From IMG/VR virus record IMGVR_UViG_3300028833_000057, positions 32,001 through 96,000 of that record: a stretch of 64,000 bases of DNA; one strand, 5' to 3'. Source of the DNA: a virus. Taxonomy: Duplodnaviria > Caudoviricetes. Below the pieces are notes generated by a model, which ran no database searches, was not told where the DNA came from, and saw only the letters and a list, made by a program, of their open reading frames with translations. Position 1 is the stretch's first letter. Each line of letters begins with the position of its first letter. The translations under genes and the position numbers were made by a program. Below, piece by piece: positions 1 to 64,000 of the stretch.

Positions 1-5
1 AATAA

Positions 6-758
6 TTAGATCTCAATATGACCTAAATCAATATCTGTAGCTAGGTCATTACTATCATGTACAGATATAGTCTTCTGCATCTGTGGGAATTCAACATGAC
101 TAGTTAAGAAATATTTATTATCAATTTTATTTATCATAGGTATTAATCTAAAACAGGCGTAGTAATCATACAATGGATCATCGCCATCCATAAAATCTGC
201 AGTAACTTTTACAGTTAATCCAGTTAGATCATTCATTGTAAACATTGTACTATATTTATACGGACGCGAATGATTTCTACTAACGTTAATTTTTATATCG
301 TCTAAGTAGTCGTAATCTTCTGATGATAAGGATTCATATCCGGGAAATGATTGCCAATACTTATCATATATCTTTTTAAATATTTCCGTATCCCATTTGT
401 CCATATTATTGTAAACATTTTCAGGCATATAGTCTTGAAACTTTATTCTTGTTTCAAGTAGCGTCTCTAGGAACGTTTGCATTTCTTCGCTTATATCGCC
501 TTCATAATTATCTACCATTTCTCTAAATATATCCTTTATACGGTTATCTATATTATATAGTATCGTATCCCTTACAATTTCTACATTCGTAGTTAAAGGG
601 CACAATACATTTACATATACGGAACCATCATCTACAGCATTATCATATACAAGATATAATGCATCTTTAAATAAATTCTTTTTAACTTCTTTTTTGTCTT
701 CTGTTTGGACTTTTTTCTTAGATTTCTTTGTTGGCATCTTGTCTCCATGTTTATTCAT
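6..758 (-). CDS. hypothetical phage protein (early-type promoter)
   Basis: 250-aa ORF with a Lys-rich N-terminus; TATATTAAA motif just upstream; GGAG before an alternative start (MPTKK). Confidence 0.75.
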   Translation of the reverse strand: MNKHGDKMPTKKSKKKVQTEDKKEVKKNLFKDALYLVYDNAVDDGSVYVNVLCPLTTNVEIVRDTILYNIDNRIKDIFREMVDNYEGDISEEMQTFLETLLETRIKFQDYMPENVYNNMDKWDTEIFKKIYDKYWQSFPGYESLSSEDYDYLDDIKINVSRNHSRPYKYSTMFTMNDLTGLTVKVTADFMDGDDPLYDYYACFRLIPMINKIDNKYFLTSHVEFPQMQKTISVHDSNDLATDIDLGHIEI

Positions 759-847
759 TTTCTTTATTTAATATATATTCTTAATATCTAACATTATTAT
801 GACGATGCAAAAATCTCCTTGTGTTGTTAGGTTGTTTATCGAATAAA

Positions 848-884
848 TATCCCTTAGCGTAGAAATATGCTAAGGGATATCTTT
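848..884. terminator. intrinsic terminator hairpin
   Basis: ATCCCTTAGC-GTAGAAATAT-GCTAAGGGAT inverted repeat with T-rich flanks. Confidence 0.7.
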
Positions 885-902
885 ATGAATTTTTAAAGCC
901 AA

Positions 903-914
903 AACAAAGAATTG
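903..914 (+). promoter_or_regulatory. late-type promoter AACA-N6-TG
   Basis: AACA AAGAAT TG upstream of the structural operon; same motif precedes about 10 late genes. Confidence 0.7.
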
Positions 915-936
915 TATAAAATTATATAGGTAGATT

Positions 937-2259
937 ATGCAACAGGACTTAACCTTCAAACAAGCGAATATAAGTAGCAGCGCTATCTTAAGTGCTGTAA
1001 CGGGTGAAGTCCGGAGATGGTGGTTAAATCAGTTTCCTGAAAACTATTTTAAGTATATAAGAATAACTTCAGGCGGCACTATCCCGGATATAGAAGGCGA
1101 TGCCGACCGTATGAGGGCTTATAGAAAGAGTAATCCGTGTCTGGCATTAAGACCTAGATTAAAGTTTCAGGAAGACTTAATGGGTGAAGCCTTAAGGAAT
1201 CCGGCACCGTTCTTATATGAGAACATCGGGCCTGACTCCCATTACTATACGCTATATAGAAACGATCAGTTCCTGCAGCGTATAACATTCATGGTTGATT
1301 ACTATAAGATGGAATTCCAAGTTGGGATCCGTGTTGAATCTGAAGTGCAGATGCTGGATGTAATCGGCTTATTGAATAAGCGTATATTCCCTGAGAATTA
1401 CTTCTATATAAATGATTGTCCATTACTTGTAGAGATCCCATCTAATCTTCTATTCAAGACAGCAGAAGACTTAGGACTAAATTTATATAAGCCTGAAGAT
1501 GTAAAAATCTTCCTAGACATCTTACAGCATAATACTACGTATCCTATAGATATAAAGATTAAGAAAGATAGTGGTAAGAAGATAATTGCATTCATTATGC
1601 CTGCAAATATCTTATGCCGTGTTGAAAAATTGCCTGAACCTGATGTTCAGCATGTTAATCGTTCTATAGATAATACGAAAATACAGTTCACAATGACTGC
1701 CCAAGTGCCGTTCCCTAATCTATTTAAGATGTGGACGGAGTTACCGGTACCTATGCCACCTGGCTGGAGTCGGCCTGATGATGGAGATCCAAATAAGCCG
1801 GAACCTCCGTTTGAAACATCTGGTCTAGATAATGGTAGACTCATGATTAACTATGCTTTAACAACTGAACCTCCTCAATATATTAAGGGTACAAGTGCTA
1901 AGCGTATATTCATGAAGAAATTCATTACTGGTACAGATATGGCAGTAGATTATTTATCTCTAGCTGGTATTCTTCCACCTGCTCTAGAAATGTTTATAGA
2001 TCAGATGCTTGAGGAACATAAAAAAGACGTGCTTGAGGAAGCTATCTTATTCAGATTATATAGAGATGAATATTGTGAGCCACCAACGAATTATAAATTT
2101 GATTTCAAGAATAAGACTCTAGAATTATTCTCGCCACTTAGAAATTACATATACCGTGTAGTCATCTATGTGGAAACAACGATACTTCAAAGATACGAAG
2201 CTATTATCAGGGGTATACCTGATCTTCAGCAAGTATTTGATGCGGACATTCTTCAATAG
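937..2259 (+). CDS. putative virion structural protein
   Basis: 440-aa ORF, first gene of a tightly packed late-promoter operon; function inferred from context. Confidence 0.6.
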   Translation: MQQDLTFKQANISSSAILSAVTGEVRRWWLNQFPENYFKYIRITSGGTIPDIEGDADRMRAYRKSNPCLALRPRLKFQEDLMGEALRNPAPFLYENIGPDSHYYTLYRNDQFLQRITFMVDYYKMEFQVGIRVESEVQMLDVIGLLNKRIFPENYFYINDCPLLVEIPSNLLFKTAEDLGLNLYKPEDVKIFLDILQHNTTYPIDIKIKKDSGKKIIAFIMPANILCRVEKLPEPDVQHVNRSIDNTKIQFTMTAQVPFPNLFKMWTELPVPMPPGWSRPDDGDPNKPEPPFETSGLDNGRLMINYALTTEPPQYIKGTSAKRIFMKKFITGTDMAVDYLSLAGILPPALEMFIDQMLEEHKKDVLEEAILFRLYRDEYCEPPTNYKFDFKNKTLELFSPLRNYIYRVVIYVETTILQRYEAIIRGIPDLQQVFDADILQ

Positions 2260-2267
2260 GTTATATA

Positions 2268-4613
2268 ATGACAGCGTTTTATAACAAATACCAGTCATAT
2301 AGACAGTATTTCATAAATCCGAACTATATGCCTTTACAAGAAAGAGCAGAAGCAGAAGACCTGCTGAATCCTAATACGTTAGTTACATCTGCTCTTCTTG
2401 AACAGCGCAATATACTAAGATTTCAAGGTGTACATCCTATACCTGCTAAATATTATATGCACTCTAAGAGTGCTACCCCTATTAGTACATTATTAACTAA
2501 GCTTTCTGAAAATGTAGATTATCAGGCATACTTTGTCCAAGGCTTAGATAATATTGGTGTTGTTACTATTACAGATTTCGACTCATCTATTAATCTCTCG
2601 GATTATCAGCTACTAGTATTTGATAGGAATAATAATGACTTGATTCATTCAGGATTTAGAATTAACGATTTTAAATCTACATTCTGGTATGTAATTAATA
2701 ATACTCTGTATGTTATTCTTATGAATTGCACTAGATATTGCAATGATGAAAATGATTTAACAAGCTTTGCAGATGAAGTTGATGTAGTCTTAATGCGTAA
2801 GGTTAATTGCCGTGATAGCGTTAAGATAGGGTTAATGGAATTTACATTACCTCCTAACGATCCTACAACACAAGTTACTGAAAATGAGTTACCATTTACG
2901 GAATTACAGACATTATATCTTAGATTTGATGAAGTTGGCCCGAAGACCACTATGTTTAATAGATATAATGAAAGATTCTATGGTGTTGCGCTATACTTAT
3001 CTGAGTATGAAGTAGAAATTGGTGACGTTATCTATAACGAACATGATAAAGAGGTAACAGTAACCAGTAATAATATTACTCTGATTAATGATGCTATTAG
3101 ACAGACACATATCAAAAACTGGTTGTTAATAGATCCAAGTAAATATCAGATATCTATTGGTGATAATTGTATTATTGCTGAATGGAATAATATTGCAGAT
3201 GTTGCAGATCTAAATCTCTTTATATATGCTTCTTATAGTGATACTGAAACAGGAACAAGCCTTCCTAGAATGAAGATACCTGTTACCAGATTATATATGA
3301 ATAGTAAATTCTATTTATATAATAAGAATACTTTTATAAAGACTGAATATGAATATAGATATAATCCGGGTGAGGATCATCCTATTATTTCTGTAAGCAG
3401 AGATAATACTACTCCATTAAGAGCTATTGAAGAAAGCTTTAATGTAGTTCGTGATGATGACGATAATATCATAGGTCAATATCCTAATTATATCCCTATG
3501 AATTGGAGTCTTCCTAACGATTTACGTTTAAGTGATGATCCGGATTCACATATCTATGGTAGATGGATTGATACTGAAGATGTATTCGTATTTGTAGATG
3601 GCGTAAAGTTAACGCCATATCTAGATTACGAAGTATCTAATAATGGTTTTATAGGCGAAGATATACCAGCTGGTAGTATCAAGTTCAAGAATAGGAATTC
3701 TAGTGATACTGCGGAAACTTTCCCGGTATTTCCTATATGCCCTGTGGATGAATCTGTAAGTCTTCATACTATATTAGTATTTACTATTCCATCTTCTGTA
3801 CATAGAAATGTATATTATGGCCCATATACTTATGGCGATCATTCAGAATTCGTACATGATATAAGTGAAGAGGTCATGAGTGCTTCTGATTATAAATTTA
3901 AGGATAGTAATGGAGTATATCCAATACTAAATATTGAAGCTGCTACAACTAAAGCTACAGTTTCAATGCTTTCTCCTGAAAATTATATAGTCTTTGCAGC
4001 AGGTAGATATCAAAGAACTGAAGATAATAAGGCTGCTATTGCATTAGATAATGCTCTATATATGAGAGAATTATCAACATATACAAGTATAGAGTATCAC
4101 TCTTACTTTGACGATAGCAAATTATCTTATATAGATAATATGTGGCACAATAATTCTACATATAATCCATTAGCAGAGAAGTTAATTAAGTATTTAACAG
4201 GAGCAGACCCTGAAGATCCTGAATACTTTGATATAGAGAAAACCTATATGATTAATTTCTTAGCTGATAGAGAAGATCCAGAAGAACCAAATAGGATTAC
4301 TGAAGAATCTTCAGAAGCCTATGGTATTCCGACGGACTATATCTACTATGGTGGTTCTACGAATATCTTTGAACTCTGGCTCAAGCATAATACTCGTCTT
4401 GTGTTTAGAAACGATATTGATGCACAGGATGATACTGCTAGACGTAGAGTTCCGGACAAACAGACTTACTTCAGTGCCAATGATGATCTATCTGAAAGAG
4501 GTTATCTGAATAATATTCATGTGTCTGGTAATGATATGCCGGGTATGCCTGAATATACTGCTTCTAATGATATAAATAATGAAGAAGAAACTGAAGACGA
4601 CAATAACGGATAA
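2268..4613 (+). CDS. putative virion structural protein (beta-rich)
   Basis: 781-aa acidic, Tyr/Asn-rich ORF; VFVFVDGVKLTPYLDYEV resembles small beta-sandwich motifs of phage tail/baseplate proteins. Confidence 0.6.
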   Translation: MTAFYNKYQSYRQYFINPNYMPLQERAEAEDLLNPNTLVTSALLEQRNILRFQGVHPIPAKYYMHSKSATPISTLLTKLSENVDYQAYFVQGLDNIGVVTITDFDSSINLSDYQLLVFDRNNNDLIHSGFRINDFKSTFWYVINNTLYVILMNCTRYCNDENDLTSFADEVDVVLMRKVNCRDSVKIGLMEFTLPPNDPTTQVTENELPFTELQTLYLRFDEVGPKTTMFNRYNERFYGVALYLSEYEVEIGDVIYNEHDKEVTVTSNNITLINDAIRQTHIKNWLLIDPSKYQISIGDNCIIAEWNNIADVADLNLFIYASYSDTETGTSLPRMKIPVTRLYMNSKFYLYNKNTFIKTEYEYRYNPGEDHPIISVSRDNTTPLRAIEESFNVVRDDDDNIIGQYPNYIPMNWSLPNDLRLSDDPDSHIYGRWIDTEDVFVFVDGVKLTPYLDYEVSNNGFIGEDIPAGSIKFKNRNSSDTAETFPVFPICPVDESVSLHTILVFTIPSSVHRNVYYGPYTYGDHSEFVHDISEEVMSASDYKFKDSNGVYPILNIEAATTKATVSMLSPENYIVFAAGRYQRTEDNKAAIALDNALYMRELSTYTSIEYHSYFDDSKLSYIDNMWHNNSTYNPLAEKLIKYLTGADPEDPEYFDIEKTYMINFLADREDPEEPNRITEESSEAYGIPTDYIYYGGSTNIFELWLKHNTRLVFRNDIDAQDDTARRRVPDKQTYFSANDDLSERGYLNNIHVSGNDMPGMPEYTASNDINNEEETEDDNNG

Positions 4614-4622
4614 AGGTAATTT

Positions 4623-5483
4623 ATGTCTTTTGAAATTTATGAATATAAACCTACTAACGATGGAAAACTTGAAAAAGTCGTATATGAGACTTTGGAGGAT
4701 TTAAATCCATCTGATGCAGATACACCATTTGAATATCTGAATCGTTATATTGCTCAAAAGCGTATTGCTTTTGAGAGGGCAAATAATGAGATTATAGAAA
4801 AATGGCATTCATACGTAGAAAATTATTTTAGATCATTAGAACTTGTCAAAGAAGAATTAAAAATACGTGGATATGATATAGACCACTTAGACTTTAAAGA
4901 TGTATGGGAAATAAATAGCCCTGTCTTAAAGTATATGGCAGATAATCTATGCCAAGCCTTTGTACTTACCTTTGGTAATACAGAGGCTTTTTTAAATACA
5001 GATTTAATGAAGAATGCACCTGAAGATATTAAAGAAGAATTCAGGGATATTACATCTGACGAATATTACACATGGTTACAGTACATGACTAATGCTGAAG
5101 CAACAAGGCCAGTGCGTCCAGTCCTTCTTAGCGATACTTACGAGAAGTTTGACTTAATTGAAGCTAAGAATATTATTGTGACCATTCGTGATAAATTTGT
5201 TAGGAATAATGAAGATAGTATGGCAGATGCCTTAAAGCTGTGTTCATTCCTAGCCGGTGCTATCAGACGCATCTACAATGTACTTCCAGAAGAATCCAAG
5301 AATAAATTATCCGCAGTAGATAGAAATATTCTAGATTACGGATTTAAATTCCAATCTGAATTACAAACTAGATGTGATTCTGAATTAGCAGATGAAGGTT
5401 TAGGTGTAATAAAGAAACTCTTAGAGAGAGAAAGTACCATTAATGATATTATTCTCTTAGTTTACTCTCACTTGAAGGCGTAA
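4623..5483 (+). CDS. hypothetical protein in structural operon
   Basis: 286-aa helical-looking ORF, AAAGGT RBS, closely coupled to neighbours. Confidence 0.7.
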   Translation: MSFEIYEYKPTNDGKLEKVVYETLEDLNPSDADTPFEYLNRYIAQKRIAFERANNEIIEKWHSYVENYFRSLELVKEELKIRGYDIDHLDFKDVWEINSPVLKYMADNLCQAFVLTFGNTEAFLNTDLMKNAPEDIKEEFRDITSDEYYTWLQYMTNAEATRPVRPVLLSDTYEKFDLIEAKNIIVTIRDKFVRNNEDSMADALKLCSFLAGAIRRIYNVLPEESKNKLSAVDRNILDYGFKFQSELQTRCDSELADEGLGVIKKLLERESTINDIILLVYSHLKA

Positions 5484-5484
5484 T

Positions 5485-8400
5485 ATGGTTAATTTTAGTA
5501 AAGCAAGATTTGAATTCATACCTAGCGTATTGGATTCATCAGAGATCGACTCTCCTTATACTAACAGCAATGTTGAAGGCCATGAAGAGATGTCGAAGTC
5601 TTCGGATAGAATCTATCCAAGACGTGATGAATTATTCCAAGACGAAAATGGTAATCTATATTTATATAAAGTCATTAATGGCATTCACAAGTACGTGAAG
5701 ATTTCTGCTGATGCTACTGTAGGCTCAGATAATGGTGATCGCATAAATAAAGATATATTTATGCCGTTCCAGAAAATTGCTAAAGTAGATACAACCAGTA
5801 GTATTAATTCTGCAGTATTTGATGATGGCATTATAGCGGTTGCTAATGGAAATGCATTAAAGTTTTTCAAGAGCAATCTGAATGGTGATGGCTTAGATGA
5901 AATTGAAGGCGAAATATCTATAGCCAATTACGCTGATTTCTTTGCAAAGAAGTTTGGTACGTTTACATATAATAATGGTAATGTAAATTTCAGAGTCCTT
6001 TTATGCTGCAAGTCTGTAACTGAAGGCTACGAAGTTAAGAATACTGTACAGGCATTCAGACTTGTTAGCGATTTATCCGTAATTCAGACTGCTTATACTT
6101 TAGAACCATACGGAACTGCTGAAACATTTACGGAAAACATTACCAGTGTAGGAAACAATCAGGTAAATATTCTTCGTAATGGTGACAGTACCACAAGCTT
6201 TAGGGCTATAGTTAATAGCTCCATTATTGAAGCCGAGTTAACTGATGATACTATCACGTATACATGTCCTGCTGAATCATTTATTAGCTTTGCAAAGTCT
6301 TCCGGTAATACAAATGCCGTAATGACTTCAATGCCAATGTCCGGTAATATCCGTCTATATACTAAGGATACTGATTCCTATATAGAAGTACCGCCATCTG
6401 GTGGTAATAATTACTATGGCACGACTATTCTTAATGTAAAACGTACAAAGGCTAGACCTAATGCGTTTAGCATGTATCCTATCGTTAAGATTACATCTAC
6501 ATCATGCCACCTATATACCTCTGACTTTGGATCTACTCCAGTTGATAACCTTTTCTCTATGGATTTAGAAGAAGGTGAAGAATTTGTTAGAGTCATTGAT
6601 AACTCTCATTCCATAAACCATGCAAATATGGTTGAAGGTTATGAGAAATTTGTAGCATCATTCATTGTCTTCACTACTAAAGATAATATTTCTTATGCAA
6701 ATCTATACTATTGCATACCTAATGCTCTTGAAGATGACAATGTAACTAGTGCTAACGAGAGATATCAGAATTCTACATACTCCGTAGTAAAGGTCGGTAG
6801 ATACCAATTTAATAAAGGCGAAGAGATTAACGATCTCGAAACATTGTCTTATATCTATATACTAGATAATGGCAATATACTAGAGAACCGTTCTGACTCT
6901 CTAGTAATGTATGCTGCTTCACAGTTTAAGTATTTATCTGCGTCTTTTGCAGATAGCTTGTTTGCCGCAAATCTTCAGGCATTCAAACTTATAAGCAATA
7001 TTGTAGATACTAAGGAACTAAGGGCAACTGACAGCTATACTACACACACAGATATATCTAAGGCAAGTATTAAGGAAGCCAGCGTAACAAATATAAGTGC
7101 TGAATCCGATAATAGTTCTAGATTGTTAGAAAATATCCAATTCGATGTAAATCGCTTTACATCTTTCGGGTATGACCATTACTATATCAACATGGATCTG
7201 GAAGCATATAATCCATTAACGATTTGTGATATAGATACTGATGAAGTATACAATATCACTGTATCATTTGGAGATGATATATCAATATTTGATATTAGGA
7301 ATACACCAGATTATGGTAAGTTTATTGTAAACGTTGATAAACATGGTATAATATTTGGTAACTTCTATTGCTATTTAAATAATGTCTTAAAGACCTTTGG
7401 TTACCGTTCTACAATGAGCCTTGAAGAGCTTATTGAAAGAAAGAAGAAAGATTCTATTAATACAAAATGTGAATTTATCCTAACTGAAGAAGATGTATCT
7501 CCGTATATTGGATCCGATACCGTTAGAAACTTATTTGATTCTTTAAAGATAGTTACCCGTACGGATAATTCCATTATACATATCTATAATACGATAGATG
7601 GTAGGATCATCCTTAAGGAAACCGCAGCTGTTTATAATGCAGATGATTTTAATAAACATACCGTAGATATTTATAATACTAGCTTGCTAAATAGAGAAGT
7701 AAGTATTAATGCTTACTTTGAAGTGATAGCTAATGCTGGTAATCTCAATGTAATAACGAAGAGCTATACAGATGGCTTAGTGTATAATAAGTATATATTT
7801 ATACCAATGGTAAATGTTACTGATAAGCTTGTAATTGTTAGGCTCTTAAGACCATGTATTACTAGAAGCACTGGCTATTATCCTGAATCATATGGTTTAG
7901 CATCATATATATCGAATAATGAAATCGTTTATTATAATAATAGATACACGATGCTAGAACCAATGCTATCGTCACATGATGATTTCTATGACCTTCCGCT
8001 AGTAGCTACATCATCTAAAACTGTGATGTACATTGACTCTAACAAGAAAGTATGGAACGTCAATTTCAATTACAGAATGAATGAAGATAACATTGGCATA
8101 TCTTTCAAGGAATCTGCAAATGTAATCTGCGATAATAATATCTTGCCATATACTAGCGGTGCATATCGTTTTATTGATAAGTACAACAAGATGTACTTAT
8201 ATACTGAATATCGTGGAGAATACAAAGTAGTAGAAATTACCCACGAAGGCGATATAAATAGTGTAATACTGGTACGCACAGGATTATACGACCCAGGTCG
8301 TGGTAATAACGATTGCCTATTCATAGGCAATAATATCCTGACAAACGTATACAGAAATGATACAGGTACAACGGGTTATATAAAGGTAAAAAATACATTA

Positions 8401-11400
8401 CTCAATGTCTCTGCAGACAGCTTAAGTGCATCGGATGCTAATATTGGAAATGCTAATATTGGTAGCCTTAATGCTGTACACGGTAATTTTACTCAGCTAG
8501 ATATTAATGGTTTAGCTATGAGAAGCATTCCTGGTGCAGTTGTTGATACTGGTTTATCCGCTGCAGAAAAGATGAACTTTATAAAAGAAGCTAATGCATC
8601 TATTATTAGTAATTCTATAATTAGTGGAAACAGGACTACTGCTAAATATAGGGATCTTACTGACGATTATTCTAATGCAAGCTTATTGAATATTGAAATT
8701 ACTTCTAGACCTGGATATGCACATGGACTAGTCCATTATACTAAGGATAATAGTAGAGTTTATTCACTGCTAGGAACAGCATACTACGAAAATAATTCAG
8801 AAATAACAGTTGTATTAATGTTTGATACTCCTGAAAGGGCTGCTGACCAATCTATATACGACACTACAGGCGAGCTATTAAATAATGTATTTGTCATTAA
8901 GGGTTTAAAGAGATACAGTCAATATAGCGGAGTGATAACTGATGAAGCGACTCATTTCTCTCGACTTAGTGAAGACCAGTATGTACATGGTGGTACACCT
9001 TATTTATTAACTAATCCTGGGTGGATGTCTACCGGTAATATAGCATATGATAAGCGTAATGTAACAACCGGGCCTATGGAATTTACTTTTAATAAAGGTG
9101 ATAAAGAATTTAAATTCAAAATTAATCTTGGGTGTTTTGTTGATGCTGCAAATACAATGAATACTTATGTCTACTTCAACAATATCACATTTGTTAATGA
9201 AGATATTAATGAAGAATATGAATTATTCAAAGCAGAGACAGCACCTGCATTTAAGATTCCATCTTCTCAAGATTCTTGGACATTATGTAATGCTTCAGGT
9301 ACATTAGCATTAAATAAAATGGCAGAGTTCGTACCTGCAAGAAAGGAATATGAACTAAAAGCTGATCCTAATGATGTAAGAGTAAATGTTCTTAATGGAA
9401 TGAAAGTAGTATATTTCCCTGCTCTAGTCCATGGGAAAACTAATACTCTTAGTGCCATTAATAACGTATTAGTTTATGGTATGGATAAAACTGATAAAGG
9501 TCAGTATGACTGGAAAGTTATAAATCTTCAAGAAGTACCATCGAATAAGGAAAATCTTCTTACATCATATTATGAAAATGGTAATCCTATTTTAGCAGAT
9601 ATAGATATAGATTATACACCGTTTATTATAGATGAAGTAGATACAAGTTCTGAAATTACTACTGAGGATAGTAATTATAGATATAGAACTATACAGCAAA
9701 GAAAATATCTAGCTATAGGATGTGCTGAGCCTATTAATACTGAAAAAGATGATATGTTATCTTCTGGAATAGATGATAAATATACCAAAGATATCGGTAT
9801 ATATCATGGTTACGGTAACTTTACGAATAGACTTGCATACACCTATGCGTCCTTCGTAAAAGCTCCAAATCTAAGTAGCTTCATGAACTTTAGCAAGATA
9901 TACGTTACATGGATAGGAACTAAAACCGTAATTAAAACTGGAAAAAGTTCTGGTGTAGTTGTTTCTACTGTAACCACACAAGAATTACCTAAAGGATCAA
10001 GATTAGTGGTGCCTGATGGTAAGCTAATAAATCGAAACGATGATGATAAAAAGCGGTTTGTTAGTGCAAAATTCTTAGCTCCTAAGACGAATGAAATAGA
10101 AATACAGGGTATATTCGTTAAAAATAATCTTATGTACTCAGATATCCTTACTAGTTTCAGTAAGACTGAGTATGATAGCATCATAAGTACGTACATTGAA
10201 CCTACATACTTCATAGACCTGACTACTGATAATAAAACCTTTACACCTGTATGCTGTACTGATAATGATTGGAAGAATAGTAGTCCACGCGTAGGTTCTA
10301 TAGACTTAGATCCATACCTTAGTCTGTTTTATTCTCCATTATTTGAAAGAAAATATCCAGAAAATTCAAAAAGATCTATAGTTATCGCATTATTAATAAA
10401 TACTAGATTTGGTACTGACACAACTATCTCTAGTATAATTATGGATCTAACTAGTGGATATGGATATCTAAAAGATTCAATTAATTCTAATTATGCGGTA
10501 TTAAATAAGCAGTATACTGTAACGGTAAATGGATCAAAGATAGGCATTCAAGATGTATATCCTAAGCAGTTAAGTAGTGAATATATCACAAACTATACGA
10601 TTACATCATCATATGATGCTTATGCTATATTATTCCCCATAAACATTACTTGGAAGATCTATACTGCTATGGCAATGGTTCATGGGTGCGTATTTAATCT
10701 GCAATCTAAATATCTTAGTATACCAGTAACTGAATCATCTAAGAGTGCTGATAGTAATAAGAACTGGCTAACATACTATGAGGCATCATATCGTACGAGT
10801 TCGATGTTCCCACAAGGTTCTGAAATCCTTAAAGGATGCATGGAGAAGTATTCATTTAGTAGTACGACAGATACACGTGATAGACCGGTAGATTCAGTAT
10901 CTATATCAGATGTAGATAAATTTAAATATAAGCCAATACAATATCCTACAAAAACTGGCAGTTATATTATATATGTCAATGGTAGCTATACTGACCCACC
11001 ATGTATGCATATAGCTTCAAGCTCTGGAACTATGAATGAAAATTCTAATGCAGGTATACCTGTTTCATCCATTTATAATGAAACACAGAACTTTGCAGAG
11101 CTATCATATATGAATATGAGCAAGGCTACAGATACAAGTGTTATACTAGCAACTGCATCTGCTATATATATGTGGAATATAGGAGAGCTGTATAGCTATA
11201 CTAAAGGCTTTGTAGGTGACATTTCCGAATATAATATCCTTGGAAATAACCGCATAGATACATATATTTATCATGGCAACAAGTCTAATATGCTTTATAA
11301 TTATGGAAATGATATTGGAGAAGTTAAAGATTCCATAGTTGTCATTGACAAAAGAAATGATGTAAAGAATAACCCTTCGGGGTATATCGGTCAGAATCTT

Positions 11401-11451
11401 TACCTTAATGGTCGAAAAGTAGTTACCGTTGATAATATATTGACGGATTAA
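5485..11451 (+). CDS. large tail fibre / receptor-binding-like virion protein
   Basis: 1988 aa, Ser/Thr/Asn/Tyr-rich and beta-rich, with short repeat stretches (LSASDANIGNANIGSLNA; ISKASIKEASVTNISA) typical of fibre shafts; last gene of late operon. Confidence 0.55.
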   Translation: MVNFSKARFEFIPSVLDSSEIDSPYTNSNVEGHEEMSKSSDRIYPRRDELFQDENGNLYLYKVINGIHKYVKISADATVGSDNGDRINKDIFMPFQKIAKVDTTSSINSAVFDDGIIAVANGNALKFFKSNLNGDGLDEIEGEISIANYADFFAKKFGTFTYNNGNVNFRVLLCCKSVTEGYEVKNTVQAFRLVSDLSVIQTAYTLEPYGTAETFTENITSVGNNQVNILRNGDSTTSFRAIVNSSIIEAELTDDTITYTCPAESFISFAKSSGNTNAVMTSMPMSGNIRLYTKDTDSYIEVPPSGGNNYYGTTILNVKRTKARPNAFSMYPIVKITSTSCHLYTSDFGSTPVDNLFSMDLEEGEEFVRVIDNSHSINHANMVEGYEKFVASFIVFTTKDNISYANLYYCIPNALEDDNVTSANERYQNSTYSVVKVGRYQFNKGEEINDLETLSYIYILDNGNILENRSDSLVMYAASQFKYLSASFADSLFAANLQAFKLISNIVDTKELRATDSYTTHTDISKASIKEASVTNISAESDNSSRLLENIQFDVNRFTSFGYDHYYINMDLEAYNPLTICDIDTDEVYNITVSFGDDISIFDIRNTPDYGKFIVNVDKHGIIFGNFYCYLNNVLKTFGYRSTMSLEELIERKKKDSINTKCEFILTEEDVSPYIGSDTVRNLFDSLKIVTRTDNSIIHIYNTIDGRIILKETAAVYNADDFNKHTVDIYNTSLLNREVSINAYFEVIANAGNLNVITKSYTDGLVYNKYIFIPMVNVTDKLVIVRLLRPCITRSTGYYPESYGLASYISNNEIVYYNNRYTMLEPMLSSHDDFYDLPLVATSSKTVMYIDSNKKVWNVNFNYRMNEDNIGISFKESANVICDNNILPYTSGAYRFIDKYNKMYLYTEYRGEYKVVEITHEGDINSVILVRTGLYDPGRGNNDCLFIGNNILTNVYRNDTGTTGYIKVKNTLLNVSADSLSASDANIGNANIGSLNAVHGNFTQLDINGLAMRSIPGAVVDTGLSAAEKMNFIKEANASIISNSIISGNRTTAKYRDLTDDYSNASLLNIEITSRPGYAHGLVHYTKDNSRVYSLLGTAYYENNSEITVVLMFDTPERAADQSIYDTTGELLNNVFVIKGLKRYSQYSGVITDEATHFSRLSEDQYVHGGTPYLLTNPGWMSTGNIAYDKRNVTTGPMEFTFNKGDKEFKFKINLGCFVDAANTMNTYVYFNNITFVNEDINEEYELFKAETAPAFKIPSSQDSWTLCNASGTLALNKMAEFVPARKEYELKADPNDVRVNVLNGMKVVYFPALVHGKTNTLSAINNVLVYGMDKTDKGQYDWKVINLQEVPSNKENLLTSYYENGNPILADIDIDYTPFIIDEVDTSSEITTEDSNYRYRTIQQRKYLAIGCAEPINTEKDDMLSSGIDDKYTKDIGIYHGYGNFTNRLAYTYASFVKAPNLSSFMNFSKIYVTWIGTKTVIKTGKSSGVVVSTVTTQELPKGSRLVVPDGKLINRNDDDKKRFVSAKFLAPKTNEIEIQGIFVKNNLMYSDILTSFSKTEYDSIISTYIEPTYFIDLTTDNKTFTPVCCTDNDWKNSSPRVGSIDLDPYLSLFYSPLFERKYPENSKRSIVIALLINTRFGTDTTISSIIMDLTSGYGYLKDSINSNYAVLNKQYTVTVNGSKIGIQDVYPKQLSSEYITNYTITSSYDAYAILFPINITWKIYTAMAMVHGCVFNLQSKYLSIPVTESSKSADSNKNWLTYYEASYRTSSMFPQGSEILKGCMEKYSFSSTTDTRDRPVDSVSISDVDKFKYKPIQYPTKTGSYIIYVNGSYTDPPCMHIASSSGTMNENSNAGIPVSSIYNETQNFAELSYMNMSKATDTSVILATASAIYMWNIGELYSYTKGFVGDISEYNILGNNRIDTYIYHGNKSNMLYNYGNDIGEVKDSIVVIDKRNDVKNNPSGYIGQNLYLNGRKVVTVDNILTD

Positions 11452-11455
11452 AATT

Positions 11456-11491
11456 AATACAACTTACCCTAACAAGGTAAGTTGTATTTTT
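11456..11491 (+). terminator. intrinsic terminator
   Basis: AATACAACTTACC-CTAACAA-GGTAAGTTGTATT followed by T-run. Confidence 0.8.
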
Positions 11492-11501
11492 ATCATAGTA
11501 A

Positions 11502-11513
11502 AACAAACCATTG
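11502..11513 (+). promoter_or_regulatory. late-type promoter AACA-N6-TG
   Basis: AACA AACCAT TG directly upstream of the RNAP beta gene. Confidence 0.7.
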
Positions 11514-11539
11514 TATAAAATTCTTACAAAGGCAAGTAT

Positions 11540-14500
11540 ATGAGAGCACAATTTTCTATGTTAAAGCCTTACAAGCTTTACAGAAACCTTACTATCATCT
11601 TCGATACTAAGATGAAGATGCTTGAGAATTCAATTCTCAATGTAAGTATGTCTAAGGCTTCGACCATAGATGTAATGAAGTCACCCTTATTCCAACAGAA
11701 TTATATTCGTGGCTTTTATATTTCTAAGTTTTTGGATAAGACCCTTTACAGAAAACTTATAGAGACTAACCGTATGGATGTCTATAAGGAGATTAAAGGA
11801 TCTACATGTGTTACTATCTGTCCATTAAATGCTACTATCTTAAAGAATAAAAATACATATTATCCTATTTGGAATGAACTTGAGAATATCTTTAATATTC
11901 CGGGTGCTCATAATAAGATTCGTAATACAGAGAATTTTATTAAGACTGTAAAAATCGTTCAAGGTAATATGCCTAAAGGACTATATAAGCAAAATTATGT
12001 AGTCATAAATTCTGAAATATTTGGTAGCGAATTTGGTGATACTGAAACATCATGGCTTAAGGGTCTAACTGTTGGTTCGATGCTTTATCTTCATATCCGT
12101 GATGTATTAATGAAAAAGGCATATAATAACTGGATATTTGCTGGAAAGCGTGTTATTATTTATGATACTTTAAATAGAACTGCATTTGCTATACCTGAAA
12201 ATATTGAGAAGCTCTCTCTTGGTAAGTTTAAGTGGATGATGAAGATCATGCACAAGTTCGCTACTGGTCAAACTGTTACCGAAGAGGATCTTGCTGAAGA
12301 GGAAATTGTAGCTAAACCTAATGCTGGCGAAAAGGCAGCATATATTGCTATAGATGATAAAGCTGAAATCTCTCTAAAGGGTATCTTAGTTTGTAAGAAT
12401 CCAGCAAGTGCTCTTGATGCTTTTATTCAGGCAAATTATCCTGATGCAGATTATCTTATCGAAGATAATATTGTAACTATTGAAGAATCAGATAACAATA
12501 AAGAGATTGTAAAACAGCTGTTTAATGGCGGGTTTAATCTTTATAAATCTGAAGATAATCTTTTAGATGAAAGAATCTTTAAGCCAGTTGGAAAGAAATT
12601 TAAGATAGCCAAGGATGAGAAATTTACGCATGTTGGTCCAATTCTTGTAAAGAAAAATGGAGCTACAGTCTTTGGTCTTACTTTTAAATTTATAAAATCC
12701 AGTGAAAAGGCTGAAATTAAAGCAGCAAAGGCTGAGGCTATTGAAAAAGTAGCTGGTATGAAGAATGGCATTCCTGTTTCTGCTGAAGAAAAGGAAATGA
12801 TGTTTTCTATAGATGACCGTATAGATGAGATCTTTGCCGAGACAGCTGATATTGAAGAAGCTGCTAATAAAGTAAAAGAAGATCCTGTTGTTAATAAGCT
12901 TCAGAATAATCTTACTGAAAGTCGTTTGAAGGCTGTTCAGAATAAGAGAGCCGCAGAAGTTATTGAAAAACTTAATGAAAAGCAGGATGAAGCAATTATT
13001 AACATTAATGGTACTAATGTAAAACTTGCTGAGAAGATTGCAGCCTTAGAAAAGCAACAACTTGAACCAGTAGAGTTTAAGTCAGATCTGCTTAATAAGG
13101 AATTAAATCATAGTACCGTTAAGTCCATGAGATCTTCTTATCTTAAAGATCTTTATGAGTTGGATCAGTACCGTATCTTTACACAGTTTAAGAATTCCAA
13201 AGATATTCCTATCTTTGTTGAGTCTATATCAAGGACTGATTCAAGTACGCCATTGACTCAAAAAGAAACGCTTACGATTAATTTTAATATTGCTAATGAA
13301 AAGCCGAGGTCAATGTCTATTGACATACCTAAGATTGATGCAGATGGCTTTATGTATATTGCAGGTAACAGAAAGCAATTTACTAACCAGATTACAATGA
13401 TGCCTATTACTAAGATCATGCAGTCTGGTGAACTTGTCGTTCAATATTGCACGTCTTACAATAAAATATACATTAGCCGTAGCAATGGTAACTTTAACCG
13501 TAAACTTGCTAGTTTCTTTAAAGCAGTAAATATTCTTGATAAGAATAATGATCTTGCTAATAAGACACATAATATTCTAATTGGTTCTAGTATTTCTACT
13601 AATGCTGGCAAAACTATCAGCTTGGAATACTGGGAAATGTCTAAGAAGATTGTTAATGTAAAGATTAAGAATCTTATACTAGAATTATCTCAGCCAAGTG
13701 TTGAGAAGCTACTGGATAAGCATAGCATAGATCTTGCAGAATATAAAGAAGAGCTTCCTGCAGAAAAGTACTTCCCAATAGGTATAATTTCCAACTGCAA
13801 AGACTTCTTACCAGAGGAATATAATGGTAAAGATGTACCTTTATTCTCTAATTTGATCGGAGAAATTGTAGTATATCTGCCAGACACAGAAACCCCTGTA
13901 ACTGTTGCTAAGTCTTTAGTGGATCTTATAATTAATTATGCAGAACTGCATGATCCTGAATTATTTAACACTCTAAAGACAAGTATATATTCTGGTAATT
14001 CCTTTACTTATACACGTCTAGAAGTAGCTAATTCTTATATTCCATTACTTGTATTCCTTGGATATAAAGATGGCTTAGAGTCTTTATTCAGTACCTATAA
14101 TATTGACTATAAGTTTGTTGGTAATGAATCTTCTAAGACAATGGATATTCCTCTTGAATATAATGAAAAGATTAAATTCTTAGATGGAACCCTTTGGTAT
14201 AAGTCTGGTGAAATTAAGAAAGATTTACTCTTTAATGGTATTTATCAGCTTCCAACTGAAGACTATAATTTTGCAGACTTTGGTCCAGATGGCGAAGGTT
14301 ATACACAATACTTTATTGATGATATTACACCGAGATATGGAAAGGCTTTATCTAACTTCTATACACTTTTTATAGATCCAATTACATCAGATATTTTAAA
14401 GGATAATGATATTCCTAATGATATTACGGGATCTTTCTTATACTGTAATGATCTTCTCGAAGATAGTAATTATCTTCCAAGATTTGATATGAATCTTTAC

Positions 14501-16144
14501 AGATTAAGAAACATTGAATGCCTAAATGCAATGCTATATAAATTAGTGGCAAAGCAGATTGAAAAGTATCGTAGAGGTTCTAGAGGCGATACCGCAGGTT
14601 TACTTGCTGTTAGAAGTGATGCACTGATTCTTGAATTGAATAATTCTCCAATTATTGAAGATGCTACACTTCTTGACCCTATTAAGGAAAGTGAAAACCT
14701 GTCTAAAGCAGTATTTAAAGGCCCAGGTGCTCCTGCATATCAGCATGCACAAGGTACTCAGGAACTTAGATTTTTCGATAAATCTCAGCTTGGTATCTTA
14801 GGTGTCGGTAGCTCTTTTGATGGTAACTCAGGCATGAATAGGCGTATAGCCCTAAATTCATTGATTACCAGTAAGAGAGGATATGTAAAGTCTGGTGTAC
14901 CTTCAGACCAGTTAGATGCAACAAATCTATACTCTATGGGTGAACTTACTGCTACATTCTCTACAAGGCATTCAGACCCACCTCGTCTAATGATGACTAT
15001 CGGTCAATCTGGACACCAGATTCCTACTAGGAATATGCAAACTGCATTAATTTCTTCTGGTGCATATAAGACTATATCTCATTTTATTAGTAATGAATTT
15101 GTATTCAAGGCTCCTGAAGATGGTGTAGTTGAAGGAGTTGATAAGAAGCTTAATGTCCTTAGACTTAAGTATGCTGATGGTACTAAGGGTATTATTGAAC
15201 TTGGAGTTATTCATAGAAGATCTCCTGATGGATTCTTTATTGATATTCATAAGACTACTAATCTTAAAGCAGGTGATAAATTCAAAGCAGGTGATATTCT
15301 AGCTGCTGACCAGCACTTCTTTAACTTCAATGGTAACAATACTGAAATGAAAGAAGGCACTCTGTGTAAGGTCGCAGTGATGTCTAGAGACTGTGATATT
15401 GAAGATGGGGCATCTGTGACTCAAAAGTTTGCAGATAAGCTGTTCTCTACTATTGTTATGCAGTCGCAATTAATGCTATCTAAGACATCTAACTTGCTTA
15501 AGATCGTAAAAATTGGTGATAATGTAAAGACCTCAGATCCGCTTGCAGTATTTGAAGAACATCTAGAAGATAAATCTATTACTGAAGCTCTAGATAAGCT
15601 TGGCTCTCTCACTGAAGCTATGGCTGCAAATGCTGCTAATATGAAGACAGCTAAATATACTGGTAAGATTGTTGACATCGAAGTATTCTACAATTATGAG
15701 ATTGAAGAATATTCTGAAAGTCTTCAGAAACTTATCAAAGCATATATAGCTACATATACAGAAAGAGGTAAGAACCTTTCAGCAGGTATCAACCCCGGTC
15801 AATTTGTTGAAGCTCGTGAGCTTGATAGAATTAAGACTGGAAGAGCTAAAGGTGTTCCGTTTGACGGTGTATTGATTAACTTCTATACTGAAATGGAAGA
15901 ACCATTTGCTCTTGGTAATAAATGTACTGCTGACGTGGCTCTTAAGAGTGTCCTTTCAGATATTGTTCCTACTGGAAAAGAACCATTATCTGAATATAGA
16001 CAGGACAGGCCTATTGATATGATTATGTCTCCGCTTGGAGTCTTGAATAGAAAAGTTCCTGATTACTTCTATCGTGGATATACTCAGAAAGTACTAATGG
16101 AACTAAAATTCCAGATAGATGAAATTATTAATGATAAGCGATAA
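11540..16144 (+). CDS. phage multisubunit RNA polymerase beta-like subunit (probably virion RNAP)
   Basis: RpoB-like motifs in order: IDIPKIDADGFMYIAGNRKQFTNQ, FSTRHSDPPRLMMTIGQSGHQIP, DCDIEDG, LGNKCTADVALKSV, PIDMIMSPLGVLNRKV; long N-terminal extension. Confidence 0.9.
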   Translation: MRAQFSMLKPYKLYRNLTIIFDTKMKMLENSILNVSMSKASTIDVMKSPLFQQNYIRGFYISKFLDKTLYRKLIETNRMDVYKEIKGSTCVTICPLNATILKNKNTYYPIWNELENIFNIPGAHNKIRNTENFIKTVKIVQGNMPKGLYKQNYVVINSEIFGSEFGDTETSWLKGLTVGSMLYLHIRDVLMKKAYNNWIFAGKRVIIYDTLNRTAFAIPENIEKLSLGKFKWMMKIMHKFATGQTVTEEDLAEEEIVAKPNAGEKAAYIAIDDKAEISLKGILVCKNPASALDAFIQANYPDADYLIEDNIVTIEESDNNKEIVKQLFNGGFNLYKSEDNLLDERIFKPVGKKFKIAKDEKFTHVGPILVKKNGATVFGLTFKFIKSSEKAEIKAAKAEAIEKVAGMKNGIPVSAEEKEMMFSIDDRIDEIFAETADIEEAANKVKEDPVVNKLQNNLTESRLKAVQNKRAAEVIEKLNEKQDEAIININGTNVKLAEKIAALEKQQLEPVEFKSDLLNKELNHSTVKSMRSSYLKDLYELDQYRIFTQFKNSKDIPIFVESISRTDSSTPLTQKETLTINFNIANEKPRSMSIDIPKIDADGFMYIAGNRKQFTNQITMMPITKIMQSGELVVQYCTSYNKIYISRSNGNFNRKLASFFKAVNILDKNNDLANKTHNILIGSSISTNAGKTISLEYWEMSKKIVNVKIKNLILELSQPSVEKLLDKHSIDLAEYKEELPAEKYFPIGIISNCKDFLPEEYNGKDVPLFSNLIGEIVVYLPDTETPVTVAKSLVDLIINYAELHDPELFNTLKTSIYSGNSFTYTRLEVANSYIPLLVFLGYKDGLESLFSTYNIDYKFVGNESSKTMDIPLEYNEKIKFLDGTLWYKSGEIKKDLLFNGIYQLPTEDYNFADFGPDGEGYTQYFIDDITPRYGKALSNFYTLFIDPITSDILKDNDIPNDITGSFLYCNDLLEDSNYLPRFDMNLYRLRNIECLNAMLYKLVAKQIEKYRRGSRGDTAGLLAVRSDALILELNNSPIIEDATLLDPIKESENLSKAVFKGPGAPAYQHAQGTQELRFFDKSQLGILGVGSSFDGNSGMNRRIALNSLITSKRGYVKSGVPSDQLDATNLYSMGELTATFSTRHSDPPRLMMTIGQSGHQIPTRNMQTALISSGAYKTISHFISNEFVFKAPEDGVVEGVDKKLNVLRLKYADGTKGIIELGVIHRRSPDGFFIDIHKTTNLKAGDKFKAGDILAADQHFFNFNGNNTEMKEGTLCKVAVMSRDCDIEDGASVTQKFADKLFSTIVMQSQLMLSKTSNLLKIVKIGDNVKTSDPLAVFEEHLEDKSITEALDKLGSLTEAMAANAANMKTAKYTGKIVDIEVFYNYEIEEYSESLQKLIKAYIATYTERGKNLSAGINPGQFVEARELDRIKTGRAKGVPFDGVLINFYTEMEEPFALGNKCTADVALKSVLSDIVPTGKEPLSEYRQDRPIDMIMSPLGVLNRKVPDYFYRGYTQKVLMELKFQIDEIINDKR

Positions 16145-16149
16145 TTTAT

Positions 16150-16184
16150 AAATCCATAGGGTTATTCCCTATGGATTTATTTTT
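16150..16184 (+). terminator. intrinsic terminator
   Basis: AAATCCATAGGG-TTATT-CCCTATGGATTT plus T-run. Confidence 0.8.
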
Positions 16185-16218
16185 ATATATTAAAATGAGC
16201 ATAATCATACGAGGATAT

Positions 16219-16422
16219 ATGGCAAATATTAGATCAGATAGAGAACTCAAAGAAATGGTCTCTGCTCGTGAAGGAGACTTTAAGAAAATTATTAATAATA
16301 AGATTAAGGCAGGTACAGCAAATCTCTCACCTTCAACTGCCATGAATATTTTGAATACAAAGCTCTCAATGGACTTTTTCGAAGAAATGAATACGGAGGT
16401 GTCTCGTGACAGCGTCCAATAA
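16219..16422 (+). CDS. small hypothetical protein
   Basis: TATATTAAA promoter and GAGG RBS favour the start at 16219 (MANIRSDRE). Confidence 0.65.
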   Translation: MANIRSDRELKEMVSAREGDFKKIINNKIKAGTANLSPSTAMNILNTKLSMDFFEEMNTEVSRDSVQ

Positions 16423-17440
16423 GATTTATAAAGGATTGATAGTTCTTGAGGAATTCAAGAATCTTCCAGTAGAAGGATTTTACAATGTAGATCCTTCACT
16501 TGTAAGAGTCTTGAATAAGAGACTTAGAACTGACGATAGTGAACTTTGGAAAATCTATATCCAGAGCTATGGATACGGAATCATGTATTTGCGTGATTTC
16601 CTGTTGATGATTACTAAGAATAATAACCTTCCATATAAGGATGGCTATTTGGTATTGAAGTCTCTTCAGACAATCGATGATGCAAATCTTAAGAAACTCT
16701 TGACCAAGATTGCAAATAATTCTATTGATGAAGGACATACAGTTGTAGCATTTGATAGATCTCTGAATGATCTTGATCCTATTGTTGGTGAAGAAGGTAG
16801 ACCGGCACTGGATAAGTCAGTTCAGAATGATGATATCAATGCATATAATCGTTATCTCATGAAGAATGGGACAGTCCGTACCAAAATCAATGAAGTCTAT
16901 GCAAAGATCCTTAATCTTAGTGATGAAGCATCTACCGCACAGAGCTTCTTGAGTGTTGTTCAAGAGAGACTTGAAGATTTAATTGCTAGAAGAGTTGCTT
17001 TGAAAGACGTATACAATACGTATGTCAATGAACAATCTCCGCAATCTGAACAGTTACATTTTGATCTGATTCTTGAAGGCATTGATGAAACATTCAAGGC
17101 TTCAAATCTCAGTGATTATTATGGATCATTAGAAGAATTTATTAGTGATCATGGAATGAGCAATTTCGTGATTAGTGCAGAAAAGAAATGGGCAATGTCA
17201 AAGATTGCCGGTGAAGATTCATTTAAGGTTCAGTGTATCAATAATATCTTCGACGAGATTTTTAGTAATGACTATAATTCGTTGAAGGGAAAGAAGGTAT
17301 ATAGAACTAAGGATGAATTCATGATTAGCAATTACATTGAGGCAATAGATAATGCACTTTCAATGGGAATGATTACCAATGACGAATGGGGTATTTCCTT
17401 CTTGAAAGACACTATGCAACAGTGTTTTGCAATGATTTAG
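16406..17440 (+). CDS. hypothetical protein
   Basis: 344-aa ORF, GTG start preceded by GGAGGT. Confidence 0.8.
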   Translation: MTASNKIYKGLIVLEEFKNLPVEGFYNVDPSLVRVLNKRLRTDDSELWKIYIQSYGYGIMYLRDFLLMITKNNNLPYKDGYLVLKSLQTIDDANLKKLLTKIANNSIDEGHTVVAFDRSLNDLDPIVGEEGRPALDKSVQNDDINAYNRYLMKNGTVRTKINEVYAKILNLSDEASTAQSFLSVVQERLEDLIARRVALKDVYNTYVNEQSPQSEQLHFDLILEGIDETFKASNLSDYYGSLEEFISDHGMSNFVISAEKKWAMSKIAGEDSFKVQCINNIFDEIFSNDYNSLKGKKVYRTKDEFMISNYIEAIDNALSMGMITNDEWGISFLKDTMQQCFAMI

Positions 17441-17460
17441 CCTGACGCAATAGGGTGAAG

Positions 17461-17500
17461 AGATGGGATGTGGCGAAAGCTGCATCCCTATCTTTTTTTT
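17461..17500 (+). terminator. intrinsic terminator
   Basis: AGATGGGATGTGGC-GAAA-GCTGCATCCCTATCT stem with GNRA loop and 8-T run. Confidence 0.8.
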
Positions 17501-17515
17501 ATATTTTATGTCAAA

Positions 17516-17527
17516 AACAACACATTG
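17516..17527 (+). promoter_or_regulatory. late-type promoter AACA-N6-TG
   Basis: AACA ACACAT TG upstream of the 2129-aa gene. Confidence 0.7.
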
Positions 17528-17549
17528 TTTATAAGTATATAGGTTTATT

Positions 17550-20500
17550 ATGGCAAATAAGCGATATATCAAAAATGTTATTAAATCATTTAAGCAGGTA
17601 GTTCCTGATGCTATAGGCGAGTCTTTACCGGGTGCAAAAGGATTAATTAACTTTATAAAATCTCCTGCTGGCGAAGGTTCCACTATAAAAGAAACTTTCA
17701 AAGAGATTGTCAACGATTACAAAACTGAAGTCGATACAGTTACGGGTGTCTTCAAGAAATTTAAAAAAGGCATAAAAACTGGTGCATTCTACGATCGTGA
17801 TGCAGATATAGATATGTCTGCATTCGGTGGTGATTTTGATGCAAGTTTTAAAGACGACGATCTATTTGGAGATAATGACGACTGGGATTCCAGTTCTTCT
17901 GAAAAAGCATCTAGTGATGTAGGCGGTGGTTCTACTAATGTAAATTTCGTAGGTGGTGGTGACGATAATAATGCCGGTCTTATATCTGGTGCAATGGCTG
18001 TAGGTTCTGCAAGAACTGTTGGAGCTATTGAAAAGGGTACTGCCATAAATTTTGCCGTAATGAATTCTATTGATGCTAGATTATCTAGAATCGAAGAAGC
18101 TAATCAGAAATTCTTCTCTGCAAATCTTGAATTACTATCCTCTATTAAATCTAATGTAGAAGCGATGGTAAAGATACAAGGTTCTAAGGAAACAGATTTA
18201 CCTATTTCACAGATGGAAAGATTATTTGGTGATGGTAGCCAAGAATTTAATCTTCGTCTGTATATGAGACATCTTTCTAAGAAAGTCAAGAATAATGACT
18301 ATGCAAGCATGTTGCCTATGCTTGGAATGATGAATCCTATGAATATGGCAACTATGGCAGGTACCCAGTACCTTATGAAGAAGATTCCTTTCTTTGCCAC
18401 TGTTGAAAAGATGTCTAAGATGCTTGAAGGCATTGGTCAGCTTACATTGCATAATATGGCCAATGTTAAGGGCAATGGCATGATTAGTAAGCTCTTTAGA
18501 TTTTTCGGTGTAAAGACTACTGCCGAAGTAGGTAAAGTTAGCTTAGGAAAAATGAGTAAGGGGCCAATACCCTTTGATGGTGAGACTAAAGAAGCCATTA
18601 CACGAGCTATCCCAGGATATTTGGCAAAAATCCTTAATGTAATGAAGCACGGAAAAGGTGCTAAAGATGATACATTAGAAATATATGATAATGATCAGCG
18701 TCAATTTAGAACTGCTGGCTCAATTCGTAAAAAGAGAAAAGAATCTGAGCAGTATGATATTGGCGAAATTAGAGGATTTATAGAAGCCTGTGTAGCTGCT
18801 TCTGGTGTATCTGGTAAAGAAGAAGCTAAAGTAAGAGAGCAGATCTTTAAAGTAGTCTCGGATGCAGTATTAAAAGGTAAATCCTTCGGTGACCCCGATA
18901 TGTTCTCTCATCTTTCTGGTAAGATGAAGAATATTATTCAAGGTGTTCATCGTGGCATGATCAATGACCACAATCGTATAAGAAAGTTACAGCAAGATGC
19001 ATTTAGCTATACAGCTACTAAACAAACTCAGGGTTATTCTGATATTGAAAAAGCTGTAGAACATGCTGTTACTAATGACGGTGGTTCAAAAGAAACCATT
19101 TCAGTTTCTGGATATTTTGAAAAGAAAAATCAAGGTAAACTAGAAGATTTACTTAAGAGATTATGTGGTAATGATAAAGGTGGCCAAGATCTCTTTAAGA
19201 AATTGATGAAGGATTATAAGGCTTTCCAAGAAAGAAAAAAGCGTGAGCCATTTAACTGGAATCTTACACTTGATAAATTTTTAGAAGATGCTTTAGGCCA
19301 AGCTCAGGCTAAAAAATTAAAAGATACTGTAGATCAGATAAATGCTGAAATATATGGTAATTCTTTTAGTAAAGATATTGAAGATATTATAGGCGATATT
19401 GATTTATCTGCATCCGCAGAGCATGTTGCAAAAATAGAAGGATATGCAGATATTGATAGTATAACTAGCCAAAGAGGTAAGAGATATGCCAATTCTTTAA
19501 GTGATTTTACCATTAATGGTATACAACGCTTGGCTACCAGAGGTGATAGAGCTACAGGCAAAATACTTAAAAAATTTGGATATGCTAAGGGCGGTTATAC
19601 TGGTAAAGGTGCAAAGAATGAACCTGCTGGTGTTGTCCATAAAGACGAATATGTTGTACCTAAAGAAGTTGTTAATTCAGCACAAGGCGGAAAACTTGTT
19701 AGAGTTCTTGAAAAGCTACGTGCAAAATTCTTAGGTGGTGTTGATAGTGATCATACTGAACTATCAAACGATCTCGTTGGTGGTGATGAAGGCGTTTCAA
19801 ATAGACAAGCTCAGAAACGTTTAAATATTTATCAAGAACTGACTGAATTAGATATTCCATACGACCAAGCTATTACTATTGCAAGAATGGCTGAGGTTGA
19901 TAGTAAGACTGCTAAAGAATTCATTAGAAAAGCTAGAGAAGATAAAAAAGCACGAAATTTAGAAAATAAAAGAACTAAGGGCGACTTTGGTGGTGATCTT
20001 GTTGAGATAATCAAGAATGATGTAACTGGACCACTTAAAGAAGCATGGCTTGGAACTAAAGCTGCTGTTAAAGAAGGTAATTTAACTGCATCAGATATAC
20101 TTGGTAAAGCAAAAGATATGTTCCCAGGTATGGCAAAATATGCTGGTGCTGGTTTAGCTGCGGGATTTTTCTTACCCGGTGGCCCTTTAATGGGAGCGAT
20201 TACCGGCGGTGCTATTGGTGCATTACGGCAGAATAAAGTATTACGTGGATACTTCTTCGGTGAACATGACGAAAATGGTGATGTTCAGAAAAGAGGTCTA
20301 TTCCCTAAGCTTGCTGGTGCCTTTATTAAATCTATATATGGTAAGGAAGTTGGCGATAAAGCTGAAACTAACTTAAGATCATTCTTTAAGAATCCTTTAT
20401 CTACATTAGCTTCGGCATGGAAAGATCCACAGGGCAAAAAGATAATGCTCGGTGCAGGTGCAGGTGGTATTCTTGGTTCAATGTTTGGACCAGGTGGTGC

Positions 20501-23500
20501 CATTATAGGTGCATTTGCTGGTGGTATGCTAGGAAAGAAAAAACAACAAAGCTATTTTAGCAAAGTATTATTTGGCGATAGAATTGTTGGAAAGGACGGC
20601 ACTGTTAAGGGCTATAAAGGTGGCCTGTGGCAATCTTTATCTGGTGCATTTAATGCATTAGTAGCTGGCCCTGCTCAAGCTATGCTTGTTGGTGGCAGTC
20701 TTACAGATTATAAAGATATGATGTCTGGTAAGATTAGTCCTCATAAAATTCGTGCCAATCTTAAGAAAGGTCTTGCAAATGTTGCTGGCGGTGCCGCTGC
20801 TGGTGGTTTGATAGGTTCATTCTTTGGTCCAGGCGGTACTCTTATTGGTGCACTTCTTGGTTCTACTACTGGCATACGTCCAGTTCGTGCTGCTGCTAAA
20901 CGACTTATGTTTGGTAAGGAGAATGCCGATACTGGTAAAAAAGAAGGTGGCATATTCGGATTTGTTAAGAAAGTTGGATCTTTAGCTGCAACATTAGCAT
21001 CATTCTTAGCTAATGGTGTTGATCCAGATAAGTACCCATTCTTAAGTAAAGTTGCTAAAGTATTAGGATGGACAATAGGTCTTCCAATTAAGATCGCAGG
21101 TGGTGCTGCAAAGACTGCTGGTGGATTACTCTCTAAGTTCAGAAAGTTCTCTACGAGTTCTCATACAGTTCTATCAGGTAAAGATCTTATTGCTGCTCTT
21201 AATGCTGATGAAAAAGCCAGTGGTGCTGAAAAAGCTATAGGTTCTGGCGTTGGTATTATTGCTGATAATTTAACAGAAATAAAAGATCATCTAATTGGTA
21301 ATACTGCCACTGCCACTGCTGAGAAGGCTGAAGCAGATAATGGTGCTAATACGGCTGAAGAAATACAAGAACAAAATAAAGAAAAAGAAGCTGAAAAGGA
21401 AAAGAAAGAAGATAAGAAGCATAGAGGTCGTCTAGGTAAGACTCTTGATAAGATTAAAGGCTTACTAGGTGAAGGTAATGAGAATAATAAAGGTATCCTT
21501 GGTACTATTGTTAGCGGTATTACGTCTATCATTGGTATGATGGGTGCAAAAAATGCTCTAAATGCCTTTAGTGGCGGCATTGGAAGATTCGGTGGTAAAT
21601 TTGGTAAAGCTTTAGCCGTTGCCGGTATAGCTACTGCAGCTGTTGGCATAGGTAAAGGCGTATATCAATCATTTAGTGCAGATTCTCCAGAAGGAAAAGC
21701 TCAAGGCGACCAGAATGCTATAAATGGTGCGCATCTTGGTGCTCAGTCATCTATTCTTCTAAAAATGAGTAGCCTTAAAGATAAGGCTAAGAATCTAGCT
21801 GGCGAAGGTATTGAAAAAGCCAAAGGTATATTTGGAAAAGTCGGTGGATTCTTCAAGAAAGTCGGCGGTAAGATTGCTTCTGGTGCTAAAACGGCTTTTA
21901 GTTGGATTAAAGATAAGGCTTCAGCTCTTAAAGGTATATTTAAAGAAACTAAAGGCGTTATACCTAAATTATTTAAGAAATTATCTAAACTTGTAAGCAA
22001 ATTTGCTAAGAGAGTTCCGTTACTCGGTGCATTCTTTGTAGCTATAGAAGAAATTATGGCTGTAAAGAAATTTGTAGATCAAGGTGGAACTAGTACTGAT
22101 AAGTCGGTATCATCCATTAGCCCTAGAGAAAGAATATTAGACTTAGTCAAGAACTCTGCAACTGCTTTTGTCGATTTAATTATGCTAATTGTATCAGGCG
22201 CATTAACGGTGTTATTACCGGGTATTGGTGCAGCTATTGCAGGACTTATTGCAGTTATAGATGTTGCTCTTTCATTCATAAGTGGAGAGGGTATAGCAGA
22301 ATATGCAGGTAAGTATATTGCCGAGAGTTTAGGTCCATCTATTGCAGATATATTTGGCTGGACTGAAGCCAGAAATACTGCTTGGAAAAATGGTCAGCTT
22401 GAAGAATATGATAAGAAGCATGAAAAAGATGTTGTAAATAATGCTAAGGCTTTTGTTGAGAAAGTACAGAAAGAAGAAAAGCCAACAGCAATACCTCCGG
22501 TAAATACTACAGCAGCTCCGGCTCCAGCACCTACAGCAGCTCCAGGAACTAAACCTCCAGAACCAGCAGCACCTGCCCCAGCTCCAGCTGCACCAGCTCC
22601 GGCAAAGGCTCCTGAATTTGATCATGAAAGACATGGCAAACTTACTATAGAAAAATTCAATCAGAGAAAGGCTGCATTTGAGGCTAGAAAGAAAGCAGCA
22701 GAAGATGCCGGTAAAAAATTTAATGGTCAATTCGATGAACAGGCTCAGTTAACACTTGCTGAAGAAGAAGCCAGAGCTGAAATTCTTAAGGAAATGGCGG
22801 CTAAAGCAGGAAGTAATGAAACTGCTAGTCCTGGATCTTTTGATATAAATACATATGATATAACTAAACCTGTAAAAAATATATGGGATTATGTACAAGT
22901 TATAGGTAGCGGCGGTAAGGAAACCATTGATAAACTTGATTCTGAAGTTAAGGATAACTTAGGTCACTTAGGTTACATATACTATAGTTTATACGGTGAA
23001 AAATTACCAGTTAATTCAGCATATCGTAATCCTAACACACAGGGTCGAATATATGAAAATGGAAATAAAGATGTAATGGAATTAGCTAATAGAGCTACCG
23101 GTAAGAAACCTGGACAATATTTATCTGAGTTCAAAACAAATTTCCCAGGAACATCTGATCATGAAACTGGATTTGCCATAGATATATGGAATGCAGATTT
23201 ACCCAAACAAAATCGTAAAAAAGATGAGATAATGACACGTATGTTTGGATATACCGGAAGTGATCCAGCTATAGTAACCGATCCTAAGAATCCAAAGGCA
23301 CATAAATTTAAATATAAAGATGATAGCGTACTTGGTATATTTAATAGATTAAAGAGTAAAGCTAAACTACCAGGAATGTATAGAGCTTCTGGCGGCTGGC
23401 GTCCTAAAAGTCAAGACTGGAATGAGCATTGGCATATACAAAGTACTCCGGATCCTAAAAATGATGCTAAGAGATGGAGAGAATCATATGATGCTAGAGT

Positions 23501-23939
23501 TCATGCTATAGATACGCTAGATAATCAGATAAAAGCACTATCTGGCGGTAAAAAAGAATTAAAGCAAAGTGTACGTGATATATATACATCTAAAGAATTA
23601 CCATTGGATAAAGATGGTAAACCATATAGACCCAAACAAATACATACAAAATATGGTGTACAACATCCTAATATTACTCAAACTGCTTCAACTGGTGGTA
23701 AAGGTGATACCGGTGATGATGAGACATCAAGTTCGTCTAGTGGAAATATTATTAATAATTCTGAAATTACTGACTTACTTAAGGGTATATTAACTGCAAT
23801 ATTGTCTCTTAATAAGGGTACAGATAATAGTAAGAATGAAAATATCCTTCAGAAACTATTTATACCTTCTTCTGAAGCATTTAATCCGAATGAATCTGCT
23901 ATGACTCTTCTTGGGTCAAGGCTTTGTGTCGGATTATAA
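17550..23939 (+). CDS. tape-measure-like virion protein with C-terminal M15 (VanY-like) peptidoglycan peptidase
   Basis: 2129 aa; YAKGGYTGKGAKNEPAGVVHKDEYVV tape-measure motif; Gly-rich hydrophobic repeats; Pro/Ala linker; SAYR...PGTSDHETGFAIDI...EHWH zinc peptidase motifs. Confidence 0.75.
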   Translation: MANKRYIKNVIKSFKQVVPDAIGESLPGAKGLINFIKSPAGEGSTIKETFKEIVNDYKTEVDTVTGVFKKFKKGIKTGAFYDRDADIDMSAFGGDFDASFKDDDLFGDNDDWDSSSSEKASSDVGGGSTNVNFVGGGDDNNAGLISGAMAVGSARTVGAIEKGTAINFAVMNSIDARLSRIEEANQKFFSANLELLSSIKSNVEAMVKIQGSKETDLPISQMERLFGDGSQEFNLRLYMRHLSKKVKNNDYASMLPMLGMMNPMNMATMAGTQYLMKKIPFFATVEKMSKMLEGIGQLTLHNMANVKGNGMISKLFRFFGVKTTAEVGKVSLGKMSKGPIPFDGETKEAITRAIPGYLAKILNVMKHGKGAKDDTLEIYDNDQRQFRTAGSIRKKRKESEQYDIGEIRGFIEACVAASGVSGKEEAKVREQIFKVVSDAVLKGKSFGDPDMFSHLSGKMKNIIQGVHRGMINDHNRIRKLQQDAFSYTATKQTQGYSDIEKAVEHAVTNDGGSKETISVSGYFEKKNQGKLEDLLKRLCGNDKGGQDLFKKLMKDYKAFQERKKREPFNWNLTLDKFLEDALGQAQAKKLKDTVDQINAEIYGNSFSKDIEDIIGDIDLSASAEHVAKIEGYADIDSITSQRGKRYANSLSDFTINGIQRLATRGDRATGKILKKFGYAKGGYTGKGAKNEPAGVVHKDEYVVPKEVVNSAQGGKLVRVLEKLRAKFLGGVDSDHTELSNDLVGGDEGVSNRQAQKRLNIYQELTELDIPYDQAITIARMAEVDSKTAKEFIRKAREDKKARNLENKRTKGDFGGDLVEIIKNDVTGPLKEAWLGTKAAVKEGNLTASDILGKAKDMFPGMAKYAGAGLAAGFFLPGGPLMGAITGGAIGALRQNKVLRGYFFGEHDENGDVQKRGLFPKLAGAFIKSIYGKEVGDKAETNLRSFFKNPLSTLASAWKDPQGKKIMLGAGAGGILGSMFGPGGAIIGAFAGGMLGKKKQQSYFSKVLFGDRIVGKDGTVKGYKGGLWQSLSGAFNALVAGPAQAMLVGGSLTDYKDMMSGKISPHKIRANLKKGLANVAGGAAAGGLIGSFFGPGGTLIGALLGSTTGIRPVRAAAKRLMFGKENADTGKKEGGIFGFVKKVGSLAATLASFLANGVDPDKYPFLSKVAKVLGWTIGLPIKIAGGAAKTAGGLLSKFRKFSTSSHTVLSGKDLIAALNADEKASGAEKAIGSGVGIIADNLTEIKDHLIGNTATATAEKAEADNGANTAEEIQEQNKEKEAEKEKKEDKKHRGRLGKTLDKIKGLLGEGNENNKGILGTIVSGITSIIGMMGAKNALNAFSGGIGRFGGKFGKALAVAGIATAAVGIGKGVYQSFSADSPEGKAQGDQNAINGAHLGAQSSILLKMSSLKDKAKNLAGEGIEKAKGIFGKVGGFFKKVGGKIASGAKTAFSWIKDKASALKGIFKETKGVIPKLFKKLSKLVSKFAKRVPLLGAFFVAIEEIMAVKKFVDQGGTSTDKSVSSISPRERILDLVKNSATAFVDLIMLIVSGALTVLLPGIGAAIAGLIAVIDVALSFISGEGIAEYAGKYIAESLGPSIADIFGWTEARNTAWKNGQLEEYDKKHEKDVVNNAKAFVEKVQKEEKPTAIPPVNTTAAPAPAPTAAPGTKPPEPAAPAPAPAAPAPAKAPEFDHERHGKLTIEKFNQRKAAFEARKKAAEDAGKKFNGQFDEQAQLTLAEEEARAEILKEMAAKAGSNETASPGSFDINTYDITKPVKNIWDYVQVIGSGGKETIDKLDSEVKDNLGHLGYIYYSLYGEKLPVNSAYRNPNTQGRIYENGNKDVMELANRATGKKPGQYLSEFKTNFPGTSDHETGFAIDIWNADLPKQNRKKDEIMTRMFGYTGSDPAIVTDPKNPKAHKFKYKDDSVLGIFNRLKSKAKLPGMYRASGGWRPKSQDWNEHWHIQSTPDPKNDAKRWRESYDARVHAIDTLDNQIKALSGGKKELKQSVRDIYTSKELPLDKDGKPYRPKQIHTKYGVQHPNITQTASTGGKGDTGDDETSSSSSGNIINNSEITDLLKGILTAILSLNKGTDNSKNENILQKLFIPSSEAFNPNESAMTLLGSRLCVGL

Positions 23940-24022
23940 AATTAATATACATTACCATATAATGGTAATGTATATTTTTATTATCCAACTTCTAAATGAA
24001 TATAAATAATATAGGTACTATC

Positions 24023-26068
24023 ATGGAACTATATACCGACATAGATAAAAAATCTGGCAAAGTTATGGCCAATAATACAGCCGCTAGCGCATGGCTAGTA
24101 GGAAGATCTGTCAAAGAACAGACCGAAGCTAAGGAAGCATTAGATAATTTACATAAAAATCCAGAAGTTGGAAATTCCAGGTATGGTATACCTACAATTA
24201 GAGAAAGACTACAATACAGAGCCGACAGTGCTACAGCTGTTGCAAACGTTGGTGATATAGATAATATAAAAGATGTAGTTAACAGACGCGTTGCTCAGCT
24301 TATGTATGGTGAAGCTATGGGCGATGAAGATCTTTACCAACGTATATGTGAAGAGTATACTGGAAGTTCTACACCTAACAGGTCTGTATCTTTTTTTACT
24401 AAGTTATTTGGTGGAAGTGGTACACAGGTATCAGATGATGCAAAAACTCTTGGATTAGGATTTAATAAAGAAAAGGCAATGAAAGCCTTTACAAATATGA
24501 TCCGAGGAAACTATAAGCCAAAAGATTCTGCGAATTTAGCACAATTTAATCAGGCATTAGATAAAATGACTGACTTTTCACTAGAGTCTCTTAGTGAAGT
24601 CTTTAAATACTCTGGTCCTGCTGAAGATTTAGGTGATCTTGCAGATTCTGCAGGTATGATGTGGGATGTTGCTAAAAAAATTGCTGAAGGAACAACAAAA
24701 CTAAATCCAATGTCATTTATGGCAGCAGGTACTGCATTTGTAGACTTTTGGAAAAGTAAAAAACGATTTAAATGGATACGTAATGCTGTATTTGGTGAAT
24801 CATTAATTGGTCCAGAAGATTCACATGTTGGTAATGTGATGGCTTTAAGATCAAGAATAATGGGGCTTCCTCCTGCACTTCTAAATGCAGTAGATCCATT
24901 AGCAAGAGCATATAATAATAATGTAATAGCTACACAGCATGTGATGACAATTGTTCCAGGAATATTTGATTATACTGGTATCGCATGGGCTACTAAAAGA
25001 GGATTCTCTACTCCTGCTCTTGAAGAAGAAATGAAATCATTTTTAAATGGTACATCACAGACGCTAGTCTTTGATGCTACATCTATTACTAGAAATCTAA
25101 TTGATACTCTTAATAAGAAAAATAGAAGACTAGCAAACTTCTCTCCGCAAATTGGTACTTTCCTTAGAGTATATAATACTCTTATGAGTAGATTCATAGC
25201 AAGACTTTCTCCAACATCTGCAACTGCTGTTTTAATAGATGGATGGAAAGGTGCTGATGAAACAAAGTTTGATAATAGACTTGTAACTACCGGATGGGGT
25301 GGCATTGAATTTGCCATAAATTCAAATACTACTGTTAGTGAAACGGCTTCTAGTTCTTGGGGTCAAGGCACTACTGAAGGTATGATGCAAGCTTGGGAAG
25401 GTGCATTAAATAAAGTTACCGATTCTATAAAAAGTATTTTAGGTAGTGGTTTTACAGATTTCTTTAATAAGCATAAATCTATAACGAACTTCCCTAAGCA
25501 TTGGGAAGGCAGTAGCTTTAATAAGTCATATACGCTATCATTTAGATTGGAATGTCCTTATGGTAGTACTGATCATCTTCTTGAATATGTATATAAGCCA
25601 TTTGCATCTTTACTTGCAATGACTATGCCTATATTTGAGAATGAAAACTCATATAGCTCTCCATTTATAGTAAGAGTAGATTGTCCGGGCTTCTTTTCCA
25701 TTGATGCCGGTGCAATTACATCATTAGATATAAGAAGAGGCGTTGATGAGAATTCATGGTCAGCACAAGGCATGGCTACATGTCTAGAAATTACTATGAC
25801 TATTATGGATATGTATGAAACTATGGCTCTTCCAGTTGGCCCTGCATCTTTCTTTGTAAACTATCCAATGCAGACATATATAGATAATATTGCCGGTATG
25901 AACTATAAGGAAATTTATACTGGTGGTTCTTTCGCATCGGCTGCCCGTACATATGCTGCATATACAAGAGCATTACCTGATGTATATAAGAACGTTATTA
26001 AGAGTAAAGCTAGTGAAAAGGCGTGGAAATTACCAGGCAGCCTTTGGGGTACTAGTAAAAATCGATAA
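24023..26068 (+). CDS. putative baseplate / tail-tube-initiator-like structural protein
   Basis: Follows the tape-measure-like gene; C-terminal FPKHWEGSSFNKSYTLSFRL...SPFIVRV...ITSLDIRRG pattern resembles tube-fold baseplate proteins; AACT-N6-TG at 23987-23998 favours start 24023 (ORF track 23996). Confidence 0.55.
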   Translation: MELYTDIDKKSGKVMANNTAASAWLVGRSVKEQTEAKEALDNLHKNPEVGNSRYGIPTIRERLQYRADSATAVANVGDIDNIKDVVNRRVAQLMYGEAMGDEDLYQRICEEYTGSSTPNRSVSFFTKLFGGSGTQVSDDAKTLGLGFNKEKAMKAFTNMIRGNYKPKDSANLAQFNQALDKMTDFSLESLSEVFKYSGPAEDLGDLADSAGMMWDVAKKIAEGTTKLNPMSFMAAGTAFVDFWKSKKRFKWIRNAVFGESLIGPEDSHVGNVMALRSRIMGLPPALLNAVDPLARAYNNNVIATQHVMTIVPGIFDYTGIAWATKRGFSTPALEEEMKSFLNGTSQTLVFDATSITRNLIDTLNKKNRRLANFSPQIGTFLRVYNTLMSRFIARLSPTSATAVLIDGWKGADETKFDNRLVTTGWGGIEFAINSNTTVSETASSSWGQGTTEGMMQAWEGALNKVTDSIKSILGSGFTDFFNKHKSITNFPKHWEGSSFNKSYTLSFRLECPYGSTDHLLEYVYKPFASLLAMTMPIFENENSYSSPFIVRVDCPGFFSIDAGAITSLDIRRGVDENSWSAQGMATCLEITMTIMDMYETMALPVGPASFFVNYPMQTYIDNIAGMNYKEIYTGGSFASAARTYAAYTRALPDVYKNVIKSKASEKAWKLPGSLWGTSKNR

Positions 26069-26154
26069 TATTGATATTATATTCATATATTAAAAAATGA
26101 CCATGATCGAGTGATCATGGTCAATTAACCCAAAGCGAAAAAGGACAAAGAACT

Positions 26155-26553
26155 ATGAGTAAGTTCTTGCAGGGATTGCGTAGTGATATGGTCGCTACGT
26201 ACAAAAGGAAAAAGAAGGCTGTCATTAAGGCAGCTATGGCAGTAGCTAGCTTCAAAATGGGGGAAAACCAAGTAGGCGATGGCCTCTTCACTTTTGGAGA
26301 TTACTCCGAAGGCGATGAGCTTGCCTTCCTTGGTTCCACCAAGGATTGTTTCAAGTTGAAAGGTGACTTTGTTGTCACTGCTTGTCAAAGAACGATTGAC
26401 GACAACGGACAAGTGACATTACTTGTTCGTGACGATCGTCCTGATAAACAGGGTAACAAAGTCAGGGATCTCCTGAAAAATGGAGACATGGAAGTGGTGA
26501 ACTTCCTACTTTACTTGGAACCGATCCTTCAGGTTGAACTGAAAGACGAATAA
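26155..26553 (+). CDS. hypothetical early protein
   Basis: 132-aa ORF; TATATTAAA promoter near 26086, AAGGA RBS, GC-rich terminator after it. Confidence 0.75.
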   Translation: MSKFLQGLRSDMVATYKRKKKAVIKAAMAVASFKMGENQVGDGLFTFGDYSEGDELAFLGSTKDCFKLKGDFVVTACQRTIDDNGQVTLLVRDDRPDKQGNKVRDLLKNGDMEVVNFLLYLEPILQVELKDE

Positions 26554-26580
26554 GCTACTGTGAGGATTTTGTCCTCGCTT

Positions 26581-26621
26581 GGGGAGGGGCGGGCGGTGCC
26601 TGTCTCTCCCCTTCTTTTTTT
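26581..26621 (+). terminator. intrinsic terminator
   Basis: GGGGAGGGGCGGGC-GGT-GCCTGTCTCTCCCC stem plus T-run. Confidence 0.75.
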
Positions 26622-26862
26622 ACTCTAATTCATATAGATTATTATCTTTGAGAACTTCAGGAAGATCTTTTATTGCACAAGTAGTTATTAATAGATCTTC
26701 CACAAATAAATCAGCCTTATCATTTTTTATATCATAGCATATATATGCTGATAAGCCTTTATCATTTTTATATTTAGAGATTTCAAATTCTGAAGCTCTC
26801 CAATATTTTAGGACGCCTTCTATTTTTTTATACTTGAAGACTGCAAAATCACAAATATCCAT
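26620..26862 (-). CDS. small hypothetical protein
   Basis: ATG overlaps the RusA stop (TAATG coupling); ORF track extends to 26886. Confidence 0.6.
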   Translation of the reverse strand: MDICDFAVFKYKKIEGVLKYWRASEFEISKYKNDKGLSAYICYDIKNDKADLFVEDLLITTCAIKDLPEVLKDNNLYELE

Positions 26863-27401
26863 TATACAAATGGCTGATCTGCCCAAGTCATAATAATTTC
26901 AGTTCTAGGAGTATATGATAGATATTTTTCTGAAACTATTTTAGTAATTTGAGCATCATCTCTATAAGTAATTCCATTAAGAGCGTCCTGAATTAGCTTA
27001 ATGAAATTATCAACATCTGGCCTACCAAGAGGTCTTAGAATCTCGGCTTCGTAAAGTAGAGCAATAGGTTTAGGTAGTGACTTTGGAATTGGTCTATACG
27101 CCTTAATAAACATCTGAATCTCGCCTTGGATCATAGATATTTCTTGACCAAATTCTTCTTCAAAATAAGACTGAATTACACGTTTTTCAGGCGTATTAGG
27201 GTCATACATACCTGATATTCTTGAAGCTCTATGACGTTTCCAAGCTTTAGGAGATCCATAAATAATAATTTTCTTTGAGTTAGTAAGCTCAAGAGATTTA
27301 GTAGATAAGAAATTATCTAATTTCTTTATTATCTTGTCATCAATTTCGAAAGGGATATTTGGATGAGATGCCAAGATATTTTTGATATCTAAACCAGTCA
27401 T
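26862..27401 (-). CDS. rusA: RusA-family Holliday junction resolvase
   Basis: RPDVDNFIKLIQDALNGITYRDDAQITKIVSEKY matches the RusA DxDN...D...DD..I.....K signature. Confidence 0.9.
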   Translation of the reverse strand: MTGLDIKNILASHPNIPFEIDDKIIKKLDNFLSTKSLELTNSKKIIIYGSPKAWKRHRASRISGMYDPNTPEKRVIQSYFEEEFGQEISMIQGEIQMFIKAYRPIPKSLPKPIALLYEAEILRPLGRPDVDNFIKLIQDALNGITYRDDAQITKIVSEKYLSYTPRTEIIMTWADQPFV

Positions 27402-27458
27402 AATTTACCAAAAAAAAAAATGAATCACCATCATGATGATTCATTTTTAAGTTAATAA

Positions 27459-27965
27459 TTAAGAATTTCCTACAACTTGCTTGACATTATCATCTAGATT
27501 TTTTCTTGATGAGTATAAATGGAATAGTGAAAGATATATTTTTTTATTTTGTTCATAAATAATAAATTTTATCTTTCTTTTTAAGTTAGCAGAAATTACA
27601 TTTACACTATTATCATGCAAGAATTTATCAAGATGTTTAAATTTATACATATACTTAACTTGACAAACATCTAACTGTAATTCATCACATTTATCTATAG
27701 CTTCACTAAATGGTTCAAAATTAGCGAGCATTATAAAATCTTCAAATGAGTGAATATTCAACACTGAATCAACTTCTTTGAGATCCATGATGTCGAAACC
27801 GGCATCATTGGCAAATATAGCATTTGTTCCTGAAGTAAAATTATATAAACAATTTTCATGATCCTTTAATACTTCAAAGAACGGCATAGTAGAAGAGAGA
27901 TTATTTATCTTCTTGCCTAATTTCAAAGCTTTAGTACACATCATTTCAAGATTGCAGTTGTTCAT
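27459..27965 (-). CDS. hypothetical protein
   Basis: AAAGGA RBS before MNNCN (27965); ORF track begins at 27989. Confidence 0.65.
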   Translation of the reverse strand: MNNCNLEMMCTKALKLGKKINNLSSTMPFFEVLKDHENCLYNFTSGTNAIFANDAGFDIMDLKEVDSVLNIHSFEDFIMLANFEPFSEAIDKCDELQLDVCQVKYMYKFKHLDKFLHDNSVNVISANLKRKIKFIIYEQNKKIYLSLFHLYSSRKNLDDNVKQVVGNS

Positions 27966-27999
27966 GACTTTCCTTTGTAACAGTTGCAATATAAGGTTC

Positions 28000-28518
28000 T
28001 TATGACCAGAATATCAATATTTGTAGTAAATTAACTACTAATACTATGCTATGAAGCCATGCATATGATTTTTTAGTTAATAGCTTTTTATAGCAGAATG
28101 TCAAACTAATACCTAATAAGACGGTAATTCCAAATACTGTATACGTTAATATTGTCTTATCAAAGTATAATGCTAAACATGTTAGCAACGATGCAATTAC
28201 AATATGCCTTAGACATATAGATACGAGAAGTAATTCCAAACCAGTAGATAGATAAAACATTGTAGACAATTTAATGAAACTTGTTTTGGCTTCAAATGAA
28301 GTATCTTCTTCAAAACTTTTTAACTGGACTACATAATTTTCATAAGGTAGTTCGGGTGTTTTATGAGTTAATCTATCATAAAGAAGACTCTTTGCCATAG
28401 TGTATGCTTCTTCAGTAGTATTAGCTCTAACCTTTATATTTTCTTCAAATTCTTCTATTAGAATATCATCTGTATACAAAGATACATTATAAATCGCTTC
28501 AAATGGAGTGGATGGCAT
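28000..28518 (-). CDS. membrane protein
   Basis: 172 aa; several hydrophobic segments in the C-terminal half. Confidence 0.7.
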   Translation of the reverse strand: MPSTPFEAIYNVSLYTDDILIEEFEENIKVRANTTEEAYTMAKSLLYDRLTHKTPELPYENYVVQLKSFEEDTSFEAKTSFIKLSTMFYLSTGLELLLVSICLRHIVIASLLTCLALYFDKTILTYTVFGITVLLGISLTFCYKKLLTKKSYAWLHSIVLVVNLLQILIFWS

Positions 28519-28558
28519 ATTTCTAACTTTCTATTGAATTTAACAAGGATTTTGTATT

Positions 28559-28990
28559 ATGACTGACGCACAGTTAACATCTTTAGTTTCAACTTACTCT
28601 GCTTCAGATGTAGTAGAGTTTATCAATAAATACGTTCATAAGATATATCTTGACCCATCGTCTTCAATTAATATTTCATGCGATTTTGATTATAATAAGA
28701 AAGAGGTCATTGATCAAGTGCATTATTGCACCGATTATAGCGATGGTATGCTAACGCTAGTTCCAGCCGATGACACAATGATGGCTAGGATGTACTATAA
28801 TAAGCATGTTAGTATTGAAGCCATTCGTGAGTTTGAATGTTATGCAACTGTTCAGAATGAATATATGAAGGAAGCAATTAGAAAGGCTAAGGAGCTTAAA
28901 TTGGCTAATAAGAAGCCTTACTTAACAAAACCTGTTAATTATCAGGCTTTGTCTGATTCTAAGTCTTATCCTCCGGCTTCTGAAGGGTAA
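28559..28990 (+). CDS. hypothetical late protein
   Basis: 143 aa; AACT-N6-TG at 28525-28536, AAGGA RBS, bidirectional terminator after it. Confidence 0.7.
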   Translation: MTDAQLTSLVSTYSASDVVEFINKYVHKIYLDPSSSINISCDFDYNKKEVIDQVHYCTDYSDGMLTLVPADDTMMARMYYNKHVSIEAIREFECYATVQNEYMKEAIRKAKELKLANKKPYLTKPVNYQALSDSKSYPPASEG

Positions 28991-29033
28991 AAAAGAAGGT
29001 AGTATGGAAAACCATACTACCTCTTTATTTGAG

Positions 29034-29828
29034 CTACTTAAGAAGGTTAGAAGCACGGGCAAGATTCTTCTCTTCACGACGCTTCTGTTTTTCTTTCTGC
29101 TTATCCAGATTATTTACAACCTTCTCCAAATGTTCCTTATAAAGTGGCCAGATGTATTCTGTATCATGCTTATTAGGAATGACAACTACATTACCTTCAG
29201 CATCTTGACCACGTTCACCTGCGACAAACTTACCATCCTTGTCGAAGGAGCAAACTTTCTTGATTTCATTCAAAACTCTCACAGCCTTAATTTCTTCGTG
29301 AGGGCCAATGAAACAAATTAATCCGTTAGGTTCACGGAAACAGCAGGGCTTCTGATAATGCCCGAAATAGAATCCTGCAAAGTTAAGACTGTATTCAGTC
29401 ACTAGGCTATTAAACCAATTCTCAATAGACTCCAAGAACTGTTTTGCAGATTCATTAGTAAGGTTATCCATTCCTTCAACATTTTCGCCAAGGAACTTCT
29501 TAAAAGATTCAATGATCTTATTTCTACCAATTCTCTTAGACTTAGCTTCCTCTTCTTCTTTAGCAGCTTTTTCAGCAGCACGCTTAAGAGAGAATTTCTT
29601 TACCTTTTCGGCATTGGAAACTTTCTTGACTGGTTTTTCTTCTACTACAGGAGCTTCATCCTTAGGTTCTTCATCGAGTACTTCTTCGGCGTCATCATTG
29701 TCTTCGCCTGCATCTTCTTCGACTTCACTTTCAGCATGAACTTCAGCTACAATCTTTTCTTCATCAGCTTCCTCGGGTTCAACCGGTTTCGGTGCAGCCT
29801 TTGCGGAAGTTCTGGGTTTGAGATTCAT
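29034..29828 (-). CDS. divergent HU/IHF-like DNA-binding protein with acidic N-terminal extension
   Basis: GRNKIIESFKK...LTNESAKQFLESIE...SLNFAGFYF...REPNGL..IGPH resembles the HU helix-helix-beta-arm pattern; AAAGGA RBS before MNLKP. Confidence 0.45.
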   Translation of the reverse strand: MNLKPRTSAKAAPKPVEPEEADEEKIVAEVHAESEVEEDAGEDNDDAEEVLDEEPKDEAPVVEEKPVKKVSNAEKVKKFSLKRAAEKAAKEEEEAKSKRIGRNKIIESFKKFLGENVEGMDNLTNESAKQFLESIENWFNSLVTEYSLNFAGFYFGHYQKPCCFREPNGLICFIGPHEEIKAVRVLNEIKKVCSFDKDGKFVAGERGQDAEGNVVVIPNKHDTEYIWPLYKEHLEKVVNNLDKQKEKQKRREEKNLARASNLLK

Positions 29829-29928
29829 AGTTTTATTCCTTTGCAATTGTTTGTAATAATTATAATTAATACATACAATCTTGCGATTGTACCAGAATTT
29901 AATATATAAATATAAGATTTAAGAAATA

Positions 29929-30073
29929 AAAAAAAAATAGTGGCAAGGAACCAGGGAGAGTTCCTTGCCACTTTGTCCTCGCCATTATAGTGTTGTGGTA
30001 AAATGTGCGTAGGACTTTTTCCAAGGAGCCATCCTTAGAAAACTTTTTAGACTTATTATAAAGTCTATCACAT
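29929..30073 (-). ncRNA. candidate structured small RNA (about 140 nt)
   Basis: Lies between a TATATTAAA promoter (about 30074-30082) and a strong terminator (29940-29971); several hairpins; no credible ORF. Confidence 0.45.
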
Positions 30074-30177
30074 TTTAATATAATATTAAAACGTATAATA
30101 TTACATTTATATGTTATTCTATAAAACTCAACTAAATATTGTAATGAAGTCTTTTCTTACTTATAAGGCACCCCCAA

Positions 30178-30369
30178 ATGAAACACTATAAATATATGCT
30201 TAATGCAGATTATTTGGTAATAGATATCGAAACGGATGAGATATCTATGGCAGATAGAGACTTTGATAATAAGCTACTATCTGATGATATGGACTATGAA
30301 ACAGAGATGTATGACATCCCAGATCCATGGTTTAGATCTTTCTTTGACAATATTTATGAGTGTACTTAG
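30178..30369 (+). CDS. small acidic hypothetical protein
   Basis: 63 aa; AACT-N6-TG upstream near 30130. Confidence 0.55.
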   Translation: MKHYKYMLNADYLVIDIETDEISMADRDFDNKLLSDDMDYETEMYDIPDPWFRSFFDNIYECT

Positions 30370-30466
30370 CGTAGATTTCCGTAAGAAGATTATATATTAA
30401 GGTTTGGATGAAATAGGATATGGTGTGGTACCATATCCTAAAACAAACATCCAAAAGGAGCCATCT

Positions 30467-30691
30467 ATGGAACTGGAAATTATTTCCGCAATTCTTTTCG
30501 CAGCAGGATTTCTTGGTGCCCTTCGAAAGAAGGCAGCATATGGAGTTCTTGTTATCATTTGTTCCATCATTTTCCGTGCTAATAGTGATGTTGGCACCGA
30601 TCTCTGGTGGGCATCATGCTTGTTCATCCTAGTCGGTGCAGGAATGGTTACATTCTTGCCTATCAAGAATGAAGAAAAAGAAGAAGCATAA
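30467..30691 (+). CDS. small membrane protein (about 3 TM)
   Basis: AAGGAG RBS before MELEII; three hydrophobic segments. Confidence 0.7.
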   Translation: MELEIISAILFAAGFLGALRKKAAYGVLVIICSIIFRANSDVGTDLWWASCLFILVGAGMVTFLPIKNEEKEEA

Positions 30692-30715
30692 AGCTTCTTC
30701 TTTTTTTTTTGTAAA

Positions 30716-31396
30716 TTAATCAGAACTCTTTGAAGAATCAGAAGATGAAGAATCAGAAGAACCGGTATCTTCTTCGTCTTTAGCTTCCTCAACCTTGGCA
30801 GTCACGACAGACATAAGGACATTGCCCTGCATACCAGTAATAGTAGCCTGAATCATAAATTCAGATGTAGCTGGAAGACCATCATGAGCCGGAGTAACAA
30901 CTTCAACTCTCTTAACAACTACTTCCGCATTTTCCACCGCGACTTCACGAATTTCAAAACCGTCAGCAGCCTGTAAGAAAAGTTCCTTATCTTCAGCAGG
31001 CTTCTTTGCCTTACCAGATTTAGAATCAATAAAGCAGTCAGTAACATCGATATCCTCTGGGTCACCTAGGGAATCGACATCCTCGCCAACCTTAAAGTTT
31101 AAATCACCAACAAATGTAATCTTCTTAGTGGCATTGGCTTCGCGTACAATAGATTCGATATTATCAAGATCCTTAAAGTCGTCAATGACCTGATCATCAA
31201 TACTGAGTACAGAAAGATTTTTGTATTTAAGGAACATGCCGTTATTGCGACCATTAACTTTCTGCTGAACGCTCATACCATCTTTCTGAGATTCAACGGA
31301 AAGAGCTTCACCCATATAAATGGTTTCCATAGGAACTTCAGCATTAGCTTTCTTATCCCAGAACTTTTCTGTAAATTTGGCTATAACCTTAATCAT
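30716..31396 (-). CDS. putative virion protein with Ser/Asp-rich tail
   Basis: 226 aa, last gene of a coupled late operon; shares N-terminal pattern with the two upstream genes. Confidence 0.65.
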   Translation of the reverse strand: MIKVIAKFTEKFWDKKANAEVPMETIYMGEALSVESQKDGMSVQQKVNGRNNGMFLKYKNLSVLSIDDQVIDDFKDLDNIESIVREANATKKITFVGDLNFKVGEDVDSLGDPEDIDVTDCFIDSKSGKAKKPAEDKELFLQAADGFEIREVAVENAEVVVKRVEVVTPAHDGLPATSEFMIQATITGMQGNVLMSVVTAKVEEAKDEEDTGSSDSSSSDSSKSSD

Positions 31397-31794
31397 TATC
31401 CTTCACCTCCTTCAGTAACATCTGAATCAGCATTGCTACCGTCATCAGTGCTACTACCTTCTTCATCCGCAGTAGAGCTACCACCTTCATCATCTGCGCT
31501 GGAAGAATCACTACTATCACTAGAGCTAGAATCATCGCTACCAGTAGGAGCGAGAGCTTTTGTAATAGCTTCCATTGTAAATGTGTCAATAGCAACATCA
31601 TTAACAGAAAGAGAAATCATAGTATCGTAGAAGAAAGAACAAGCCTTGCCTCTAGAATCTTTAACAGCCAGCATTGTAGGAAGTGCTATAACACTTGAAC
31701 AATCCATGACCTTAGTGTGTTCCAGAGTATCGTAAATATCGCCAGTATTTTCGACGACACCACGCTCTGTATATTTAACAGCTACATTAATCAT
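31396..31794 (-). CDS. putative virion protein with Ser/Asp-rich tail
   Basis: 132 aa; low-complexity SDDSSSSDSS tail; TAATG coupling to next gene. Confidence 0.65.
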   Translation of the reverse strand: MINVAVKYTERGVVENTGDIYDTLEHTKVMDCSSVIALPTMLAVKDSRGKACSFFYDTMISLSVNDVAIDTFTMEAITKALAPTGSDDSSSSDSSDSSSADDEGGSSTADEEGSSTDDGSNADSDVTEGGEG

Positions 31795-31798
31795 AGTG

Positions 31799-32371
31799 TT
31801 ATCCTTTTTGTATAGTTACATAGTGTACAGTTATAAAAGTGTCTTCTTTGACAATGAATGTATATTGTAGCATCTTATCATCACTTCCGGCATCAGGATG
31901 AATAGGATTGCCATTGACAAATACCTGTAATATTTTTGTATGATCCGATGCAGTAACAATAATAGAGCATTTATTTCCACGTTTAACTTCAGGAAGGTAT
32001 CCAGGTGCAAAATATCCTTTATAATGAGAGGACATTGCATCATCAGGAACTATTACTACCTTACATTTATCCTTACATGGACAAGGTGGTTCCGGAGGAC
32101 AAGGTGGCTTTGGATGAGGACACCCATATAGTAATGCTGCAGATACAGTTGACGCATTTATAGGATCAACTTCAATACGGTTGATGCATAAATGTTTCAT
32201 ACGAGAGTACTCGATAGCCATACCAAGACCATCGGCAGTATTCCATACAAAACGACTTGGTTGAGCTTCAGCTTCAATTGCCGTAGCATTCATTGTGCTT
32301 ACATAATCTTCAAGATGTGCATCGACACCATTGGAAACCTTAGTATCATATTTTACACGAATATAAATCAT
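31799..32371 (-). CDS. putative virion protein, Pro/Cys linker plus Ig-like C-terminal domain
   Basis: GGAGG RBS before MIYIRV; CPHPKPPCPPEPPCPC linker; beta-sandwich-like C-terminus (ILQVFVNG...YTFIVKEDTFITV). Confidence 0.6.
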   Translation of the reverse strand: MIYIRVKYDTKVSNGVDAHLEDYVSTMNATAIEAEAQPSRFVWNTADGLGMAIEYSRMKHLCINRIEVDPINASTVSAALLYGCPHPKPPCPPEPPCPCKDKCKVVIVPDDAMSSHYKGYFAPGYLPEVKRGNKCSIIVTASDHTKILQVFVNGNPIHPDAGSDDKMLQYTFIVKEDTFITVHYVTIQKG

Positions 32372-32372
32372 A

Positions 32373-33743
32373 TTATCCCTCCTCAGTTTCATTGTTTATA
32401 GGTTTAACTTCTACAATTATAACTTCGGACTTCATAGGTATGAATGTATATGTAGGTATAAATGTATCAGGATCTTCCTTTGGTACTAAGACGCATTCTT
32501 TGCAAGGCGTAGGTTTATAGTAGACCTTACTTGCAATATATCCTTCATCTGGATTTACTACAAATTTAAATTCATGATATCTTTCAGTATGAGTATTGAA
32601 ACCTTCAGCAGCGGCAATAATATAATGATTGCCTTCTGTAAGAGTTATATCAACCATATCATGAGCTTTTATAGTAAACTCAACATCACCAGTAATATTC
32701 TTAAGAATTATATTTCCGGTATCTTTATTTAATTCGCATTCGCATACTTCTGGATTCTTTACAATAAGTTCCTTAACATCATAAGATGAGCCTATTGCTG
32801 CAAAAGGAATCTTATATTCAGTGTCACGATTCACTCTCTTAGGATATCTTGCTAGTACGCAATTTATAGCCGTGAAATCAAGAGCAAATTCACCAAATGA
32901 AAGACATACTTTTACAATAATATCCTTAGTAACTTTATGTATGTGATATACATTATTTTCTGGAACTAGTTCTTCATTCTCTATAAATATTTTATTTACT
33001 TCATACTGTTCAGATTCAACGCTAAAAGTAAAACTACAATCATAACCCATTCTTACATTGAACTCGTCCGGCGTTAAAGCTATTGGAGTACAGTGTTCTA
33101 ATGGATTACCTTCCATGTCAGTAAATGTAATAGAGAACTTAGTATCATAGTTCATATCATCCATAGTAGCATCTCTGTAGTCAAATAAAGAATCAAATGT
33201 ATCTTCATCTAGACTAACAAATTTTAATGCACTAGGAATAAATAATAACCAATGCTTAAATCTGCATTTAAATATATCTTCAACAGCGGGATCTAGCGAC
33301 GCTCTCTCAATAGTCATATATTCATTGGTAATATAAACATTATCACGATACTGATCCATTAAGGTTAGCATTGAATACTTAGAAGCATTAAATGCAGCGG
33401 CATCTTCTGTTGAAATATTTTTCAGCTTTAATACTACATAATCAAAAGATGGAGTAATAACGCCAACAACATGCCAAGGAGCATCTACATCTTTAAGGAC
33501 ATTATTGACTTTCTGAATGAAGTAACCAAAATAATGCCTATATAGACGTTCTTTATCATTAGCTATAGCTTTGATGGCTAAGAGTTCTTGGTCTGGATAC
33601 TTAAATTTTCCAATTTTAAATCCAGGAGCCTTAGGAATTACCGTATACGGAAATCTATCCTTAGGTTTATAACGACTTAGCCCTTCTACACCACAGCCTA
33701 AAGGATTTTCCAGCTTTACTGGTAGTATAGGGGAACGTTTCAT
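32373..33743 (-). CDS. putative virion protein with C-terminal Ig-like repeats
   Basis: 456 aa; repeated FTFSVESEQYEV / FKFVVNPDEGYIASKV and IHKVTKDI / LKNITGDV beta-sandwich motifs; late promoter. Confidence 0.6.
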   Translation of the reverse strand: MKRSPILPVKLENPLGCGVEGLSRYKPKDRFPYTVIPKAPGFKIGKFKYPDQELLAIKAIANDKERLYRHYFGYFIQKVNNVLKDVDAPWHVVGVITPSFDYVVLKLKNISTEDAAAFNASKYSMLTLMDQYRDNVYITNEYMTIERASLDPAVEDIFKCRFKHWLLFIPSALKFVSLDEDTFDSLFDYRDATMDDMNYDTKFSITFTDMEGNPLEHCTPIALTPDEFNVRMGYDCSFTFSVESEQYEVNKIFIENEELVPENNVYHIHKVTKDIIVKVCLSFGEFALDFTAINCVLARYPKRVNRDTEYKIPFAAIGSSYDVKELIVKNPEVCECELNKDTGNIILKNITGDVEFTIKAHDMVDITLTEGNHYIIAAAEGFNTHTERYHEFKFVVNPDEGYIASKVYYKPTPCKECVLVPKEDPDTFIPTYTFIPMKSEVIIVEVKPINNETEEG

Positions 33744-33764
33744 AATGGTATACCTATAAGTTTA

Positions 33765-33776
33765 CAATTAAGTGTT
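33765..33776 (-). promoter_or_regulatory. late-type promoter AACA-N6-TG
   Basis: AACA CTTAAT TG on the minus strand upstream of 33743. Confidence 0.7.
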
Positions 33777-33839
33777 GACGATTTCTTAAGAATATAAACT
33801 TTGTAAAAAAAAAATATGCCACATGAATGGCATATTTAT

Positions 33840-34274
33840 TTACTTAATAGTATGAATAAAACCATCACCAATCACAATATCATAGTCGGTGCCTTTGGTA
33901 TGCTGAAGAATATCATCGTAAATAATTTCTCTATCATTTACAAAGATAAGAATATCACCTGTACCATCATCGCAACGAATATAATTCTCTATGTAGAGAT
34001 TTGGTAAGTTTTTATCTTTCTCTAAGATCTGAATAATTCCTGTTGAATCAGGTTCAATTTCATTATATTCTTGTGGTGGAAATAATTCTGCATCACAGAC
34101 AACATAAACGTTATATACATGATTATGATCTGTAAGTTCAAACTTGTCATGCATAGGGCCAAATGCTAAAACTTTAGCTATTGCATCTTTAATATAATCC
34201 GTAAAAGGAATATTAAATCTAGAAAGAATATAGTTTACTATATCTTCGTATGTTTTGTGCTGAATGGGATTCAT
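33840..34274 (-). CDS. hypothetical protein
   Basis: 144-aa ORF, AGGT RBS, terminator at about 33812-33838. Confidence 0.7.
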   Translation of the reverse strand: MNPIQHKTYEDIVNYILSRFNIPFTDYIKDAIAKVLAFGPMHDKFELTDHNHVYNVYVVCDAELFPPQEYNEIEPDSTGIIQILEKDKNLPNLYIENYIRCDDGTGDILIFVNDREIIYDDILQHTKGTDYDIVIGDGFIHTIK

Positions 34275-34285
34275 AAGGTACCTAT

Positions 34286-34758
34286 AAAAAAATTTAGGAG
34301 GATGTGTTTACACATCCTCCTAAGTCTGCTAATACTATATATAAATATTACTTTGAAAGAGAATATTTATATAGCTACTAGTAGATCACATTCAGAGCAT
34401 GGTTGTACATCATATCATATTTCATAAGCTAGGCTTATACCTCATACAATATTTCACAACAACTCGTCTTACTAGGATACGTTTGCGAATATAAAACTCC
34501 TTGCTAGATCTCTACCGCATACCGCAGAGACCTATATCGACGCAAAATTATAGACAGCTACTCTTCACCCATGGACATCAAATACTAGCCACCGCAGCGG
34601 CACTGGATTCAAAGCCTTGATACATAAAGTATTTTAATTCGATTCCTTCCAGCACTCGATCAATGCCGGATCTACTTGAATTCTGTATAACCGCATACAT
34701 AAGTAATAAAAGTACACTTACTTCGTTACAATACAGCGCTATACTGCAACTAAGTCAA
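34286..34758 (-). ncRNA. candidate large structured ncRNA (about 470 nt)
   Basis: About 500-bp ORF-free interval between a TATATTAA promoter (34762-34770) and a 13-bp terminator stem (34294-34323); many hairpins with G-U pairs; four UGCGGU copies. Confidence 0.55.
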
Positions 34759-34779
34759 ATATTAATATAATATTGAAAT

Positions 34780-35193
34780 TTAACCGATCTTAAACATTAC
34801 AGTTCTAAAGATTTGGATTATATTTCCTAAGATCCCTTTAATAGCTTCATCAGGTATAGACTCTGCAAGTTTATTAGACTGATCTATACAAGAAATGCAA
34901 ATCTTATTCATGAAATCTGCACTCCATTCAGGAGTAAACTCAGGATTTCTTTCTCTTCTATATGGTTGTTTGCTTAGTACAACATAGCTTTCTGCAAGAG
35001 CATCTATAGGATCTATTAATCCTTTATAAACTTCTTCAGTAGCTAAATGAACATATGCTTTAGTATTCCAGTGCCATATTTGAAACTGTGTAGTGACTTC
35101 CTGCAAAGAATTAATATACACTGCTAACGGCTGTATAAATGCTGGAACAGGTGTTACCTGTTGTTGCTGCTGCATAATAGAATCATTTTCCAT
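34780..35193 (-). CDS. ferritin-like (Dps-related) protein
   Basis: FQIWHWNTKAYVHLATEEVYKGLIDPIDALAE resembles the Dps HW...H...D..AE ferroxidase pattern. Confidence 0.7.
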   Translation of the reverse strand: MENDSIMQQQQQVTPVPAFIQPLAVYINSLQEVTTQFQIWHWNTKAYVHLATEEVYKGLIDPIDALAESYVVLSKQPYRRERNPEFTPEWSADFMNKICISCIDQSNKLAESIPDEAIKGILGNIIQIFRTVMFKIG

Positions 35194-35281
35194 TTTAAAA
35201 CCTCTGTTTACAATTCAAAGTTCATAATAAAAAAAAGAAAGCCATGTAGAATTAACTACATGGCTCTTTATAGTATTAGCG

Positions 35282-35938
35282 TTATTGTAGAACGCTAGCT
35301 TTGAACTTCTCGAATTCTGCATCGGAATTACGAGCAGTAAAAGAGGTATTCTTGACAACGGCAACCTTAGAAAGAGCCTTGACTTCTGCCTTAGCTTGTT
35401 GATCAAAGCTTTCATCCTTGATGTCTTCTTCGATTTCCTGCAAGAAGTCTGCAATATCAGACGGTACACCATCATCGGTAGTAAAGTCTGCAATAGCATT
35501 AACTTCAGCCATAGTACGAAGATCGGCAATTTTCGCCATAACATCACCAATGGTGATATCATAGTTGGAAACAGCTTCATCAATTTTAGCCTTGGCTTCA
35601 TTAGCCTTTTCAAGAGCCTTCTGATACATTTCTACTGCTCTCTTAGCAGTCTCATACATCTTGTACTGAAGTTTGGCATTAACTTCATCACCATGCTTAA
35701 GGAAATCTTCCGCATGAGCCAATGCTTGATTAGCATTGTCTGTTGCCGTGTTGATTCTGTCTTCGATAGTGATGACATTCTTATGCACTGCTTCTGCATG
35801 CTTCTCAAGAAGTTTCTTCTTTTTCTTCAGCTGTTCAGCAGCATGGTCAAGACGTTCCTGATAAGTGGTAAGCTTTCCGAGGACTTTCTTACCAGAAGTA
35901 AATTTGATTTTGAAGAAGTCGATGATACCGATTCCCAT
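35282..35938 (-). CDS. PspA/IM30 (ESCRT-III superfamily)-like coiled-coil protein
   Basis: 218 aa, long coiled coil, AEDFLKHGDEVNAK hairpin motif and C-terminal DAEFEKFK motif typical of PspA. Confidence 0.7.
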   Translation of the reverse strand: MGIGIIDFFKIKFTSGKKVLGKLTTYQERLDHAAEQLKKKKKLLEKHAEAVHKNVITIEDRINTATDNANQALAHAEDFLKHGDEVNAKLQYKMYETAKRAVEMYQKALEKANEAKAKIDEAVSNYDITIGDVMAKIADLRTMAEVNAIADFTTDDGVPSDIADFLQEIEEDIKDESFDQQAKAEVKALSKVAVVKNTSFTARNSDAEFEKFKASVLQ

Positions 35939-35967
35939 TTTTTATTCCTTTGTTGTTTTGTGTGTGA

Positions 35968-36663
35968 CTAGAGTTTGTCTATATAATTCTTAAATAATAA
36001 TATTTCATCTGGATCACTTACGGCATTATAATAACCTATATTTAAACGTAAGTGTGTTATATATGGTAAAGATTTTCTAGTATCCATAAAGCATTCATAT
36101 GAAGTATAATACTGTCTATAAATATATTTTTCCATGGCATCTTTATTTGACCACATCATTAATAACAGATTACGGACAAATATATACAATGGATAAATAT
36201 CCATATCTTCTTCATCATAAAGATCTATATCACAATCAGCAATTCTTTGGAGTTTTTCATAACTACAAGACTTTAAAAAGTCTAATAGAATTTTTAAGCT
36301 TAAAGATGAATTCTTTTCTATCCAGTTTGAAGAATAAATATTATGATAAAAATCTTTTACATAAAATTCTATAAATGTATCACTTGATTCAGATTTTATA
36401 TTCTTAAAGATAATTGCGATTTTTAGATGACCTTTAGTAGTTATTGAAAAATTAATTTTCAACAATATGGGCTTTTTTAAATTTATACCCCATAATTCTT
36501 TTCTACATTTAATAAAATGCCTATAACTAAAATGTCGTATCTTATCAAAAGAATATTTTGGCTGAATACCTGCTAAATTTTTAATTTTCTTATTATTATA
36601 GATCTCGGATGCTATTGCGATTGCAATAACTATTAAAAATGTATAACATATAAAAAGAAGCAT
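35968..36663 (-). CDS. hypothetical protein with N-terminal TM anchor
   Basis: 231 aa; hydrophobic N-terminus; TATATTAAA promoter near 36686. Confidence 0.65.
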   Translation of the reverse strand: MLLFICYTFLIVIAIAIASEIYNNKKIKNLAGIQPKYSFDKIRHFSYRHFIKCRKELWGINLKKPILLKINFSITTKGHLKIAIIFKNIKSESSDTFIEFYVKDFYHNIYSSNWIEKNSSLSLKILLDFLKSCSYEKLQRIADCDIDLYDEEDMDIYPLYIFVRNLLLMMWSNKDAMEKYIYRQYYTSYECFMDTRKSLPYITHLRLNIGYYNAVSDPDEILLFKNYIDKL

Positions 36664-36734
36664 AAAATTTCCTATGTTATCACATTTTAATATATAAATA
36701 ATCTAATGGACTGATGTCCATTAGATTATAGAAT

Positions 36735-38003
36735 TTATTTAAAGCGAGATTTTTTGCCTTTCTTAATCTCTTCAATTTCTTTATCAAGACTATTAGCTGT
36801 AGTATCAATGCTAAAAAGTTTTGTCCATAATTTAGCAGTAATAGCACTTGGTGTAAAGTTTTCTCTAGGCTTTGCTTTAAGATTTTCGTATATAAGCTTA
36901 AGAGATTTAATTTTATCCCTAAGCTCCGCGCATATTTCCTTATTACCTTTACAACTATCTAAGTCCTTTTCATAGCACACAATTATAGACTCAATACGAG
37001 TTAATACAGATGTAGAATTAATGCATTCTACTTTATTTGAAACCCAATTATATGCTACGGCAGATACTGTAAATACTTCAGCATATAAATCTAAAAAGCT
37101 ATTAAAACTTTTAGCAGATGGTGTATTTTTATCTTGAGATTGAAATTTATTTATAACTGCATTTAATTCTTTACTATATCCATAATGCTCAATAAATTGC
37201 TCTGTAAATGTATTAACCTCATTATAATCAACTCCAAATATTTTATTTATAATATCAAGAGTTGTATTAATTGGAGACGTAAAGCAAGATAATGCTGCAA
37301 GGATAGGCCCAATAGCTACAAGTGCACCTGCACCAAGCATAGATCCCATCTTATTCATGAATTGCATTAATTCAGCATTAGATAATCCATGATAAGATTG
37401 CATAGATTCGTTTATATAAGAAGGAGCTATTTCTAATATTGGTTCTTCAGATTTAGTATCGCTATTAGAGTTTGATATAGCAGATAGTATATTTAGTGAT
37501 TGTATAATACTAATAGTAACCTTCTTTCCGGATGTCCATGCATAGAAGCTATATGCTAATTGTTGAAGAATAAGAGCTACTATTTCTCTAGAATTATAAG
37601 CTTCATCTCCGAAGACTTTGGAAGCGCTAATAGCAATATTACAATAAAGAATTGGTTTTTCACATTTGTAGGCATTCTTTATATATTCTAGATCTTTAAT
37701 ATCAATTTTTTTCTGTGTTCCATACGACAAAGTTACATGACATAAAGACGTTGTTGCACTAGAAAAGCCATATTCTTCATTACCATTATATAAACCAAGA
37801 GATGCGGTATTTAAGTTTACATTAACATCTTTAAAATTAAATAGCTCTCTAATGACATCGCTTATTTCTTTTAAAGTTTTAAATGCTTCTACTTGTCTAT
37901 TTTTGCGATATTGGTCTCTAGCGTGATTGATGATCTTTTCAAGGCTTCTAATATTAGAATCTCCTTGATATGTCTCATTCGCCACAGAAAATAAATTTTT
38001 CAT
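36735..38003 (-). CDS. putative internal head protein, degenerate zincin-like fold
   Basis: REIVALILQQLAYSF occupies the position of HExxH, with downstream FTEQFIEHYGYSKEL; GACA-N6-TG and AAAGGA RBS favour start MKNLF (38003). Confidence 0.5.
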   Translation of the reverse strand: MKNLFSVANETYQGDSNIRSLEKIINHARDQYRKNRQVEAFKTLKEISDVIRELFNFKDVNVNLNTASLGLYNGNEEYGFSSATTSLCHVTLSYGTQKKIDIKDLEYIKNAYKCEKPILYCNIAISASKVFGDEAYNSREIVALILQQLAYSFYAWTSGKKVTISIIQSLNILSAISNSNSDTKSEEPILEIAPSYINESMQSYHGLSNAELMQFMNKMGSMLGAGALVAIGPILAALSCFTSPINTTLDIINKIFGVDYNEVNTFTEQFIEHYGYSKELNAVINKFQSQDKNTPSAKSFNSFLDLYAEVFTVSAVAYNWVSNKVECINSTSVLTRIESIIVCYEKDLDSCKGNKEICAELRDKIKSLKLIYENLKAKPRENFTPSAITAKLWTKLFSIDTTANSLDKEIEEIKKGKKSRFK

Positions 38004-38037
38004 ATTGGATCCTTTATAATATTTATACAATATTATG

Positions 38038-38562
38038 TCAGATTTCATTTATACTCTTAATAAATAAAGCATCTTTATCATTAAAATGATTAAATATCCA
38101 TTTTGCTTTATATGCTTTAGCTTCATGATTATTTAATCCAGGATTATAATCATAAATAATATTTCTAATTCCTGCATCTAATAATTGGATTGCGCAAGCT
38201 GCACATGGATATGCAGTCACTACACATATTAAAGATGGAAAATAATAATTATGCCATCTATAACGCATACTATTTAATGCAGAAATTTCTGCATGAGTAA
38301 CTATTTCTCTTTTATTAAGAGTAACGCCGTTTCCGATATCAACATCCTTCTTCTCCCAAATAGAAGAAAAAGAAGAGTCGCATGAAAGTCTAATCGGGAG
38401 TATATTGAACCCTCTGGAAATACGATTTCCATTAGGATCCAATATACTACACCCGATTTGGACTATTTTATCTTCAGACACTTGTTTAGCCAAGGTCTTC
38501 AGCTCGTTCATTTCATCAAGCAGCTTTCTTTTTAGAGATAGTGAAAAGTTCATTGTCTTCAT
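38038..38562 (-). CDS. dCMP deaminase (cytidine/deoxycytidylate deaminase family)
   Basis: HAE and PCAAC zinc motifs, GFN motif; start may be 38511. Confidence 0.88.
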   Translation of the reverse strand: MKTMNFSLSLKRKLLDEMNELKTLAKQVSEDKIVQIGCSILDPNGNRISRGFNILPIRLSCDSSFSSIWEKKDVDIGNGVTLNKREIVTHAEISALNSMRYRWHNYYFPSLICVVTAYPCAACAIQLLDAGIRNIIYDYNPGLNNHEAKAYKAKWIFNHFNDKDALFIKSINEI

Positions 38563-39547
38563 AATTGAAAGTTACGGAAACAAGATCTTTCTCCTTCTCT
38601 AATTCTGCATTATTTAATGCAGCCAAACGCTGAAGATAAGGAATCATAAGGTTAGATACTCTAGGATTGGTTGCCAAGAACATTCTCACCCAATCATTAA
38701 GGGTACGGGCAGAAACTTCTCCAATCATATCCTTAATATTTTCGAATATCGCCTTAATATTAGTCGTAGAATTAAGTTCTACAGTTCCACGAGTAATATG
38801 ATAAAGGAATCTGCAGAAGCTCATGTCTGAATCTTTAAAATTATTCGTATCGAGAACTTTATCTCCATAATACGCAATCTTGCCTTCAGTATGCAAGTTA
38901 TCAACTTCATTAAGAGCCATGTTTGCCAAACGCTTGTTATCTACTGGCATGTCTTCCACCTTTAGGACAGTTAGAACGTTCTTAATTATATCTAATCTTT
39001 CTAAAGTAATATCTACATTATCTGTAATTAATGCAAGAATTGCAGGATAATACTCATGTGTAGATTCTCTTGAATAATGCGCTAATTCTGCAAGTATATC
39101 TGCAGACAATGCAGTATCCGTACCATCATACATATTAAGTATCATAAATCCATTAATAGAACGCGCATTAGATGCTATAAATTCAGTTATTAGTATCATC
39201 ATGAAAGCTAAGATATCATATGTATCACAGCCTTCAAAAAACGCTTCTCTATTTGCATATTCAATTTCTTCATATGTAAAATAATCCTTCATATTATCAT
39301 TCATTACCATTGCAGTACATAAACGATCATATACTTCAGGATTTTTAGGCATAAGTTCATCATCAAAAAATTCTGTCAATAAGGCATTTGTATTAAGATA
39401 AATGAACTTTTCCGACGGATCTCTATAGAGTAAATTGAGGCACTCATTCTCAATAACATTCTCAGTATTATCAATAATGCGTGCCGCCAATTTCTCTTTA
39501 TATAAACCCATCGCAATTACGCCATTCATAATAGAATGGAGATTCAT
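38516..39547 (-). CDS. hypothetical protein downstream of JAB
   Basis: 343-aa helical acidic ORF starting 3 nt after the JAB stop. Confidence 0.75.
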   Translation of the reverse strand: MNLHSIMNGVIAMGLYKEKLAARIIDNTENVIENECLNLLYRDPSEKFIYLNTNALLTEFFDDELMPKNPEVYDRLCTAMVMNDNMKDYFTYEEIEYANREAFFEGCDTYDILAFMMILITEFIASNARSINGFMILNMYDGTDTALSADILAELAHYSRESTHEYYPAILALITDNVDITLERLDIIKNVLTVLKVEDMPVDNKRLANMALNEVDNLHTEGKIAYYGDKVLDTNNFKDSDMSFCRFLYHITRGTVELNSTTNIKAIFENIKDMIGEVSARTLNDWVRMFLATNPRVSNLMIPYLQRLAALNNAELEKEKDLVSVTFNYEDNELFTISKKKAA

Positions 39548-39550
39548 GAT

Positions 39551-40246
39551 TTACCAGTACCATGCACGTCTGGGTTTGATTTTCTTCTTCTTAGATTTCT
39601 TGTTCCAATTAGCAGTACCACCATAGTAACTACCGTAGTAATTACGACCATAAAGCTGATCATAATTATAACCAGTAGAAGTGTAGCCATAGTCTTTCCA
39701 AGAAACCTTTTCTTTGAATAATTCTTCAGTTGCGCCATTTTCAGCAGCTAAAGCTTTAGCAGCTTTAAGCCGTTGCATAAATGTTGTCGCGTCTAAATTT
39801 TCTGCACACTTTACGTCTGCAGGTATATGTACAAATGAACCATCTGCAATCTTGATAGTAATAACACCATCAGGTGTTTGACCACCATCAAGGAAGATAA
39901 ATGATACATCAAAATCTTTATTAACGTATTCCCAGTCAGTTCCTGAGAATGAACGACAGCCGCTCGGATGCCTATGACATGCAGCATTGTAAATCTGCTT
40001 ATCAGAAGCATACTCATCAAAGGCAATGCTTGCAGCAGTAACATTCTGCTTAGGCATTTCCCAGACTTCTGGAGCAATGTTAGCTGTTAAATTTTCTAAA
40101 TCTATATCTGCACTTAAGAATAAACCATATTCTTGACCATGACTAAAATCGCAAAATGCTTGCATGGTTCCCAGAATATCCATCGGCACTAAAATTGTGC
40201 CACGCTTGAAATACTTGTCGCCAGTTTCTAATGCGTACTTTCCCAT
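39551..40246 (-). CDS. JAB/MPN+ (JAMM) metallo-isopeptidase
   Basis: E (GQEYG) followed by HRHPSGCRSFSGTD, an exact HxH-x7-S-x2-D motif; Tyr/Gly-rich then basic C-terminal tail. Confidence 0.88.
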   Translation of the reverse strand: MGKYALETGDKYFKRGTILVPMDILGTMQAFCDFSHGQEYGLFLSADIDLENLTANIAPEVWEMPKQNVTAASIAFDEYASDKQIYNAACHRHPSGCRSFSGTDWEYVNKDFDVSFIFLDGGQTPDGVITIKIADGSFVHIPADVKCAENLDATTFMQRLKAAKALAAENGATEELFKEKVSWKDYGYTSTGYNYDQLYGRNYYGSYYGGTANWNKKSKKKKIKPRRAWYW

Positions 40247-40261
40247 GAATCTTGTTCCTTT

Positions 40262-40294
40262 AAAAAAGAAAGCCGTAGGGGTTTCCTACGGCTT
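40262..40294 (-). terminator. intrinsic terminator between Ubl and JAB genes
   Basis: AAGCCGTAGG-AAACC-CCTACGGCTT then TCTTTTTT on the minus strand. Confidence 0.8.
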
Positions 40295-40312
40295 AGAGTT
40301 CAACAGCAGAGA

Positions 40313-40813
40313 CTAGGCGTTGAAAATTGCCGGTCTAATGACCAGGGTGTCGCCATCCTGGATTTCAGACGGAGCAATGGACTGACCGTTGCGGTACAAG
40401 TCAGCCTTGTTGATACGGTTAGAACTCATGAGGCGGTGCATTTCAGCCACGACATCTTCGGTGTTGGCACCGGTGATATCGGCTTCAGTCTGAAGCGTTG
40501 CGCCAGAGCTCATGATCTGCACATGAACATGCAGACCCTGAGAAGCGGCAACTGCGCTGGAACGAACAACGGTAGAAGTCGTTGCAGCAACGGCTTCAGC
40601 AGCAGTGTCCTTTTCCTGATAGGTACCAGAGATACCACCCGGACGGGACACGGTCAGAGCATCACGCACTGCCTTCACACGAGTAGCCTTCGTGACGATC
40701 AACGTCCACGAAGCGTTCAACTTTTCTGCAACCTGCTTATTGGTCAGGTGCGAGTTCCAAGTTTCGATAAATTCATCATTATCGAGCTGAGCCAAAGAGG
40801 TCTTCTGAGCCAT
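40313..40813 (-). CDS. ubiquitin-like (beta-grasp) protein with N-terminal HTH-like domain
   Basis: C-terminal LYRNGQSIAPSEIQDGDTLVIRPAIFNA fits the ThiS/MoaD NG..DGD.V.I.P pattern; N-terminal EFIETWNSHLTNKQVAEKLNAS is HTH-like; lies between E1 and JAB. Confidence 0.7.
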   Translation of the reverse strand: MAQKTSLAQLDNDEFIETWNSHLTNKQVAEKLNASWTLIVTKATRVKAVRDALTVSRPGGISGTYQEKDTAAEAVAATTSTVVRSSAVAASQGLHVHVQIMSSGATLQTEADITGANTEDVVAEMHRLMSSNRINKADLYRNGQSIAPSEIQDGDTLVIRPAIFNA

Positions 40814-40848
40814 CTTTTACTTCCTTTAAGTTTGTTAGGTTGTGAGTT

Positions 40849-41847
40849 TTAAGATGCAAATTGTGCTAAGAGTCCTTCGCACTTAGCATCCTTAAGAGAT
40901 TCACCCGTCGGTTGATTCACCGGGATGAATTTACTGCGAAATCCAAATCTATAATAATTCTTATCTATGTTGCCTTCAATTACAGGAGTAGATAATATCT
41001 GCTGTACATCGTTAGCAAATAATGCTTGAGCATAGGGTCCTAGTCTGTGCTCAAATACTATATCATTCTTCACATGAGAATTCACTTTATAATATAAAAG
41101 TGAACTTTCATCCAACTCAATACTTTTATCATCTGTAACAAACTTAAAGGCATCATCAAGCAATCCAGCAAGTCTTTCAACTCGGTCAATAACCATCAGC
41201 TTACCTACTACTAAATTGTTGACGGCTAAGCTAAGTCTAGATTTTGCACAGTGTTTAAGATACCTTTTCCAAATAAGTTCACCCACAGACGTATCAGCAA
41301 GAATAGGTGCTACGTTAATAATATAGTCAAGCACCGAAACATCTGCGAGAATTATGTCTTTAACAAATTGACGAATCTCGCTGAACATTTCCAGACATAC
41401 TCCAAATGCATCTGGATTTTTCCATCCATAATTATCACTTGTAGTAAATAGGACTAATGTTTTTGCAGGATCTGTCTGAATATCTTCAGAAGCAGAGATA
41501 ATAAGCGCCGTTAAAGCTTCCCTATACTTAATGCACAGAGCAGCAAATAATACTTTCTCATATTCTTCGTGTTCTGAAGTAAATGTAACTACTTCATAGT
41601 TTTCACTATCAAGAATACCGTCATCGAACTTTTCCCTATACAAGATAACATTAGGGATAAATTCCAGCATACTCTTAAATACATGAATGAATGAACTTGC
41701 AATCTGTACATATGCGGTCATATTACCTTCAAAGGTATTATTATCGCTATACAGTTGGTTTCTAAGTGTGTTATAAAGAGGAGCAAAGTCGTTTGTTATA
41801 CGACTTGTAAGCTCATCTTCTTGTATTAAAACATTTACTACAGCCAT
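40849..41847 (-). CDS. hypothetical protein in Ubl operon
   Basis: 332 aa; TAATG-coupled to ThiF, GGAGGT RBS. Confidence 0.8.
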   Translation of the reverse strand: MAVVNVLIQEDELTSRITNDFAPLYNTLRNQLYSDNNTFEGNMTAYVQIASSFIHVFKSMLEFIPNVILYREKFDDGILDSENYEVVTFTSEHEEYEKVLFAALCIKYREALTALIISASEDIQTDPAKTLVLFTTSDNYGWKNPDAFGVCLEMFSEIRQFVKDIILADVSVLDYIINVAPILADTSVGELIWKRYLKHCAKSRLSLAVNNLVVGKLMVIDRVERLAGLLDDAFKFVTDDKSIELDESSLLYYKVNSHVKNDIVFEHRLGPYAQALFANDVQQILSTPVIEGNIDKNYYRFGFRSKFIPVNQPTGESLKDAKCEGLLAQFAS

Positions 41848-42560
41848 TATACCTCCACAATAGCTTCATTGATAACTTCTTCGAGGTTAATAATGATCTT
41901 AGTGGTTTTCTTGATCTTTCTACCCTCACCGCAGATCCAAGAAGCAGGGAACTTCTTAAGAATTCCAGCAAGGATTTCGCAGACCATTGCAGGCGGTATA
42001 TAGAAGCTTGGTGTAACTTCATAGCCAGACTGAACATTTACAGAAAGTGTCTTCCATACGCCTTCAGTCGGGTTAAAAGTGATACACATGATATTACCAC
42101 CGTTGTAAGACAGTTTCATATCAATCTGTTCGAACATAACACCTGCATCAAGTACGTCACGACAGTCAATGACAATCGTTTTATTACGCATTCTTGCATC
42201 TGAATATGTACTAGGTGTTTTAAATACCGCCTGTACATTATCAGGTTGTGTTCCTTCATCAGCAGCTTCGTTAAGCGGTTCTGCAATCAATTCATCAAAA
42301 TTACTTACTCTTTCTTTCTTTGTAGAAACACGAGTTTCCATCGTTCTTTTACAAAGTTCTTTAATCACATCTACTTTATACTTGTTAATGGAGCTAATAG
42401 GAACAGGAATTCTGTTCATATTAGAAATCTCCATAATGTCATCATCCATGATATACATGGCTGTATTTCTATCAATAATTTCGTCGAGCATTCCAATGGA
42501 AAGAGGAATATTACCACCAATTCCACCTGCTCCGAGTACTACGATTCGCTTGATATCCAT
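41847..42560 (-). CDS. ThiF/MoeB/E1-family adenylyltransferase
   Basis: VVLGAGGIG (GxGxxG), DDDIMEISNMNR, KYKV and VIDCRD motifs. Confidence 0.92.
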   Translation of the reverse strand: MDIKRIVVLGAGGIGGNIPLSIGMLDEIIDRNTAMYIMDDDIMEISNMNRIPVPISSINKYKVDVIKELCKRTMETRVSTKKERVSNFDELIAEPLNEAADEGTQPDNVQAVFKTPSTYSDARMRNKTIVIDCRDVLDAGVMFEQIDMKLSYNGGNIMCITFNPTEGVWKTLSVNVQSGYEVTPSFYIPPAMVCEILAGILKKFPASWICGEGRKIKKTTKIIINLEEVINEAIVEV

Positions 42561-42564
42561 AGGA

Positions 42565-43401
42565 TCATCCTAAGTAAGAATGTGGTTTAAACATATCTTT
42601 CCTTCCGTAAATACTTCCTTCAGGAGAGAAATGGAATTCATCGCCATTATTATTGTAAAATTTTCTATTTTCAGAATATGCAGATGTCATGTTGACACCT
42701 TCCATCAAGGTAATAATATCTGATATGTGCAACTTGTTAAGGATAGTAGATCCAGCAAGAGTACCCATACAGATCTTTCCACTTTCGTATGCCACATTAG
42801 GATGCTTCAAGATATGATCACCCTGTTCATCCCAGTATGCATATGCTACAAAACTCATATTTTCAAGTTTGCTAGCAGAACCTGTAGAGACACGAATACC
42901 AACACTACGCATAGTGTGTTCTTTATCTTTACGAATTCCTTTAGGGCCGTCAAATATGCAATCAAACAATTGTGCATGATTACGGTCATCTAAAGATGCA
43001 TAGATACGCTTCCAGTGTACAGGATGCCTTAGCGTGAATACCAAGAAATCTGAAGCTTTTCTAATAATCTTAATGACTGGACACTTTGTATCAGAAGCTG
43101 CCCATTCATTATATTCTGCAATATCCGCATCATTAAATGCCCTGATGCCACTGTTATGGCCACCATTATTATTGCTATTTTGAATACGTTCTCGCATAAT
43201 TCTAGGAACAATATGCCCTAGAGCCTTATGCTGCTTTTCAGCCATAGATTCACAAGATATCAGAAATGGCCCACTACTTATAGACACTGATCCATAAATT
43301 TCGTTGCCATCAACTTCATTTCTAAATGTTCCACAATCTTCACGATTATTATTCGTGTCTATTGCAGAACTAAATTGGGATAAAAAGTCTCTAATTTCCA
43401 T
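42565..43401 (-). CDS. prokaryotic E2/UBC-like protein
   Basis: LKHPNVAYESGKICMG matches the UBC active-site HPN..G.IC signature; GAGGAG RBS before MEIRD (43401), overlapping the upstream stop. Confidence 0.75.
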   Translation of the reverse strand: MEIRDFLSQFSSAIDTNNNREDCGTFRNEVDGNEIYGSVSISSGPFLISCESMAEKQHKALGHIVPRIMRERIQNSNNNGGHNSGIRAFNDADIAEYNEWAASDTKCPVIKIIRKASDFLVFTLRHPVHWKRIYASLDDRNHAQLFDCIFDGPKGIRKDKEHTMRSVGIRVSTGSASKLENMSFVAYAYWDEQGDHILKHPNVAYESGKICMGTLAGSTILNKLHISDIITLMEGVNMTSAYSENRKFYNNNGDEFHFSPEGSIYGRKDMFKPHSYLG

Positions 43402-44020
43402 CGTCAAGGATCTCCTCAACAGTTGTTTCAAAGTCTTTATACCTACTAAAATACGGCATAAGATTCTCCATAATGTTGGTGGTGACACCCATCTTAAAGA
43501 GTTCATAAGAGAGCATGGTATTATTATCATGACGAATATTTCTATTCACAATGAAATACACCATAAGCAAATCTCTAATATACGATCTTATGCTTACAAC
43601 ATTATCTTCTTCTGGAAGTTTTACATGTTTCGGGTCATTACAAAAGTGAATACCACTTTTAAGGAAAGTGTAATATTCTTTGTATACCGGGATCTTGGAT
43701 TGATTCCAAAATTCTTCAGCACGATCTTCTGGAATAATAATTACGTCACCAGAAAATTTCCGGTCTGCAGCGTAATGTTTAAAGTCTGGGCGTAGATCTG
43801 CAAGATTATACTCCATTCCACGAGCATAGATCTTATTCATCTCCACAAAATCTTTTTCTACAAGATTAATATTTTCTTCATTAATAATTCTAATTAATTT
43901 CTTAACCCCAACCATTACCAATGGAAGAAGGAAACGATGTCCGGATGTCTGAAGATACGATACAGAATCCGGAATTTCTATGCCAGGACATCTGTCCTGT
44001 CTGTCGTTAACGGAAATCAT
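43391..44020 (-). CDS. hypothetical protein, first gene of Ubl operon
   Basis: 209 aa; AAAGGAG RBS; TATATTAAA promoter at about 44049-44057. Confidence 0.8.
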   Translation of the reverse strand: MISVNDRQDRCPGIEIPDSVSYLQTSGHRFLLPLVMVGVKKLIRIINEENINLVEKDFVEMNKIYARGMEYNLADLRPDFKHYAADRKFSGDVIIIPEDRAEEFWNQSKIPVYKEYYTFLKSGIHFCNDPKHVKLPEEDNVVSIRSYIRDLLMVYFIVNRNIRHDNNTMLSYELFKMGVTTNIMENLMPYFSRYKDFETTVEEILDDGN

Positions 44021-44109
44021 TTTGATTTCTCCTTTATAAGATACATGTTTTAATATAATGATGATATTATCATAATATGGAACTTCTGAATGTAAGTAGG
44101 AGAATACCT

Positions 44110-44961
44110 ATGTCAAATTTTGTAGATAAGAAATTTAACTCTTTTGAGTCTTACCTTAGAAAGAATTTTAAAAGCGAATGTAAAAAATTTGAAGAATTTT
44201 CTAGAGTTTTTGCCGTAGATTATAATGCATTTTTTGCTTTTTACCTGAAAATACTTTTAGAAAAATTAGAAAATATAAAACAGAAATCTAAACCTGCAGT
44301 ATCAGAATCTGTGCCTAGAAAACTCAGACCTGGTACAAGATCATCTATACCATATCCAAAAGATGGCCTAGCTGCAATAAAATCTGGAACTATTCCTGAT
44401 TTAAATCTTCATGAAATGATAAAGAATTCTTTAAAGGTTGCCATTGATGAATTTTATAGTGCTATACATAAAGATAAAGATCTTATAAAAGAATTAGAAG
44501 AGAAGGATACTGATGTTGTAAAACTAGATGAATTGTATAACATAGTAACCAAACCTAAAGATAATGTAATTATTCCAACGGTTATATCTAAACCGTTTAA
44601 TATACTAGATTATCTAAAAGAAGATGATGCAAAATTTATTTATCCTGAAATAAGACAACATATGGAAGCTATTCATAATGATGTCGTTGTTGTCTTATTA
44701 ACAAAAGAAGGCATAACATTTGAAGATGCAATTATACAATATGGGATACTCCCGGTAATGTATACCGATCCGTATATTCCAAAAAAGTATATATTTGATT
44801 TTAATAATGGTTACGGCGTTGGGCTTAGAATTAGTGATCCAGAGAAATATGAAATATTAATGGCTTATGTGCTAGTGTTTTGTGAGCTTCATAGTGAGTA
44901 TGAGTATAAACGCTTCGACGATCAGCAACTTGTCCTAATAGTAAAGCATACATCAACTTAG
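44110..44961 (+). CDS. hypothetical late protein
   Basis: AACT-N6-TG at 44081-44092 and AGGAG RBS favour start MSNFV (ORF track 44077). Confidence 0.7.
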   Translation: MSNFVDKKFNSFESYLRKNFKSECKKFEEFSRVFAVDYNAFFAFYLKILLEKLENIKQKSKPAVSESVPRKLRPGTRSSIPYPKDGLAAIKSGTIPDLNLHEMIKNSLKVAIDEFYSAIHKDKDLIKELEEKDTDVVKLDELYNIVTKPKDNVIIPTVISKPFNILDYLKEDDAKFIYPEIRQHMEAIHNDVVVVLLTKEGITFEDAIIQYGILPVMYTDPYIPKKYIFDFNNGYGVGLRISDPEKYEILMAYVLVFCELHSEYEYKRFDDQQLVLIVKHTST

Positions 44962-45014
44962 TGGATATTTTACATATCTAACCATATATTGAAACCACCA
45001 ACAAAGAAACTACT

Positions 45015-45512
45015 ATGAAAACACTAAGTATTAAAGATCTTGTGAGGATGACGACCAAAGATGATAAAGATTATATGAATTATGTACAGTCTATTCGTAG
45101 AAACATGATTACATATTTTAATCAGTCAAAATTGGTTAGTCTCTTTATATCTATTATTGATGAATGCCCATTCATTGATTTCAATACACCAAGAGATAGG
45201 CGTATTACTAACAGAAATCTTCCTTCATACAAAGTAAAGATTTTGTATGATAAAGTACCTGAATCAGTTCGAGTATTAATTGGAAAAAATAAGATTTCTG
45301 ACGCTAAATCTAAGATTTGTCATGAAGGTTTAATTACTCCTTATGTGACAAAGATGTATGAGATTATTCGTGATAAGAATATGGAATATCTAAAGGAAGA
45401 AATTCCTGATAATTCTGAAATTAAAGATATTGTAGATATTATGACTACTTTATTTATAATTAATACAACGGATGAATTAGATAGTCCAATTTTCGTTAGA
45501 CCTTTTATTTAA
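45015..45512 (+). CDS. hypothetical protein
   Basis: 165-aa ORF with terminator at about 45526-45558. Confidence 0.7.
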   Translation: MKTLSIKDLVRMTTKDDKDYMNYVQSIRRNMITYFNQSKLVSLFISIIDECPFIDFNTPRDRRITNRNLPSYKVKILYDKVPESVRVLIGKNKISDAKSKICHEGLITPYVTKMYEIIRDKNMEYLKEEIPDNSEIKDIVDIMTTLFIINTTDELDSPIFVRPFI

Positions 45513-45614
45513 TTCCTTGCAATTAAACCTAGATGCTATAAGCATCTAGGTTTTTTTTCGTAGTTTTGGAATATCCGCGATTATATTAAATAGTAGCATA
45601 CAAAGGAGTACTCT

Positions 45615-46112
45615 ATGGATAATCCATATGAAAGAAAATTCATCCTTGAGGAAAAAGAAGCATTGAAGTTGTTGGACAGCATCCATTTGGAAAAAGCTGT
45701 TGACATTCAGCAATTTTTCCATGATGGATGGAAGTACCGTCATGGCAATGAGCATTATTTCGCAGATAATACATATAGGAACTATTACCAGCGTTACATG
45801 CGCTATACTGATTCTAATGGAAACTTTAAGGTTTCTGTAGAAGATGTAGATGCTACGGAATGGAACAAGCTTATAGAAAATCAACCTATTATCCACAAAA
45901 TACGGACTTGTGGGTCATTTGAGGGTTTTGATTATGATATTGATCAGTTCCTAAAACCTGCAAAGGGATTGATTATGGTAGAAGTTACAACCTCTAAGGA
46001 AAAGCTTATTTATAGCTATAATCCTATCTTTAAATGTAAAGAGGTTACCGGAGATAGTGCCTTCAGTAATGAAAATATTATTAAAGGCTCGCTAGATTAT
46101 AAAGAATGGTAG
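45615..46112 (+). CDS. CYTH-domain (triphosphate tunnel) protein
   Basis: YERKF N-terminal motif, KIR, DIDQF..GLIMVEV, EVTGDSAFSN. Confidence 0.8.
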   Translation: MDNPYERKFILEEKEALKLLDSIHLEKAVDIQQFFHDGWKYRHGNEHYFADNTYRNYYQRYMRYTDSNGNFKVSVEDVDATEWNKLIENQPIIHKIRTCGSFEGFDYDIDQFLKPAKGLIMVEVTTSKEKLIYSYNPIFKCKEVTGDSAFSNENIIKGSLDYKEW

Positions 46113-46205
46113 TACCATTCTTTTTTTTTTCGTAAAATTTCTATGACCCTTGATATTCTTTGGGTAGTAAAAATAAAGCGTGGCAAAAGCACGCTTTATT
46201 TTTTT

Positions 46206-46928
46206 TTAGTTCCAGTCAACCCATATCTTACGACGGTTGACACTAAGATGCATACTATTACGAATCTTCTCAAGAAGTTCAGTACGCTTAGATTCAGCCT
46301 CTTCAAATGTTCCAAGGCTTAGTTCTATATCAGACATACTTGTATTAATATTTGAGAATACACGCCTAAATCCAAGAATATCTAATTTTACATCACAGAG
46401 ACAAAGTTGTTTAATAATCTCTAATAGACCTGGATGAAATTCTTGGAAATCACTATGAGATACCTTTAATTTAACACAGATCTTTCGACCCATTCCAATA
46501 GCAGGATTAGGCATAATCCTAACCTTATTAGGTGGAACTATTTCTATAGTCGTAGGCACTCTAGTATAGTCCATAATTTCTTTCTGCATAAATGTCAAAA
46601 GATATTCAAAAGGACATACCGAGTATGTACGGTCATAGAATGTATCACCAGTACCTAGACCATTCAAAGACACGATCATTTCGGCACCAAGAAGCTGTGT
46701 AGGAGTATTAATATAGTATAAGCCCTGATCCTTTCCAACCTGATCTTTATCAATATCAATAATGTAATAAATAAATTTAGGGAAATATAAACTTAGAGTC
46801 TTTAGCGATTCATCTTTAATAACTTTAGCGATTGCATCATTATCAAGCTCAAGATCTCTACATGCAGCACCTAGACGTGCCTTAATATGGTTTACAAGAT
46901 AAGAAGTACTTAACCAAGCTTCTGCCAT
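46206..46928 (-). CDS. putative neck / head-completion protein (T4 gp13-like)
   Basis: YLVNHIKARLGA...LELD...SLKTLSLYFP N-terminal pattern and IIKQLCLCDVK..LG..R C-terminal pattern; GAGGT RBS before MAEAW. Confidence 0.55.
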   Translation of the reverse strand: MAEAWLSTSYLVNHIKARLGAACRDLELDNDAIAKVIKDESLKTLSLYFPKFIYYIIDIDKDQVGKDQGLYYINTPTQLLGAEMIVSLNGLGTGDTFYDRTYSVCPFEYLLTFMQKEIMDYTRVPTTIEIVPPNKVRIMPNPAIGMGRKICVKLKVSHSDFQEFHPGLLEIIKQLCLCDVKLDILGFRRVFSNINTSMSDIELSLGTFEEAESKRTELLEKIRNSMHLSVNRRKIWVDWN

Positions 46929-47011
46929 AATAACCTCATTATAGTATAACAAATTTATTGTTTTCCATATACAAATTCTGAAAAAAAAAATACCAAGCAA
47001 AGTTGGTATTT

Positions 47012-47662
47012 TTATTTTTCCTCATATTCTATCCAATGGTAATTATTTGCAAATAATACATCATAAACTACATCGAATATAGTTAATATACGACGTAAAT
47101 TTGCATCAATTATATGATTAAACTTAGTGTATGTTAGTGGTATATGTTCTTCATAATCATCAACATCATACCGATCTAATGTAGTACTTAGATTTATGCC
47201 TATCTTTTTTAATTCTTTATTTGGATACTGTTTTACTACACATATACTAGGATTATAGCCTCTATATGCATCAATATATGGAAAATCGGTAATTTGTCTT
47301 AAAGGCAACGGTGATGATACCATACACAAATATTGATAATGATCAATATCATAAGCATCCAGTGGTGGTGTTCTACTATAAGCTCGAAGCAAGCATTCAT
47401 TCCATCCAGTACTAGGTAGTGCCCATACTTGGCTTGCTAATATCTTTTCATCTGTATTACTCATATAATTTATATAACCTTGTACGACTTTTATGTATAA
47501 ACCCTTCTCAGGACATTTATAGTATATTGCATCGTCATCAGAAAAAGATCGTCCTTTACTACAGAAAGGGCCATTAGTTAACTCATAAAGAGCTTTGTAT
47601 AATCTATCATTTGCCCGTTTTTGTTCTATAGCTTCTATATTAGATAGTCCAATTCTACACAT
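47012..47662 (-). CDS. hypothetical early protein
   Basis: 216 aa; GAGGT RBS; divergent TATATTAA promoter pair at about 47677-47697. Confidence 0.7.
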   Translation of the reverse strand: MCRIGLSNIEAIEQKRANDRLYKALYELTNGPFCSKGRSFSDDDAIYYKCPEKGLYIKVVQGYINYMSNTDEKILASQVWALPSTGWNECLLRAYSRTPPLDAYDIDHYQYLCMVSSPLPLRQITDFPYIDAYRGYNPSICVVKQYPNKELKKIGINLSTTLDRYDVDDYEEHIPLTYTKFNHIIDANLRRILTIFDVVYDVLFANNYHWIEYEEK

Positions 47663-47709
47663 TTTTTACCTCTTTTCTTAATATAATTATATTAAAATAA
47701 GAGGATATT

Positions 47710-48300
47710 ATGGACAATAGAACCTGTGCTTTAATGAATATAATCTTAGCTAGAAAACGATTAATGGATGCAAACGCAAAAACTAATGTTGATATGGATA
47801 TAAATTATATTTCAAGACGAGATTTTAATAGTTATGCGGATGATATTATAATATGTAATTTTGATCTAACATTTCGTTTTACCGATAAAGGTTTTAATGA
47901 GTATTATTTCAAGAATGCATTTCCATGTGAAAAAGTTTTTGAAAGTATAAAGAATGAATATGCAGCTGGAAGAATTCCTAATGATTTGTGGTTAATAAAT
48001 CTTCGTGTAGGATTGCCTAAAAAGATTTTTCCATCAGAATCATCTATGGAACATGATTTTATTAATCAGATAATAGATAATAATCCTTTAGTAACTATTC
48101 AGCTTATGGATATAGAAAAATTCTATGCATGGATACCTAAAGAATTTGAAAAGTTTATAGGAAAAACTGAAACTGAGGAAGACAATCTTTATGCTGCTAT
48201 GACATGGAAATATTTTCCTGCAATTTCAGATGATAACATTACAAGATCAATTTACTTAATGAACACATTTGCAAAATGTAAAGACTATGTAAATAGGTAG
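47710..48300 (+). CDS. hypothetical early protein
   Basis: 196 aa; GAGG RBS. Confidence 0.75.
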   Translation: MDNRTCALMNIILARKRLMDANAKTNVDMDINYISRRDFNSYADDIIICNFDLTFRFTDKGFNEYYFKNAFPCEKVFESIKNEYAAGRIPNDLWLINLRVGLPKKIFPSESSMEHDFINQIIDNNPLVTIQLMDIEKFYAWIPKEFEKFIGKTETEEDNLYAAMTWKYFPAISDDNITRSIYLMNTFAKCKDYVNR

Positions 48301-48303
48301 AGT

Positions 48304-48927
48304 ATGGCTATTCCTAAATCTGAGTTAGAATATAGGACTGAACCAGATATTAATTTAAAATATGTAAACGATCTTCTGCTTAGGCTCTTAATATTATTTC
48401 GAAAATATTATCCACATGACCAATATGGAGAGAAAATACTATTTGATATAGTACCTACTTATCATGGAGATGCTAATAACTTTGAAATATCCATACGAAC
48501 AGAATCTGAAGAATTTGCAAGAAAGTTCTATAAAAGATTATTACCAAAGATAGATATTCCACAACATTTCACATGTTCTAATTGGTTTATAATTGGTATT
48601 AATTTTGAAGTAAGAGGTTATCAATTACCATATTGGAATGATACCTCTCATTTGAGAAGAAGAATTCTAGAAAATATTATACCACTTATATCTCATGCTG
48701 AAGTAAGTAGAGTAGCATGTTATTTACCAAGATTTATAGATAGTGCAGCTTTTATTAATGAAAACTATTCAGCTAACTTTAAAGTCAAAGAATTTGAATG
48801 GTTAAGTTTTAATTATAAATACATTATTGCAGGAGCGATTGGTCCATATTTGGGAGCAATTTCTATGCATGTATATGTAGATGAGTTAGAAAAATATATG
48901 AAAGAATTATTGAAAAATAAAGGCTAA
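48304..48927 (+). CDS. hypothetical protein
   Basis: 207 aa, coupled to upstream gene. Confidence 0.75.
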   Translation: MAIPKSELEYRTEPDINLKYVNDLLLRLLILFRKYYPHDQYGEKILFDIVPTYHGDANNFEISIRTESEEFARKFYKRLLPKIDIPQHFTCSNWFIIGINFEVRGYQLPYWNDTSHLRRRILENIIPLISHAEVSRVACYLPRFIDSAAFINENYSANFKVKEFEWLSFNYKYIIAGAIGPYLGAISMHVYVDELEKYMKELLKNKG

Positions 48928-49070
48928 TTAGCCTTTATTTTTTCTATGTTCCGTAAAATTTCTAAGATCCATATTATATTAAATCGTGAAGTAAGACACA
49001 ATAAAGACAATTCAGTCTTATTGATTCTACTTGCAGTGTGGTAACTGCACGTCTTACTCAAGGAGCTATC

Positions 49071-49493
49071 ATGTATATGGCAACTGATAAACCCTTTACG
49101 CATTCCCAAGATGCAGTTCTTGCTGAGCGTTTTGAGAATTATCTTAACAACAACACTGAAATGACAGAGAACGATAAATTCGCCTTTCGTGAATATGTTA
49201 CATATAAGTCACTCCATGACTGTTATGCACCGCATGTTACAACTGAAATGAAGTATCATTCTGTGGCACAAGGTCTGGGTTGTCTCCTAATGAACGGCAG
49301 TCTTTACGATCATAGTCATGAAGACTATACTCACTACGATAAGTATATCCGTGAAATTAAGGAATTGTTTAAAGATGTTGTGCAGATTAAAGCTATTTGT
49401 ACGTTATTTTTAAATCCCAACCGCAGTGAAAAAGATACATTCTATAAAATCCGTGACTTAACTTGGGCTAGTTGTGCAGACTGGGCAAAGTAG
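49071..49493 (+). CDS. hypothetical early protein
   Basis: AAGGAG RBS before 49071; TATATTAAA near 48975. Confidence 0.7.
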   Translation: MYMATDKPFTHSQDAVLAERFENYLNNNTEMTENDKFAFREYVTYKSLHDCYAPHVTTEMKYHSVAQGLGCLLMNGSLYDHSHEDYTHYDKYIREIKELFKDVVQIKAICTLFLNPNRSEKDTFYKIRDLTWASCADWAK

Positions 49494-49616
49494 CATCAAG
49501 GCTAAATTAAAAGAATTGCTCATCTTCTAGATGGGCGTTCTTTTTTTCTATGATCCCTCATATAATTGACAAAGTATATATAAACTTTCCATTGAAATTA
49601 AATAAGGAAAGTTTAT

Positions 49617-50384
49617 ATGCCATCTTCTCAAGCTGAAATATTTTTGATTAATACTTCTGCTAGTCAGGCTAAACCTTCGATTATTAGACAAACTGATAAA
49701 GAAATTGAGTTTAGAACAATCTGGCAGCATGGTAATGTATTAAACCGTAATAATAAGATTTATCCATCTGACATTATTTGGAACGCTGCGCAACAGGCTC
49801 CTATTCAGGAACAGCTAAAGCGTAGATGCTGGTATGGTGAAGCTAACCATCCGATGAGTCCTTCTATTGAAAGACAGTTGTATACTGATATGCATAATGT
49901 CTCTCATACAATTTTATCTTTTGAAAGAGAAGGCGATATCTTTAAAGGTAATGCTCTTACTTTTGGTTCTGCTATGGGGCCATCTATGTATGCTGCTATT
50001 GATCAGGGTGGCATTATTAGCTTCTCTCTTCGTGGTTTGCATAAGTTAGTTAGAGATCCTAATGACCAACGTAGAATGTTAGTTAAAGATCTCCGCATTT
50101 TTTGCTATGATTGGGTCACATTCCCGTCTCATGAAGATGCACATATGATCCCAGCTAATGAATCTGCTAAGATCTTTGAAAAGAGAATTCCTAAGGAACT
50201 CATTAATACCGTGATGGCTAGTGAAAATGCTGGTATTCTTGAACAGTATGAAGACTTCCTTGATGAAGAAATTAAGGATACTTCTATTGAAGATAATAGC
50301 TTAATTCTAAAGTCTGCTCATAATACTTTGAATATTAAGCTAAAGAATAGAATTACTAAAGATATTCTTAATGAATTTTTCTAA
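49617..50384 (+). CDS. prohead (capsid maturation) protease, T4 gp21-like
   Basis: NRNNKIYP, WYGEANHP, VSHTI, SFSLRG and YDWVTFPS motifs; late promoter AACT-N6-TG at 49583-49594. Confidence 0.88.
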   Translation: MPSSQAEIFLINTSASQAKPSIIRQTDKEIEFRTIWQHGNVLNRNNKIYPSDIIWNAAQQAPIQEQLKRRCWYGEANHPMSPSIERQLYTDMHNVSHTILSFEREGDIFKGNALTFGSAMGPSMYAAIDQGGIISFSLRGLHKLVRDPNDQRRMLVKDLRIFCYDWVTFPSHEDAHMIPANESAKIFEKRIPKELINTVMASENAGILEQYEDFLDEEIKDTSIEDNSLILKSAHNTLNIKLKNRITKDILNEFF

Positions 50385-50418
50385 AAAAAAAAGACCATGC
50401 AAAAGCATGGTCTTGTTA

Positions 50419-51303
50419 TTATCTTTTTTGGTATATTGGCTTATATGGTAAATCTCTTGTCTTAAGTAATTGTAAAACATTATCATAGCTTTTACCAGAT
50501 TCTTTGGACATTTGTTTTACTGTTTTATCTGGACTATACCATGTAAGATCTGAATTACGAACCATGCGTACACGCTTATATGGTAGATTAAGGCGTATTA
50601 ATGCATTTCTAATGCATCCTGCTTTGACACCGCTTTGCTTAGCCATTTCAGGAACAGTTTTATTGGCATCATACCACCAAGATAAATCATCATAATTCAA
50701 TGGATCTTTTATTATACCTTGTAGATTATACTTATGAGCTATCGTCCTTACATGTTTCTCACTTATGCATAACGTTTTAGCGATAATATAAGCAGGCTGA
50801 CCTTGCATCTTTATGATTTTATCAGCTAAATCTTTTGATTTAGCATCTTTAATAGATTGCTTTTTCTTGAAATATTCGTCAGATAATCCACTGGATATTA
50901 TTATTTGCCTTATGCTTTCATGAGATAATCCTGCTTTTTCTGCCATTTGGCGCAGAGATAATGTAGGATCATACCATGATGGCTTAGACAATATTTTATG
51001 ATGAACTTCTTTTTTATATGGCAATTTAAGTTCATTCAAGATTGTATATATCGCAGAAGTATACGTTCCAGATATCCTTGCCATTTGGCGAACAGTAAGC
51101 TTTTTATCATACCAGTCTTTCAAATTGGAATCTGCTATTTGTCTTACCTTTTTATAAGGTAAATTTTTGGTTATTAATGTATTATAGATAACCATAGGCT
51201 TTTTACCAGCAGCCTTAGCCATTTCTCTGACTGTCAACTCTGGTGAATACCATATAGGTATTTTTGATGAAACTCTATGATGAATTCGGTTTAAATCTTT
51301 CAT
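50419..51303 (-). CDS. tandem HTH-repeat protein (about 6 repeats)
   Basis: Repeats of WY...T..EM...SG....I...L....LPYK; AAGGAG RBS. Confidence 0.75.
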   Translation of the reverse strand: MKDLNRIHHRVSSKIPIWYSPELTVREMAKAAGKKPMVIYNTLITKNLPYKKVRQIADSNLKDWYDKKLTVRQMARISGTYTSAIYTILNELKLPYKKEVHHKILSKPSWYDPTLSLRQMAEKAGLSHESIRQIIISSGLSDEYFKKKQSIKDAKSKDLADKIIKMQGQPAYIIAKTLCISEKHVRTIAHKYNLQGIIKDPLNYDDLSWWYDANKTVPEMAKQSGVKAGCIRNALIRLNLPYKRVRMVRNSDLTWYSPDKTVKQMSKESGKSYDNVLQLLKTRDLPYKPIYQKR

Positions 51304-51400
51304 AATGGCTCCTTGTTAAAATTATTAAACCATTATTTAATATAAGCAAATTCATAAGAAATTTACAGAAAAATAAAAGACCATACGAAAGTATGGTCTT

Positions 51401-51898
51401 TTATACTGCTTCTCTATTTTCTAATTCCAAAATATAATCTGGTGGAGGATAGAGTGCTTTATATTGCGGTGATGCAAATATTTCTTGCTCTATATCATTC
51501 TTAACTTCTAAGAATATATGTAAGGCTACATGAATATTCTCAAATTTCTTTTTATATTTATATGGATTATGTTTATATTTGTCAGGTATGAATACATTAT
51601 CTTTTATAAATATTAGTAAGAAAGATTCTTTGATAGAATCAGGTAAAGTCCTGAATTCCAATCTATCTGTAGCCTTATCAAGATCTTCATCATAAGATTT
51701 ATAAAAGAAGTCTTCAGAAGATCTAGCTTCAGAAAATATCTCATATACTCTATCAATGACTATATTATTAAATAATTTCATTTCATATTCATCATCTAGG
51801 TTCCAAGCTCTATAATAGCTCTTTCTAACTTCAGGTAGACCATCGCTCTTAGCCATTTCCAAGAGAATATGCTTCATATAGTCTTCTAACATAAACAC
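51401..51898 (-). CDS. hypothetical protein
   Basis: 165-aa ORF in early cassette. Confidence 0.7.
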   Translation of the reverse strand: MFMLEDYMKHILLEMAKSDGLPEVRKSYYRAWNLDDEYEMKLFNNIVIDRVYEIFSEARSSEDFFYKSYDEDLDKATDRLEFRTLPDSIKESFLLIFIKDNVFIPDKYKHNPYKYKKKFENIHVALHIFLEVKNDIEQEIFASPQYKALYPPPDYILELENREAV

Positions 51899-51919
51899 AC
51901 CTACCTTTATGGAAAAGTA

Positions 51920-52210
51920 CTATTTCCAAAATATTAAATAGTGTATATAATTTTTATCTTCTTCCGGTAAATAAAATTCATATTTACAAATTAATGAAAA
52001 TCCTGCAGCTGATAGTTCTTCAATAAACTTACTTTGTTTTGCCTTAGATACATCTACTTCAATTTGTTTTTCACATCTGCAAATTGCTTGTGTGACTTTA
52101 TGTTCGACATATCTGATAAGTGCATTATATGGTTTATCGGCTGGATCTACAGCACTCGCTTTAAGTTCATCATATATTTTAGTTAAAGGCTTCATGCCAA
52201 AATACCCCAT
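51920..52210 (-). CDS. hypothetical protein
   Basis: 96 aa, overlapping upstream gene end. Confidence 0.65.
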   Translation of the reverse strand: MGYFGMKPLTKIYDELKASAVDPADKPYNALIRYVEHKVTQAICRCEKQIEVDVSKAKQSKFIEELSAAGFSLICKYEFYLPEEDKNYIHYLIFWK

Positions 52211-52545
52211 TTATTGTGTAAAAGTTCGTTCATTCTTAAGCCAAAGATTCTATGTAAATTCTCTATTTTGCCATTAGAAGCATACTTCCAAACCTCATGG
52301 CTTAATTTATCCATTTTATCATGGATCTCTTCGTATTCCATTTTATTTAAAGGCTTAGTATCTAAAATATGACCCCAATGCCTAGCTTGCATTCTAAGTA
52401 ATTCACAGTAGTTTGATCTACTACGTTCAATATATTCTTTAGATGATATTAATTTGGTTTCGAGAGTATACAACATATGTCTACAGTCTAGAACTGTCTC
52501 GCAAGTAGCAAATGCATGCTCTAGTTCTTCATCAGTGAATAACAT
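52192..52545 (-). CDS. hypothetical protein
   Basis: 117 aa; AGGAG RBS; TATATTAAA promoter. Confidence 0.75.
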   Translation of the reverse strand: MLFTDEELEHAFATCETVLDCRHMLYTLETKLISSKEYIERSRSNYCELLRMQARHWGHILDTKPLNKMEYEEIHDKMDKLSHEVWKYASNGKIENLHRIFGLRMNELLHNKWGILA

Positions 52546-52618
52546 AATTGCTCCTAATTTCAGTATTTAATATAAAAAATAAAACGGTATTCCATATGGA
52601 ATACCGTCTTATTTGGTT

Positions 52619-52873
52619 TTAGGATTCGTCTTTTCTTTTAAGTATAACTTCAGACTCATGTGTATCATCTAAGCACTTCTTTTCGCCATCATATCGTGCC
52701 ATTTCAGCAAGATGGAGATTAAGCTCAAAAAGTTTATCATACTGGCGTTTCTGGCTATTTAGTAAGGTTTTATAAATATCGGCCCATCTTTTCCAGTAAA
52801 TTGTACTCATTAGTAATAATGCTGCTGTAAATGCAAGGAAGATAATTATAATAACTAATTGTAAATTATTCAT
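52619..52873 (-). CDS. small membrane-anchored protein
   Basis: N-terminal TM helix followed by coiled coil; start MNNLQ overlaps upstream stop. Confidence 0.7.
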   Translation of the reverse strand: MNNLQLVIIIIFLAFTAALLLMSTIYWKRWADIYKTLLNSQKRQYDKLFELNLHLAEMARYDGEKKCLDDTHESEVILKRKDES

Positions 52874-53381
52874 TTTGTTTTTCTTCTTTTTCAAATTTTT
52901 CTTTTAGTCTAAGGTAAGTCTTATACTCTGTTGCTCTTTTTCTTTCTTCATTCGCTTTATCAAGCATATTTTTATGGCGTTGTCTCTCTGCTTCTACACG
53001 CTCAAGAGTATCAATCCATCGTTTCTTAATTTCTAATAATTCTATATTACTATATTTCGAAAAGCGAGATATCATTAAATACATATCTTCATCGTCAGAA
53101 CTATCTATGTCTATATTATCATCTGCACTGGTGACATGTACTATAAAATAGTCTTCGCCTTTGGTAACTGTTTTCTTTAAGCGCTTAAAAGCACGAATTT
53201 CATCTAATGTAGTACTATCTGCTTGGCTAATACCTAACCCTGCCAACCATTGATCTATTATCATACTATATTTTACAAATATATCATCTGCTGTCATAAT
53301 ATTGGTGATATATTTTATTTTTTCTTCAAGAGCTTTATATGCTTCTTGAAATAATTTTTCTATTTCTGCAAAATCTCGCAT
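52866..53381 (-). CDS. hypothetical protein
   Basis: 171 aa, coupled in operon. Confidence 0.7.
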   Translation of the reverse strand: MRDFAEIEKLFQEAYKALEEKIKYITNIMTADDIFVKYSMIIDQWLAGLGISQADSTTLDEIRAFKRLKKTVTKGEDYFIVHVTSADDNIDIDSSDDEDMYLMISRFSKYSNIELLEIKKRWIDTLERVEAERQRHKNMLDKANEERKRATEYKTYLRLKEKFEKEEKQNE

Positions 53382-53827
53382 AGTAAGTAGTCCGGTTCAG
53401 TTAGTTTTATATATCCATCGTATCTATGGGCATCATCGCAATCACCCTTTGTGATACTCAAAGATGTTATTTCTTTAATACTGCTTAGAATTCTATCCTT
53501 TAAATATTTTGAAATTTGGCGATATTCAAAGTAGAAATTATCAGTACAATTATATGCTTTACTATCTACATCCAATCTAAATCCACCATCAAACGGAAGG
53601 AAGTTTATCCTATTCTCTGAAGCATAAGGCTTAGTTTTAAAATTAATAACAATTCTTATCTTCAGGAATTTTAAGACCCTGTCGCTATGTCCAGCAATGT
53701 AATCTTCTATATCTTTTATACACTTAGGAATTAGTTTGCATGTTTCGTCTACTTCTTTCTTTATCATCTCAAATCTTGTCTTATGCTTTTCTTTATAGTT
53801 TTCTACAAGCCTTTCTTCTATAGTCAT
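53360..53827 (-). CDS. hypothetical protein
   Basis: 155 aa; AGGAG RBS. Confidence 0.75.
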   Translation of the reverse strand: MTIEERLVENYKEKHKTRFEMIKKEVDETCKLIPKCIKDIEDYIAGHSDRVLKFLKIRIVINFKTKPYASENRINFLPFDGGFRLDVDSKAYNCTDNFYFEYRQISKYLKDRILSSIKEITSLSITKGDCDDAHRYDGYIKLTEPDYLLCEILQK

Positions 53828-53838
53828 ACTATCTCCTA

Positions 53839-54267
53839 TTAGTCACTATATAAACATTTTTGTACAACTTTATCGCCAAATCTTATTTCATTATCAAGCG
53901 GTGTTGGTGGTAATTCTATCCAGAATTCTATATCGTCACGTCGTATATCATTATGCTCATCATCAGTTAAATATGTATATACTGCACCATCACCGCCTTC
54001 ATCATTAAGACCAAAGCCTTCAATATGCTCGCCATCTTTATTAATTATAAGGAAATGATGTACATCCCATCCATCGATAGCATCATAGATATCTTCTTCT
54101 TTTTGTCTATGCCAAAACTTTTTAGCTAGCTCTTCTTTAAGTTCTTCTATAGCTTCTTTGACATCTTTATTATCTATTTTGAGATCGTCTACTTTAAATG
54201 TAACTTTATGCTCAGCATAAAATTCTCTAACAGACTTAGCTTCTCTAGTTGTAATTACAGTATGCAT
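53839..54267 (-). CDS. hypothetical protein (MHT-type paralogue)
   Basis: 142 aa; AAGGAGG RBS; promoter directly upstream. Confidence 0.75.
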   Translation of the reverse strand: MHTVITTREAKSVREFYAEHKVTFKVDDLKIDNKDVKEAIEELKEELAKKFWHRQKEEDIYDAIDGWDVHHFLIINKDGEHIEGFGLNDEGGDGAVYTYLTDDEHNDIRRDDIEFWIELPPTPLDNEIRFGDKVVQKCLYSD

Positions 54268-54293
54268 ATATCCTCCTTATGCTTAATTTCTTA

Positions 54294-54328
54294 TTTTAAT
54301 ATAAAAAATAAAAAGCCCCGAAGGGCTT
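54294..54328 (-). repeat. terminator+promoter cassette junction (AAGCCC-TTCG-GGGCTT...TATATTAAA)
   Basis: Same UUCG hairpin recurs near 56126, 60370 and 62011, with a one-mismatch copy near 59001. Confidence 0.8.
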
Positions 54329-54330
54329 GA

Positions 54331-54906
54331 TTATAATACCGCATGACTAAATTTTTTCTTAAAAGGTAAATTCCTATTCCTTAAATATCCATATATACAC
54401 TGTTCGGATAAACCAGACAGATAAGACATTTCGCTTAAATCTCTATCTGGAGAATACCATTTGCCTATTTCTATATCATGATCTTTTAATCTAAAATATT
54501 CTAACTTATGCTTATTTAAAAATGATTTAACATTAACCATAGGTATGCCTGACAAGAGACTCATTTCTTGTATCGTTAAATTCTTATTATAGAATTTAAT
54601 AAATTCATCGAATGAATACCTTTTAAATATATGATAACCTGACGGTCGTTGACATTTTTTATAATGCAATTTACTACTTCGCAATATATGATAAACCACA
54701 TCATAAGATAAACCAGATATAGCAGACATTTCATATATGGTTTTATTTTTATCGTACCATTCAGGTATTGATTTCTTTTTCTTATAGCTTTTACATTTTA
54801 AATTTAGTTTATTAAGATAATATGATATTGCGGTACGACATAATCCAGCTTTTTCAGACATTTCTCTTATAGTAAGCTCTGGATTATACCACTCTGGAAT
54901 ATCCAT
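54331..54906 (-). CDS. tandem HTH-repeat protein (4 repeats)
   Basis: IPEWY repeats; AGGAGGT RBS; colinear paralogue of 60387..60962. Confidence 0.8.
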   Translation of the reverse strand: MDIPEWYNPELTIREMSEKAGLCRTAISYYLNKLNLKCKSYKKKKSIPEWYDKNKTIYEMSAISGLSYDVVYHILRSSKLHYKKCQRPSGYHIFKRYSFDEFIKFYNKNLTIQEMSLLSGIPMVNVKSFLNKHKLEYFRLKDHDIEIGKWYSPDRDLSEMSYLSGLSEQCIYGYLRNRNLPFKKKFSHAVL

Positions 54907-55009
54907 ATAAACCTCCTATGCTAATGATTTACGAATATTCATTATTTAATATATATCGCGGTATATAGAAAATACGAAAAATAAAAAAGCGGCATTCCAG
55001 CCGCTAGAA

Positions 55010-56041
55010 TTATTTTGATCTGGCAAATACATGCTTAAAAAGAACTTCTGGATGGTTGATGTATAACCACCTTTCCATATTTTTATATCCGATACGGCAG
55101 ATCTTGGCGAATTTTTCAATCGTCATATCCTTATTCCAGAAAGATGCAAATTTATCTGGAACTTCAGAAAGATGATCTTTGAGTCTTCGCTTTTTCTTTA
55201 TCCAAAGTTTATCTGGGTGGTACTTTCTGAGCCAGTCTCTTACTGACGTAGGATTTGCCCCAATAAGATCACTATATTCTTTAATAGACATACCATCGTG
55301 CCAATGCTTCTGAAAATTTTCTTCGCTATTTTTATAGTTTCTATTACCATATCTTTTTTCTGGATGATATTTTGACATCCATTTATATACAGATACGACA
55401 CTAGCCCCTATAATATCGGCATATTCTTCATAAGTCATGAGGTCATTCCAGTATTTCTGAAAATTTTCTTCACTATTAATAACATCGGCCTTACCCTTTT
55501 TAAATTTTAAATTATGTCTTCTTAATAGTGCACCAAGAGTACGAAGTTTAATTCTAGATTCCTTTGCCATTTGATCAAGTGTTTTATTTGGATGATACCA
55601 CTCGCCAACCTCAAAAGTATTTTTATCTTTTACTTTCTTAAAAGGTAAATTTCTAGAAGTTAGAATCTTTCTAACTTGGCTATTGCTTAACTCAGATATC
55701 TTAACCATTTCCAAGATAGTACAATCCTTGTTATACCACTCAGGAATATCTTGTAGCGACTCTTGGCGAATATCATCAGCAGTCTTAAATTTTAAATTAA
55801 GATGCTTTAATAACGGATATATAGTGGTAACTCCTATCCCAGTCTCTTGAGACATTTGCGTAACGGTTTTATTGGGATCATATACTCGCTTAATATCTTC
55901 GCAGTGTTTATCTATTAGATGCTTATACTTTAGATTTCTTTTAAATATAAATTGTCTTATATTATGCTCAGAAATTCCAGCGCTTTCTGCCATCTGTCTA
56001 ATGGTTTTATTGGAATCATACCATTCTGGTAAAATGTTCAC
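55010..56041 (-). CDS. tandem HTH-repeat protein (7 repeats)
   Basis: Four PEWY-type plus three FQKYW-type repeats; AAGGAG RBS before GTG at 56041. Confidence 0.8.
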   Translation of the reverse strand: MNILPEWYDSNKTIRQMAESAGISEHNIRQFIFKRNLKYKHLIDKHCEDIKRVYDPNKTVTQMSQETGIGVTTIYPLLKHLNLKFKTADDIRQESLQDIPEWYNKDCTILEMVKISELSNSQVRKILTSRNLPFKKVKDKNTFEVGEWYHPNKTLDQMAKESRIKLRTLGALLRRHNLKFKKGKADVINSEENFQKYWNDLMTYEEYADIIGASVVSVYKWMSKYHPEKRYGNRNYKNSEENFQKHWHDGMSIKEYSDLIGANPTSVRDWLRKYHPDKLWIKKKRRLKDHLSEVPDKFASFWNKDMTIEKFAKICRIGYKNMERWLYINHPEVLFKHVFARSK

Positions 56042-56077
56042 GATTAGGCTCCTTGTTAGATGCAATAACATTATCGC

Positions 56078-56141
56078 ATCATTATTTAATATATGCTGTG
56101 GTACATAGAAAATACGAAAAAATAAAAGCCCCGAAGGGCTT
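56078..56141 (-). repeat. terminator+promoter cassette junction
   Basis: About 45 bp nearly identical (one mismatch) to 56478-56522, followed by the GCCCCGAAGGGC hairpin. Confidence 0.8.
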
Positions 56142-56172
56142 GATATAGAACTAATATTTTATAAAATATCTT

Positions 56173-56442
56173 TTACAGTAGGAAGGATGGCAACGCATTA
56201 GATTCAATCTTATAAGATATTTTTTGTGAATTTGGTGAATAGCATTTCATTACCGTCATCTCTGAGGATGAACTTAGTTTCTTGCATTTTATCTCTATTT
56301 CTATACAACAATTGTTATTGAAACTTACATTAGCTGAAACGATAGATATATCATTCCCAAGATTCTTTACTTCTTCTATAAATGCTTTCTTTTCTTGAAG
56401 AATGTCATTCGTAGCTTTAAGTAAAGGATTATTTTTGTTCAT
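56173..56442 (-). CDS. hypothetical protein
   Basis: 89 aa; AAGGAG RBS; single-gene cassette. Confidence 0.7.
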   Translation of the reverse strand: MNKNNPLLKATNDILQEKKAFIEEVKNLGNDISIVSANVSFNNNCCIEIEIKCKKLSSSSEMTVMKCYSPNSQKISYKIESNALPSFLL

Positions 56443-56607
56443 AATGGCTCCTTTAATAGATACAACGGAATTGTTGTATCATTATTTAATATATGCTGTG
56501 TTACATAGAAAATACGAAAAAAAAGACGTAGGTTTTGAAACCCCCTACGTCCATGCCACTTCCGTTCCTAAGGGCATTCTCTGCTCTGACCCATATTGGA
56601 AACTTGA

Positions 56608-56811
56608 TTACTCAAGCAGAGCAATGGTTTCTTGAGGAAGTCTACAGTTATAAAGCTCATCAGTCTTAAGGATTCCGCAATACTTGTAGAACCACCAGAA
56701 GATCTTTTTATATACATATACTATATGATAAATTCTACGGTCAATTTCATGGCTATCGTCAATATACCACTTATATTTACTGGCTATTGGTTGTATTCTC
56801 GGAATCTTCAT
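56608..56811 (-). CDS. small hypothetical protein
   Basis: 67 aa; AAGGA RBS. Confidence 0.6.
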   Translation of the reverse strand: MKIPRIQPIASKYKWYIDDSHEIDRRIYHIVYVYKKIFWWFYKYCGILKTDELYNCRLPQETIALLE

Positions 56812-56830
56812 TGTAGACTTCCTTAAAGAT

Positions 56831-57406
56831 TTATTCGTCTTTAGTATGTAAGATAAAACTTACTGTATTAAGATACTGTGATACTGTAGGTAAGCCTATA
56901 ATGCTACGGATAATCTGCATGAAGTTACAAATGTCTTTAAGACCTACAACTGCACGGAATCCTTCGTGAGCACTATTTTTGGATTCGAAGATTAACCCAT
57001 GGCAACTATTCTTGCTATTTTCTACGGAAATTCTTAAGTCACCATACTGTAAAGGTGCAGGTTCTTTAATTTCCCTGATATCTATACAATCTAATTGCTT
57101 ACAATAATCAAATAGATTATAGAAGAATGTCTCATTAGAAGCCCAAGGGATTTCCATAAGCATTGCAGGACCTTCTTCTGCATTATTGATAAAGCATAAG
57201 GCATCATATGTATCATCGCCTTTGGCAAATGCCAAAGAACAGTTAGTGGGTACATACCATTCTTTATCTTTATATATCATATCATATGCAAATTGCGTAA
57301 AGTCTACGCCTTTATTGCCATCAGGTTGAACTGATTTAGTATTATAAATATAACCAAGCCTGAAGTTACAGGTCTTGGCTCTTTGCGTGTTTTGTCTTGT
57401 TGTCAT
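56831..57406 (-). CDS. hypothetical protein
   Basis: GAGGT RBS before MTTRQ; ORF track begins at 57427. Confidence 0.65.
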   Translation of the reverse strand: MTTRQNTQRAKTCNFRLGYIYNTKSVQPDGNKGVDFTQFAYDMIYKDKEWYVPTNCSLAFAKGDDTYDALCFINNAEEGPAMLMEIPWASNETFFYNLFDYCKQLDCIDIREIKEPAPLQYGDLRISVENSKNSCHGLIFESKNSAHEGFRAVVGLKDICNFMQIIRSIIGLPTVSQYLNTVSFILHTKDE

Positions 57407-57539
57407 TAATAACCTCATCTGTTTCATTTAAAGTCTTATTACATTTTTCTATAACACTATCTCCAAAAATTATCTTTTCAAATATAATATAGAATTTCTC
57501 TAATAAGTAATCTATAGGATTATAATAACTTCTAGCCAT
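57366..57539 (-). CDS. small hypothetical protein
   Basis: MARSYY start immediately follows the upstream stop. Confidence 0.45.
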   Translation of the reverse strand: MARSYYNPIDYLLEKFYIIFEKIIFGDSVIEKCNKTLNETDEVINDNKTKHAKSQDL

Positions 57540-57540
57540 T

Positions 57541-58329
57541 TTAGAATCCCGTTTGTGCGGATATATAGTGAATCGGTTTACCCTTAGAGGTTCCAACGAT
57601 TTCTACATAGTAGTCTTCATATTCTTGGCTATATTTAATATATGCAAAGCCTGTAAAGTCTTCTATGACAGTACCTTGGGCCTTTGTAGGTCTCTTCTCT
57701 ATATACCATGCGTTTACATCACAGACACAGACCTTAGCTGCATCTGCACAAAATTCTCCAACTGGTTTCTTGGTATCGTAATCAAACAGAGTACAAGACC
57801 AATCACCATATACTGTAGTTTGGAGAATGAAGCATTCTAAGTTTGCATCATATTCGTCTATATCTTCCTTAAGGATATAACATGGATCTGTAATAGCTAT
57901 ATCCTTATGGGAGAATTCTTGATATTTATCAGTTAGACCTTTCTTACGGTCTTCCTGAAGCACTTCATATCCAATCATTTTCCAATAGGTAGCCGCTGCA
58001 TCATAAATATGCCATTTAAGGAATTCTTCTGGATTCCAAGAATAATAGGTAGTATCTTCCTTAGTAACAAGATGTTTGCTATGCCTTAATTCCGTTTGAG
58101 GAACTTTTAAGGCAAGGTTCATACATTCGCTATATCTACGGAATAATTCTACATTTCCCAGCTTAAAATGAATGGGCTTTGCTAAATTCTTAGCTTCTTG
58201 AAATTCTTCTTTCTTTTCAGCATAATAGATATATCTCGGAACTGGCTTCCCTTCTTTCTCTAATCTTTCTCTAATTCTAGATTCTACACAGTTTGCCATA
58301 TCATATCCTATTTGACTGTAATGTGCCAT
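57541..58329 (-). CDS. hypothetical phage protein
   Basis: 262 aa; ITDPCY...YGDWSC...GEFCADAAKVCV motif-like segment; function unknown. Confidence 0.75.
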   Translation of the reverse strand: MAHYSQIGYDMANCVESRIRERLEKEGKPVPRYIYYAEKKEEFQEAKNLAKPIHFKLGNVELFRRYSECMNLALKVPQTELRHSKHLVTKEDTTYYSWNPEEFLKWHIYDAAATYWKMIGYEVLQEDRKKGLTDKYQEFSHKDIAITDPCYILKEDIDEYDANLECFILQTTVYGDWSCTLFDYDTKKPVGEFCADAAKVCVCDVNAWYIEKRPTKAQGTVIEDFTGFAYIKYSQEYEDYYVEIVGTSKGKPIHYISAQTGF

Positions 58330-58955
58330 TTATATGGTTTATAACAACACAGGTTTTCATCTTCTAAGGGTTGCTCTTCTACAACACATTCTTGAATGCC
58401 TTTATTGTTCATAGATAAAATGATAGCATTTATAAATTGCGTTAAGATGATTTTTATGATTGCTTCTTCTTCAATCATAAAATCTGGAACGAAAAACCCT
58501 AGGACTATACTATCCGGCATGTATTCTTCCATTTCCACACATTCATCTTGCTCATTATAAATACTAGGGTATGGTTCTAAGTATAGAACGCTATGAGATC
58601 CATTTATGCTATAATGACAAAGAACGATGTTAAATGAATGGAATTCATTATTATTGGCGATAGCATTAAGCCTGTCTGCTATATACCTAGCTGTATTTTC
58701 CGTCATCATATTCTTTACAAATAAATGCAGAAAACTATCACCTAGGTTTCTATTGAAATTATTAACATCATGGCAATAGTTGAAAATATCTTCATAATTA
58801 ATTTGGTCTGTCATAAGCTTGGACTCTCAAAGTGCTTGCTTTGCAAAGTCATTAAGTACGCATGGATTAATCTGGTCAGCATCGAAAGTGATTCTATATT
58901 CTTCTATAAACTCTTGTGTGCCTTCAATACGTTTAGTACTAATTAAAGTGTGCAT
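58308..58955 (-). pseudogene. MHT-type paralogue interrupted by a single in-frame TGA (or two small genes: 58827-58955 and 58308-58814)
   Basis: ATG at 58955 with GGAG RBS gives MHTLISTK..., in frame with the 168-aa ORF across one TGA at 58827-58829. Confidence 0.5.
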
Positions 58956-59020
58956 AGATTCTCCGTGGATGTATTCGCTTAATTTAATATAAAAAAATAA
59001 AAGCCACGAAGGGCTTGATA

Positions 59021-59803
59021 TTATAATACTGTAAATTTATTCTTAATTCTAGCATACGATAAATTACGTCTGTATAAAAGAGCATATAGATCTGCTAAAC
59101 TTATTCCAGATTCAAAAGACATTTCTTCAGCAGTCTTATTAGGCGAATACCATTCTCCTATGAGAAAATCTTTATATATTTTCCGATATTTAAGATGATG
59201 TCCATTTAAGAAGCTTCTCACTTTTTTCTCTGGAATTTTTGATAAAAGACTGATTTCTTTAACGGTTAAATTTTCATTGTAGTATTGCATAAAGTTATGT
59301 ATATTATATTGCCTTTTATGTAATTTTTTACTTACAGTTGTTTTATATTTGTAAGATAAATTTAATCGCTTTAGAATTACGCTAATACGTGAATAACTCT
59401 TTCCCGCTTTATCTGCCATTTCTTGAATTGTACTATTAGGGTCATACCATTCTGGGATATCTGTCCTAGCTACTGATTTAACAGCTATTTTTTGAATTTT
59501 GCTATTATGGTCATACAATTTCACAATATCTGCCCTAGCTTCGTTGGCATGTTTGTATTTAAGCTTATGTCCAAGTAGATAATTTCTAATTGTACCTTTA
59601 CTTTTACCACTAATAGTTGCCATTCCAGCTATAGTAAAATCTTCATTATACCACTCTGGAATATCTGCCTTAGATCCTCTGACATGTTTGTAATTAAGCT
59701 TATGTTTTAGCAAGTATTTTCTAATCGCATATATGCTCTTACCACCGATAGATGCCATTTCTTTTACAGTATAATCTTCATCGTACCACTCGGGAATATT
59801 CAT
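59021..59803 (-). CDS. tandem HTH-repeat protein (5 repeats plus a partial)
   Basis: IPEWY repeats; AGGAGGT RBS. Confidence 0.8.
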   Translation of the reverse strand: MNIPEWYDEDYTVKEMASIGGKSIYAIRKYLLKHKLNYKHVRGSKADIPEWYNEDFTIAGMATISGKSKGTIRNYLLGHKLKYKHANEARADIVKLYDHNSKIQKIAVKSVARTDIPEWYDPNSTIQEMADKAGKSYSRISVILKRLNLSYKYKTTVSKKLHKRQYNIHNFMQYYNENLTVKEISLLSKIPEKKVRSFLNGHHLKYRKIYKDFLIGEWYSPNKTAEEMSFESGISLADLYALLYRRNLSYARIKNKFTVL

Positions 59804-59910
59804 CTTAAACCTCCTAAATGTTAATGTCTATGAATATCCATTATTTAATATATGAGAAGATAATTTTAAAGTACGAAAAAAAAAAGACCTACATTGTGTA
59901 GGTCTTTTAT

Positions 59911-60285
59911 TTAGCATATAGCATTTATTGCTTTATTCAGGTCATTAATTTTTCCATTATCATCAAGATCCTGATCATTCATTATTGACAAAATTTCATC
60001 CATCTTACGTTGCTTGTAGCCGAGATTCTTATTCTGGAATATTTTTGCCTTTAATTCATAATCCTCCCTTTTTAAAATATTCATACAATTATTTAGAGCG
60101 GACTCCAAATACTTCTCATGATAGATGTCTTCAAGTTTTTGCTTATTTTCAAGCATTTTAGCTTGACAAACAAGCATTTCGTCTTGGATTTTTATTTTCT
60201 TATCCATCGTCTTTACCAGACGCACTGTTGCAATGATTAGAGCACCCATAGCTCCAATACAAATAGGAATGAGATATTCTACCAT
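59911..60285 (-). CDS. membrane-anchored coiled-coil protein
   Basis: AAGGAG RBS before MVEYL; N-terminal TM helix. Confidence 0.7.
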   Translation of the reverse strand: MVEYLIPICIGAMGALIIATVRLVKTMDKKIKIQDEMLVCQAKMLENKQKLEDIYHEKYLESALNNCMNILKREDYELKAKIFQNKNLGYKQRKMDEILSIMNDQDLDDNGKINDLNKAINAIC

Positions 60286-60327
60286 AATGGCTCCTTTGTT
60301 ATAATGTAACTTAATTGTTACATCATG

Positions 60328-60365
60328 ATTTAATATATAGCGTGGGTCATAGAATTTACGAAAAA
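60328..60365 (-). repeat. 38-bp direct repeat (promoter unit), copy 1
   Basis: ATTTAATATATAGCGTGGGTCATAGAATTTACGAAAAA identical at 60999-61036. Confidence 0.9.
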
Positions 60366-60386
60366 TAAAAAGCCCCGAAGGGCTTA

Positions 60387-60962
60387 TTATAGTGAGATAG
60401 CACATTTTTCTATATACTTAAAAGGTAGATTTCTTACATATAATGCATTTAATATTGTTTTACAAGATAAACCAGATATTTCTGACATTTCGTTTACAGT
60501 CCTTTCAGGAGAGTACCACTTGCCAATCTCTAGATCTCGTTTCAATCTAAAATATTCTAGCTTATGCCTATATAAAAATGCGCTTACATTATCTAATGGA
60601 ATGCCTGATAGCAAACTCATCTCTCTTGCTGTCAAATTCTTATTATAGAATTTCATAAATTCTTCAAAAGTATATTTTGCACAGTATTTATGTCCAGGTA
60701 ACTTCTTAGCTTTTTTATAGGGTAATTTATTACGTGATAATACATTATAAATACAATGAAAGGGAAGCCCGGATATTTCAGACATTTCTTTTATGGTTCT
60801 CTTACTATTATACCATTCAGGTATTGGCTGCCTTCTATCTTCTCTTTTACATTTTAAGTGATGCCTATAAATATATCTATATACTCTTTTACGAGATATT
60901 CCAGCCTTTTTAACCATTTCGTTTATGGTACAATTTTCATCGTACCATTCAGGAAGATCCAT
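60387..60962 (-). CDS. tandem HTH-repeat protein (4 repeats)
   Basis: LPEWY/IPEWY/FMKFY/IGKWY repeats; AAGGAGGT RBS. Confidence 0.8.
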   Translation of the reverse strand: MDLPEWYDENCTINEMVKKAGISRKRVYRYIYRHHLKCKREDRRQPIPEWYNSKRTIKEMSEISGLPFHCIYNVLSRNKLPYKKAKKLPGHKYCAKYTFEEFMKFYNKNLTAREMSLLSGIPLDNVSAFLYRHKLEYFRLKRDLEIGKWYSPERTVNEMSEISGLSCKTILNALYVRNLPFKYIEKCAISL

Positions 60963-60998
60963 ACAAACCTCCTTGTTAAGTGTTATGAATTTTCCATT

Positions 60999-61036
60999 AT
61001 TTAATATATAGCGTGGGTCATAGAATTTACGAAAAA
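60999..61036 (-). repeat. 38-bp direct repeat (promoter unit), copy 2
   Basis: Identical to 60328-60365. Confidence 0.9.
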
Positions 61037-61069
61037 AAAAAAATAAGGATGTAGAGTCCTTATTCTTTT

Positions 61070-61384
61070 TTAGAGATCACTTATCAACTCTTCAAAAGGT
61101 ACGCCTTCAGCACCCTTACTCAAGAAGCTGAGCCACGTCTTGCAGATCGGGCCGTTAAGCAGCTCTTTGCAGAGCTGCTGGAATGAGTTCCAAGCCTTGC
61201 GTTCAAAGTTGACTGCCCAGAGCTTATCTGGGCCATCATAGGCGCCTTCTACATAGAAGGCGCCATCCTTCTTCTTAGAAAGGGAGACCAGACCGTCATT
61301 GCCCCAGGACTTTGCGTTCCCAAGGCAAGGCATGATCTTTACCTCAGAGTCACTTATTTTTTTAATCAGTTTTTCTTTTTCCAT
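61070..61384 (-). CDS. hypothetical protein (elevated GC)
   Basis: 104 aa; GAGG RBS; single-gene cassette. Confidence 0.7.
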   Translation of the reverse strand: MEKEKLIKKISDSEVKIMPCLGNAKSWGNDGLVSLSKKKDGAFYVEGAYDGPDKLWAVNFERKAWNSFQQLCKELLNGPICKTWLSFLSKGAEGVPFEELISDL

Positions 61385-61543
61385 GGTATCCTCGCTTTAT
61401 TTATAGACCAACTTTATTGTTAATCCGATTTATAATATACTAAGGATCTTAGAAATTTTACGAAAAGAAAAAAGAAATGGCATAACCATTTCTTCAAATC
61501 TGTATCCATAATGGATCTAACGTCCATTACAGTCTTTGCTGCT

Positions 61544-61939
61544 TTATGCAACATTGAAAGTCAGCTTTTCCTTCATAGGCTTAGCGACGTAAATCTTGGC
61601 CTTCTTGATATTACGGTCAAGACCGCTTTCAGTAGTGATTATCCCAAGCGTCTTACGAAGCGTCTGTTTAATACCACACTCGCCAAGTTCCTGGAATGGA
61701 ATATTATGTGCTCTAGTAATAAGACTTTTCGTTCCAGAGACATACGTGATGTCTTCAATAAGAACGAACCTAACGATGCTATTAGACACCGCGTAGATAT
61801 CCTTTACAGTGCACACGGAATAATACTGATTCCGTACTGCCTTGACAAAGATACTATTGGAATGCTTTTTGAGCAACTGTTCAAGAATTACCCGATTCTC
61901 AAGCGAGAGAGCTTCGGGTTCCAATTTGTCATCAGCCAT
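61544..61939 (-). CDS. hypothetical protein
   Basis: 131 aa; GGGAGGT RBS and TATATTAAA promoter on the minus strand. Confidence 0.75.
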   Translation of the reverse strand: MADDKLEPEALSLENRVILEQLLKKHSNSIFVKAVRNQYYSVCTVKDIYAVSNSIVRFVLIEDITYVSGTKSLITRAHNIPFQELGECGIKQTLRKTLGIITTESGLDRNIKKAKIYVAKPMKEKLTFNVA

Positions 61940-62030
61940 AAAACCTCCCTATTTTGAATTACAGCTACTATTTAATATATGTCATGACATATAGAATTTA
62001 CGAAAAATAAAAAGCCCCGAAGGGCTTATA

Positions 62031-62561
62031 TTACTTTGTAGCTGGTTCATCAAGCTCTTTAACATTGCAAATAAGCTTGTGTTCAAGTGATTTATTCAAG
62101 TCTGTGATAGCAAGATGCATAGCTAATTTGACTTGCAGCTTTACCTCTTTTTCTGTAATCGGTTTCAAATACTTGGTATACAAATCTTGTGTAAAATCAC
62201 TCTCTACTTTGATTTCTCTTGTAGTACGATCTTTTTCTATAATGATACGGATATAAGTTCCTATTTCGCATTCTCTAGCATAAGATCCAAATTCACTGAT
62301 AAGGATCTTTCCAGCTTTTTTAATGTAATAAAAACAAATTTCTCCAAAAGATTTATCTTTACGATAATCACGTATAAACCAATGATGCTCATAGTTAATA
62401 TCTTTTTCACGGCATTCTATAGCTTTTCTAATCTCCTCTTGTTTATTTTTTAAGGCGACCAGCTTATGTTTATCTTCATTTAAAGTCCGTTCAATATCAT
62501 AAATAGACTTTGAAATAGAACTATACTGTTCTTCTAGTGTCTTTTCTTCTTTCTTAGACAT
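62031..62561 (-). CDS. hypothetical protein
   Basis: 176 aa; GAGGA RBS; N-terminal coiled coil. Confidence 0.75.
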   Translation of the reverse strand: MSKKEEKTLEEQYSSISKSIYDIERTLNEDKHKLVALKNKQEEIRKAIECREKDINYEHHWFIRDYRKDKSFGEICFYYIKKAGKILISEFGSYARECEIGTYIRIIIEKDRTTREIKVESDFTQDLYTKYLKPITEKEVKLQVKLAMHLAITDLNKSLEHKLICNVKELDEPATK

Positions 62562-62664
62562 ATGTTTCCTCTAGGGTTAAAGAATTCAAATCTTAATATA
62601 AATCTTCCTAAGAAAAATCTTCGAAAAAAAAAAGAAAAGGCCTACTTGAAAGTAAGCCTTGTTA

Positions 62665-62865
62665 TTAGTATTGCTTTTTCTTTTCTGCAAGTTTAGCGTT
62701 CAGTTCTTCAATAGTCTTCTCAAGGTAGTCGAAATATGCATCTGCATGTGACTTCAAATAATACTGTTGCCCTTCGGCTTTATTGCCGAAATCGTCTTCA
62801 CATTTTCCAGTAATATCGACATAGATTCCAGTTTCTTCCGGTCTTTTGACTTGTTCGTTGCTCAT
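62665..62865 (-). CDS. small hypothetical protein
   Basis: AAGGAG RBS before MSNEQ. Confidence 0.7.
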   Translation of the reverse strand: MSNEQVKRPEETGIYVDITGKCEDDFGNKAEGQQYYLKSHADAYFDYLEKTIEELNAKLAEKKKQY

Positions 62866-62945
62866 TGTAACTCCTTTTTGAGCTGTACATATTATAATAT
62901 ACAAATAAAAAAAATAAAGGCCTACCCGAAGATAGACCTATTTAT

Positions 62946-63131
62946 TTAGCGACGTCTTGGTCTGATATAATCAAGAATATCTCTTATTACTGCCTTTTTC
63001 TTATCATCTAAAGACATAAGACTGTTAGTGATGTACTTCGTAGCTTTTATAATATCACCAAAGTTATATTTAGAAATTGGTTTACTAAGAAATTCTTCTT
63101 CCGTAGAAGTTTCTTTGTTACGTGTATACAT
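62946..63131 (-). CDS. small hypothetical protein
   Basis: 61 aa; GAGGT RBS. Confidence 0.65.
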   Translation of the reverse strand: MYTRNKETSTEEEFLSKPISKYNFGDIIKATKYITNSLMSLDDKKKAVIRDILDYIRPRRR

Positions 63132-63150
63132 AGTTTACCTCTAAAAGTTT

Positions 63151-63999
63151 CTAATTTTCATCTTCAAGGTCGGCAAACTCAGATAGGATCTTGTCTCTAA
63201 TCCAGATTGTTGGATGAGGCCAAAGATACCAGTCGCCCGGTTCACCTATATGGCTTTCATCCTCTGCGGCTTGCTTCTTATAATAATTGAGATAGAATAT
63301 AGGATTGCGCTGAATCTCAGCTACAGCTACATCCACCATTTTTGAAACAGTAAGATCTTCCAAGAAGGATAGTTTGTTAGTCTGAAAAGCTGTTCTTATA
63401 GAATTAATGAGATTCGCATTTTGTACTGTCTTGGCTTTAAATAAGAACAACACGAGCTGATTCCAGGATGATCCCACTTTCGGATTTCCTAATTTATCTT
63501 GCCTAGCTTCGGTAAAACTGTCTATGATTTTCTGGCTAAATAAGTCAAAATGATTGAAACGTCCATTTTTAGTATCTCTCAAGAACTTGCATAAGCCATC
63601 TATAGAGCGCTTAAGTCTTCCTAAATCTAGATGGCCTTTGTCAAACATTTGTATTCTTGAGTTTATTCGTTCGACTGTACAAGCTCCACTGGCAAGAATC
63701 GTGTTATACTTATATTTGTATTTTATAACATCGCTGCATATTTCTAGGGAATTCTCGAAATATCTTTTCTTAAGATACATGACATAAAGAGCCATGCAAT
63801 ATCTAGAGAATTTCGGAAATGCCGTAAATAGCGGATTTTTATAATTTGGATACATATAATCAAACATTGCCGTATTAAGATCAGACAAGAATGTTTTTAT
63901 TTCTGGAATCATGACTTTTTTGTTAAATCTAACTATACGTTTTAAATCGTTAATGAGCTTATAGCTCTTATAATCAACATTCTCCATTAAATTTGTCAA
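63151..63999 (-). CDS. hypothetical protein (5' end may lie outside the window)
   Basis: Open frame running to the window edge. Confidence 0.7.
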   Translation of the reverse strand: MTNLMENVDYKSYKLINDLKRIVRFNKKVMIPEIKTFLSDLNTAMFDYMYPNYKNPLFTAFPKFSRYCMALYVMYLKKRYFENSLEICSDVIKYKYKYNTILASGACTVERINSRIQMFDKGHLDLGRLKRSIDGLCKFLRDTKNGRFNHFDLFSQKIIDSFTEARQDKLGNPKVGSSWNQLVLFLFKAKTVQNANLINSIRTAFQTNKLSFLEDLTVSKMVDVAVAEIQRNPIFYLNYYKKQAAEDESHIGEPGDWYLWPHPTIWIRDKILSEFADLEDEN

Positions 64000-64000
64000 A

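Follow-up and report, generated by a model that had tools for sequence, protein, structure and literature searches.

The window, a stretch of 64,000 nucleotides, corresponds to bases 32001-96000 of a 267,826-bp IMG/VR virus record, 33% G+C. The source phage is a rumen-type jumbo phage of 268 kb. Between two minus-strand genes (34780-35193 and 33840-34274) lies an ORF-free gap of 505 bp (34275-34779), which contains no credible ORF. Judged by its sequence, the gap is a genuine non-coding RNA gene of the minus strand, with a length of about 471 nt. It has boundaries defined by sequence signals, is conserved, has secondary structure at the RNA level, and has no coding potential. The features of the locus and its neighbours are listed in Table 1.

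An earlier note on this DNA described the gap as the longest ORF-free one in the window. The gap itself stands, but it is not the longest, as two others exceed it when ORFs of at least 80 aa are considered (62562-63150, 589 bp; 29847-30396, 550 bp). The minus-strand promoter and the 13-bp terminator that the note placed at its ends are both present.

Table 1. Features of the RNA locus and the neighbouring genes, in window positions
Feature	Position	Strand	Remarks
RNA gene	34286..34756	-	~471 nt, from predicted start to U-run
Early-class promoter core TATATTAA	34762..34769	-	Predicted start G at 34756 (TATATTAA-N5-G)
P1, 14-bp 5' hairpin	34720..34755	-	Starts at +2; invariant loop GCGC; 5 pairs change on both sides; 98% of cells paired
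P2 hairpin (GUGUAC/GUAUGC)	34693..34717	-	3/6 pairs change on both sides; 100% paired
Multibranch core closed by long-range P3	34549..34690	-	UAUACAG (34689-34683) with CUGUCUAUA (34557-34549); 6/7 P3 pairs change on both sides
P4 (AUUC/GAAU) and P5	34637..34681	-	P4 covaries from U-A to C-G; 7/9 P5 pairs changed on both sides
P6 (ACU/AGU) and P7 (UCAAGGC.../...GUCCAUGG)	34560..34630	-	P6 2/3 and P7 5/9 pairs changed on both sides
P8 (UUGC/GCAA), enclosing GUCGAU, and P9	34501..34545	-	P8 with one-sided changes only
Hypervariable 3' domain, lineage-specific hairpins	34341..34500	-	160-195 nt in relatives
Invariant 16-nt block AUAUAGUAUUAGCAGA	34325..34340	-	Identical in all rows of four lineages; directly before the terminator
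Intrinsic terminator	34286..34323	-	13-bp stem 34323-34294, then A and U7 (34292-34286); from pattern scan
DUF5856 gene (Dps/ferritin-like), upstream	34780..35193	-	Pfam PF19174, E 6.7e-11
Late promoter AACTTTGAATTG of the DUF5856 gene	35222-35211	-	Late motif
144-aa gene, downstream	33840..34274	-	Starts 12 nt after the U-run
Late promoter AACACTTAATTG of the 456-aa gene	33765..33776	-	After a second terminator (33837-33812); same arrangement in relatives
456-aa gene	32373-33743	-	Late promoter

The RNA contains no conserved ORF, and every sense frame has 8-18 stops. Its longest ORFs comprise at most 41 aa, differ in place and frame, and are without ribosome-binding sites. With Rfam 15, cmscan gives no match at the gathering score for the window and five relatives. 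At E <= 10 it gives only chance-level rows, the best of which has 23 bits against the 48.6 needed. No Rfam 15 match was obtained for tmRNA, RNase P RNA, group I and II introns, 6S RNA, T-box, or riboswitch leaders. For GOLLD (RF01998) and ROOL (RF03087) the covariance models give no match even at E 10, and ROOL has no row on 34150-34900 at E <= 10. ARAGORN finds neither tRNA nor tmRNA in the 64-kb window. The absence of model matches rules out ROOL, GOLLD, tmRNA, RNase P, an intron, or a known leader as its identity, and the earlier description of the RNA as unclassified agrees with the Rfam comparison, in which no family matched.

VIPR vrRNAs consist of tandem repeats of alternating GGY/NN motifs beside the gene of a Vipr (RAMP) protein (bioRxiv 10.64898/2026.04.26.720920). 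This identity was also rejected: the RNA has no 5-nt GGY/NN periodicity, and the two GGU of its conserved loop are 7 nt apart. The neighbouring proteins show no Pfam or PHROG match to RAMP. By these comparisons the RNA is a new family of a known general kind, the large ornate phage RNAs of unknown function.

Relatives and transcription context

The phage GenBank set contains no relatives of the phage, and four protein queries and two DNA patterns identified none in IMG/VR. Metagenomic relatives were found by protein searches with both flanking genes and the conserved downstream 197-aa gene. Their gene order is DUF5856, a gap of ~505-550 nt, a 144-146-aa gene, a 449-456-aa gene, and a 189-197-aa gene, with the exception of contigs L026 and L030. 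A DNA pattern scan of JGI metagenomes gave 13 matches, four of which are true; these are two known contigs and the new sequences L015 and L021, which belong to known lineages, and the rest are GC-rich chance matches. The four clear lineages comprise the window, L006/L007, L008/L009/L010/L015/L027, and L011/L012/L021. The gap of ~505-550 nt between the DUF5856 gene and the 144-aa and 456-aa genes is kept in all of them, and the RNA identity between them is 54-70%. The terminator has a predicted energy of -21 to -24 kcal/mol in every lineage, and its stem shows compensatory changes across lineages (GGAGG/CCUCC, GGCCGG/CCGGCC, and GGGCGG/CCGCCC).

L026 and L030 represent a probable fifth lineage with a homologue of the RNA. 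They have the same promoter, ~407 nt to the U-run, and a terminator, located between orthologous DUF5856 and 527-aa genes. The 144-aa gene is lacking, yet the promoter, the RNA-sized gap, and the terminator are retained. Mapping by eye places P1, P2, P4, and P5, but not P3 and P7. The homology is graded as probable and not as proven because the covariance model gives just 3.9 bits (E 0.13). At L026:2275-2382, and at the equivalent position of L030, a second hairpin (AAAGGAGAG..CUCCUUU) comes after the RNA terminator, with a late promoter behind it. The layout would fit either a loss of just the 144-aa coding part from between two terminators or its never having been inserted there.

The RNA gene is present as a single copy in the genome, according to sequence and covariance-model searches. 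The gap is absent from more distant DUF5856 loci, and a 235-kb relative gives no covariance-model match. Among GTDB species genomes, 74 pattern matches were obtained and none was confirmed by the covariance model, which also rejected all pattern matches in IMG/VR. Because none of these sources gave a confirmed copy, the RNA family is regarded as rare and clade-specific.

All five lineages have the promoter core TATATTAA in the same location. With N4-(T/A)G behind it, the core has 81 copies in the genome, of which 49 (60%) precede a same-strand ORF by 10-90 nt, compared with 8.8% of random positions. The genes behind this early motif include those of an SbcC-like protein, an RNA polymerase subunit, a DNA polymerase, and a Dda-like helicase. 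A second motif, AAC-N4-WATTG, has 28 genome copies, 21 of which (75%) are just upstream of an ORF, by 20-35 nt; examples in the window are at 35222-35211 and 33776-33765 (minus) and at 903 and 44980 (plus). It precedes the genes of a tail fibre, four virion structural proteins, and a protease-like protein.

In phage AR9, AAATATATATTAT-(6N)-G+1 is the promoter of the injected virion polymerase and AACA-(6N)-TA/G that of the non-virion polymerase (PMC5312081). By resemblance to this system, the RNA would carry an early promoter of the virion-polymerase type, with G 34756 as the predicted start. At the sequence level, the genome displays the marks of AR9/phiKZ-type early units: conserved start spacing, early-function genes downstream, and split polymerase pieces. 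The phage-encoded polymerase is split into one beta-like and two beta'-like pieces. The beta-like gene and one beta'-like gene (genome 136057-137976 and 5679-7058, minus) carry the early motif, which fits non-virion polymerase genes, as expected. The other beta'-like piece is located at 148.9 kb. Many early promoters are directly followed by a short hairpin, GTAACAAT..GTTAC, as at window positions 56093, 56493, 60337, and 61008 (minus) and at genome positions 130965 and 208880. Early transcripts would thus commonly begin with a 5' stem-loop, like P1 of the RNA.

The early promoter of the RNA is flanked by neighbours with late promoters, the DUF5856 and 456-aa genes, and this arrangement is kept in every lineage. 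No terminator is found between the DUF5856 gene and the RNA, so late DUF5856 transcripts should run through the RNA to its terminator. The interval from the terminator to the ATG of the 144-aa gene has no early or late motif in any lineage. As this gene has no promoter motif of its own, it presumably depends on terminator read-through for its expression.

The 144-aa protein has no Pfam, PHROG, or fold match. It was considered as an RNA-binding partner and set aside, with an AlphaFold model of pLDDT 73, no PDB fold match, and an empty atlas search. Conservation is strong in the downstream late genes: identity is 63-83% for the 197-aa gene (31799-32392, minus) and, even in the distant lineage, 48% for the 456-aa gene; their proteins have no Pfam or PHROG family match. 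The 197-aa protein has an invariant Cys/Pro-rich linker, CPHPKPPCPP.

Secondary structure and conserved elements

The 5' 260 nt of the RNA are folded by RNAalifold into nine helices, P1-P9, and the 262-position model of this domain has four branch points. In the alignment, invariant blocks alternate with stems that change in a compensating fashion. The covariation set consists of seven distinct sequences from the four clear lineages, in which 97.2% of the cells are standard pairs. Both sides have changed in 34 of 67 pairs, compared with 13.6 +/- 2.4 in 500 shuffles, none of which reached 34, and with 1-8 when the partners were slid by 1-3 columns. With one sequence per lineage, 33 of 67 pairs changed on both sides, whereas 1000 shuffles gave 12.9 +/- 2.6 (maximum 21) and slides gave 1-7. 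The earlier note's proposal of a large structured phage RNA on the minus strand with its own promoter and terminator gains strong support from synteny and from compensatory changes in relatives. Three of the hairpins that it listed, CAGUAUA/UGUAUUG, UCCGGCAU/GUGCUGGA, and GGUCUCU/AGAGAUC, lie within covariation-supported helices.

The use of G-U pairs in the minus-strand hairpins is likewise borne out, as these account for 12 of 62 standard pairs in the copy of the window. For the 5' domain the predicted folding energy is -75.4 kcal/mol (z -2.9) on the minus strand versus -42.0 kcal/mol (z -0.24) on the plus strand. The G-U pairs on the minus strand and this asymmetry point to the minus-strand RNA as the object of selection. 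With its terminator the RNA has a folding z-score of -4.8, and without it one of -2.2; random 432-nt windows of the genome give -2.3 +/- 1.6. This score was dropped as evidence, as the controls show no discrimination in this genome.

P4 encloses an invariant 7x7 internal loop, with AAGUAGA (34677-34671) opposite AGGAAUC (34647-34641). Its AGUA opposite GAA, flanked by A-U, may form a bulged-G, sarcin-ricin-like motif. Hairpin P5 (34670-34648), also enclosed by P4, has the loop GAUCG. P6 and P7 share the conserved internal loop GAUGUA / GUGAAG, in which UGUA opposite GAA could be a looser version of the same motif. The apical hairpin of P7 (34588-34601) is lineage-specific and not alignable. 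In hairpin P9 (34534-34505), 5 of 11 pairs have changed on both sides, and its 8-nt loop GGUAUGCG (34523-34516) is identical in the four lineages and closed by C-G. Two tertiary contacts are possible. The P5 loop AUCG may pair with GUCGAU, which remains compatible in L006, where CGAU is replaced by CGGU. Instead of forming P8, UUUUGC may pair with GCAGA in the 3' block. Covariation is silent on both candidates because the partners are invariant.

Two other pairings of the earlier note do not belong to the conserved structure. The 8-bp long-range pair 34380-87/34669-76 exists in the window sequence only, is absent from relatives, and clashes with the conserved AGUA loop and P5; about two such 8-mer pairs are expected by chance in 485 nt. 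The other one, the long AU stem near the 3' end, falls within the hypervariable domain.

Between lineages the hypervariable domain is 18-45% identical, whereas identity is 60-70% in the 5' domain and, at the nucleotide level, 55-84% in the flanking genes. Its hairpins are kept by compensatory changes within sub-lineages. The insert matches nothing else in the genome and nothing in phages or plasmids, and a role as an antisense or guide module was rejected on this ground. The 16-mer AUAUAGUAUUAGCAGA is unpaired in the folds of the 3' module and is thus predicted to be single-stranded.

Possible roles of the RNA

We infer transcription itself, its timing, an action in trans, and the kind of partner from the sequence. 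The preferred reading, with a probability of roughly 0.55, is that the gap encodes an independently transcribed non-coding RNA of a new family, made early, with a trans-acting role as a folded scaffold. Synthesis by the injected virion RNA polymerase would begin at the G six bases after TATATTAA. The transcript would fold during synthesis and end at the strong intrinsic terminator, giving a stable RNA of ~470 nt with its 5' end locked in a helix. The functional core would be the conserved 260-nt 5' domain, which comprises two hairpins, the P3-closed multibranch domain, the sarcin-ricin-like AGUA/GAA loop, and the GGUAUGCG hairpin. It would be followed by a freely evolving insert of 160-195 nt, the invariant single-stranded 16-mer, and the terminator.

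Such an RNA would act in trans from early infection onward and would probably be expressed continuously. It may bind a protein or self-assemble through its invariant loops and junctions. Late in infection, the DUF5856 mRNA would also carry the RNA sequence as a tail, and leak-through at the terminator would supply the message of the 144-aa gene. Some findings count against this explanation. The 144-aa gene lies directly after the terminator in four lineages, which also fits a role in cis, the z-score without the terminator is ordinary for this genome, and the covariation comes from four clear lineages only.

The position of the 144-aa gene is the starting point of the strongest rival, a cis-acting leader whose 5' domain binds a ligand, a protein, or a tRNA, toggles the terminator, and so controls this gene. 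In four lineages the gene lacks an early or late promoter of its own and begins directly behind the terminator, to which the invariant 16-mer is adjacent, and UUUUGC (34547-34542) could pair either with the GCAA after P9 or with the GCAGA of the 16-mer as a possible switch. However, a covarying anti-terminator was not found, and no Rfam cis-regulatory family matched. Unlike in known riboswitch and T-box leaders, the conserved domain is separated from the terminator by a hypervariable insert of 160-195 nt. L026 and L030 keep the unit without the 144-aa gene, which argues against the RNA being retained solely for the sake of that gene. A leader is held to be unlikely.

A bolder reading follows the analogy with the RNA-only cages of ROOL and GOLLD. 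The core would be self-assembling, or catalytic or protein-capturing, and the insert would be a fast-evolving specificity or cargo module for host takeover or for conflict with defence systems and rival elements. This proposal is speculative, and its odds are rather low. If it were true, a novel ornate RNA class of jumbo phages would be made by an injected polymerase in the first minutes of infection.

A base-pairing regulator is a slimmer prospect. Here the 16-mer would be a seed for pairing with phage or host mRNAs, and the 5' domain would serve stability or chaperone recruitment. The order of seed, hairpin, and U-run resembles that of trans-acting small RNAs, the seed is the same in four lineages, and perfect complements of 13-14 nt occur in two plus-strand genes (genome 158356-158371 and 161500-161515). 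Against this, RNA-genome matches of at least 13 nt occur at seven places along the 470 nt, so that two within 16 nt are only weakly unusual. No target at a translation start beats shuffled seeds, the best having -14.1 kcal/mol, which 3 of 40 shuffles equal. A conserved ornate domain of 260 nt also far exceeds the needs of a seed carrier. The two genes with complements (genome 157465-158466 and 161248-162384) encode proteins of 333 and 378 aa with no assigned function and are ~92-95 kb away, outside the window; the proteins are not paralogous at those sites. Given the high background of such matches in this AT-rich genome, both complements probably arose by chance. The complementarity of UAUGCGGU and GUAUUAGC to the stretch GCUAAUACCGCAUA of 16S rRNA was dropped from consideration, as such 8-mers are expected by chance.

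The earlier note had suggested a multivalent sponge that titrates a protein by means of four UGCGGU motifs on hairpin tips. The four copies are exact, as ACCGCA at 34514, 34521, 34591, and 34690, and their number is in excess, with 4 in 485 nt versus ~0.05 expected. The window as a whole has 18 copies of ACCGCA/UGCGGU, of which 4 are within the RNA locus, and GUAUGCGGU has two exact copies in it. The placement of each copy at a hairpin apex does not hold, as only the tandem pair (34514 and 34521) is at a conserved apex, where it forms the single 8-nt P9 loop, the sole form in which UGCGGU is conserved across lineages. The copy at 34690 (34690-95) lies in and just after the 3' strand of P2 and is UGUGG, base-paired in P2, in relatives. 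The copy at 34591 is carried by the non-conserved apical hairpin of P7. The remaining copies are thus lineage-specific or base-paired, and because a single UGCGGU site is conserved, the four-site sponge fails and is highly improbable.

Least probable of all is that the locus is a DNA-level element, such as a replication origin or a packaging site, or the remnant of a protein gene. Its length and lack of coding, in a jumbo phage with no assigned replication origin, would suit this reading, but compensatory changes keep G-U pairs on one strand only, the folding asymmetry between strands is strong, iterons are absent, the GC-skew switch is near 27-29 kb and not at the locus, all frames have stops, indels are not multiples of three, and no ORF is conserved.

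Comparison with known RNAs

To our knowledge, bacteria and phages have few large RNAs of elaborate fold, and those described (ROOL, GOLLD, and OLE) have yielded surprising structures but no settled function. The present RNA family is a well-delimited addition to them: its transcription unit is clear, its secondary structure has covariation support, and its building blocks are recognisable. Its temporal class, defined from the promoter, would be early, in phages that bring their own RNA polymerase. This raises the testable question of why a jumbo phage would need a folded RNA of 470 nt in the first minutes of infection.

AR9 early units: The TATATTAA-N5-G of the RNA resembles the AR9 early promoter AAATATATATTAT-(6N)-G+1, and both phages have split beta/beta' subunits (PMC5312081). 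The AAC-N4-WATTG of the flanking genes is likewise similar to the late AACA-(6N)-TA/G of AR9 (PMC5312081). In contrast, the described early units of AR9 encode proteins, while the unit here would give a structured RNA of 470 nt with a spacing to +1 that is one base shorter.

phi29 pRNA: The pRNA is made from an early promoter. It is a phage-encoded, structured packaging RNA that stands alone and functions as an assembled scaffold, traits that the present RNA would share. Neither a complementary pair of loops nor a packaging context is found in the present RNA, and it has no sequence or model similarity to pRNA. The pRNA differs in having ~174 nt and a defined loop-loop ring code.

ROOL and GOLLD: These are large ornate RNAs of phages and prophages, of which ROOL was first obtained from cow rumen (PMC5737381), and their structures have been studied by cryo-EM (PMC12286853). 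The present RNA differs from them in that it is not beside tRNA genes and is so far confined to one small jumbo phage clade. It is also shorter, with ~470 nt compared with 581 nt in ROOL and more than 800 nt in GOLLD, and its pseudoknots are conjectural only. Like both, it is phage-borne, hundreds of nucleotides long, and multibranched, with a structure supported by covariation. It shares with ROOL an internal stretch of little conservation and a rumen-type setting. With GOLLD it shares the division into one conserved and one poorly conserved half, but the conserved half is the 5' one here and the 3' one in GOLLD.

Follow-up and report, generated by a model that had tools for sequence, protein, structure and literature searches.

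A putative phage-encoded ubiquitin-like conjugation and deconjugation operon in a rumen jumbo phage

The stretch of DNA analysed here (the window, 64,000 nucleotides) was taken from an IMG/VR virus record of 267,826 bp, of which it spans bases 32001-96000. CheckV rates this record as 100% complete; it is the genome of a 268-kb phage from the rumen, a jumbo phage as the initial annotation had supposed. The seven open reading frames (ORFs) and every motif quoted in that annotation were located on the minus strand where it had placed them (Table 1). The genes had been called closely coupled, and most junctions are indeed overlaps or gaps of no more than 4 nt, but a 35-nt spacer precedes the ubiquitin-like (Ubl) tag gene and a 66-nt spacer follows it. 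A deaminase-like gene (Pfam dCMP_cyt_deam_1, E 2.8e-11; PHROG dCMP deaminase match) overlaps g343 by 47 nt and keeps this position in L002, L004 and L011. It is probably co-transcribed with the operon and likely lies outside the tagging machinery.

Table 1. Genes and features of the operon, with positions in the window.
Feature	Position	Strand	Description
Promoter-like motif TATATTAAA	44049-44057	-	28 nt upstream of the g209 ATG
g209 ORF	43391-44020	-	209 aa, conserved, unknown function
g209 N-terminal motif	43982-44008	-	NDRQ[DE]RC at residues 5-11; coordinates run through G13
E2-like ORF	42565-43530, used as 42565-43401	-	278 aa
E2 active-site motif HPNVAYESGKIC	42769-42804	-	Residues 200-211; HPN(200-202)-x8-Cys211
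E1 ORF	41847-42560	-	237 aa, minimal single-domain ThiF-type adenylating enzyme
E1 motifs		-	ThiF-type; GAGGIGG at residues 10-16, DDDIMEISNMNR at residues 39-50
g332 ORF	40849-41847	-	332 aa, conserved, unknown function
g332 C-terminal tail	40852-40875	-	Last 8 codons; G[LS]L..FAS
Ubl tag ORF	40313-40813	-	166 aa
Tag N-terminal domain	40616-40813	-	Residues 1-66, helical, HTH-like
Tag linker		-	Residues 70-91, disordered, Ala/Thr/Ser
Tag beta-grasp	40316-40534	-	Residues 94-166, ends ...RPAIFNA
Terminator-like hairpin and U-tract	40260..40294	-	Between the Ubl and JAB genes
JAB/JAMM metallopeptidase ORF	39551-40246	-	231 aa
JAMM motif	39935-39976 (H91-D104)	-	E39; H91-R-H93-x7-S101-x2-D104
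JAB C-terminal part			Tyr/Gly-rich, then basic KKKKIKPRRAWYW tail
g343 ORF	38516-39547	-	343 aa, conserved unknown, directly after JAB
dCMP/cytidine deaminase-like gene	38038..38562	-	Pfam and PHROG matches

The E2-like protein is recognisable by fold rather than by family. Its start agrees with the sizes of its homologues (257-286 aa) and with the gene calls in relatives, which are identical. No E2 family matched its sequence among Pfam, PADLOC and NCBIfam models, and the PF00179 HMM gave no match in the genome even at E 10; a local HMM alignment to a Plasmodium E2 (2onu), itself weak at E 0.073, sets HPNV..G.IC against that enzyme's active-site segment. The AlphaFold model, of medium confidence (pLDDT 72.8, 8-sequence alignment), has a UBC-like core at about residues 84-270, and UBC enzymes are its best match in Foldseek/PDB, VIA-align and the ESM Atlas, as had been predicted. 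E2s account for nearly all of the top 50 Foldseek/PDB matches (best E 0.012, TM 0.37-0.43 by target) and for all of the top 26 in VIA-align (Z 5.3-6.6 over ~110-135 residues), and the first row of the ESM Atlas search is a 100% PF00179 cluster (TM 0.56). These scores are individually modest, within the range that the structure tool's notes give for common arrangements. The closest structures are the eukaryotic E2s Pex4, UbcH7, Ubc9 and Ubc13, and I215L of ASFV (7wlh) aligns with Z 5.6 at 20% identity. The conserved HPN-x8-Cys211 motif and the UBC-like core are common to this protein and the canonical eukaryotic, archaeal and giant-virus enzymes (PF00179), whereas the segment past the active site is modelled as short strands instead of the usual C-terminal helices and there is an additional N-terminal region. 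P201, N202 and C211 are invariant in every sequence aligned, and no other Cys is. The family is very rare, with 6 representatives at E<=0.001 in 1.84 billion.

The assignment of the E1 is supported by a Pfam ThiF match (E 1.7e-6; 27.8 bits, just under the 28.1-bit cut-off), and precomputed ThiF matches exist for its orthologues in L007, L009 and L011. Profile searches of the PDB placed MccB first (4e-6), followed by the NEDD8 E1 UBA3 (2e-5), and also matched PaaA, UBA1, SAE2 and UBA5; known E1s were matched only over residues 4-99. The best PADLOC matches are Cap2 'E1-E2' models (E 8e-6). There is no strictly invariant Cys; a semi-conserved one lies at 159, or at 158 in L009.

The C-terminus of the putative tag had been proposed to be a beta-grasp, and the AF2 model (pLDDT 76) agrees: its last 73 residues adopt a beta-beta-alpha-beta-beta-beta topology that matches ubiquitin, SUMO, NEDD8, SAMP1 and MoaD with Foldseek probabilities of 0.97-1.0, and VIA-align gives Z up to 7.9 at 2.4 A rmsd. 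HTH_24 matches four of eight N-terminal domains (best E 0.009). The last two residues of the tag are Asn-Ala instead of Gly-Gly, and a Gly terminus occurs in one lineage only. In a 20-sequence alignment the conserved A/G stands at the very end or is followed by AV, MV, AK, KV or FAAL; these 0, 2 or 4 extra residues resemble a precursor, as in tags that are trimmed by a protease. Some BilA homologues similarly carry overhangs of 2-9 aa past the reactive Gly (bioRxiv 10.1101/2023.09.04.556158), and in E. aridi the peptidase BilC trims BilA (PMC10557695).

The phage's own JAB protein matches no Pfam, PADLOC or NCBIfam model. The exact JAMM motif that had been reported is nevertheless present, with its five residues (E39, H91, H93, S101 and D104) unchanged in all 9 sequences compared, the most distant at 36% identity; Pfam Prok-JAB matches four of the 9 family members weakly (best E 0.006), and Prok-JAB clusters (0.94, 0.90) are among the feature neighbours in the ESM Atlas. 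The whole genome has 2,062 six-frame ORFs of 40 aa or longer, of which exactly one, the JAB, contains HxH-x7-S-xx-D and exactly one, the E2, contains HPN-x(6-9)-C. Residue shuffles yielded means of 0.34 and 0.44 ORFs for these patterns, respectively, and the tighter HPN-x(4-7)-G-x-[IV]-C was found in none of 200 shuffles. As both motifs are unique in the genome and lie in one operon, their pairing is not a matter of chance.

The order g209-E2-E1-g332-Ubl-JAB is the same in every relative found (L002/L003, L004-L006, L011/L012 and L009/L010), so that the full block occurs in four lineages beyond the source phage, with part of it in a fifth; all of these relatives are uncultured, and L007 and L008 are partial contigs. 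The lowest identities between lineages are 23% for the E2, 37% for the E1 and 41% for the Ubl, which is among the best-conserved genes of the block. Absence of a UBC fold, of a beta-grasp or of co-conservation would each have refuted the initial annotation in silico, and none of these came true.

No role could be assigned to three of the seven conserved proteins. g209, the first gene of the block in every case, keeps its N-terminal motif while identity drops to 27-30%, and C11 is its sole invariant Cys; Pfam, PHROG, PADLOC, NCBIfam, the PDB and the Atlas gave no lead for it. No family or fold lead emerged for g332 either. Its terminal FAS is identical in six lineages at overall identities down to 17-21%, and because the FAS codons differ synonymously, selection acts on the protein tail; this invariant C-terminus is new here. 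g343 also follows the JAB in L002, L004 and L011, where its identity is 24-49%, and it has no family match in Pfam or PHROG. These three proteins are probably specificity, E3-like or substrate components.

Taken together, there is a good chance that the operon is a phage-encoded system for Ubl conjugation and deconjugation, and we group it with the prokaryotic Ubl systems Bil, Bub and CBASS Cap2/Cap3. The observed gene anatomy, model-level folds, catalytic motifs and co-conservation support the writer/eraser that had been proposed, and every chemical step is inferred, as there is no biochemical evidence. The 166-aa tag would carry an Ala/Gly (residue 166) at its C-terminus, either as synthesised or after the JAB has trimmed it, and the small ThiF-type E1 could use ATP to adenylate the terminal carboxylate. 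The tag may then form a thioester on Cys211 of the UBC-fold E2, either directly from the adenylate or via the semi-conserved E1 Cys158/159. In eukaryotic E2s the HPN motif supports lysine aminolysis, and the HPN-bearing phage E2 is predicted to move the tag onto lysines of target proteins, from which the JAB could likewise remove it. The direction of transfer, the targets and action on host as against phage proteins are likewise inferences. Ubl-tagging machinery in bacteria has been studied mainly as anti-phage defence, and here a phage itself carries the tag, the activating and conjugating enzymes, the trimming protease and three unknown partners.

Bil (BilABCD) is a bacterial ISG15-like anti-phage defence (PMC10557695; bioRxiv 10.1101/2023.09.04.556158) which, like the phage operon, has Ubl, E2, JAB peptidase and E1 as separate genes and no recognisable E3. 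Both tags have a single beta-grasp, which in Bil can bear an N-terminal extra domain (PMC11601603) as it does in the phage, and a reactive small C-terminal residue, sometimes with a short overhang removed by the JAB (inferred for the phage). Bil is found in host defence islands, whereas the operon belongs to a lytic-type jumbo phage, and no Bil component matches its proteins at the sequence level. BilD is built as IAD-AAD-CYS with a catalytic Cys domain and a zinc site, in contrast to the 237-aa single adenylation domain of the phage E1; BilB has a CEHH motif in place of the eukaryote-like HPN-x8-C and the ~83-residue N-terminal extension. Furthermore, the phage tag differs in its Ala end (Gly in one lineage only) and the operon in its further conserved proteins g209, g332 and g343.

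With Bub (6E/DUF6527; PMC11601596) the operon shares a minimal, homodimer-type E1 without a clear crossover-loop catalytic Cys and Ubls with N-terminal domains, which are diverse in Bub. The active-site residues of the JAB have nearly identical positions in BubCD (H91, H93 and D104), and the BubB E2 (9eav_D) is among the structural matches of the phage E2 (VIA-align Z 5.3). Bub uses oxyester (Ser) intermediates, fused Ubl-E2, JAB-E1 or E2-E1 proteins and a DUF6527 serine protease (PMC11601596), whereas the phage genes are all separate, the E2 Cys is invariant and DUF6527 was not detected.

In type II CBASS, the E2-E1 fusion Cap2 attaches the C-terminus of a CD-NTase to targets and the JAB Cap3 removes the CD-NTase (PMC10097602). 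The conjugated C-termini end in Gly or Ala, as does the phage tag, and a JAB is the eraser in both (proposed for the phage), but the phage has no CD-NTase/effector gene, unfused E2 and E1, and a dedicated beta-grasp tag. By CBASS logic the conjugated end could be the C-terminus of g332, alone or beside the Ubl, with g332 as an effector or regulator primed by conjugation. We regard this as unlikely, although the invariant G[LS]L..FAS tail recalls that of a conjugated CD-NTase and ends, like the tag (F-N-A or F-G-A), in a small residue after Phe-x, g332 lies between the E1 and tag genes in every lineage, and Cap2 heads the PADLOC matches of the E1. A true, well-conserved beta-grasp tag with a precursor-type end is present, g332 bears no nucleotidyltransferase or other enzyme signature, Ser is undocumented as an E1 substrate terminus, and a docking peptide would explain the conserved tail just as well.

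The E1 also leaves room for a sulfur-carrier or C-terminal-activation pathway of small-molecule or nucleotide modification, modelled on ThiS/MoaD-ThiF/MoeB, CysO-Mec+, QbsE-QbsD or MccB/PaaA-type peptide adenylation, in which the JAB would only expose the carrier C-terminus and the UBC-like protein would be non-catalytic or serve another role. The enzyme is of minimal, ThiF/MoeB size and lacks a strictly conserved catalytic Cys, as such relatives do; MccB and PaaA are among its best solved relatives by sequence, its best NCBIfam match (sub-threshold) is a ThiS adenylyltransferase, and a nucleotide-metabolism gene, the deaminase-like one, is co-located. We nonetheless find this pathway quite improbable. 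Sulfur-carrier systems have no E2s (PMC10557695), whereas a UBC-fold protein with its three invariant active-site residues is present in all cases, and the tag lacks a Gly-Gly end and bears a 66-residue N-terminal domain. In addition, no ThiG, MoaE, cysteine synthase, sulfurtransferase or rhodanese was found by Pfam scans of 18 neighbouring ORFs (32.4-50.4 kb), which upholds the earlier remark that sulfur-transfer genes are absent nearby.

That the likeness is superficial, with only the ThiF-like enzyme genuine in a conserved module of unrelated function such as morphogenesis, is very improbable: the E2 and JAB calls do depend on models of medium confidence, on short motifs and on HMM matches below threshold, and a divergent prohead protease lies 2.5-5.6 kb away in all long contigs, but four separately recognisable Ubl-system parts would hardly meet in one operon by chance, and the catalytic motifs, each unique in the genome, are kept over deep divergence. 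Ubl-fold and JAB domains are known in phages from lambda-type gpI and gpK, which act in tail assembly without E1 or E2, a pairing reportedly described by Iyer, Burroughs and Aravind in 2006; the present operon, in contrast, is a full writer/eraser set.

A single promoter-type motif heads the gene run, as had been noted, and the next minus-strand copy of TATATTAAA lies at 36686-36694. The window holds 24 copies, where 6.3 would be expected and none of 100 shuffles gave more than 11, and each of the five lineages has a TTATATTAA-type core 27-34 nt ahead of the g209 start, a conservation that is new here. The motif resembles the early (virion RNAP) promoter consensus of AR9, AAATATATATTAT (PMC5312081). 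Early timing can be suggested only from this phiKZ/AR9-type likeness and from the two beta'-like RNAP genes in the genome.

A hairpin scan revealed a feature that the initial annotation did not mention, namely a terminator-like hairpin with a U-tract inside the 66-nt spacer between Ubl and JAB (stem at 40270-40294, 10 bp, 6 GC pairs). It occurs at the same site in all five lineages checked (the window, L002, L004, L011 and L009) with unrelated stem sequences and z-scores of -2.9 to -4.2, and is likewise new here. The space before the JAB ATG is too short for a promoter, and a terminator at this point may hold the writer and tag at higher levels than the eraser. RNA libraries made from sheep and bovine gut in three studies yielded contigs that cover the operon. 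The RNA contigs of two studies stop at 44031 and 44022, a little downstream of the promoter-like motif, which hints weakly at a 5' end.

The operon is best read as a ubiquitin-like (Ubl) conjugation and deconjugation system run by the phage itself. We regard this reading as probable, with the ATP-dependent formation of isopeptide conjugates being inferred. All seven open reading frames (ORFs) that the initial annotation had placed in the run are found where it put them, and the co-conservation on which its proposal depended also holds. The order g209-E2-E1-g332-Ubl-JAB, in which g209 and g332 are conserved proteins without an assigned role named by their length, is complete in the relatives' contigs L002/L003, L004-L006, L011/L012 and L009/L010, and in part in the short contigs L007 and L008, while g343 and the deaminase-like gene come next wherever the relatives' contigs continue. 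Minimum identity to the window is 23% for E2, 37% for E1, 41% for Ubl, 40% for JAB, 27% for g209 and 17% for g332. Furthermore, of the 2,062 six-frame ORFs in the genome, only the neighbouring JAB and E2 genes carry the JAMM and HPN-Cys motifs, once each (shuffling predicts 0.34 and 0.44 ORFs with loose versions of the two motifs, and a tight form of the E2 motif never arose).

Features of the operon and its surroundings (window coordinates)
Feature	Position	Strand	Length	Remark
Prohead protease, T4 gp21 type	49617-50384			S77
Virion structural protein	46206-47000			PHROG 18911
g209	43391-44020	minus	209 aa	
E2-like	42565-43401	minus	278 aa	
E1	41847-42560	minus	237 aa	
g332	40849-41847	minus	332 aa	
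Tag (Ubl)	40313-40813	minus	166 aa	
JAB	39551-40246	minus	231 aa	
g343	38516-39547	minus	343 aa	
dCMP/cytidine-deaminase-like gene	38038-38562			overlaps g343 by 47 nt

The 267,826-bp IMG/VR record that holds the window (its bases 32001-96000) is rated 100% complete, and sequencing runs from sheep and bovine gut contain near-identical DNA. RNA polymerase beta' domain 2 is matched at two separate places of the genome, C1:5817-6230 (-) and C1:148874-148984 (+), both outside the window, which suggests that the phage has two multisubunit RNA polymerases like jumbo phages of the phiKZ/AR9 type. From the record size, these matches and the prohead protease, the genome is therefore taken to be that of a jumbo phage encoding its own multisubunit RNA polymerases. 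The genes for the virion structural protein and the prohead protease lie upstream of the operon in divergent orientation, and the divergent arrangement of protease and operon also occurs in L008, L009, L010 and L011. The deaminase-like gene holds the same position in three other lineages, and in L011 a patatin-like phospholipase gene comes next.

Outside these relatives the operon proteins are hard to find. Megablast and tblastn searches against 50,697 GenBank phage records gave no match, single-protein scans of IMG/VR with E1 and E2 gave no relatives, and a scan of IMG/VR with the tag profile added only one other viral contig, that of L009. Similarly, no orthologue and no bacterial genome with the E1 family appeared when 185,579 species representative genomes were scanned with the E1 profile. 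The sole cellular matches to that profile, L017 and L018 (metagenome-assembled Bacillales and Izemoplasmatales contigs), are of the generic ThiF N-terminal type and align only with the nucleotide-binding part of E1 (39-41% identity over residues 4-71).

The tag is modelled (pLDDT 76) as a helical domain (residues 1-65), a disordered linker (70-91) and a beta-beta-alpha-beta-beta-beta domain (94-163). Foldseek matches it to ubiquilin, NEDD8, Caldiarchaeum ubiquitin, SUMO, MoaD and SAMP1 at a probability of about 1, and VIA gives Z scores up to 7.9 with an rmsd of 2.4 A over 71 residues, so that model and structure matches bear out the beta-grasp fold proposed for its C-terminal part. In 20 homologues the tail reads RPAIF[NG]A or RPTIYAG, and the conserved terminal A or G is either the last residue or precedes two variable residues (AV, MV, AK or KV) or FAAL. 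Judged from these sequences, the pattern is the signature of a putative modifier with a trimmed precursor, such as has been reported for BilA (bioRxiv 10.1101/2023.09.04.556158; PMC10557695). A tagging system calls for a beta-grasp tag with a small C-terminal residue that is exposed, or can be exposed by a peptidase, and such a tag is present.

The tag's N-terminal domain has weak HTH_24 matches in 4/8 members, and its stretch W-N/D..LT..Q-V-A-E-K recurs weakly in several proteins encoded at 50-60 kb of the window. On the minus strand at 50419-59827, paralogous proteins (for example 50419-51303, 54331-54906, 55010-56071 and 59024-59827) carry one to four copies of the similar W-[YN]-D..LT..[QE]-M-A-E-K, many of their genes being preceded by TATATTAAA, the promoter-like motif that also heads the operon. 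Four of the 10 best sub-threshold matches of the N-domain profile fall inside this 9-kb region; as a single sequence searched against its own genome, the domain gave no paralogue, and only the profile returned weak matches.

It is unlikely, though possible, that the protein conjugated is g332, through its own C-terminus and in a CBASS-like manner. The g332 ending ...G[LS]L..FAS is invariant across six lineages while its codons change synonymously, and PADLOC Cap2 'E1-E2' models match E1 at 8e-6. Type II CBASS (Cap2/Cap3) nevertheless does not fit: it has a CD-NTase and an effector gene side by side and an E2-E1 fusion, whereas E2 and E1 are separate genes here and only the E1 domain matches the Cap2 models; models for CD-NTase, effector and other CBASS proteins found no match in PADLOC or Pfam scans. 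Comparisons by hhalign among the seven families, and of g332 with the tag, revealed no hidden paralogy and no second beta-grasp. In PDB, Pfam, PHROG, PADLOC and NCBIfam no lead emerged for g332 or g209; g332 has only an unusable Atlas model (pLDDT 0.33), the Atlas features of g209 are inconsistent, and g209 starts with an invariant NDRQ[DE]RC motif.

A sulfur-carrier or peptide-adenylation pathway is quite unlikely. E1 has sequence matches of several kinds: Pfam ThiF matches it with E 1.7e-6 (27.8 bits, slightly below the 28.1 cut-off), its orthologues in the relatives carry precomputed ThiF hits, and a five-sequence profile matches 22 E1-family sequences in PDB over residues 4-99, led by MccB (4e-6) and the NEDD8 E1 UBA3 (2e-5), then PaaA, UBA1, SAE2 and UBA5. 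It thus has the E1-superfamily adenylation domain with nucleotide-binding motif that Ubl activation calls for, as a single domain in 237 aa. However, sulfur-carrier systems (ThiS/MoaD with ThiF/MoeB) have a carrier ending in Gly-Gly and no E2, whereas the tag of the operon ends N-A, G-A or A-G and an E2-like gene is always present. Such systems also have partner genes for sulfur transfer or a synthase; the 18 neighbouring ORFs scanned showed none, in line with the initial annotation. E1 has no strictly invariant Cys; the Cys that comes after the invariant KLSYNGGNI stretch is residue 159, shifted to 158 in the most divergent lineage. A complex prediction of E1 with the beta-grasp domain of the tag scored 0.09 and 0.02 (mark 0.32) and speaks neither for nor against binding.

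The E2-like protein is unrecognised by any Pfam, PHROG, PADLOC or NCBIfam model. The UQ_con (PF00179) HMM matches nothing in the genome up to E 10, nor any of eight members of the E2 family, and among 1.84 billion representatives searched exhaustively with HMMER only six relatives reach E<=0.001. Resemblance to the UQ_con family is in fold and motif only. An AlphaFold model based on eight sequences (pLDDT 72.8) recovers the expected UBC fold: UBC enzymes make up nearly all of the top 50 Foldseek/PDB matches (best E 0.012) and the top 26 VIA-align matches among 48,161 chains (Z 5.3-6.6, residues ~84-270), with bacterial BubB (Z 5.3), Bil E2 (Z 4.5) and Cap2 (Z 3.9) at lower ranks, and the first row from ESM Atlas is a 100% UQ_con cluster (TM 0.56). 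The BFVD viral structure library gave no convincing match to the model. P201, N202 and C211 are invariant, C211 being the sole invariant Cys, H200 is kept in 7/8 sequences, and in a local HMM comparison HPNV..G.IC aligns, though weakly, with the active-site region of a Plasmodium E2 (E 0.073). A UBC-fold E2 with a conserved catalytic Cys is thus present at model level only and with modest scores. The family would combine a eukaryote-type HPN-Cys active site with no detectable sequence kinship to known E2s.

JAB has the E...HxH-x7-S-xx-D pattern looked for in a JAB/JAMM peptidase, with E39, H91, H93, S101 and D104 unchanged across nine sequences that share as little as 36% identity. Pfam Prok-JAB matches 4/9 members below threshold (best E 0.006) and Prok-JAB clusters are among its ESM Atlas feature neighbours; the same HMM found no match when run against the genome, and the JAB profile returned only low-complexity noise from PDB sequences. 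At its C-terminus (39551-39700) a Tyr/Gly-rich low-complexity stretch is followed by KKKKIKPRRxWYW; the basic segment and terminal aromatic W/F-W motif are kept in most lineages, are absent from L009 and may form a docking or localisation tail. That the resemblance is merely superficial is very improbable. Single E2 scores are modest, and yet the agreement of three structure libraries with the motif is persuasive for the predicted UBC fold.

Among known systems, the operon would work like Bil and differs from it in E1 architecture and E2 motif. Its E1 is one 237-aa adenylation domain without a strictly invariant Cys, and the Bil E2 CEHH motif (Cys, Glu+6, His+8, His+13) is lacking: MGTLAGSTILNKLH follows Cys211, with no Glu at +6 and no His at +8, and HPN stands before the Cys instead. 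Bub (6E) has fused Ubl-E2, JAB-E1 or E2-E1, a DUF6527 protease and Ser-based oxyester chemistry (PMC11601596). The operon shares its minimal, Cys-poor E1, whereas its genes are all separate, the E2 nucleophile position is an invariant Cys and Pfam scans gave no DUF6527 match. Nor is it a PRTRC cassette: TIGR03736 (PRTRC_ThiF equivalog) reaches 15.9 bits, far below its cut-off of 144.75, and the ParB-related gene of such cassettes had no match among the ORFs scanned. Because of the mismatches with Bil E1/E2, Bub fusions and Ser chemistry, and CBASS genes, the operon is filed as a prokaryotic Ubl-operon variant. A genome search for a degradation partner (AAA+, ClpP) found no ClpP and two weak distant AAA hits without a link to the operon.

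As the initial annotation had it, a single promoter-like motif heads the run. This is TATATTAAA at 44049-44057; the window has 24 copies of it where 6.3 would be expected, and the next minus-strand copy comes only at 36686. Its core is kept 27-34 nt upstream of g209 in 5/5 lineages and resembles the AR9 early consensus recognised by the virion RNA polymerase (PMC5312081); on this likeness, early expression of the operon is plausible, and it remains untested. All five lineages checked have a hairpin plus U-tract in the Ubl-JAB spacer (z -2.9 to -4.2), with unrelated stem sequences, and no space is left for a JAB promoter. We read this hairpin as an attenuator holding writer and tag above eraser.

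The operon is present as contigs in RNA libraries of three studies. In one sheep-gut library two contigs with mean word depths of 46 and 32 span 38301-44031, from inside the deaminase gene (~38301) to just below the promoter-like motif, and flanking contigs on both sides have mean word depths of 1-16. In two studies RNA contigs stop a short way downstream of the motif, at 44031 and 44022, and 40245-40436 is uncovered in some runs. These contigs carry no information on strand, level or transcript ends and so give only a weak hint; those bridging the hairpin are no proof of read-through.

Prokaryotic Ubl conjugation has been characterised as host defence, in Bil, in CBASS Cap2/Cap3 and probably in Bub. 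A phage-run system could instead serve offensive early tagging, a speculative proposal that we consider less likely than not. Two proteins would be C-terminally activated, the HTH-like tag and g332 with its FAS tail, and g209 would be an E3-like relay or specificity factor. The tag may be placed on host proteins (defence, transcription, nucleoid) or on the phage's own virion proteins, pre-empting host Bil-type tagging, and the terminator, read through, would set the writer:eraser ratio. If true, the phage would be turning the logic of Ubl-based antiviral immunity around, in a form more elaborate than any bacterial system. The jumbo-phage reviews PMC7824862 and PMC13282480 make no mention of a phage Ubl conjugation system, and full-text literature searches found no paper describing one. 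A conserved phage writer/eraser kit would mean that bacterial viruses, like eukaryotic viruses, deploy protein-tagging machinery of their own. The operon offers a minimal E1 and also three unknown co-evolving partners, which could be new classes of E3, adaptor or substrate, and the targets of the tag could expose a new route of host takeover or counter-defence. Its proteins are small, and E. coli would allow direct tests of the hypotheses.

Beyond the deaminase-like gene a 437-aa ORF follows, and the run extends to a strong hairpin at 36698-36729. This perfect 14-bp inverted repeat is terminator-like on both strands and marks the end of a nine-gene run, with the next copy of the promoter-like motif (36686-36694) directly after it.

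Follow-up and report, generated by a model that had tools for sequence, protein, structure and literature searches.

The locus and its relatives

The stretch analysed here, a window of 64,000 nucleotides (positions 32,001 to 96,000 of the IMG/VR record IMGVR_UViG_3300028833_000057), carries on its minus strand a gene for a protein with a predicted ubiquitin-like domain (Ubl; 40313..40813), whose 166 residues are identical to those quoted in a preliminary description of this DNA. The genes and signals around it are the following, in coordinates of the window:

39551..40246, minus strand: JAB/JAMM peptidase, 231 aa; E39...H91-x-H93...S101-x-x-D104 invariant (alignment A7)
40260..40294, minus strand: intrinsic terminator between the Ubl and JAB genes; 10-bp stem, 6 of its pairs GC, followed by a T-run
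40313..40813, minus strand: HTH-linker-beta-grasp Ubl gene, 166 aa; homologues 60-82% identical, third-codon-position changes dominate
40313-40315, minus strand: stop codon TAG of the Ubl gene
40820..40827, minus strand: Shine-Dalgarno AAAGGAAG, 6 nt 5' of the Ubl ATG, read from the sequence
40849..41847, minus strand: 332-aa protein between the E1 and Ubl genes; position conserved, sequence detectable only in locus L002
41847..42560, minus strand: ThiF-type E1, 237 aa; GxGGxG, the D39/D41 pair, SNxNR and DxRD invariant (alignment A5), Pfam ThiF E = 1.7e-6
42565..43401, minus strand: E2-like protein, about 278 aa from an internal Met; H-P-N-V...G-K-I-C-M-G (alignment A6)

The Ubl gene is real and under purifying selection. 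Between it and its 73%-identical homologue in L002 the differences are distributed 45/28/94 over the three codon positions; 106 codons differ, 57 of them synonymously. Readthrough of the stop codon or another genetic code as a way to a longer tail was set aside, as the homologues stop at the same place with ordinary stop codons and the adjacent open reading frames are intact under table 11. A 138-aa open reading frame on the plus strand (40436..40852) is an antisense by-product of the GC-rich Ubl gene. The Shine-Dalgarno sequence is strong, the GC3 value of the Ubl gene is 0.56 as compared to 0.26-0.33 in adjacent genes, and an equivalent of the hairpin and T-run is found 3' of the Ubl gene in L002, L005, L007 and L009; the high GC3 and the terminator are both found again in four other loci. 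From the GC3 enrichment and the terminator, production of more tag than JAB is to be expected.

Homologous proteins with the HTH-linker-beta-grasp architecture form approximately 38 clusters, which, where the context is known, come from uncultured jumbo phages; in the collections searched, the family turned up only in uncultured material. DNA was available for seven loci (the window, L002, L005/6, L007/8, L009, L010 and L011) with Ubl identities down to about 22%, and in all seven homologues of E1 and JAB are encoded only a few genes away from Ubl, JAB adjoining it in six and following it at a distance of two genes in L010. Five of the loci (the window, L002, L005, L007 and L010) have a recognizable E2, the HPN...C motif being weaker or absent in the other two. 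Outside these seven loci, the distant member P0017 has neighbours of different sizes. Further conserved genes of the operon code for proteins of 209, about 332 and about 343 aa. The operon of the window sits in a 267.8-kb virus record with fragments of a multisubunit RNA polymerase, and the operons of relatives lie among phage genes such as those for prohead protease S77, NrdD and dCMP deaminase. Conservation of the set at such low Ubl identity makes it probable that it belongs to the core biology of these phages rather than being a recent capture.

Searches of the GenBank phage collection, in which records near the genome of the window may be absent, gave no match, either with megablast of 38-44 kb or with tblastn of Ubl, E1 and the distant family member P0021, and a pattern scan of IMG/VR with alignment A1 returned 29 pattern matches, none of which was confirmed. 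In the full-text literature searched, in which few subscription journals are included, neither a published phage E1-E2-Ubl-JAB operon nor an HTH-Ubl fusion was found, the comparative review on jumbo phages (PMC7824862) included.

A three-part protein

The Ubl protein is divided as follows:

40658..40792, minus strand: N-domain helices, residues 8-52; basic three/four-helix HTH-like core (AF2 models)
40613..40657, minus strand: conserved hairpin motif LTVSRPGGISGTYQE, residues 53-67 (alignments A2/A3, AF2 hairpin)
40538..40612, minus strand: Ala/Thr/Ser low-complexity linker, residues 68-92; disordered, pLDDT below 50 at 69-91
40331..40537, minus strand: beta-grasp (ubiquitin/SUMO-like) domain, residues 93-161 (AF2, Foldseek, VIA-align, profile A4)
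40316..40330, minus strand: tail A-I-F-N-A, residues 162-166, with Ala166 as the putative activated end (homologue alignment)

The fusion of an HTH-like domain, a linker and a beta-grasp domain, initially proposed from the letters of this stretch, is borne out by AF2 models of both domains (mean pLDDT of the overall model 73.8). In the N-domain, helices are predicted at residues 12-19, 25-32, 36-45 and 47-52, together with a small hairpin (55-56/66-67), whereby the helix 25-32, the turn NAS and the helix 36-45 constitute the putative helix-turn-helix. The proposal that the N-terminal ~50 residues look like an HTH agrees with these helices and with structural neighbours in the PDB and the Atlas which are almost all HTH or wHTH proteins, including MarR, SmtB, the Sf6 small terminase, Tn3 resolvase and HTH_3/HTH_24 Atlas clusters, although each single line is weak: Foldseek E-values are at least 0.14, VIA Z-scores at most 4.4 and Atlas TM values 0.48-0.63. 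Among curated HTH family models none is significant, the best Pfam match of residues 1-70 being PF13412 (HTH_24) with E = 0.15 and 12.1 bits, below the cut-off of 21.9. The feature matches of the N-domain in the Atlas are all HTH families, and the family profile matches tandem HTH_23/HTH_7/GerE proteins, themselves strong HTH_23/HTH_7/GerE repeats, with single-repeat scores of only 8-20 bits, the best of them (12-20) over profile positions 8-48. Summed E-values against such repeat proteins were discounted, as repeat summation inflates them; this is illustrated by the search of the N-domain profile against PDB sequences, which gave no HTH, only spurious matches to a transaldolase and, summed over repeats via 'KLWN', to designed WD40 proteins. 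Taken together, these lines are weak one by one but agree with each other in favour of an HTH fold of the N-domain. Its suggested likeness to repeats in the 50-61 kb region is seen by hhalign over 32 columns in the claimed register (P = 5.7e-4), but at a probability of 29% it is weak, and the N-domain HMM found nothing else at E <= 1 in the rest of the phage genome.

The most conserved element is the hairpin, LTxxRxGGxxGT, and not the 'recognition helix'. R57 in this motif is the only invariant Arg and the only invariant residue of the family, G60 and G63 are conserved in >90% of the members, and the motif contains, internal to the protein, the ubiquitin-tail-like LTVSRPGG; it might represent either a DNA-contacting wing or an internal ubiquitin-tail-like site. 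The prominence of the hairpin and the weakness of each line of HTH evidence would suit a Ubl that is likewise conjugated, with the N-domain as a protein-protein module which docks on E1, E2, the 332-aa protein or the target, or which self-associates. Diverse non-DNA-binding N-terminal domains do exist on bacterial Ubls (PMC11601603), and the structural neighbours include winged-helix modules from the UFM1 E3 ligase UFL1/DDRGK1, which bind proteins or the ribosome. Such a module nevertheless appears rather unlikely, as the domain is net basic in most members (net charge mostly positive, +1 to +6), W36 and K42 of the third helix are conserved in >90%, and the neighbours in sequence, feature and structure comparisons belong (almost) all to DNA-binding HTH classes. 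Binding of nucleic acid is judged to be the most likely function of the N-domain, the sole indirect hint of DNA binding being its net positive charge in most members.

The linker that follows is, as described before, rich in Ala, Thr and Ser; it is of low complexity and predicted to be disordered at residues 69-91. In relatives it comprises 22-96 aa with a net charge from -19 to +11; as the charge ranges from strongly acidic to strongly basic, the linker itself is no conserved DNA-binding element, and the idea of a basic 'histone-H1-like' linker as evidence of DNA binding was rejected.

For the C-terminal domain, AF2 predicts the topology beta-beta-alpha-beta-beta-beta at residues 94-161 with a pLDDT of 73-80. 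The top 50 Foldseek matches are almost all of the Ub/SUMO/NEDD8 type (E from 2.4e-3, TM by target 0.26-0.58), and those of VIA-align are almost all ubiquitin-like or other beta-grasp proteins, with rmsd mostly 2.4-3.5 A, mostly 60-78 residues aligned and Z of 5.9-7.9, which alone is not above the background stated for the tool. The C-domain profile A4 aligns over its full length to SUMO-2/3, with E-values of about 0.008-0.01 against a single SUMO and 4e-7 against a di-SUMO chain, and places its tail 'rdqlsaA' on 'QQQTGG' of SUMO. Sequence comparison and models support the assignment as a ubiquitin-like beta-grasp domain. Of the earlier characterization as ThiS-like the fold is retained, but the closest sequence match is SUMO-2/3 and not ThiS/MoaD, for which no Pfam match of the Ubl protein was found at E <= 1.

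The C-terminal tail and the enzymes that may act on it

The protein ends F-N-A before the TAG, floppy in the AF2 model (pLDDT below 50 at 164-166), and the Gly nearest to the end, G154, lies inside the fold, which confirms an end in -IFNA instead of -GG. While the Gly or Gly-Gly tail usual for Ubls is not present, a relaxed rule, 'Gly or Ala last', holds in all 59 sequences. Their last two aligned positions read AA in 23, AG in 14, NA in 10, GA in nine, GG in two and KA in one sequence, Gly being absent from both in 34, and an alignment of homologue C-termini, as suggested initially, gave A or G as the last aligned residue in 38 of 38 clusters, a position not free to vary. Beyond it follow between 0 (in 20 sequences) and 13 unconserved residues. 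Ten of the 11 close homologues conserve RPAIFNA; five carry two extra residues, which vary (AV, AK, MV, KV). Asn at position -2 is limited to one clade, being replaced elsewhere by A or G and once by Lys, and we know of no precedent for a penultimate Asn in a Ubl tail.

Such a pattern corresponds to a Ubl in which a small terminal residue would serve as the reactive end, in some members exposed by trimming. The CD-NTases of type II CBASS end in Gly or Ala, and with Ala both the thioester formation by Cap2 and conjugation take place (PMC10097602), so that the precedent invoked in the preliminary description, activation by Cap2 of a C-terminus that ends in a small residue, was accurately quoted. 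Its remark that the tail offers JAB no C-terminal Gly to expose holds for the protein of the window, but JAB probably processes the proteins of sister phages with 1-13 extra residues. In Bil of E. aridi the native terminal Ala of BilA is a cap that blocks reactivity and is removed by the DUB, exposing Gly (PMC10557695); by this analogy Ala166 might likewise be a cap whose removal would expose Asn, and the reactive residue is uncertain by one position.

The tail also bears on whether the protein is a modifier at all. Regulators are most commonly built of an HTH and a small ligand-binding or interaction domain, beta-grasp domains are often adaptors (PMC1949818), and the Ubl gene is provided with a terminator of its own and shows the codon bias of abundant proteins, all of which would fit an abundant DNA-binding or regulatory protein with the beta-grasp domain as an interaction or sensor module, maybe as a substrate or regulator of the adjacent enzymes. 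A non-reactive C-terminus would, however, not hold an invariant A/G at one position followed by 0-13 unconserved residues, the tail aligns on the GG of SUMO, and no standalone copy of the N- or C-domain linked to Ubl operons was found, which renders this explanation improbable.

The predicted E1 is a single minimal adenylation domain of the ThiF type without CxxC pairs, with UBA3, MccB (E 1.8e-7), UBA5 and Cap2 (E 3.6e-5) as the nearest solved sequences. The sole Cys of this E1 that could be catalytic (GGNIMC) keeps its position in four of five sequences, and the E1s of distant relatives measure 208-262 aa, with the exception of a 660-aa form in L010 with the adenylation domain at residues 430-628. 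MccB adenylates a peptide that ends in Asn. An E1 this small, with MccB among its closest solved relatives, might act on the tail without conjugation, yielding a thiocarboxylate as in the sulfur carriers ThiS/MoaD or an MccB-like modified C-terminus for which the penultimate Asn would be relevant, and the earlier impression of a ThiS-like domain agrees. Yet Asn at -2 is clade-specific, the C-domain fits SUMO better than ThiS/MoaD, the surroundings of the operon showed neither a rhodanese nor a cysteine-desulfurase gene, and the E2, with its invariant HPN...C, and JAB are conserved with the Ubl, while sulfur-carrier systems come without E2 (PMC10557695); a non-conjugating E1 is considered very unlikely.

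In the putative E2, the Asn, Gly, Cys and Gly of the motif are invariant (alignment A6), and it is this motif only that identifies the protein, which has neither a Pfam nor a PDB sequence match. The profiles of E2 and JAB gave nothing useful against PDB sequences, and Pfam and PHROGs searches with E2, JAB and the 332-, 343- and 209-aa proteins gave only weak matches of unknown function.

A proposed phage-encoded variant of bacterial ubiquitin-like conjugation

With a probability of roughly 60%, we consider the Ubl gene to encode the modifier of a phage-encoded ubiquitin-like conjugation system which carries its HTH-like domain as cargo or address label. The beta-grasp domain would present the flexible five-residue tail AIFNA, of which the ThiF-type E1 would adenylate the Ala166 carboxylate; the E2 might then take over the tag on the Cys of its HPN...C motif, before attachment to amines of targets. 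As the Ubl of the window would end exactly at the reactive residue, no processing would be needed, while the 1-13 extra residues in sister phages would be trimmed by the JAB peptidase of the operon, which may also reverse conjugation. On its flexible linker, the HTH-like domain, most likely nucleic-acid-binding, would either deliver the tag to proteins sitting on DNA or provide tagged proteins with a DNA-binding handle, and proteins might in this way be tethered to DNA, as suggested at the outset. Since the tag carries a folded HTH-type domain, each conjugation would transfer a whole putative nucleic-acid-binding module.

A more specific reading, which we regard as tentative, would be a 'DNA-addressed' Ubl conserved in jumbo phages with their own multisubunit RNA polymerases. 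Hereby the HTH would put the tag on the phage or host chromosome, where the E2 would join it, through an Ala end free of Gly, to proteins that sit on the DNA. This would be the phage counterpart of chromatin SUMOylation and could remodel or disarm nucleoid or transcription proteins. In a still more unusual and likewise tentative variant, the protein would be a two-piece precursor with LTVxRxGG as a second, ubiquitin-type tail cut by JAB, the products being an HTH ending in -RPGG and a beta-grasp domain ending in -NA.

Among known systems, the phage set is best described as a phage-encoded variant of a Bil-like Ubl system. Type II Bil (BilABCD) equally combines four components, a single-beta-grasp Ubl, an E1, an E2 that has a catalytic Cys and a DUB of the JAB/JAMM type (PMC10557695; PMC11601603); its DUB pre-processes the Ubl, and some of its Ubls possess extra N-terminal domains or short C-terminal extensions removed by the DUB, a parallel to the phage family. 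On the other hand, type II Bil belongs to bacterial antiphage defence islands and the phage set is encoded by jumbo phages with additional conserved genes (209, about 332 and about 343 aa); the E1 BilD joins two adenylation domains, of which one is inactive, to a mobile CYS domain (PMC10557695), whereas the phage E1 consists of a single 237-aa adenylation domain; and the reactive end is Gly in Bil, but would be Ala, or at least Gly-free (-NA, -AA), in the phage Ubls. The HTH-like N-domain lies outside the N-terminal types listed for bacterial Bil and Bub Ubls, some of which carry coiled-coil, N/G-rich or DUF1508 domains (PMC11601603). No sequence match to solved Bil proteins appeared in PDB searches with the proteins of the phage set.

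Type II CBASS shares with the phage set a conserved C-terminal Gly/Ala next to a variable penultimate residue and a JAB peptidase, Cap3, that reverses conjugation, but it is a bacterial immune operon, its substrate is an enzyme (cGAS/CD-NTase) and not a beta-grasp protein, and its E1 and E2 are fused in Cap2 and not encoded by separate genes (PMC10097602). The Lambda/T1 TAPI, associated with the JAB domain of TAPK, is an earlier example of a phage ubiquitin-like domain together with a JAB peptidase; in TAPI, however, the conserved C-terminal Gly precedes a Gly-rich linker and a further domain, and the gene lies in tail-assembly clusters without E1 or E2 (PMC1779556). The sulfur carriers ThiS/MoaD have a GG terminus and an E1, but neither E2 nor DUB, whereas the phage Ubl lacks the GG terminus and is accompanied by a conserved E2 motif and JAB. 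SUMO-2/3, the best match of the C-domain profile at the sequence level, shares the beta-grasp fold and aligns over the full domain including the tail, at an identity of only about 10-15%; its tail is Gly-Gly instead of Asn-Ala, and its N-terminal extension is short and disordered where the phage Ubl has a folded HTH-like domain. SUMO acts largely on chromatin-bound proteins, a conceptual parallel to the phage tag.

Prokaryotic ubiquitin-like conjugation has so far been described as an antiphage weapon of bacteria (Bil, type II CBASS and probably Bub), with only the TAPI domain, lacking E1 and E2, known on the side of the phages. The jumbo phages described here carry an apparently complete set of E1, a motif-identified E2-like protein, Ubl and JAB, which, if confirmed, would provide a tractable system for asking why viruses of bacteria use ubiquitin-like tagging. 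The end in which Ala and Gly are interchangeable, and which is mostly Gly-free, would extend the rule derived from CBASS CD-NTases, that a small residue is enough, to a true beta-grasp modifier. As searches that demand a C-terminal GG would miss the HTH-Ubl family, confirmation would likewise widen the rules by which Ubls are searched for.

Gene, fold and C-terminal tail

The virus record is 267,826 bp long (the window covers bases 32001-96000) and encodes fragments of the beta and beta' subunits of multisubunit RNA polymerase, so that, judged by gene content, the phage is a jumbo phage bringing its own RNA polymerases. The 166-aa ubiquitin-like protein (Ubl) quoted in the preliminary description is the exact translation of its ORF, and a real gene is indicated by close metagenomic homologues (n = 10, identity 60-82%) and by the bias of the differences from the 73%-identical copy at locus L002 among codon positions (45/28/94). 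An antisense 138-aa ORF (40436-40852, plus strand) was rejected as a gene, being an artefact of the locally high GC content.

Features of the Ubl gene and protein (residue ranges from an AlphaFold2 model on the close-family alignment, mean pLDDT 73.8)
40313-40813, minus strand: Ubl ORF, 166 aa
Six bases before the Ubl start, minus strand: ribosome-binding site AAAGGAAG, read from the sequence
Residues 12-19, 25-32, 36-45 and 47-52: helices of the N-domain
Residues 55-56/66-67: small hairpin after the helices
Residues 69-91: disordered Ala/Thr/Ser linker
Residues 94-161: beta-beta-alpha-beta-beta-beta domain
C-terminus: floppy five-residue tail AIFNA

The predicted structure thus agrees with the layout described before, a helical N-domain, a disordered linker and a beta-grasp C-domain. 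When the C-domain model was compared with the PDB, nearly all Foldseek matches were domains of the ubiquitin, SUMO and NEDD8 type (E from 2.4e-3), and in an exhaustive VIA-align search the matches were nearly exclusively beta-grasp folds, ubiquitin-like or other (Z 5.9-7.9, rmsd mostly 2.4-3.5 A). The Z values lie within the stated background of the tool, so that the weight is carried by the uniformity of the match list. Independently of the structure model, a sequence profile of 35 family C-domains aligned over its full length with SUMO-2/3 (E ~0.01 for single SUMO and 4e-7 for a di-SUMO chain), with the family terminus 'rdqlsaA' placed onto SUMO 'QQQTGG'. This makes the C-domain a beta-grasp of the ubiquitin/SUMO type, with last residues positionally homologous to the di-glycine. 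The linker, of 22-96 aa and a charge of -19 to +11 across the family, is no more than a spacer.

Of the 11 sequences in the close clade, 10 contain RPAIFNA, and five extend beyond it by two unconserved residues (AV, AK, MV, AV, KV). The sole close homologue without it, P0011 from a 1.1-kb Logan contig, ends in ...DGGDRKSVV, probably by frameshift, truncation or assembly error rather than as a natural variant. An exhaustive profile search extended the family to 40 clusters, about 30 of them with the HTH-linker-beta-grasp layout at 160-232 aa. With cluster members added, the tails of 59 sequences in 38 clusters were compared, and the last two aligned positions read AA (23), AG (14), NA (10), GA (9), GG (2) and KA (1). 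The final aligned position is consequently Ala or Gly in 59/59 sequences, and the C-termini of the homologues do not vary freely; beyond it, nothing follows in 20 sequences and 1-13 unconserved residues follow in the remainder. With an invariably small residue ahead of zero to 13 unconserved ones, the pattern is that of a reactive end which in some proteins is capped and then trimmed. The termini of type II CBASS CD-NTases obey the same Gly/Ala rule, and a terminal Ala there allows Cap2 both to form the thioester and to conjugate (PMC10097602). A caveat comes from E. aridi BilA, whose own terminal Ala is a cap that has to be taken off to expose Gly (PMC10557695); by this analogy the reactive residue could be position -2. 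This is less likely, since some clades have Asn or Lys at position -2, while a small residue occupies position -1 in every sequence and a third of the sequences end there naturally.

Operon partners of the Ubl

Synteny was assessed in seven loci with DNA, with Ubl identities from 73% to ~22% (L002, L005/L006, L007/L008, L009, L010, L011). Each of the seven encodes a ThiF-type E1 and also a JAB peptidase no more than a few genes away from the Ubl; at the thresholds used, L009 and L011 gave no E2. The compact operon has the order [~209 aa][E2][E1][295-336 aa][Ubl][JAB], with a dCMP deaminase usually coming next, and adjoins a divergent block with an S77 prohead protease. At L010, a 660-aa protein has the adenylation domain of the E1 as its C-terminal part, and a 444-aa protein contains the E2 motif; the operon thus exists in a compact and an expanded form. 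The neighbours of P0017, a distant member, have different sizes, and distant Ubl members adjoin multisubunit RNA-polymerase subunit genes with Rpb1_2 and Rpb2_6 matches (L010:2103-7900, L011:3910-5274 and the contig of homologue P0047).

Alignments show invariant residues in the E1 (GxGGxG, D39/D41, S-N-x-N-R, D-x-R-D), the E2-like protein (the Asn of H-P/A-N, G-x-(I/V)-C-(L/M)-G) and the JAB peptidase (E39, H91-x-H93, S101, D104). The E2-like and JAB proteins are without Pfam or PDB sequence matches, so that their putative identities are assigned from motifs and context. Among solved structures, the E1 (41847-42560) is nearest in sequence to UBA3, MccB (E 1.8e-7), UBA5, PaaA and Cap2, with ThiF and MoeB behind. 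CxxC pairs are absent from the E1 alignment, where the only positionally recurrent Cys, in GGNIMC, is found in 4/5 sequences. MccB adenylates a peptide with Asn at its end, and its closeness to the E1 is curious beside the -NA tail of the Ubl. That the E1 reacts as in sulfur-carrier systems or as MccB does, with no conjugation, is nevertheless very improbable in an operon that also carries E2 and JAB motifs.

Between the E1 and Ubl genes of every compact operon (40849-41847 in the window) lies the gene of the 295-336-aa protein, a candidate adaptor, E3 or substrate, which evolves fast, being undetectable by phmmer outside the closest relative.

The N-domain and the internal Arg/Gly-Gly motif

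The N-domain had been proposed to be an HTH resembling the repeats encoded at 50-61 kb. A fold of this kind is likely, since five lines, each weak, agree. The family profile matches tandem HTH_23/HTH_7/GerE/sigma-70-r4 repeat proteins with E-values inflated by repeat summing, as a spurious designed-WD40 match in the PDB search shows, the best single repeats reaching 12-20 bits across the stretch from helix 1 to helix 3 (profile positions 8-48). Modelling of residues 1-68 with 35 sequences returned the same helices as the close-family model. The nearest PDB structures, all of them weak matches (Foldseek E >= 0.14, Z at most 4.4), are MarR, SmtB/ArsR, IscR, CodY, the DNA-binding domain of the Sf6 small terminase, Tn3 resolvase and Myb/SANT, and the nearest Atlas models are HTH_3, HTH_24, HTH_11 and wHTH clusters (TM 0.48-0.63). 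Language-model neighbours, whose scores are no more than leads, are exclusively HTH families, and in most family members the N-domain carries a net basic charge. No curated HTH model, on the other hand, was significant (best HTH_24, E = 0.15). The five proteins at 50419-60962 consist of tandem ~45-aa repeats (consensus IPEWYD..kTI.EMa..sGiS) which are HTH by Pfam (HTH_28, HTH_17, HTH_58, sigma-70 r4) only through scores summed over repeats; their likeness to the N-domain is loose, with a profile-profile alignment in the register first proposed (hhalign P = 5.7e-4, probability 29%) and no match at E <= 1 in an HMM search of the genome.

Nucleic acid binding by the N-domain is slightly favoured, while its use as a protein-docking module, which the missing curated match might accommodate, is unlikely beside the basic charge and the uniformly HTH-type neighbours. 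A Ubl acting solely as a DNA-binding regulator, never conjugated, would share this domain but sits poorly with the invariant Ala/Gly end and is improbable.

The most conserved element of the Ubl, L-T-[VLAM]-x-R-x-G-G-x-x-G-T, belongs neither to the putative recognition helix nor to the beta-grasp and directly follows the helices.

40613-40657, minus strand: internal motif LTVSRPGGISGT, Ubl residues 53-67

R57 is the sole invariant residue across 35 clusters, with G60 and G63 kept in >90%. The motif resembles the ubiquitin tail LRLRGG, but is placed 100 residues before the real C-terminus. In the model, its hairpin could be the DNA-contacting wing of a winged helix. It could also be an internal recognition site for JAB or E1; the retention of the Arg without Gly-Gly in two clusters speaks rather for a part in structure or DNA contact.

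Proposed conjugation mechanism, relatives and expression

We propose, with a probability of about 0.6 for the mechanism as a whole, that the E1 would adenylate Ala166 and the E2 Cys would take over the acyl group for modification of targets, which JAB would reverse, in sister phages also trimming C-terminal extensions. The HTH module would bring the tag to DNA-bound targets or provide tagged proteins with a DNA-binding handle. The RNA-polymerase genes beside distant members and the head-maturation genes beside compact operons are each at most a hint at these targets.

The system would work like the Bil-type bacterial ubiquitination pathway, from which it differs in E1 architecture, in host (a phage, not a bacterium) and in the Gly terminus. 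With type II CBASS it has the terminal Gly/Ala rule in common, although the phage substrate is a genuine beta-grasp. N-terminal domains in surveys of bacterial Ubls are N/G-rich, coiled-coil or DUF1508, HTH not being among them (PMC11601603); the classic phage Ubl, lambda TAPI, comes with JAB and without E1 or E2 (PMC1779556). A review of 224 jumbo-phage genomes does not mention an E1-E2-Ubl-JAB system (PMC7824862), and among 50,697 GenBank phage records there was no relative. The observation itself is solid, and its functional reading is plausible and open to direct testing.

The Ubl gene stands out from its neighbours as a GC island (GC 0.52, GC3 0.56 vs 0.33-0.39 and 0.26-0.33) and is separated from JAB by the only strong minus-strand terminator of the operon.

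40260-40294, minus strand: terminator, with a 10-bp stem and T-run at 40270-40294

A hairpin with T-run recurs at this place in 5/5 loci (window, L002:8502-8576, L005:9541-9601, L007:9502-9575, L009:8734-8806), in all of which no other gene of the operon reaches the GC3 of the Ubl, so that an excess of the tag over its JAB eraser appears to be a conserved trait.

At its C-terminus (39551-39720), JAB has a low-complexity stretch rich in Tyr, Gly and Asn, after which comes KKSKKKKIKPRR, and a separate 314-aa gene between Ubl and JAB at L010:9622-10566 has a similar YYGGGG and Lys/Pro-rich tail; both may be condensate-forming or nucleic-acid-binding appendages.

Follow-up and report, generated by a model that had tools for sequence, protein, structure and literature searches.

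Gene organization

The DNA analysed here is a window of 64,000 nucleotides from the 268-kb genome (267,826 bp) of a rumen jumbo phage, whose host is uncultured. It carries five related repeat-protein genes, P0001 to P0005, all on the minus strand. The P0001 gene (50419..51303, 294 aa), which lies tail-to-tail with the prohead protease gene, encodes five strong type-A repeats and one degenerate helix-turn-helix (HTH) at residues about 160-203, where the Pfam family HTH_29 matches residues 173-197. The P0002 gene (54331..54906, 191 aa) and the P0005 gene (60387..60962, 191 aa) are paralogues with 54% identity, each composed of four type-A repeats. The P0003 gene (55010..56041, 343 aa from its revised GTG start) has four type-A repeats followed by three type-B repeats with the pattern NFQKYW...KYHPE. 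The P0004 gene (59021..59803, 260 aa) contains five type-A repeats, the first two of which are a recent internal duplication, and a relic of a repeat at residues 95-109. An earlier note on this DNA had listed these five open reading frames with about 6, 4, 7, 5 and 4 repeats; all are present on the minus strand with only the start of P0003 moved, and a repeat HMM built from the five returns the same counts, one of the P0001 repeats being the degenerate one. When all six frames of the complete 267,826-bp genome were scanned, the repeat was not found outside these genes.

Judged from the nucleotide sequence, the most probable start of P0003 is the GTG at 56041, which follows an AAGGAG site, and not the listed ATG at 56071, which is located about 10 nt past the promoter-like core. 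The GTG start gives the N-terminus M-N-I-L-P-E-W-Y, as in the paralogues.

Expression signals

Each of the five genes is preceded by a conserved promoter-like motif and then an AGGAGG or AAGGAG site, and is followed by a terminator hairpin. The promoter-like cores, all on the minus strand, are located at 51332..51344 for P0001 (TATATTAAATAAT), 54941..54953 for P0002 (preceded by TTTTTCGTA), 56081..56093 for P0003, 59840..59852 for P0004 and 60996..61008 for P0005. The terminator-like hairpin right after P0001 (50391..50414, minus strand) is two-sided, being shared with the convergent protease gene. The hairpins after the remaining genes, on the same strand, are found at 54313..54328 for P0002 (AAGCCCTTCGGGGCTT), 54988..55005 for P0003, 59001..59016 for P0004 (AAGCCCTTCGTGGCTT) and 60370..60385 for P0005 (again AAGCCCTTCGGGGCTT). 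In total, 23 terminator-like sites occur in 11.5 kb, against 4.4 expected, and the cassette signals are not confined to the five genes but occur around unrelated ones as well.

The motif can be written as TATATTAA-N6-purine (G/A) and resembles the early consensus of a distant phage, AR9, which is AAATATATATTAT-(6N)-G (PMC5312081). Early units of the AR9/phiKZ type are defined by an extended AT-rich element, a start 6 nt downstream and transcription without new protein synthesis. The earlier note had given every gene its own early promoter, strong ribosome binding site and terminator; the three signals are indeed there, with "early" standing for likeness to the AR9 consensus only. As promoters of this type are served by the virion RNA polymerase, the proteins would probably be made in the first minutes of infection. 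A weak RNA-polymerase-beta-like match is seen elsewhere in the phage genome.

Repeat architecture and variability

The repeat has a period of 44-49 residues (132-138 nt in the DNA), so the tandem organization described previously is correct while the length of ~40 residues given with it is slightly too short. Its consensus is xIPEWYDxxxT(I/V)xEM(A/S)xxSGxSxxx(I/V)xxxLxxxxLxYK. Repeats take up 72-90% of each protein, in line with the description of the proteins as made almost wholly of them. All five proteins are as basic as had been proposed, with pI values of 9.45-9.91 and net charges of +13 to +29, and the linker positions between modules are rich in lysine and arginine.

The seven tetrapeptides that had been quoted as examples of variation after the glycine turn are all found in the repeats, and the proposed pattern of a fixed scaffold with variable recognition helices holds at the level of single positions. 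The entropy peaks at repeat positions 23-25 and 28, where the second helix begins, and equivalent repeats have an identity of 0.79 at core positions versus 0.31 at recognition positions. Between P0002 and P0005 the dN/dS ratio is 1.02 at recognition codons versus 0.31 elsewhere, with dS near or past saturation; the ratio at recognition codons is never clearly above 1, and the variable second helix may be a sign of relaxed constraint instead of changing specificity.

Each repeat is an old module distinct from the others, of subtype A or B, and not one of a set of near-identical units. Identity to the first repeat is 11-43%, and the best pairs inside one protein reach 28-61%. The closest match of each repeat is the repeat at the same position of an orthologue or paralogue, and 6 of the 10 recognition positions of P0004 repeat 4 are conserved in its orthologue. 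With repeats at most 61% identical within a protein and about ten high-entropy positions in each, the repeat-to-sequence code that the earlier note had considered is not supported in the simple form known from TALE proteins. Like the phage arrays, TALE proteins consist of tandem repeats with variability concentrated at the positions facing the nucleic acid. However, a TALE is a continuous superhelix with one turn per repeat, built from near-identical repeats with one or two specificity residues, whereas the phage arrays are chains of separate small domains, one per module, with strongly divergent repeats and no evident one- or two-residue code. A TALE-like programmable array was thus rejected.

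HTH fold and search for other domains

All five proteins pass a Pfam cut-off of the HTH clan: P0001 with HTH_58 (40.2 versus a gathering cut-off of 23.8), P0003 with HTH_28 (35.7 versus 25), and P0005, P0004 and P0002 with HTH_17 (38.6, 34.1 and 27.3 versus 27). The repeats show the classical HTH motif, which calls for a small residue at position 5 of the motif, Gly at position 9 (in the turn) and Ile/Val at position 15, with flanking hydrophobic positions. Among 104 repeats, position 16 is Ala in 62 and Ser in 24, position 20 is Gly in 73, position 26 is Ile in 47 and Val in 45, and positions 15 (Met) and 30 (Leu) are almost invariant.

The AlphaFold2 model of P0005, built with an alignment, has a mean pLDDT of 85.4 and a pTM of 0.46. 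Every repeat in the model is composed of an 8-residue helix, a 3-residue turn and a 10-residue helix (H13-20/H24-33, H57-64/H68-77, H112-119/H123-132 and H156-163/H167-176), while the low pTM indicates that the modules have no fixed arrangement with respect to each other. Single repeats align to the HTH domains of the Mos1, SETMAR and Tc3 transposases, the DUX4 homeodomain, Myb and the Tn3 resolvase with Z-scores of 3.3-4.4 and rmsd of 2-3 Å over 42-49 residues, the scores being low because the domain is tiny. A Foldseek search with the whole P0005 model gave no significant match. Taken with the Pfam matches and the HTH signature, the model bears out the earlier suggestion that the repeats fold as HTH and that the proteins are modular multi-HTH arrays.

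The lack of a catalytic domain had also been claimed, with the caveat that the proteins might be fragments of a nuclease family with a missed catalytic part. Such a part was looked for and not found. No Pfam nuclease family matches the five proteins, no nuclease domain is present in the flanking ORFs, no nuclease match was obtained in relatives with extra N-termini, no other ORF of the genome bears the repeat, and no catalytic domain of any kind was detected in the five genes, their neighbours or 15 close metagenomic representatives.

Relatives and known systems

In a sister phage the flanking genes are 90-95% identical and the repeat genes only about 41% identical, and the five-gene region differs between near-identical phages. 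Over 21 kb, a type-B gene is all that an otherwise unrelated jumbo phage has in common with this region, and a type-B gene is located near RNA polymerase genes in a jumbo phage other than the present one. At E ≤ 1e-5, P0004 has no relative among 50,697 GenBank phages, and neither a Pfam family of its own nor a name in any source was found for the repeat family.

The closest characterised architecture is that of Cbp1 and Cbp2, in which two or three tandem HTHs joined by basic linkers bind DNA 5′ to 3′ along a 25-bp repeat (PMC3597662, PMC10883916). Our repeat profile matches Cbp2 (2lvs), a two-HTH CRISPR-repeat-binding protein, with an E-value of 1.4e-5. Membership of the NCBIfam family HTH_Cbp1 (NF040595) was rejected, the best score being 53.8 bits (P0003) against an equivalog cut-off of 140; for P0005 there is no match, and the remaining proteins reach 16-43 bits. 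Both groups are built solely of imperfect HTH repeats in tandem, each about 42-45 residues long, with basic linkers and no other domain. They differ in repeat number (2 or 3 in Cbp, 4-7 in the phage proteins and up to 8-9 in their relatives), in gene number (a single-copy crenarchaeal gene versus a five-member family in a jumbo phage) and in the PEWY N-terminal segment, which is specific to the phage family.

The Pax paired domain, Myb and the bipartite HTHs of the Tc3 and mariner transposases also use linked small modules to read adjacent DNA, as proposed here, and single repeats of the P0005 model align to these folds with Z-scores of 3.3-4.1. In contrast to the phage arrays, they belong to eukaryotic or transposase contexts and have 2-3 modules, usually with other domains, and no sequence relationship to the phage repeats is detectable beyond generic HTH likeness.

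Matches to PHROGs, which have no curated cut-off, include PHROG 323 ("transcriptional regulator, D5-like"; E-values of 9.8e-12 to 3.6e-7, only parts of the 319-position profile covered). PHROG 323 and PHROG 14131 ("DNA binding protein") match over 80-190 residues, with E-values down to 1e-11 to 1e-12, partly covered profiles and functions known as annotation only. Since these matches span several repeats, multi-HTH phage proteins are already present in catalogues. The HTH modules of HNH homing endonucleases are of the same type: phrog_8446, a family annotated as HNH endonuclease, matches with an E-value of 4.5e-14 over profile positions 22-96 of 211, and phrog_7545 and phrog_3377, with the same annotation, match as well. 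Homing endonucleases and the phage arrays are both free-standing genes with their own expression signals, but the arrays and their close relatives have no nuclease domain, and an identity as HNH or GIY-YIG homing endonuclease was rejected as the five proteins, their neighbours and relatives have no catalytic domain.

Proposed DNA recognition and alternative explanations

Our analysis most likely describes a set of fast-evolving, early-made DNA readers. More specifically, we judge it somewhat better than an even chance that the five proteins are early-expressed, sequence-specific multi-HTH binders of double-stranded DNA, organized as beads on a string. Each protein is a chain of four to seven small, independently folding HTH modules with short lysine- and arginine-rich linkers in between. 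A module begins with an extended N-terminal segment that contains W-Y, followed by an 8-residue helix, a glycine turn and a 10-residue recognition helix. If the analogy with Cbp1/Cbp2, Myb and the Pax paired domain holds, the modules may line up one after the other along the DNA so that the second helix of each reads a few base pairs, the basic linkers tracking the DNA backbone or minor groove. The whole array would then recognize a composite site some 30-70 bp long, as estimated from about 8-10 bp per module. Probably made within minutes of infection from stand-alone cassettes behind an AR9-like early promoter, the arrays could settle on specific sites in host or phage DNA, where transcription or some other process on the DNA would be blocked or diverted; a search for a candidate target array in the phage genome found none. 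The family would have evolved by whole-gene duplication, module gain and loss and mixing of the two module subtypes, with rapid change of recognition-helix residues.

The HNH matches also fit an origin of the arrays from the DNA-binding modules of free-standing homing endonucleases, as (formerly) selfish cassettes whose nuclease was lost or never present; such arrays might act now as site protectors or competitors at homing sites. The stand-alone cassettes, the differences of the region between near-identical phages and the type-B gene shared with the unrelated jumbo phage point the same way. We consider this origin unlikely, however, as the same signals flank unrelated genes too, no nuclease domain is found in the genes, their flanks or the 15 close representatives, or joined to the repeat anywhere in the genome, and the arrays have stayed intact, with repeats conserved in their positions across phages, which speaks for selection on a function and not for decay. 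We are similarly doubtful about largely non-specific, histone-like architectural proteins coating or compacting the phage genome or the host nucleoid. High positive charge, many weak putative DNA-binding modules per chain, lysine-rich linkers and the absence of target repeats from the phage genome are consistent with such a role, but the five paralogues retain distinct position-specific recognition helices, conserved between phages at some repeats such as P0004 repeat 4, which a non-specific binder does not need.

That the proteins are anti-defence factors, silencing host CRISPR repeats or defence-gene promoters early while an arms race changes the recognition helix, appears quite improbable to us. 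The likeness to the CRISPR-repeat-binding Cbp1/Cbp2, the early-type promoter, the hypervariable location and the quickly changing recognition positions speak for it; the Cbp1 similarity is nevertheless below threshold and could be generic HTH likeness, and no link of these proteins to any defence system emerged, the PADLOC match being to a generic 60-aa HTH model. That the repeats do not bind DNA but form a scaffold for protein or RNA, for example one docking on host or phage RNA polymerase through sigma-region-4-like modules, seems very improbable. One repeat of the P0001 group has a helix like that of sigma-70 region 4.2, G-(L/V)-S-H-E-R-(V/I)-R-Q-I, Sigma70_r4 (PF04545) is the top Pfam match in 3 of 6 equivalents of this repeat, and the position of a type-B gene near RNA polymerase genes in another jumbo phage would suit such docking. 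Yet Sigma70_r4 scores only 18-20 bits against a cut-off of 24.1, in this one repeat type, and was rejected as an assignment, and to judge from the protein sequences the basic charge and canonical HTH signature suit DNA binding best.

Should the proteins indeed recognize long stretches of DNA, they may reveal how particular DNA is marked or silenced at the very onset of infection by jumbo phages that have RNA polymerases of their own, and would offer a compact natural scaffold for studying the specificity of minimal HTH chains. A far-reaching version, which we hold to be highly improbable, is a natural modular DNA-reading system in which each 45-residue module would stand for a short DNA word, with modules that phages reshuffle and retune so as to hit long host sequences, possibly promoters of defence genes or CRISPR repeats, within the first minutes after infection. 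If true, it would be a phage-borne, zinc-finger-like recognition toolkit that could be decoded and re-engineered. Known tandem-HTH proteins such as Cbp1/2, Pax and Myb have two or three modules. This phage lineage extends the tandem HTH to four to nine modules without any other domain, with five array genes in one genome, under early-type promoters and in a region of fast turnover.

Repeat genes and repeat counts

The virus record, rated complete at 267,826 bp (the window being its bases 32001-96000), encodes five minus-strand proteins of tandem helix-turn-helix (HTH) repeats. A profile built from the repeats of these proteins finds five strong repeats and one degenerate repeat in P0001 (294 aa; 50419-51303), four in P0002 (191 aa; 54331-54906), seven in P0003 (353 aa; listed as 55010-56071), five plus a relic in P0004 (260 aa; 59021-59803), and four in P0005 (191 aa; 60387-60962). 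It thereby recovers the 6, 4, 7, 5, and 4 copies that the earlier note had counted, one P0001 copy being the degenerate one. Repeats occupy 72-90% of each chain, with a period of 132-138 nt in the DNA. Scanned in all six frames, the complete genome contains no repeat outside the five genes, so that no copy is joined to another domain. The listed ATG of P0003 (56071) lies ~10 nt past the promoter core and lacks a ribosome-binding site, while a GTG at 56041 is preceded by AAGGAG and gives a protein beginning M-N-I-L-P-E-W-Y, as in the paralogues; this GTG is likely the true start.

Helix-turn-helix character

Each of the five proteins scores above the curated cut-off of one or more Pfam HTH models (HTH_58, HTH_17, or HTH_28). 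Across 104 close-family repeats the near-invariant positions are W5, Y6, T11, E14, M15, A/S16, S/A19, G20, I/V26, L30, L35, Y/F37, and K38, a set that includes the textbook HTH signature of a small residue, Gly, and Ile/Val. A single-sequence AlphaFold2 model was poor (pLDDT 57) and was superseded by one based on an alignment of natural four-repeat segments of relatives (mean pLDDT 85.4, pTM 0.46), in which every repeat is predicted to form a helix of 8 residues, a turn of 3, and a helix of 10. With a pTM of only 0.46 the modules are confidently modelled and their mutual arrangement is not, a pattern that would fit beads on a string. Searched in full against the PDB with Foldseek, the model gave no match at E <= 0.001, as expected for four loosely connected mini-domains. 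Single modelled repeats match the HTH domains of the Mos1, SETMAR, and Tc3 transposases, the DUX4 homeodomain, Myb, and Tn3 resolvase with Z-scores of 3.3-4.4; domains of 40 residues are expected to score this weakly, and the matches all agree on a predicted HTH. The top PDB sequence match, the "CAP repeat" 8vd6, is a de novo design (PMC12339374) and hence no natural relative. The proteins are also as basic as had been claimed, with pI values of 9.45-9.91, net charges of +13 to +29, and abundant K and R in the inter-repeat linkers.

Variability of the recognition positions

The second helix begins with the most variable positions, 23-25 and 28, where sequence entropy is at its maximum of 3.4-3.9 bits; on the surface of the first helix, two positions also have high entropy. 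When repeats at equivalent places in the arrays are compared, identity is 0.79 in the core, 0.31 at the recognition positions, 0.42 on the first-helix surface, and 0.51 elsewhere, in keeping with the conserved scaffold and variable post-Gly residues described earlier. The dN/dS ratio between P0002 and P0005 is 1.02 at recognition codons versus 0.31 in the rest (dS about 0.8), and that between P0004 and its orthologue in the related locus L001 is 0.24 versus 0.12, at saturated dS. These contrasts indicate that the recognition positions are evolving two to three times faster. Of the diversifying selection proposed in the earlier note, the faster change therefore stands, and positive selection is not demonstrated by the codon comparisons.

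Modules are of two subtypes, type A (PEWYD...LPYKK) and type B (NFQKYW...KYHPE); P0003 combines four of type A with three of type B, and the metagenomic relative P0014 consists of six of type B. In the P0001 orthogroup, the recognition helix of one conserved repeat, G-(L/V/I)-(S/T)-H-E-R-(V/I)-R-Q-(I/L), resembles sigma-70 region 4.2; the repeat occupies residues 106-149 of P0001 and, in relatives, 202-245 of P0006, 150-190 of P0008, 57-100 of P0009, and 51-95 of P0010. Membership in sigma-70 region 4 was rejected (Pfam Sigma70_r4 scores reach just 18-20 bits, below the cut-off of 24.1), and the likeness is a lead only.

Expression signals

Each unit opens with a hairpin, after which there follow, upstream of each gene, a T-run, TTCGTA, about 23 nt, TATATTAAATAATG, and then AGGAGG or AAGGAG. 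The candidate promoter core is TATATTAA, with a purine 6 nt downstream. Seven full-motif copies in the 268-kb genome were judged convincing, all on the minus strand within 51332-61063, and three further matches beyond that stretch were judged spurious. The seven precede the five repeat genes, an 89-aa ORF (56173-56442), and a 125-aa membrane/coiled-coil ORF (59911-60288). Looser forms occur upstream of other small genes, here and in relatives, which points to a general promoter class. A terminator-like hairpin directly follows each of the five repeat genes, the stem AAGCCCTTCG(G/T)GGCTT being common to four terminator sites; terminator-like sites number 23, against 4.4 expected. The view that every gene has its own promoter, strong ribosome-binding site, and terminator is thus upheld at the level of sequence motifs. 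Because the putative core is similar to the early (virion-polymerase) promoter consensus of AR9, AAATATATATTAT-(6N)-G(+1) (PMC5312081), early expression of the repeat genes is a reasonable inference.

In three of the seven cassettes a short hairpin, followed by AAGGAGCC, lies immediately past the promoter core (approximately 56058-56080, 56458-56480, and 60302-60322, minus strand), with arms GATGCGATAA..TTATTGCATC, GATACAAC..GTTGTATC, and ATGTAAC..GTTACAT. The P0002, P0004, and P0005 genes have another common leader, ending TTAACA-AGGAGGTTT, so that two leader classes can be distinguished.

Probable reading, alternatives, and known systems

We consider the proteins most likely to be early DNA readers with evolving specificity. 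They could instead be fragments of a nuclease family whose catalytic domain had been missed, and PHROG profiles named "HNH endonuclease" do match them, over the HTH part of the profiles only. No nuclease or other enzyme family was matched in P0001-P0005, in ten neighbouring ORFs, or in relatives with extra N-terminal segments, which argues against such fragments and agrees with the earlier claim that no catalytic domain is present. If the proteins are DNA readers, a repeat-to-sequence code, as once suggested, is not supported in a simple TALE-like form by the repeats themselves, most of which find their nearest match in the same-position repeat of another protein and not among siblings in their own chain. 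Identity is 74% between the third repeats of P0002 and P0005, 76% between the fourth repeats of P0004 and its relative P0007, and 81% between P0003 repeat 7 and P0014 repeat 6. The arrays appear to be old, each module having its own identity, with the exception of P0004 repeats 1 and 2, which derive from a 135-nt tandem duplication (76% identity; 59525-59794), apparently a recent gain of one module.

The nearest characterised architecture is that of the archaeal proteins Cbp1 and Cbp2, in which two or three HTHs in tandem, joined by basic linkers, are aligned along a 25-bp CRISPR repeat (PMC3597662, PMC10883916), and the phage proteins may, by analogy, work alike. The Cbp2 structure 2lvs was matched at E 1.4e-5. 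The family model NF040595 was matched at up to 53.8 bits, far under its 140-bit cut-off, so the phage proteins are not members of the Cbp1 family. Multi-HTH phage proteins are already catalogued as PHROG 323 and 14131, with functions by annotation only. A tandem-repeat search of the genome gave no convincing DNA target, and no relevant literature was found on tandem-HTH phage proteins, the T5 D5 protein, or HTH_58. The "tandem helix-turn-helix" of the Avs5 paper refers to TPR/Sel1 hairpins. A link to defence through PADLOC was discarded, its sole match, mad1, being a generic 60-aa HTH model that no single stretch passes.

Distribution and turnover

When 1.84 billion representatives were searched exhaustively with the profile, 1009 proteins passed E <= 0.001, of which 21 passed E <= 1e-30. 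These 21 comprise three of the window's own, three giant poly-HTH proteins of another kind, and 15 close members of the family, each with 3-9 full repeats. Those relatives that were looked up all proved to be unnamed proteins from metagenomes, with contigs as long as 243 kb; in relatives, too, the repeat genes are clustered, two or three together. GenBank phages gave no match (13-kb region by megablast; P0004 by tblastn), a word-indexed protein search with P0005 found only itself and its paralogue P0002, and IMG/VR pattern scans with P0005 and with the query alignment A2 found no relative. Nor did a pattern scan of cellular genomes with A2, which rests on a few peptide patterns. The five proteins belong to a family of long tandem-HTH arrays that is real, rare, and phage-specific, and whose absence from cells is only suggested. 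The giant metagenomic poly-HTH proteins are a separate, much larger class of arrays. P0016 (1557 aa), P0020 (1312 aa), P0023 (800 aa), and P0031 (914 aa) carry ten to fifteen or more modules of the HTH_23/HTH_28 type, and the 25 best-scoring Pfam families listed for each protein, out of as many as 103 matched, include no other domain.

A sister phage (locus L002) is very close in its prohead protease (95% identical; gene at 49617-50384 here) and in a 262-aa neighbour (90%; 57541-58329). Its two repeat genes encode 8 and 7 repeats and share only about 41% identity with P0001, and between these anchors (50385-58329) it differs in gene content and length. The stretch between the protease and the 262-aa gene is a hypervariable accessory region with conserved anchors. 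An otherwise unrelated 243-kb jumbo phage (locus L004) shares a type-B gene (42% identity) as the sole common item in 21 kb. Together the two comparisons place the family in a hypervariable cassette region, with the type-B form at least patchily distributed. No repeat gene is present on a more distant contig (60 kb, 23% complete; protease 47% identical), an uninformative absence. The type-B gene in L004 (1-6726) is located downstream, at a distance of a few genes, of genes resembling those for multisubunit RNA polymerase (Rpb1 and Rpb2 domains); for the Rpb2-like one, the genome studied here has a weak match only, at 23% identity (genome position 136273-137103).
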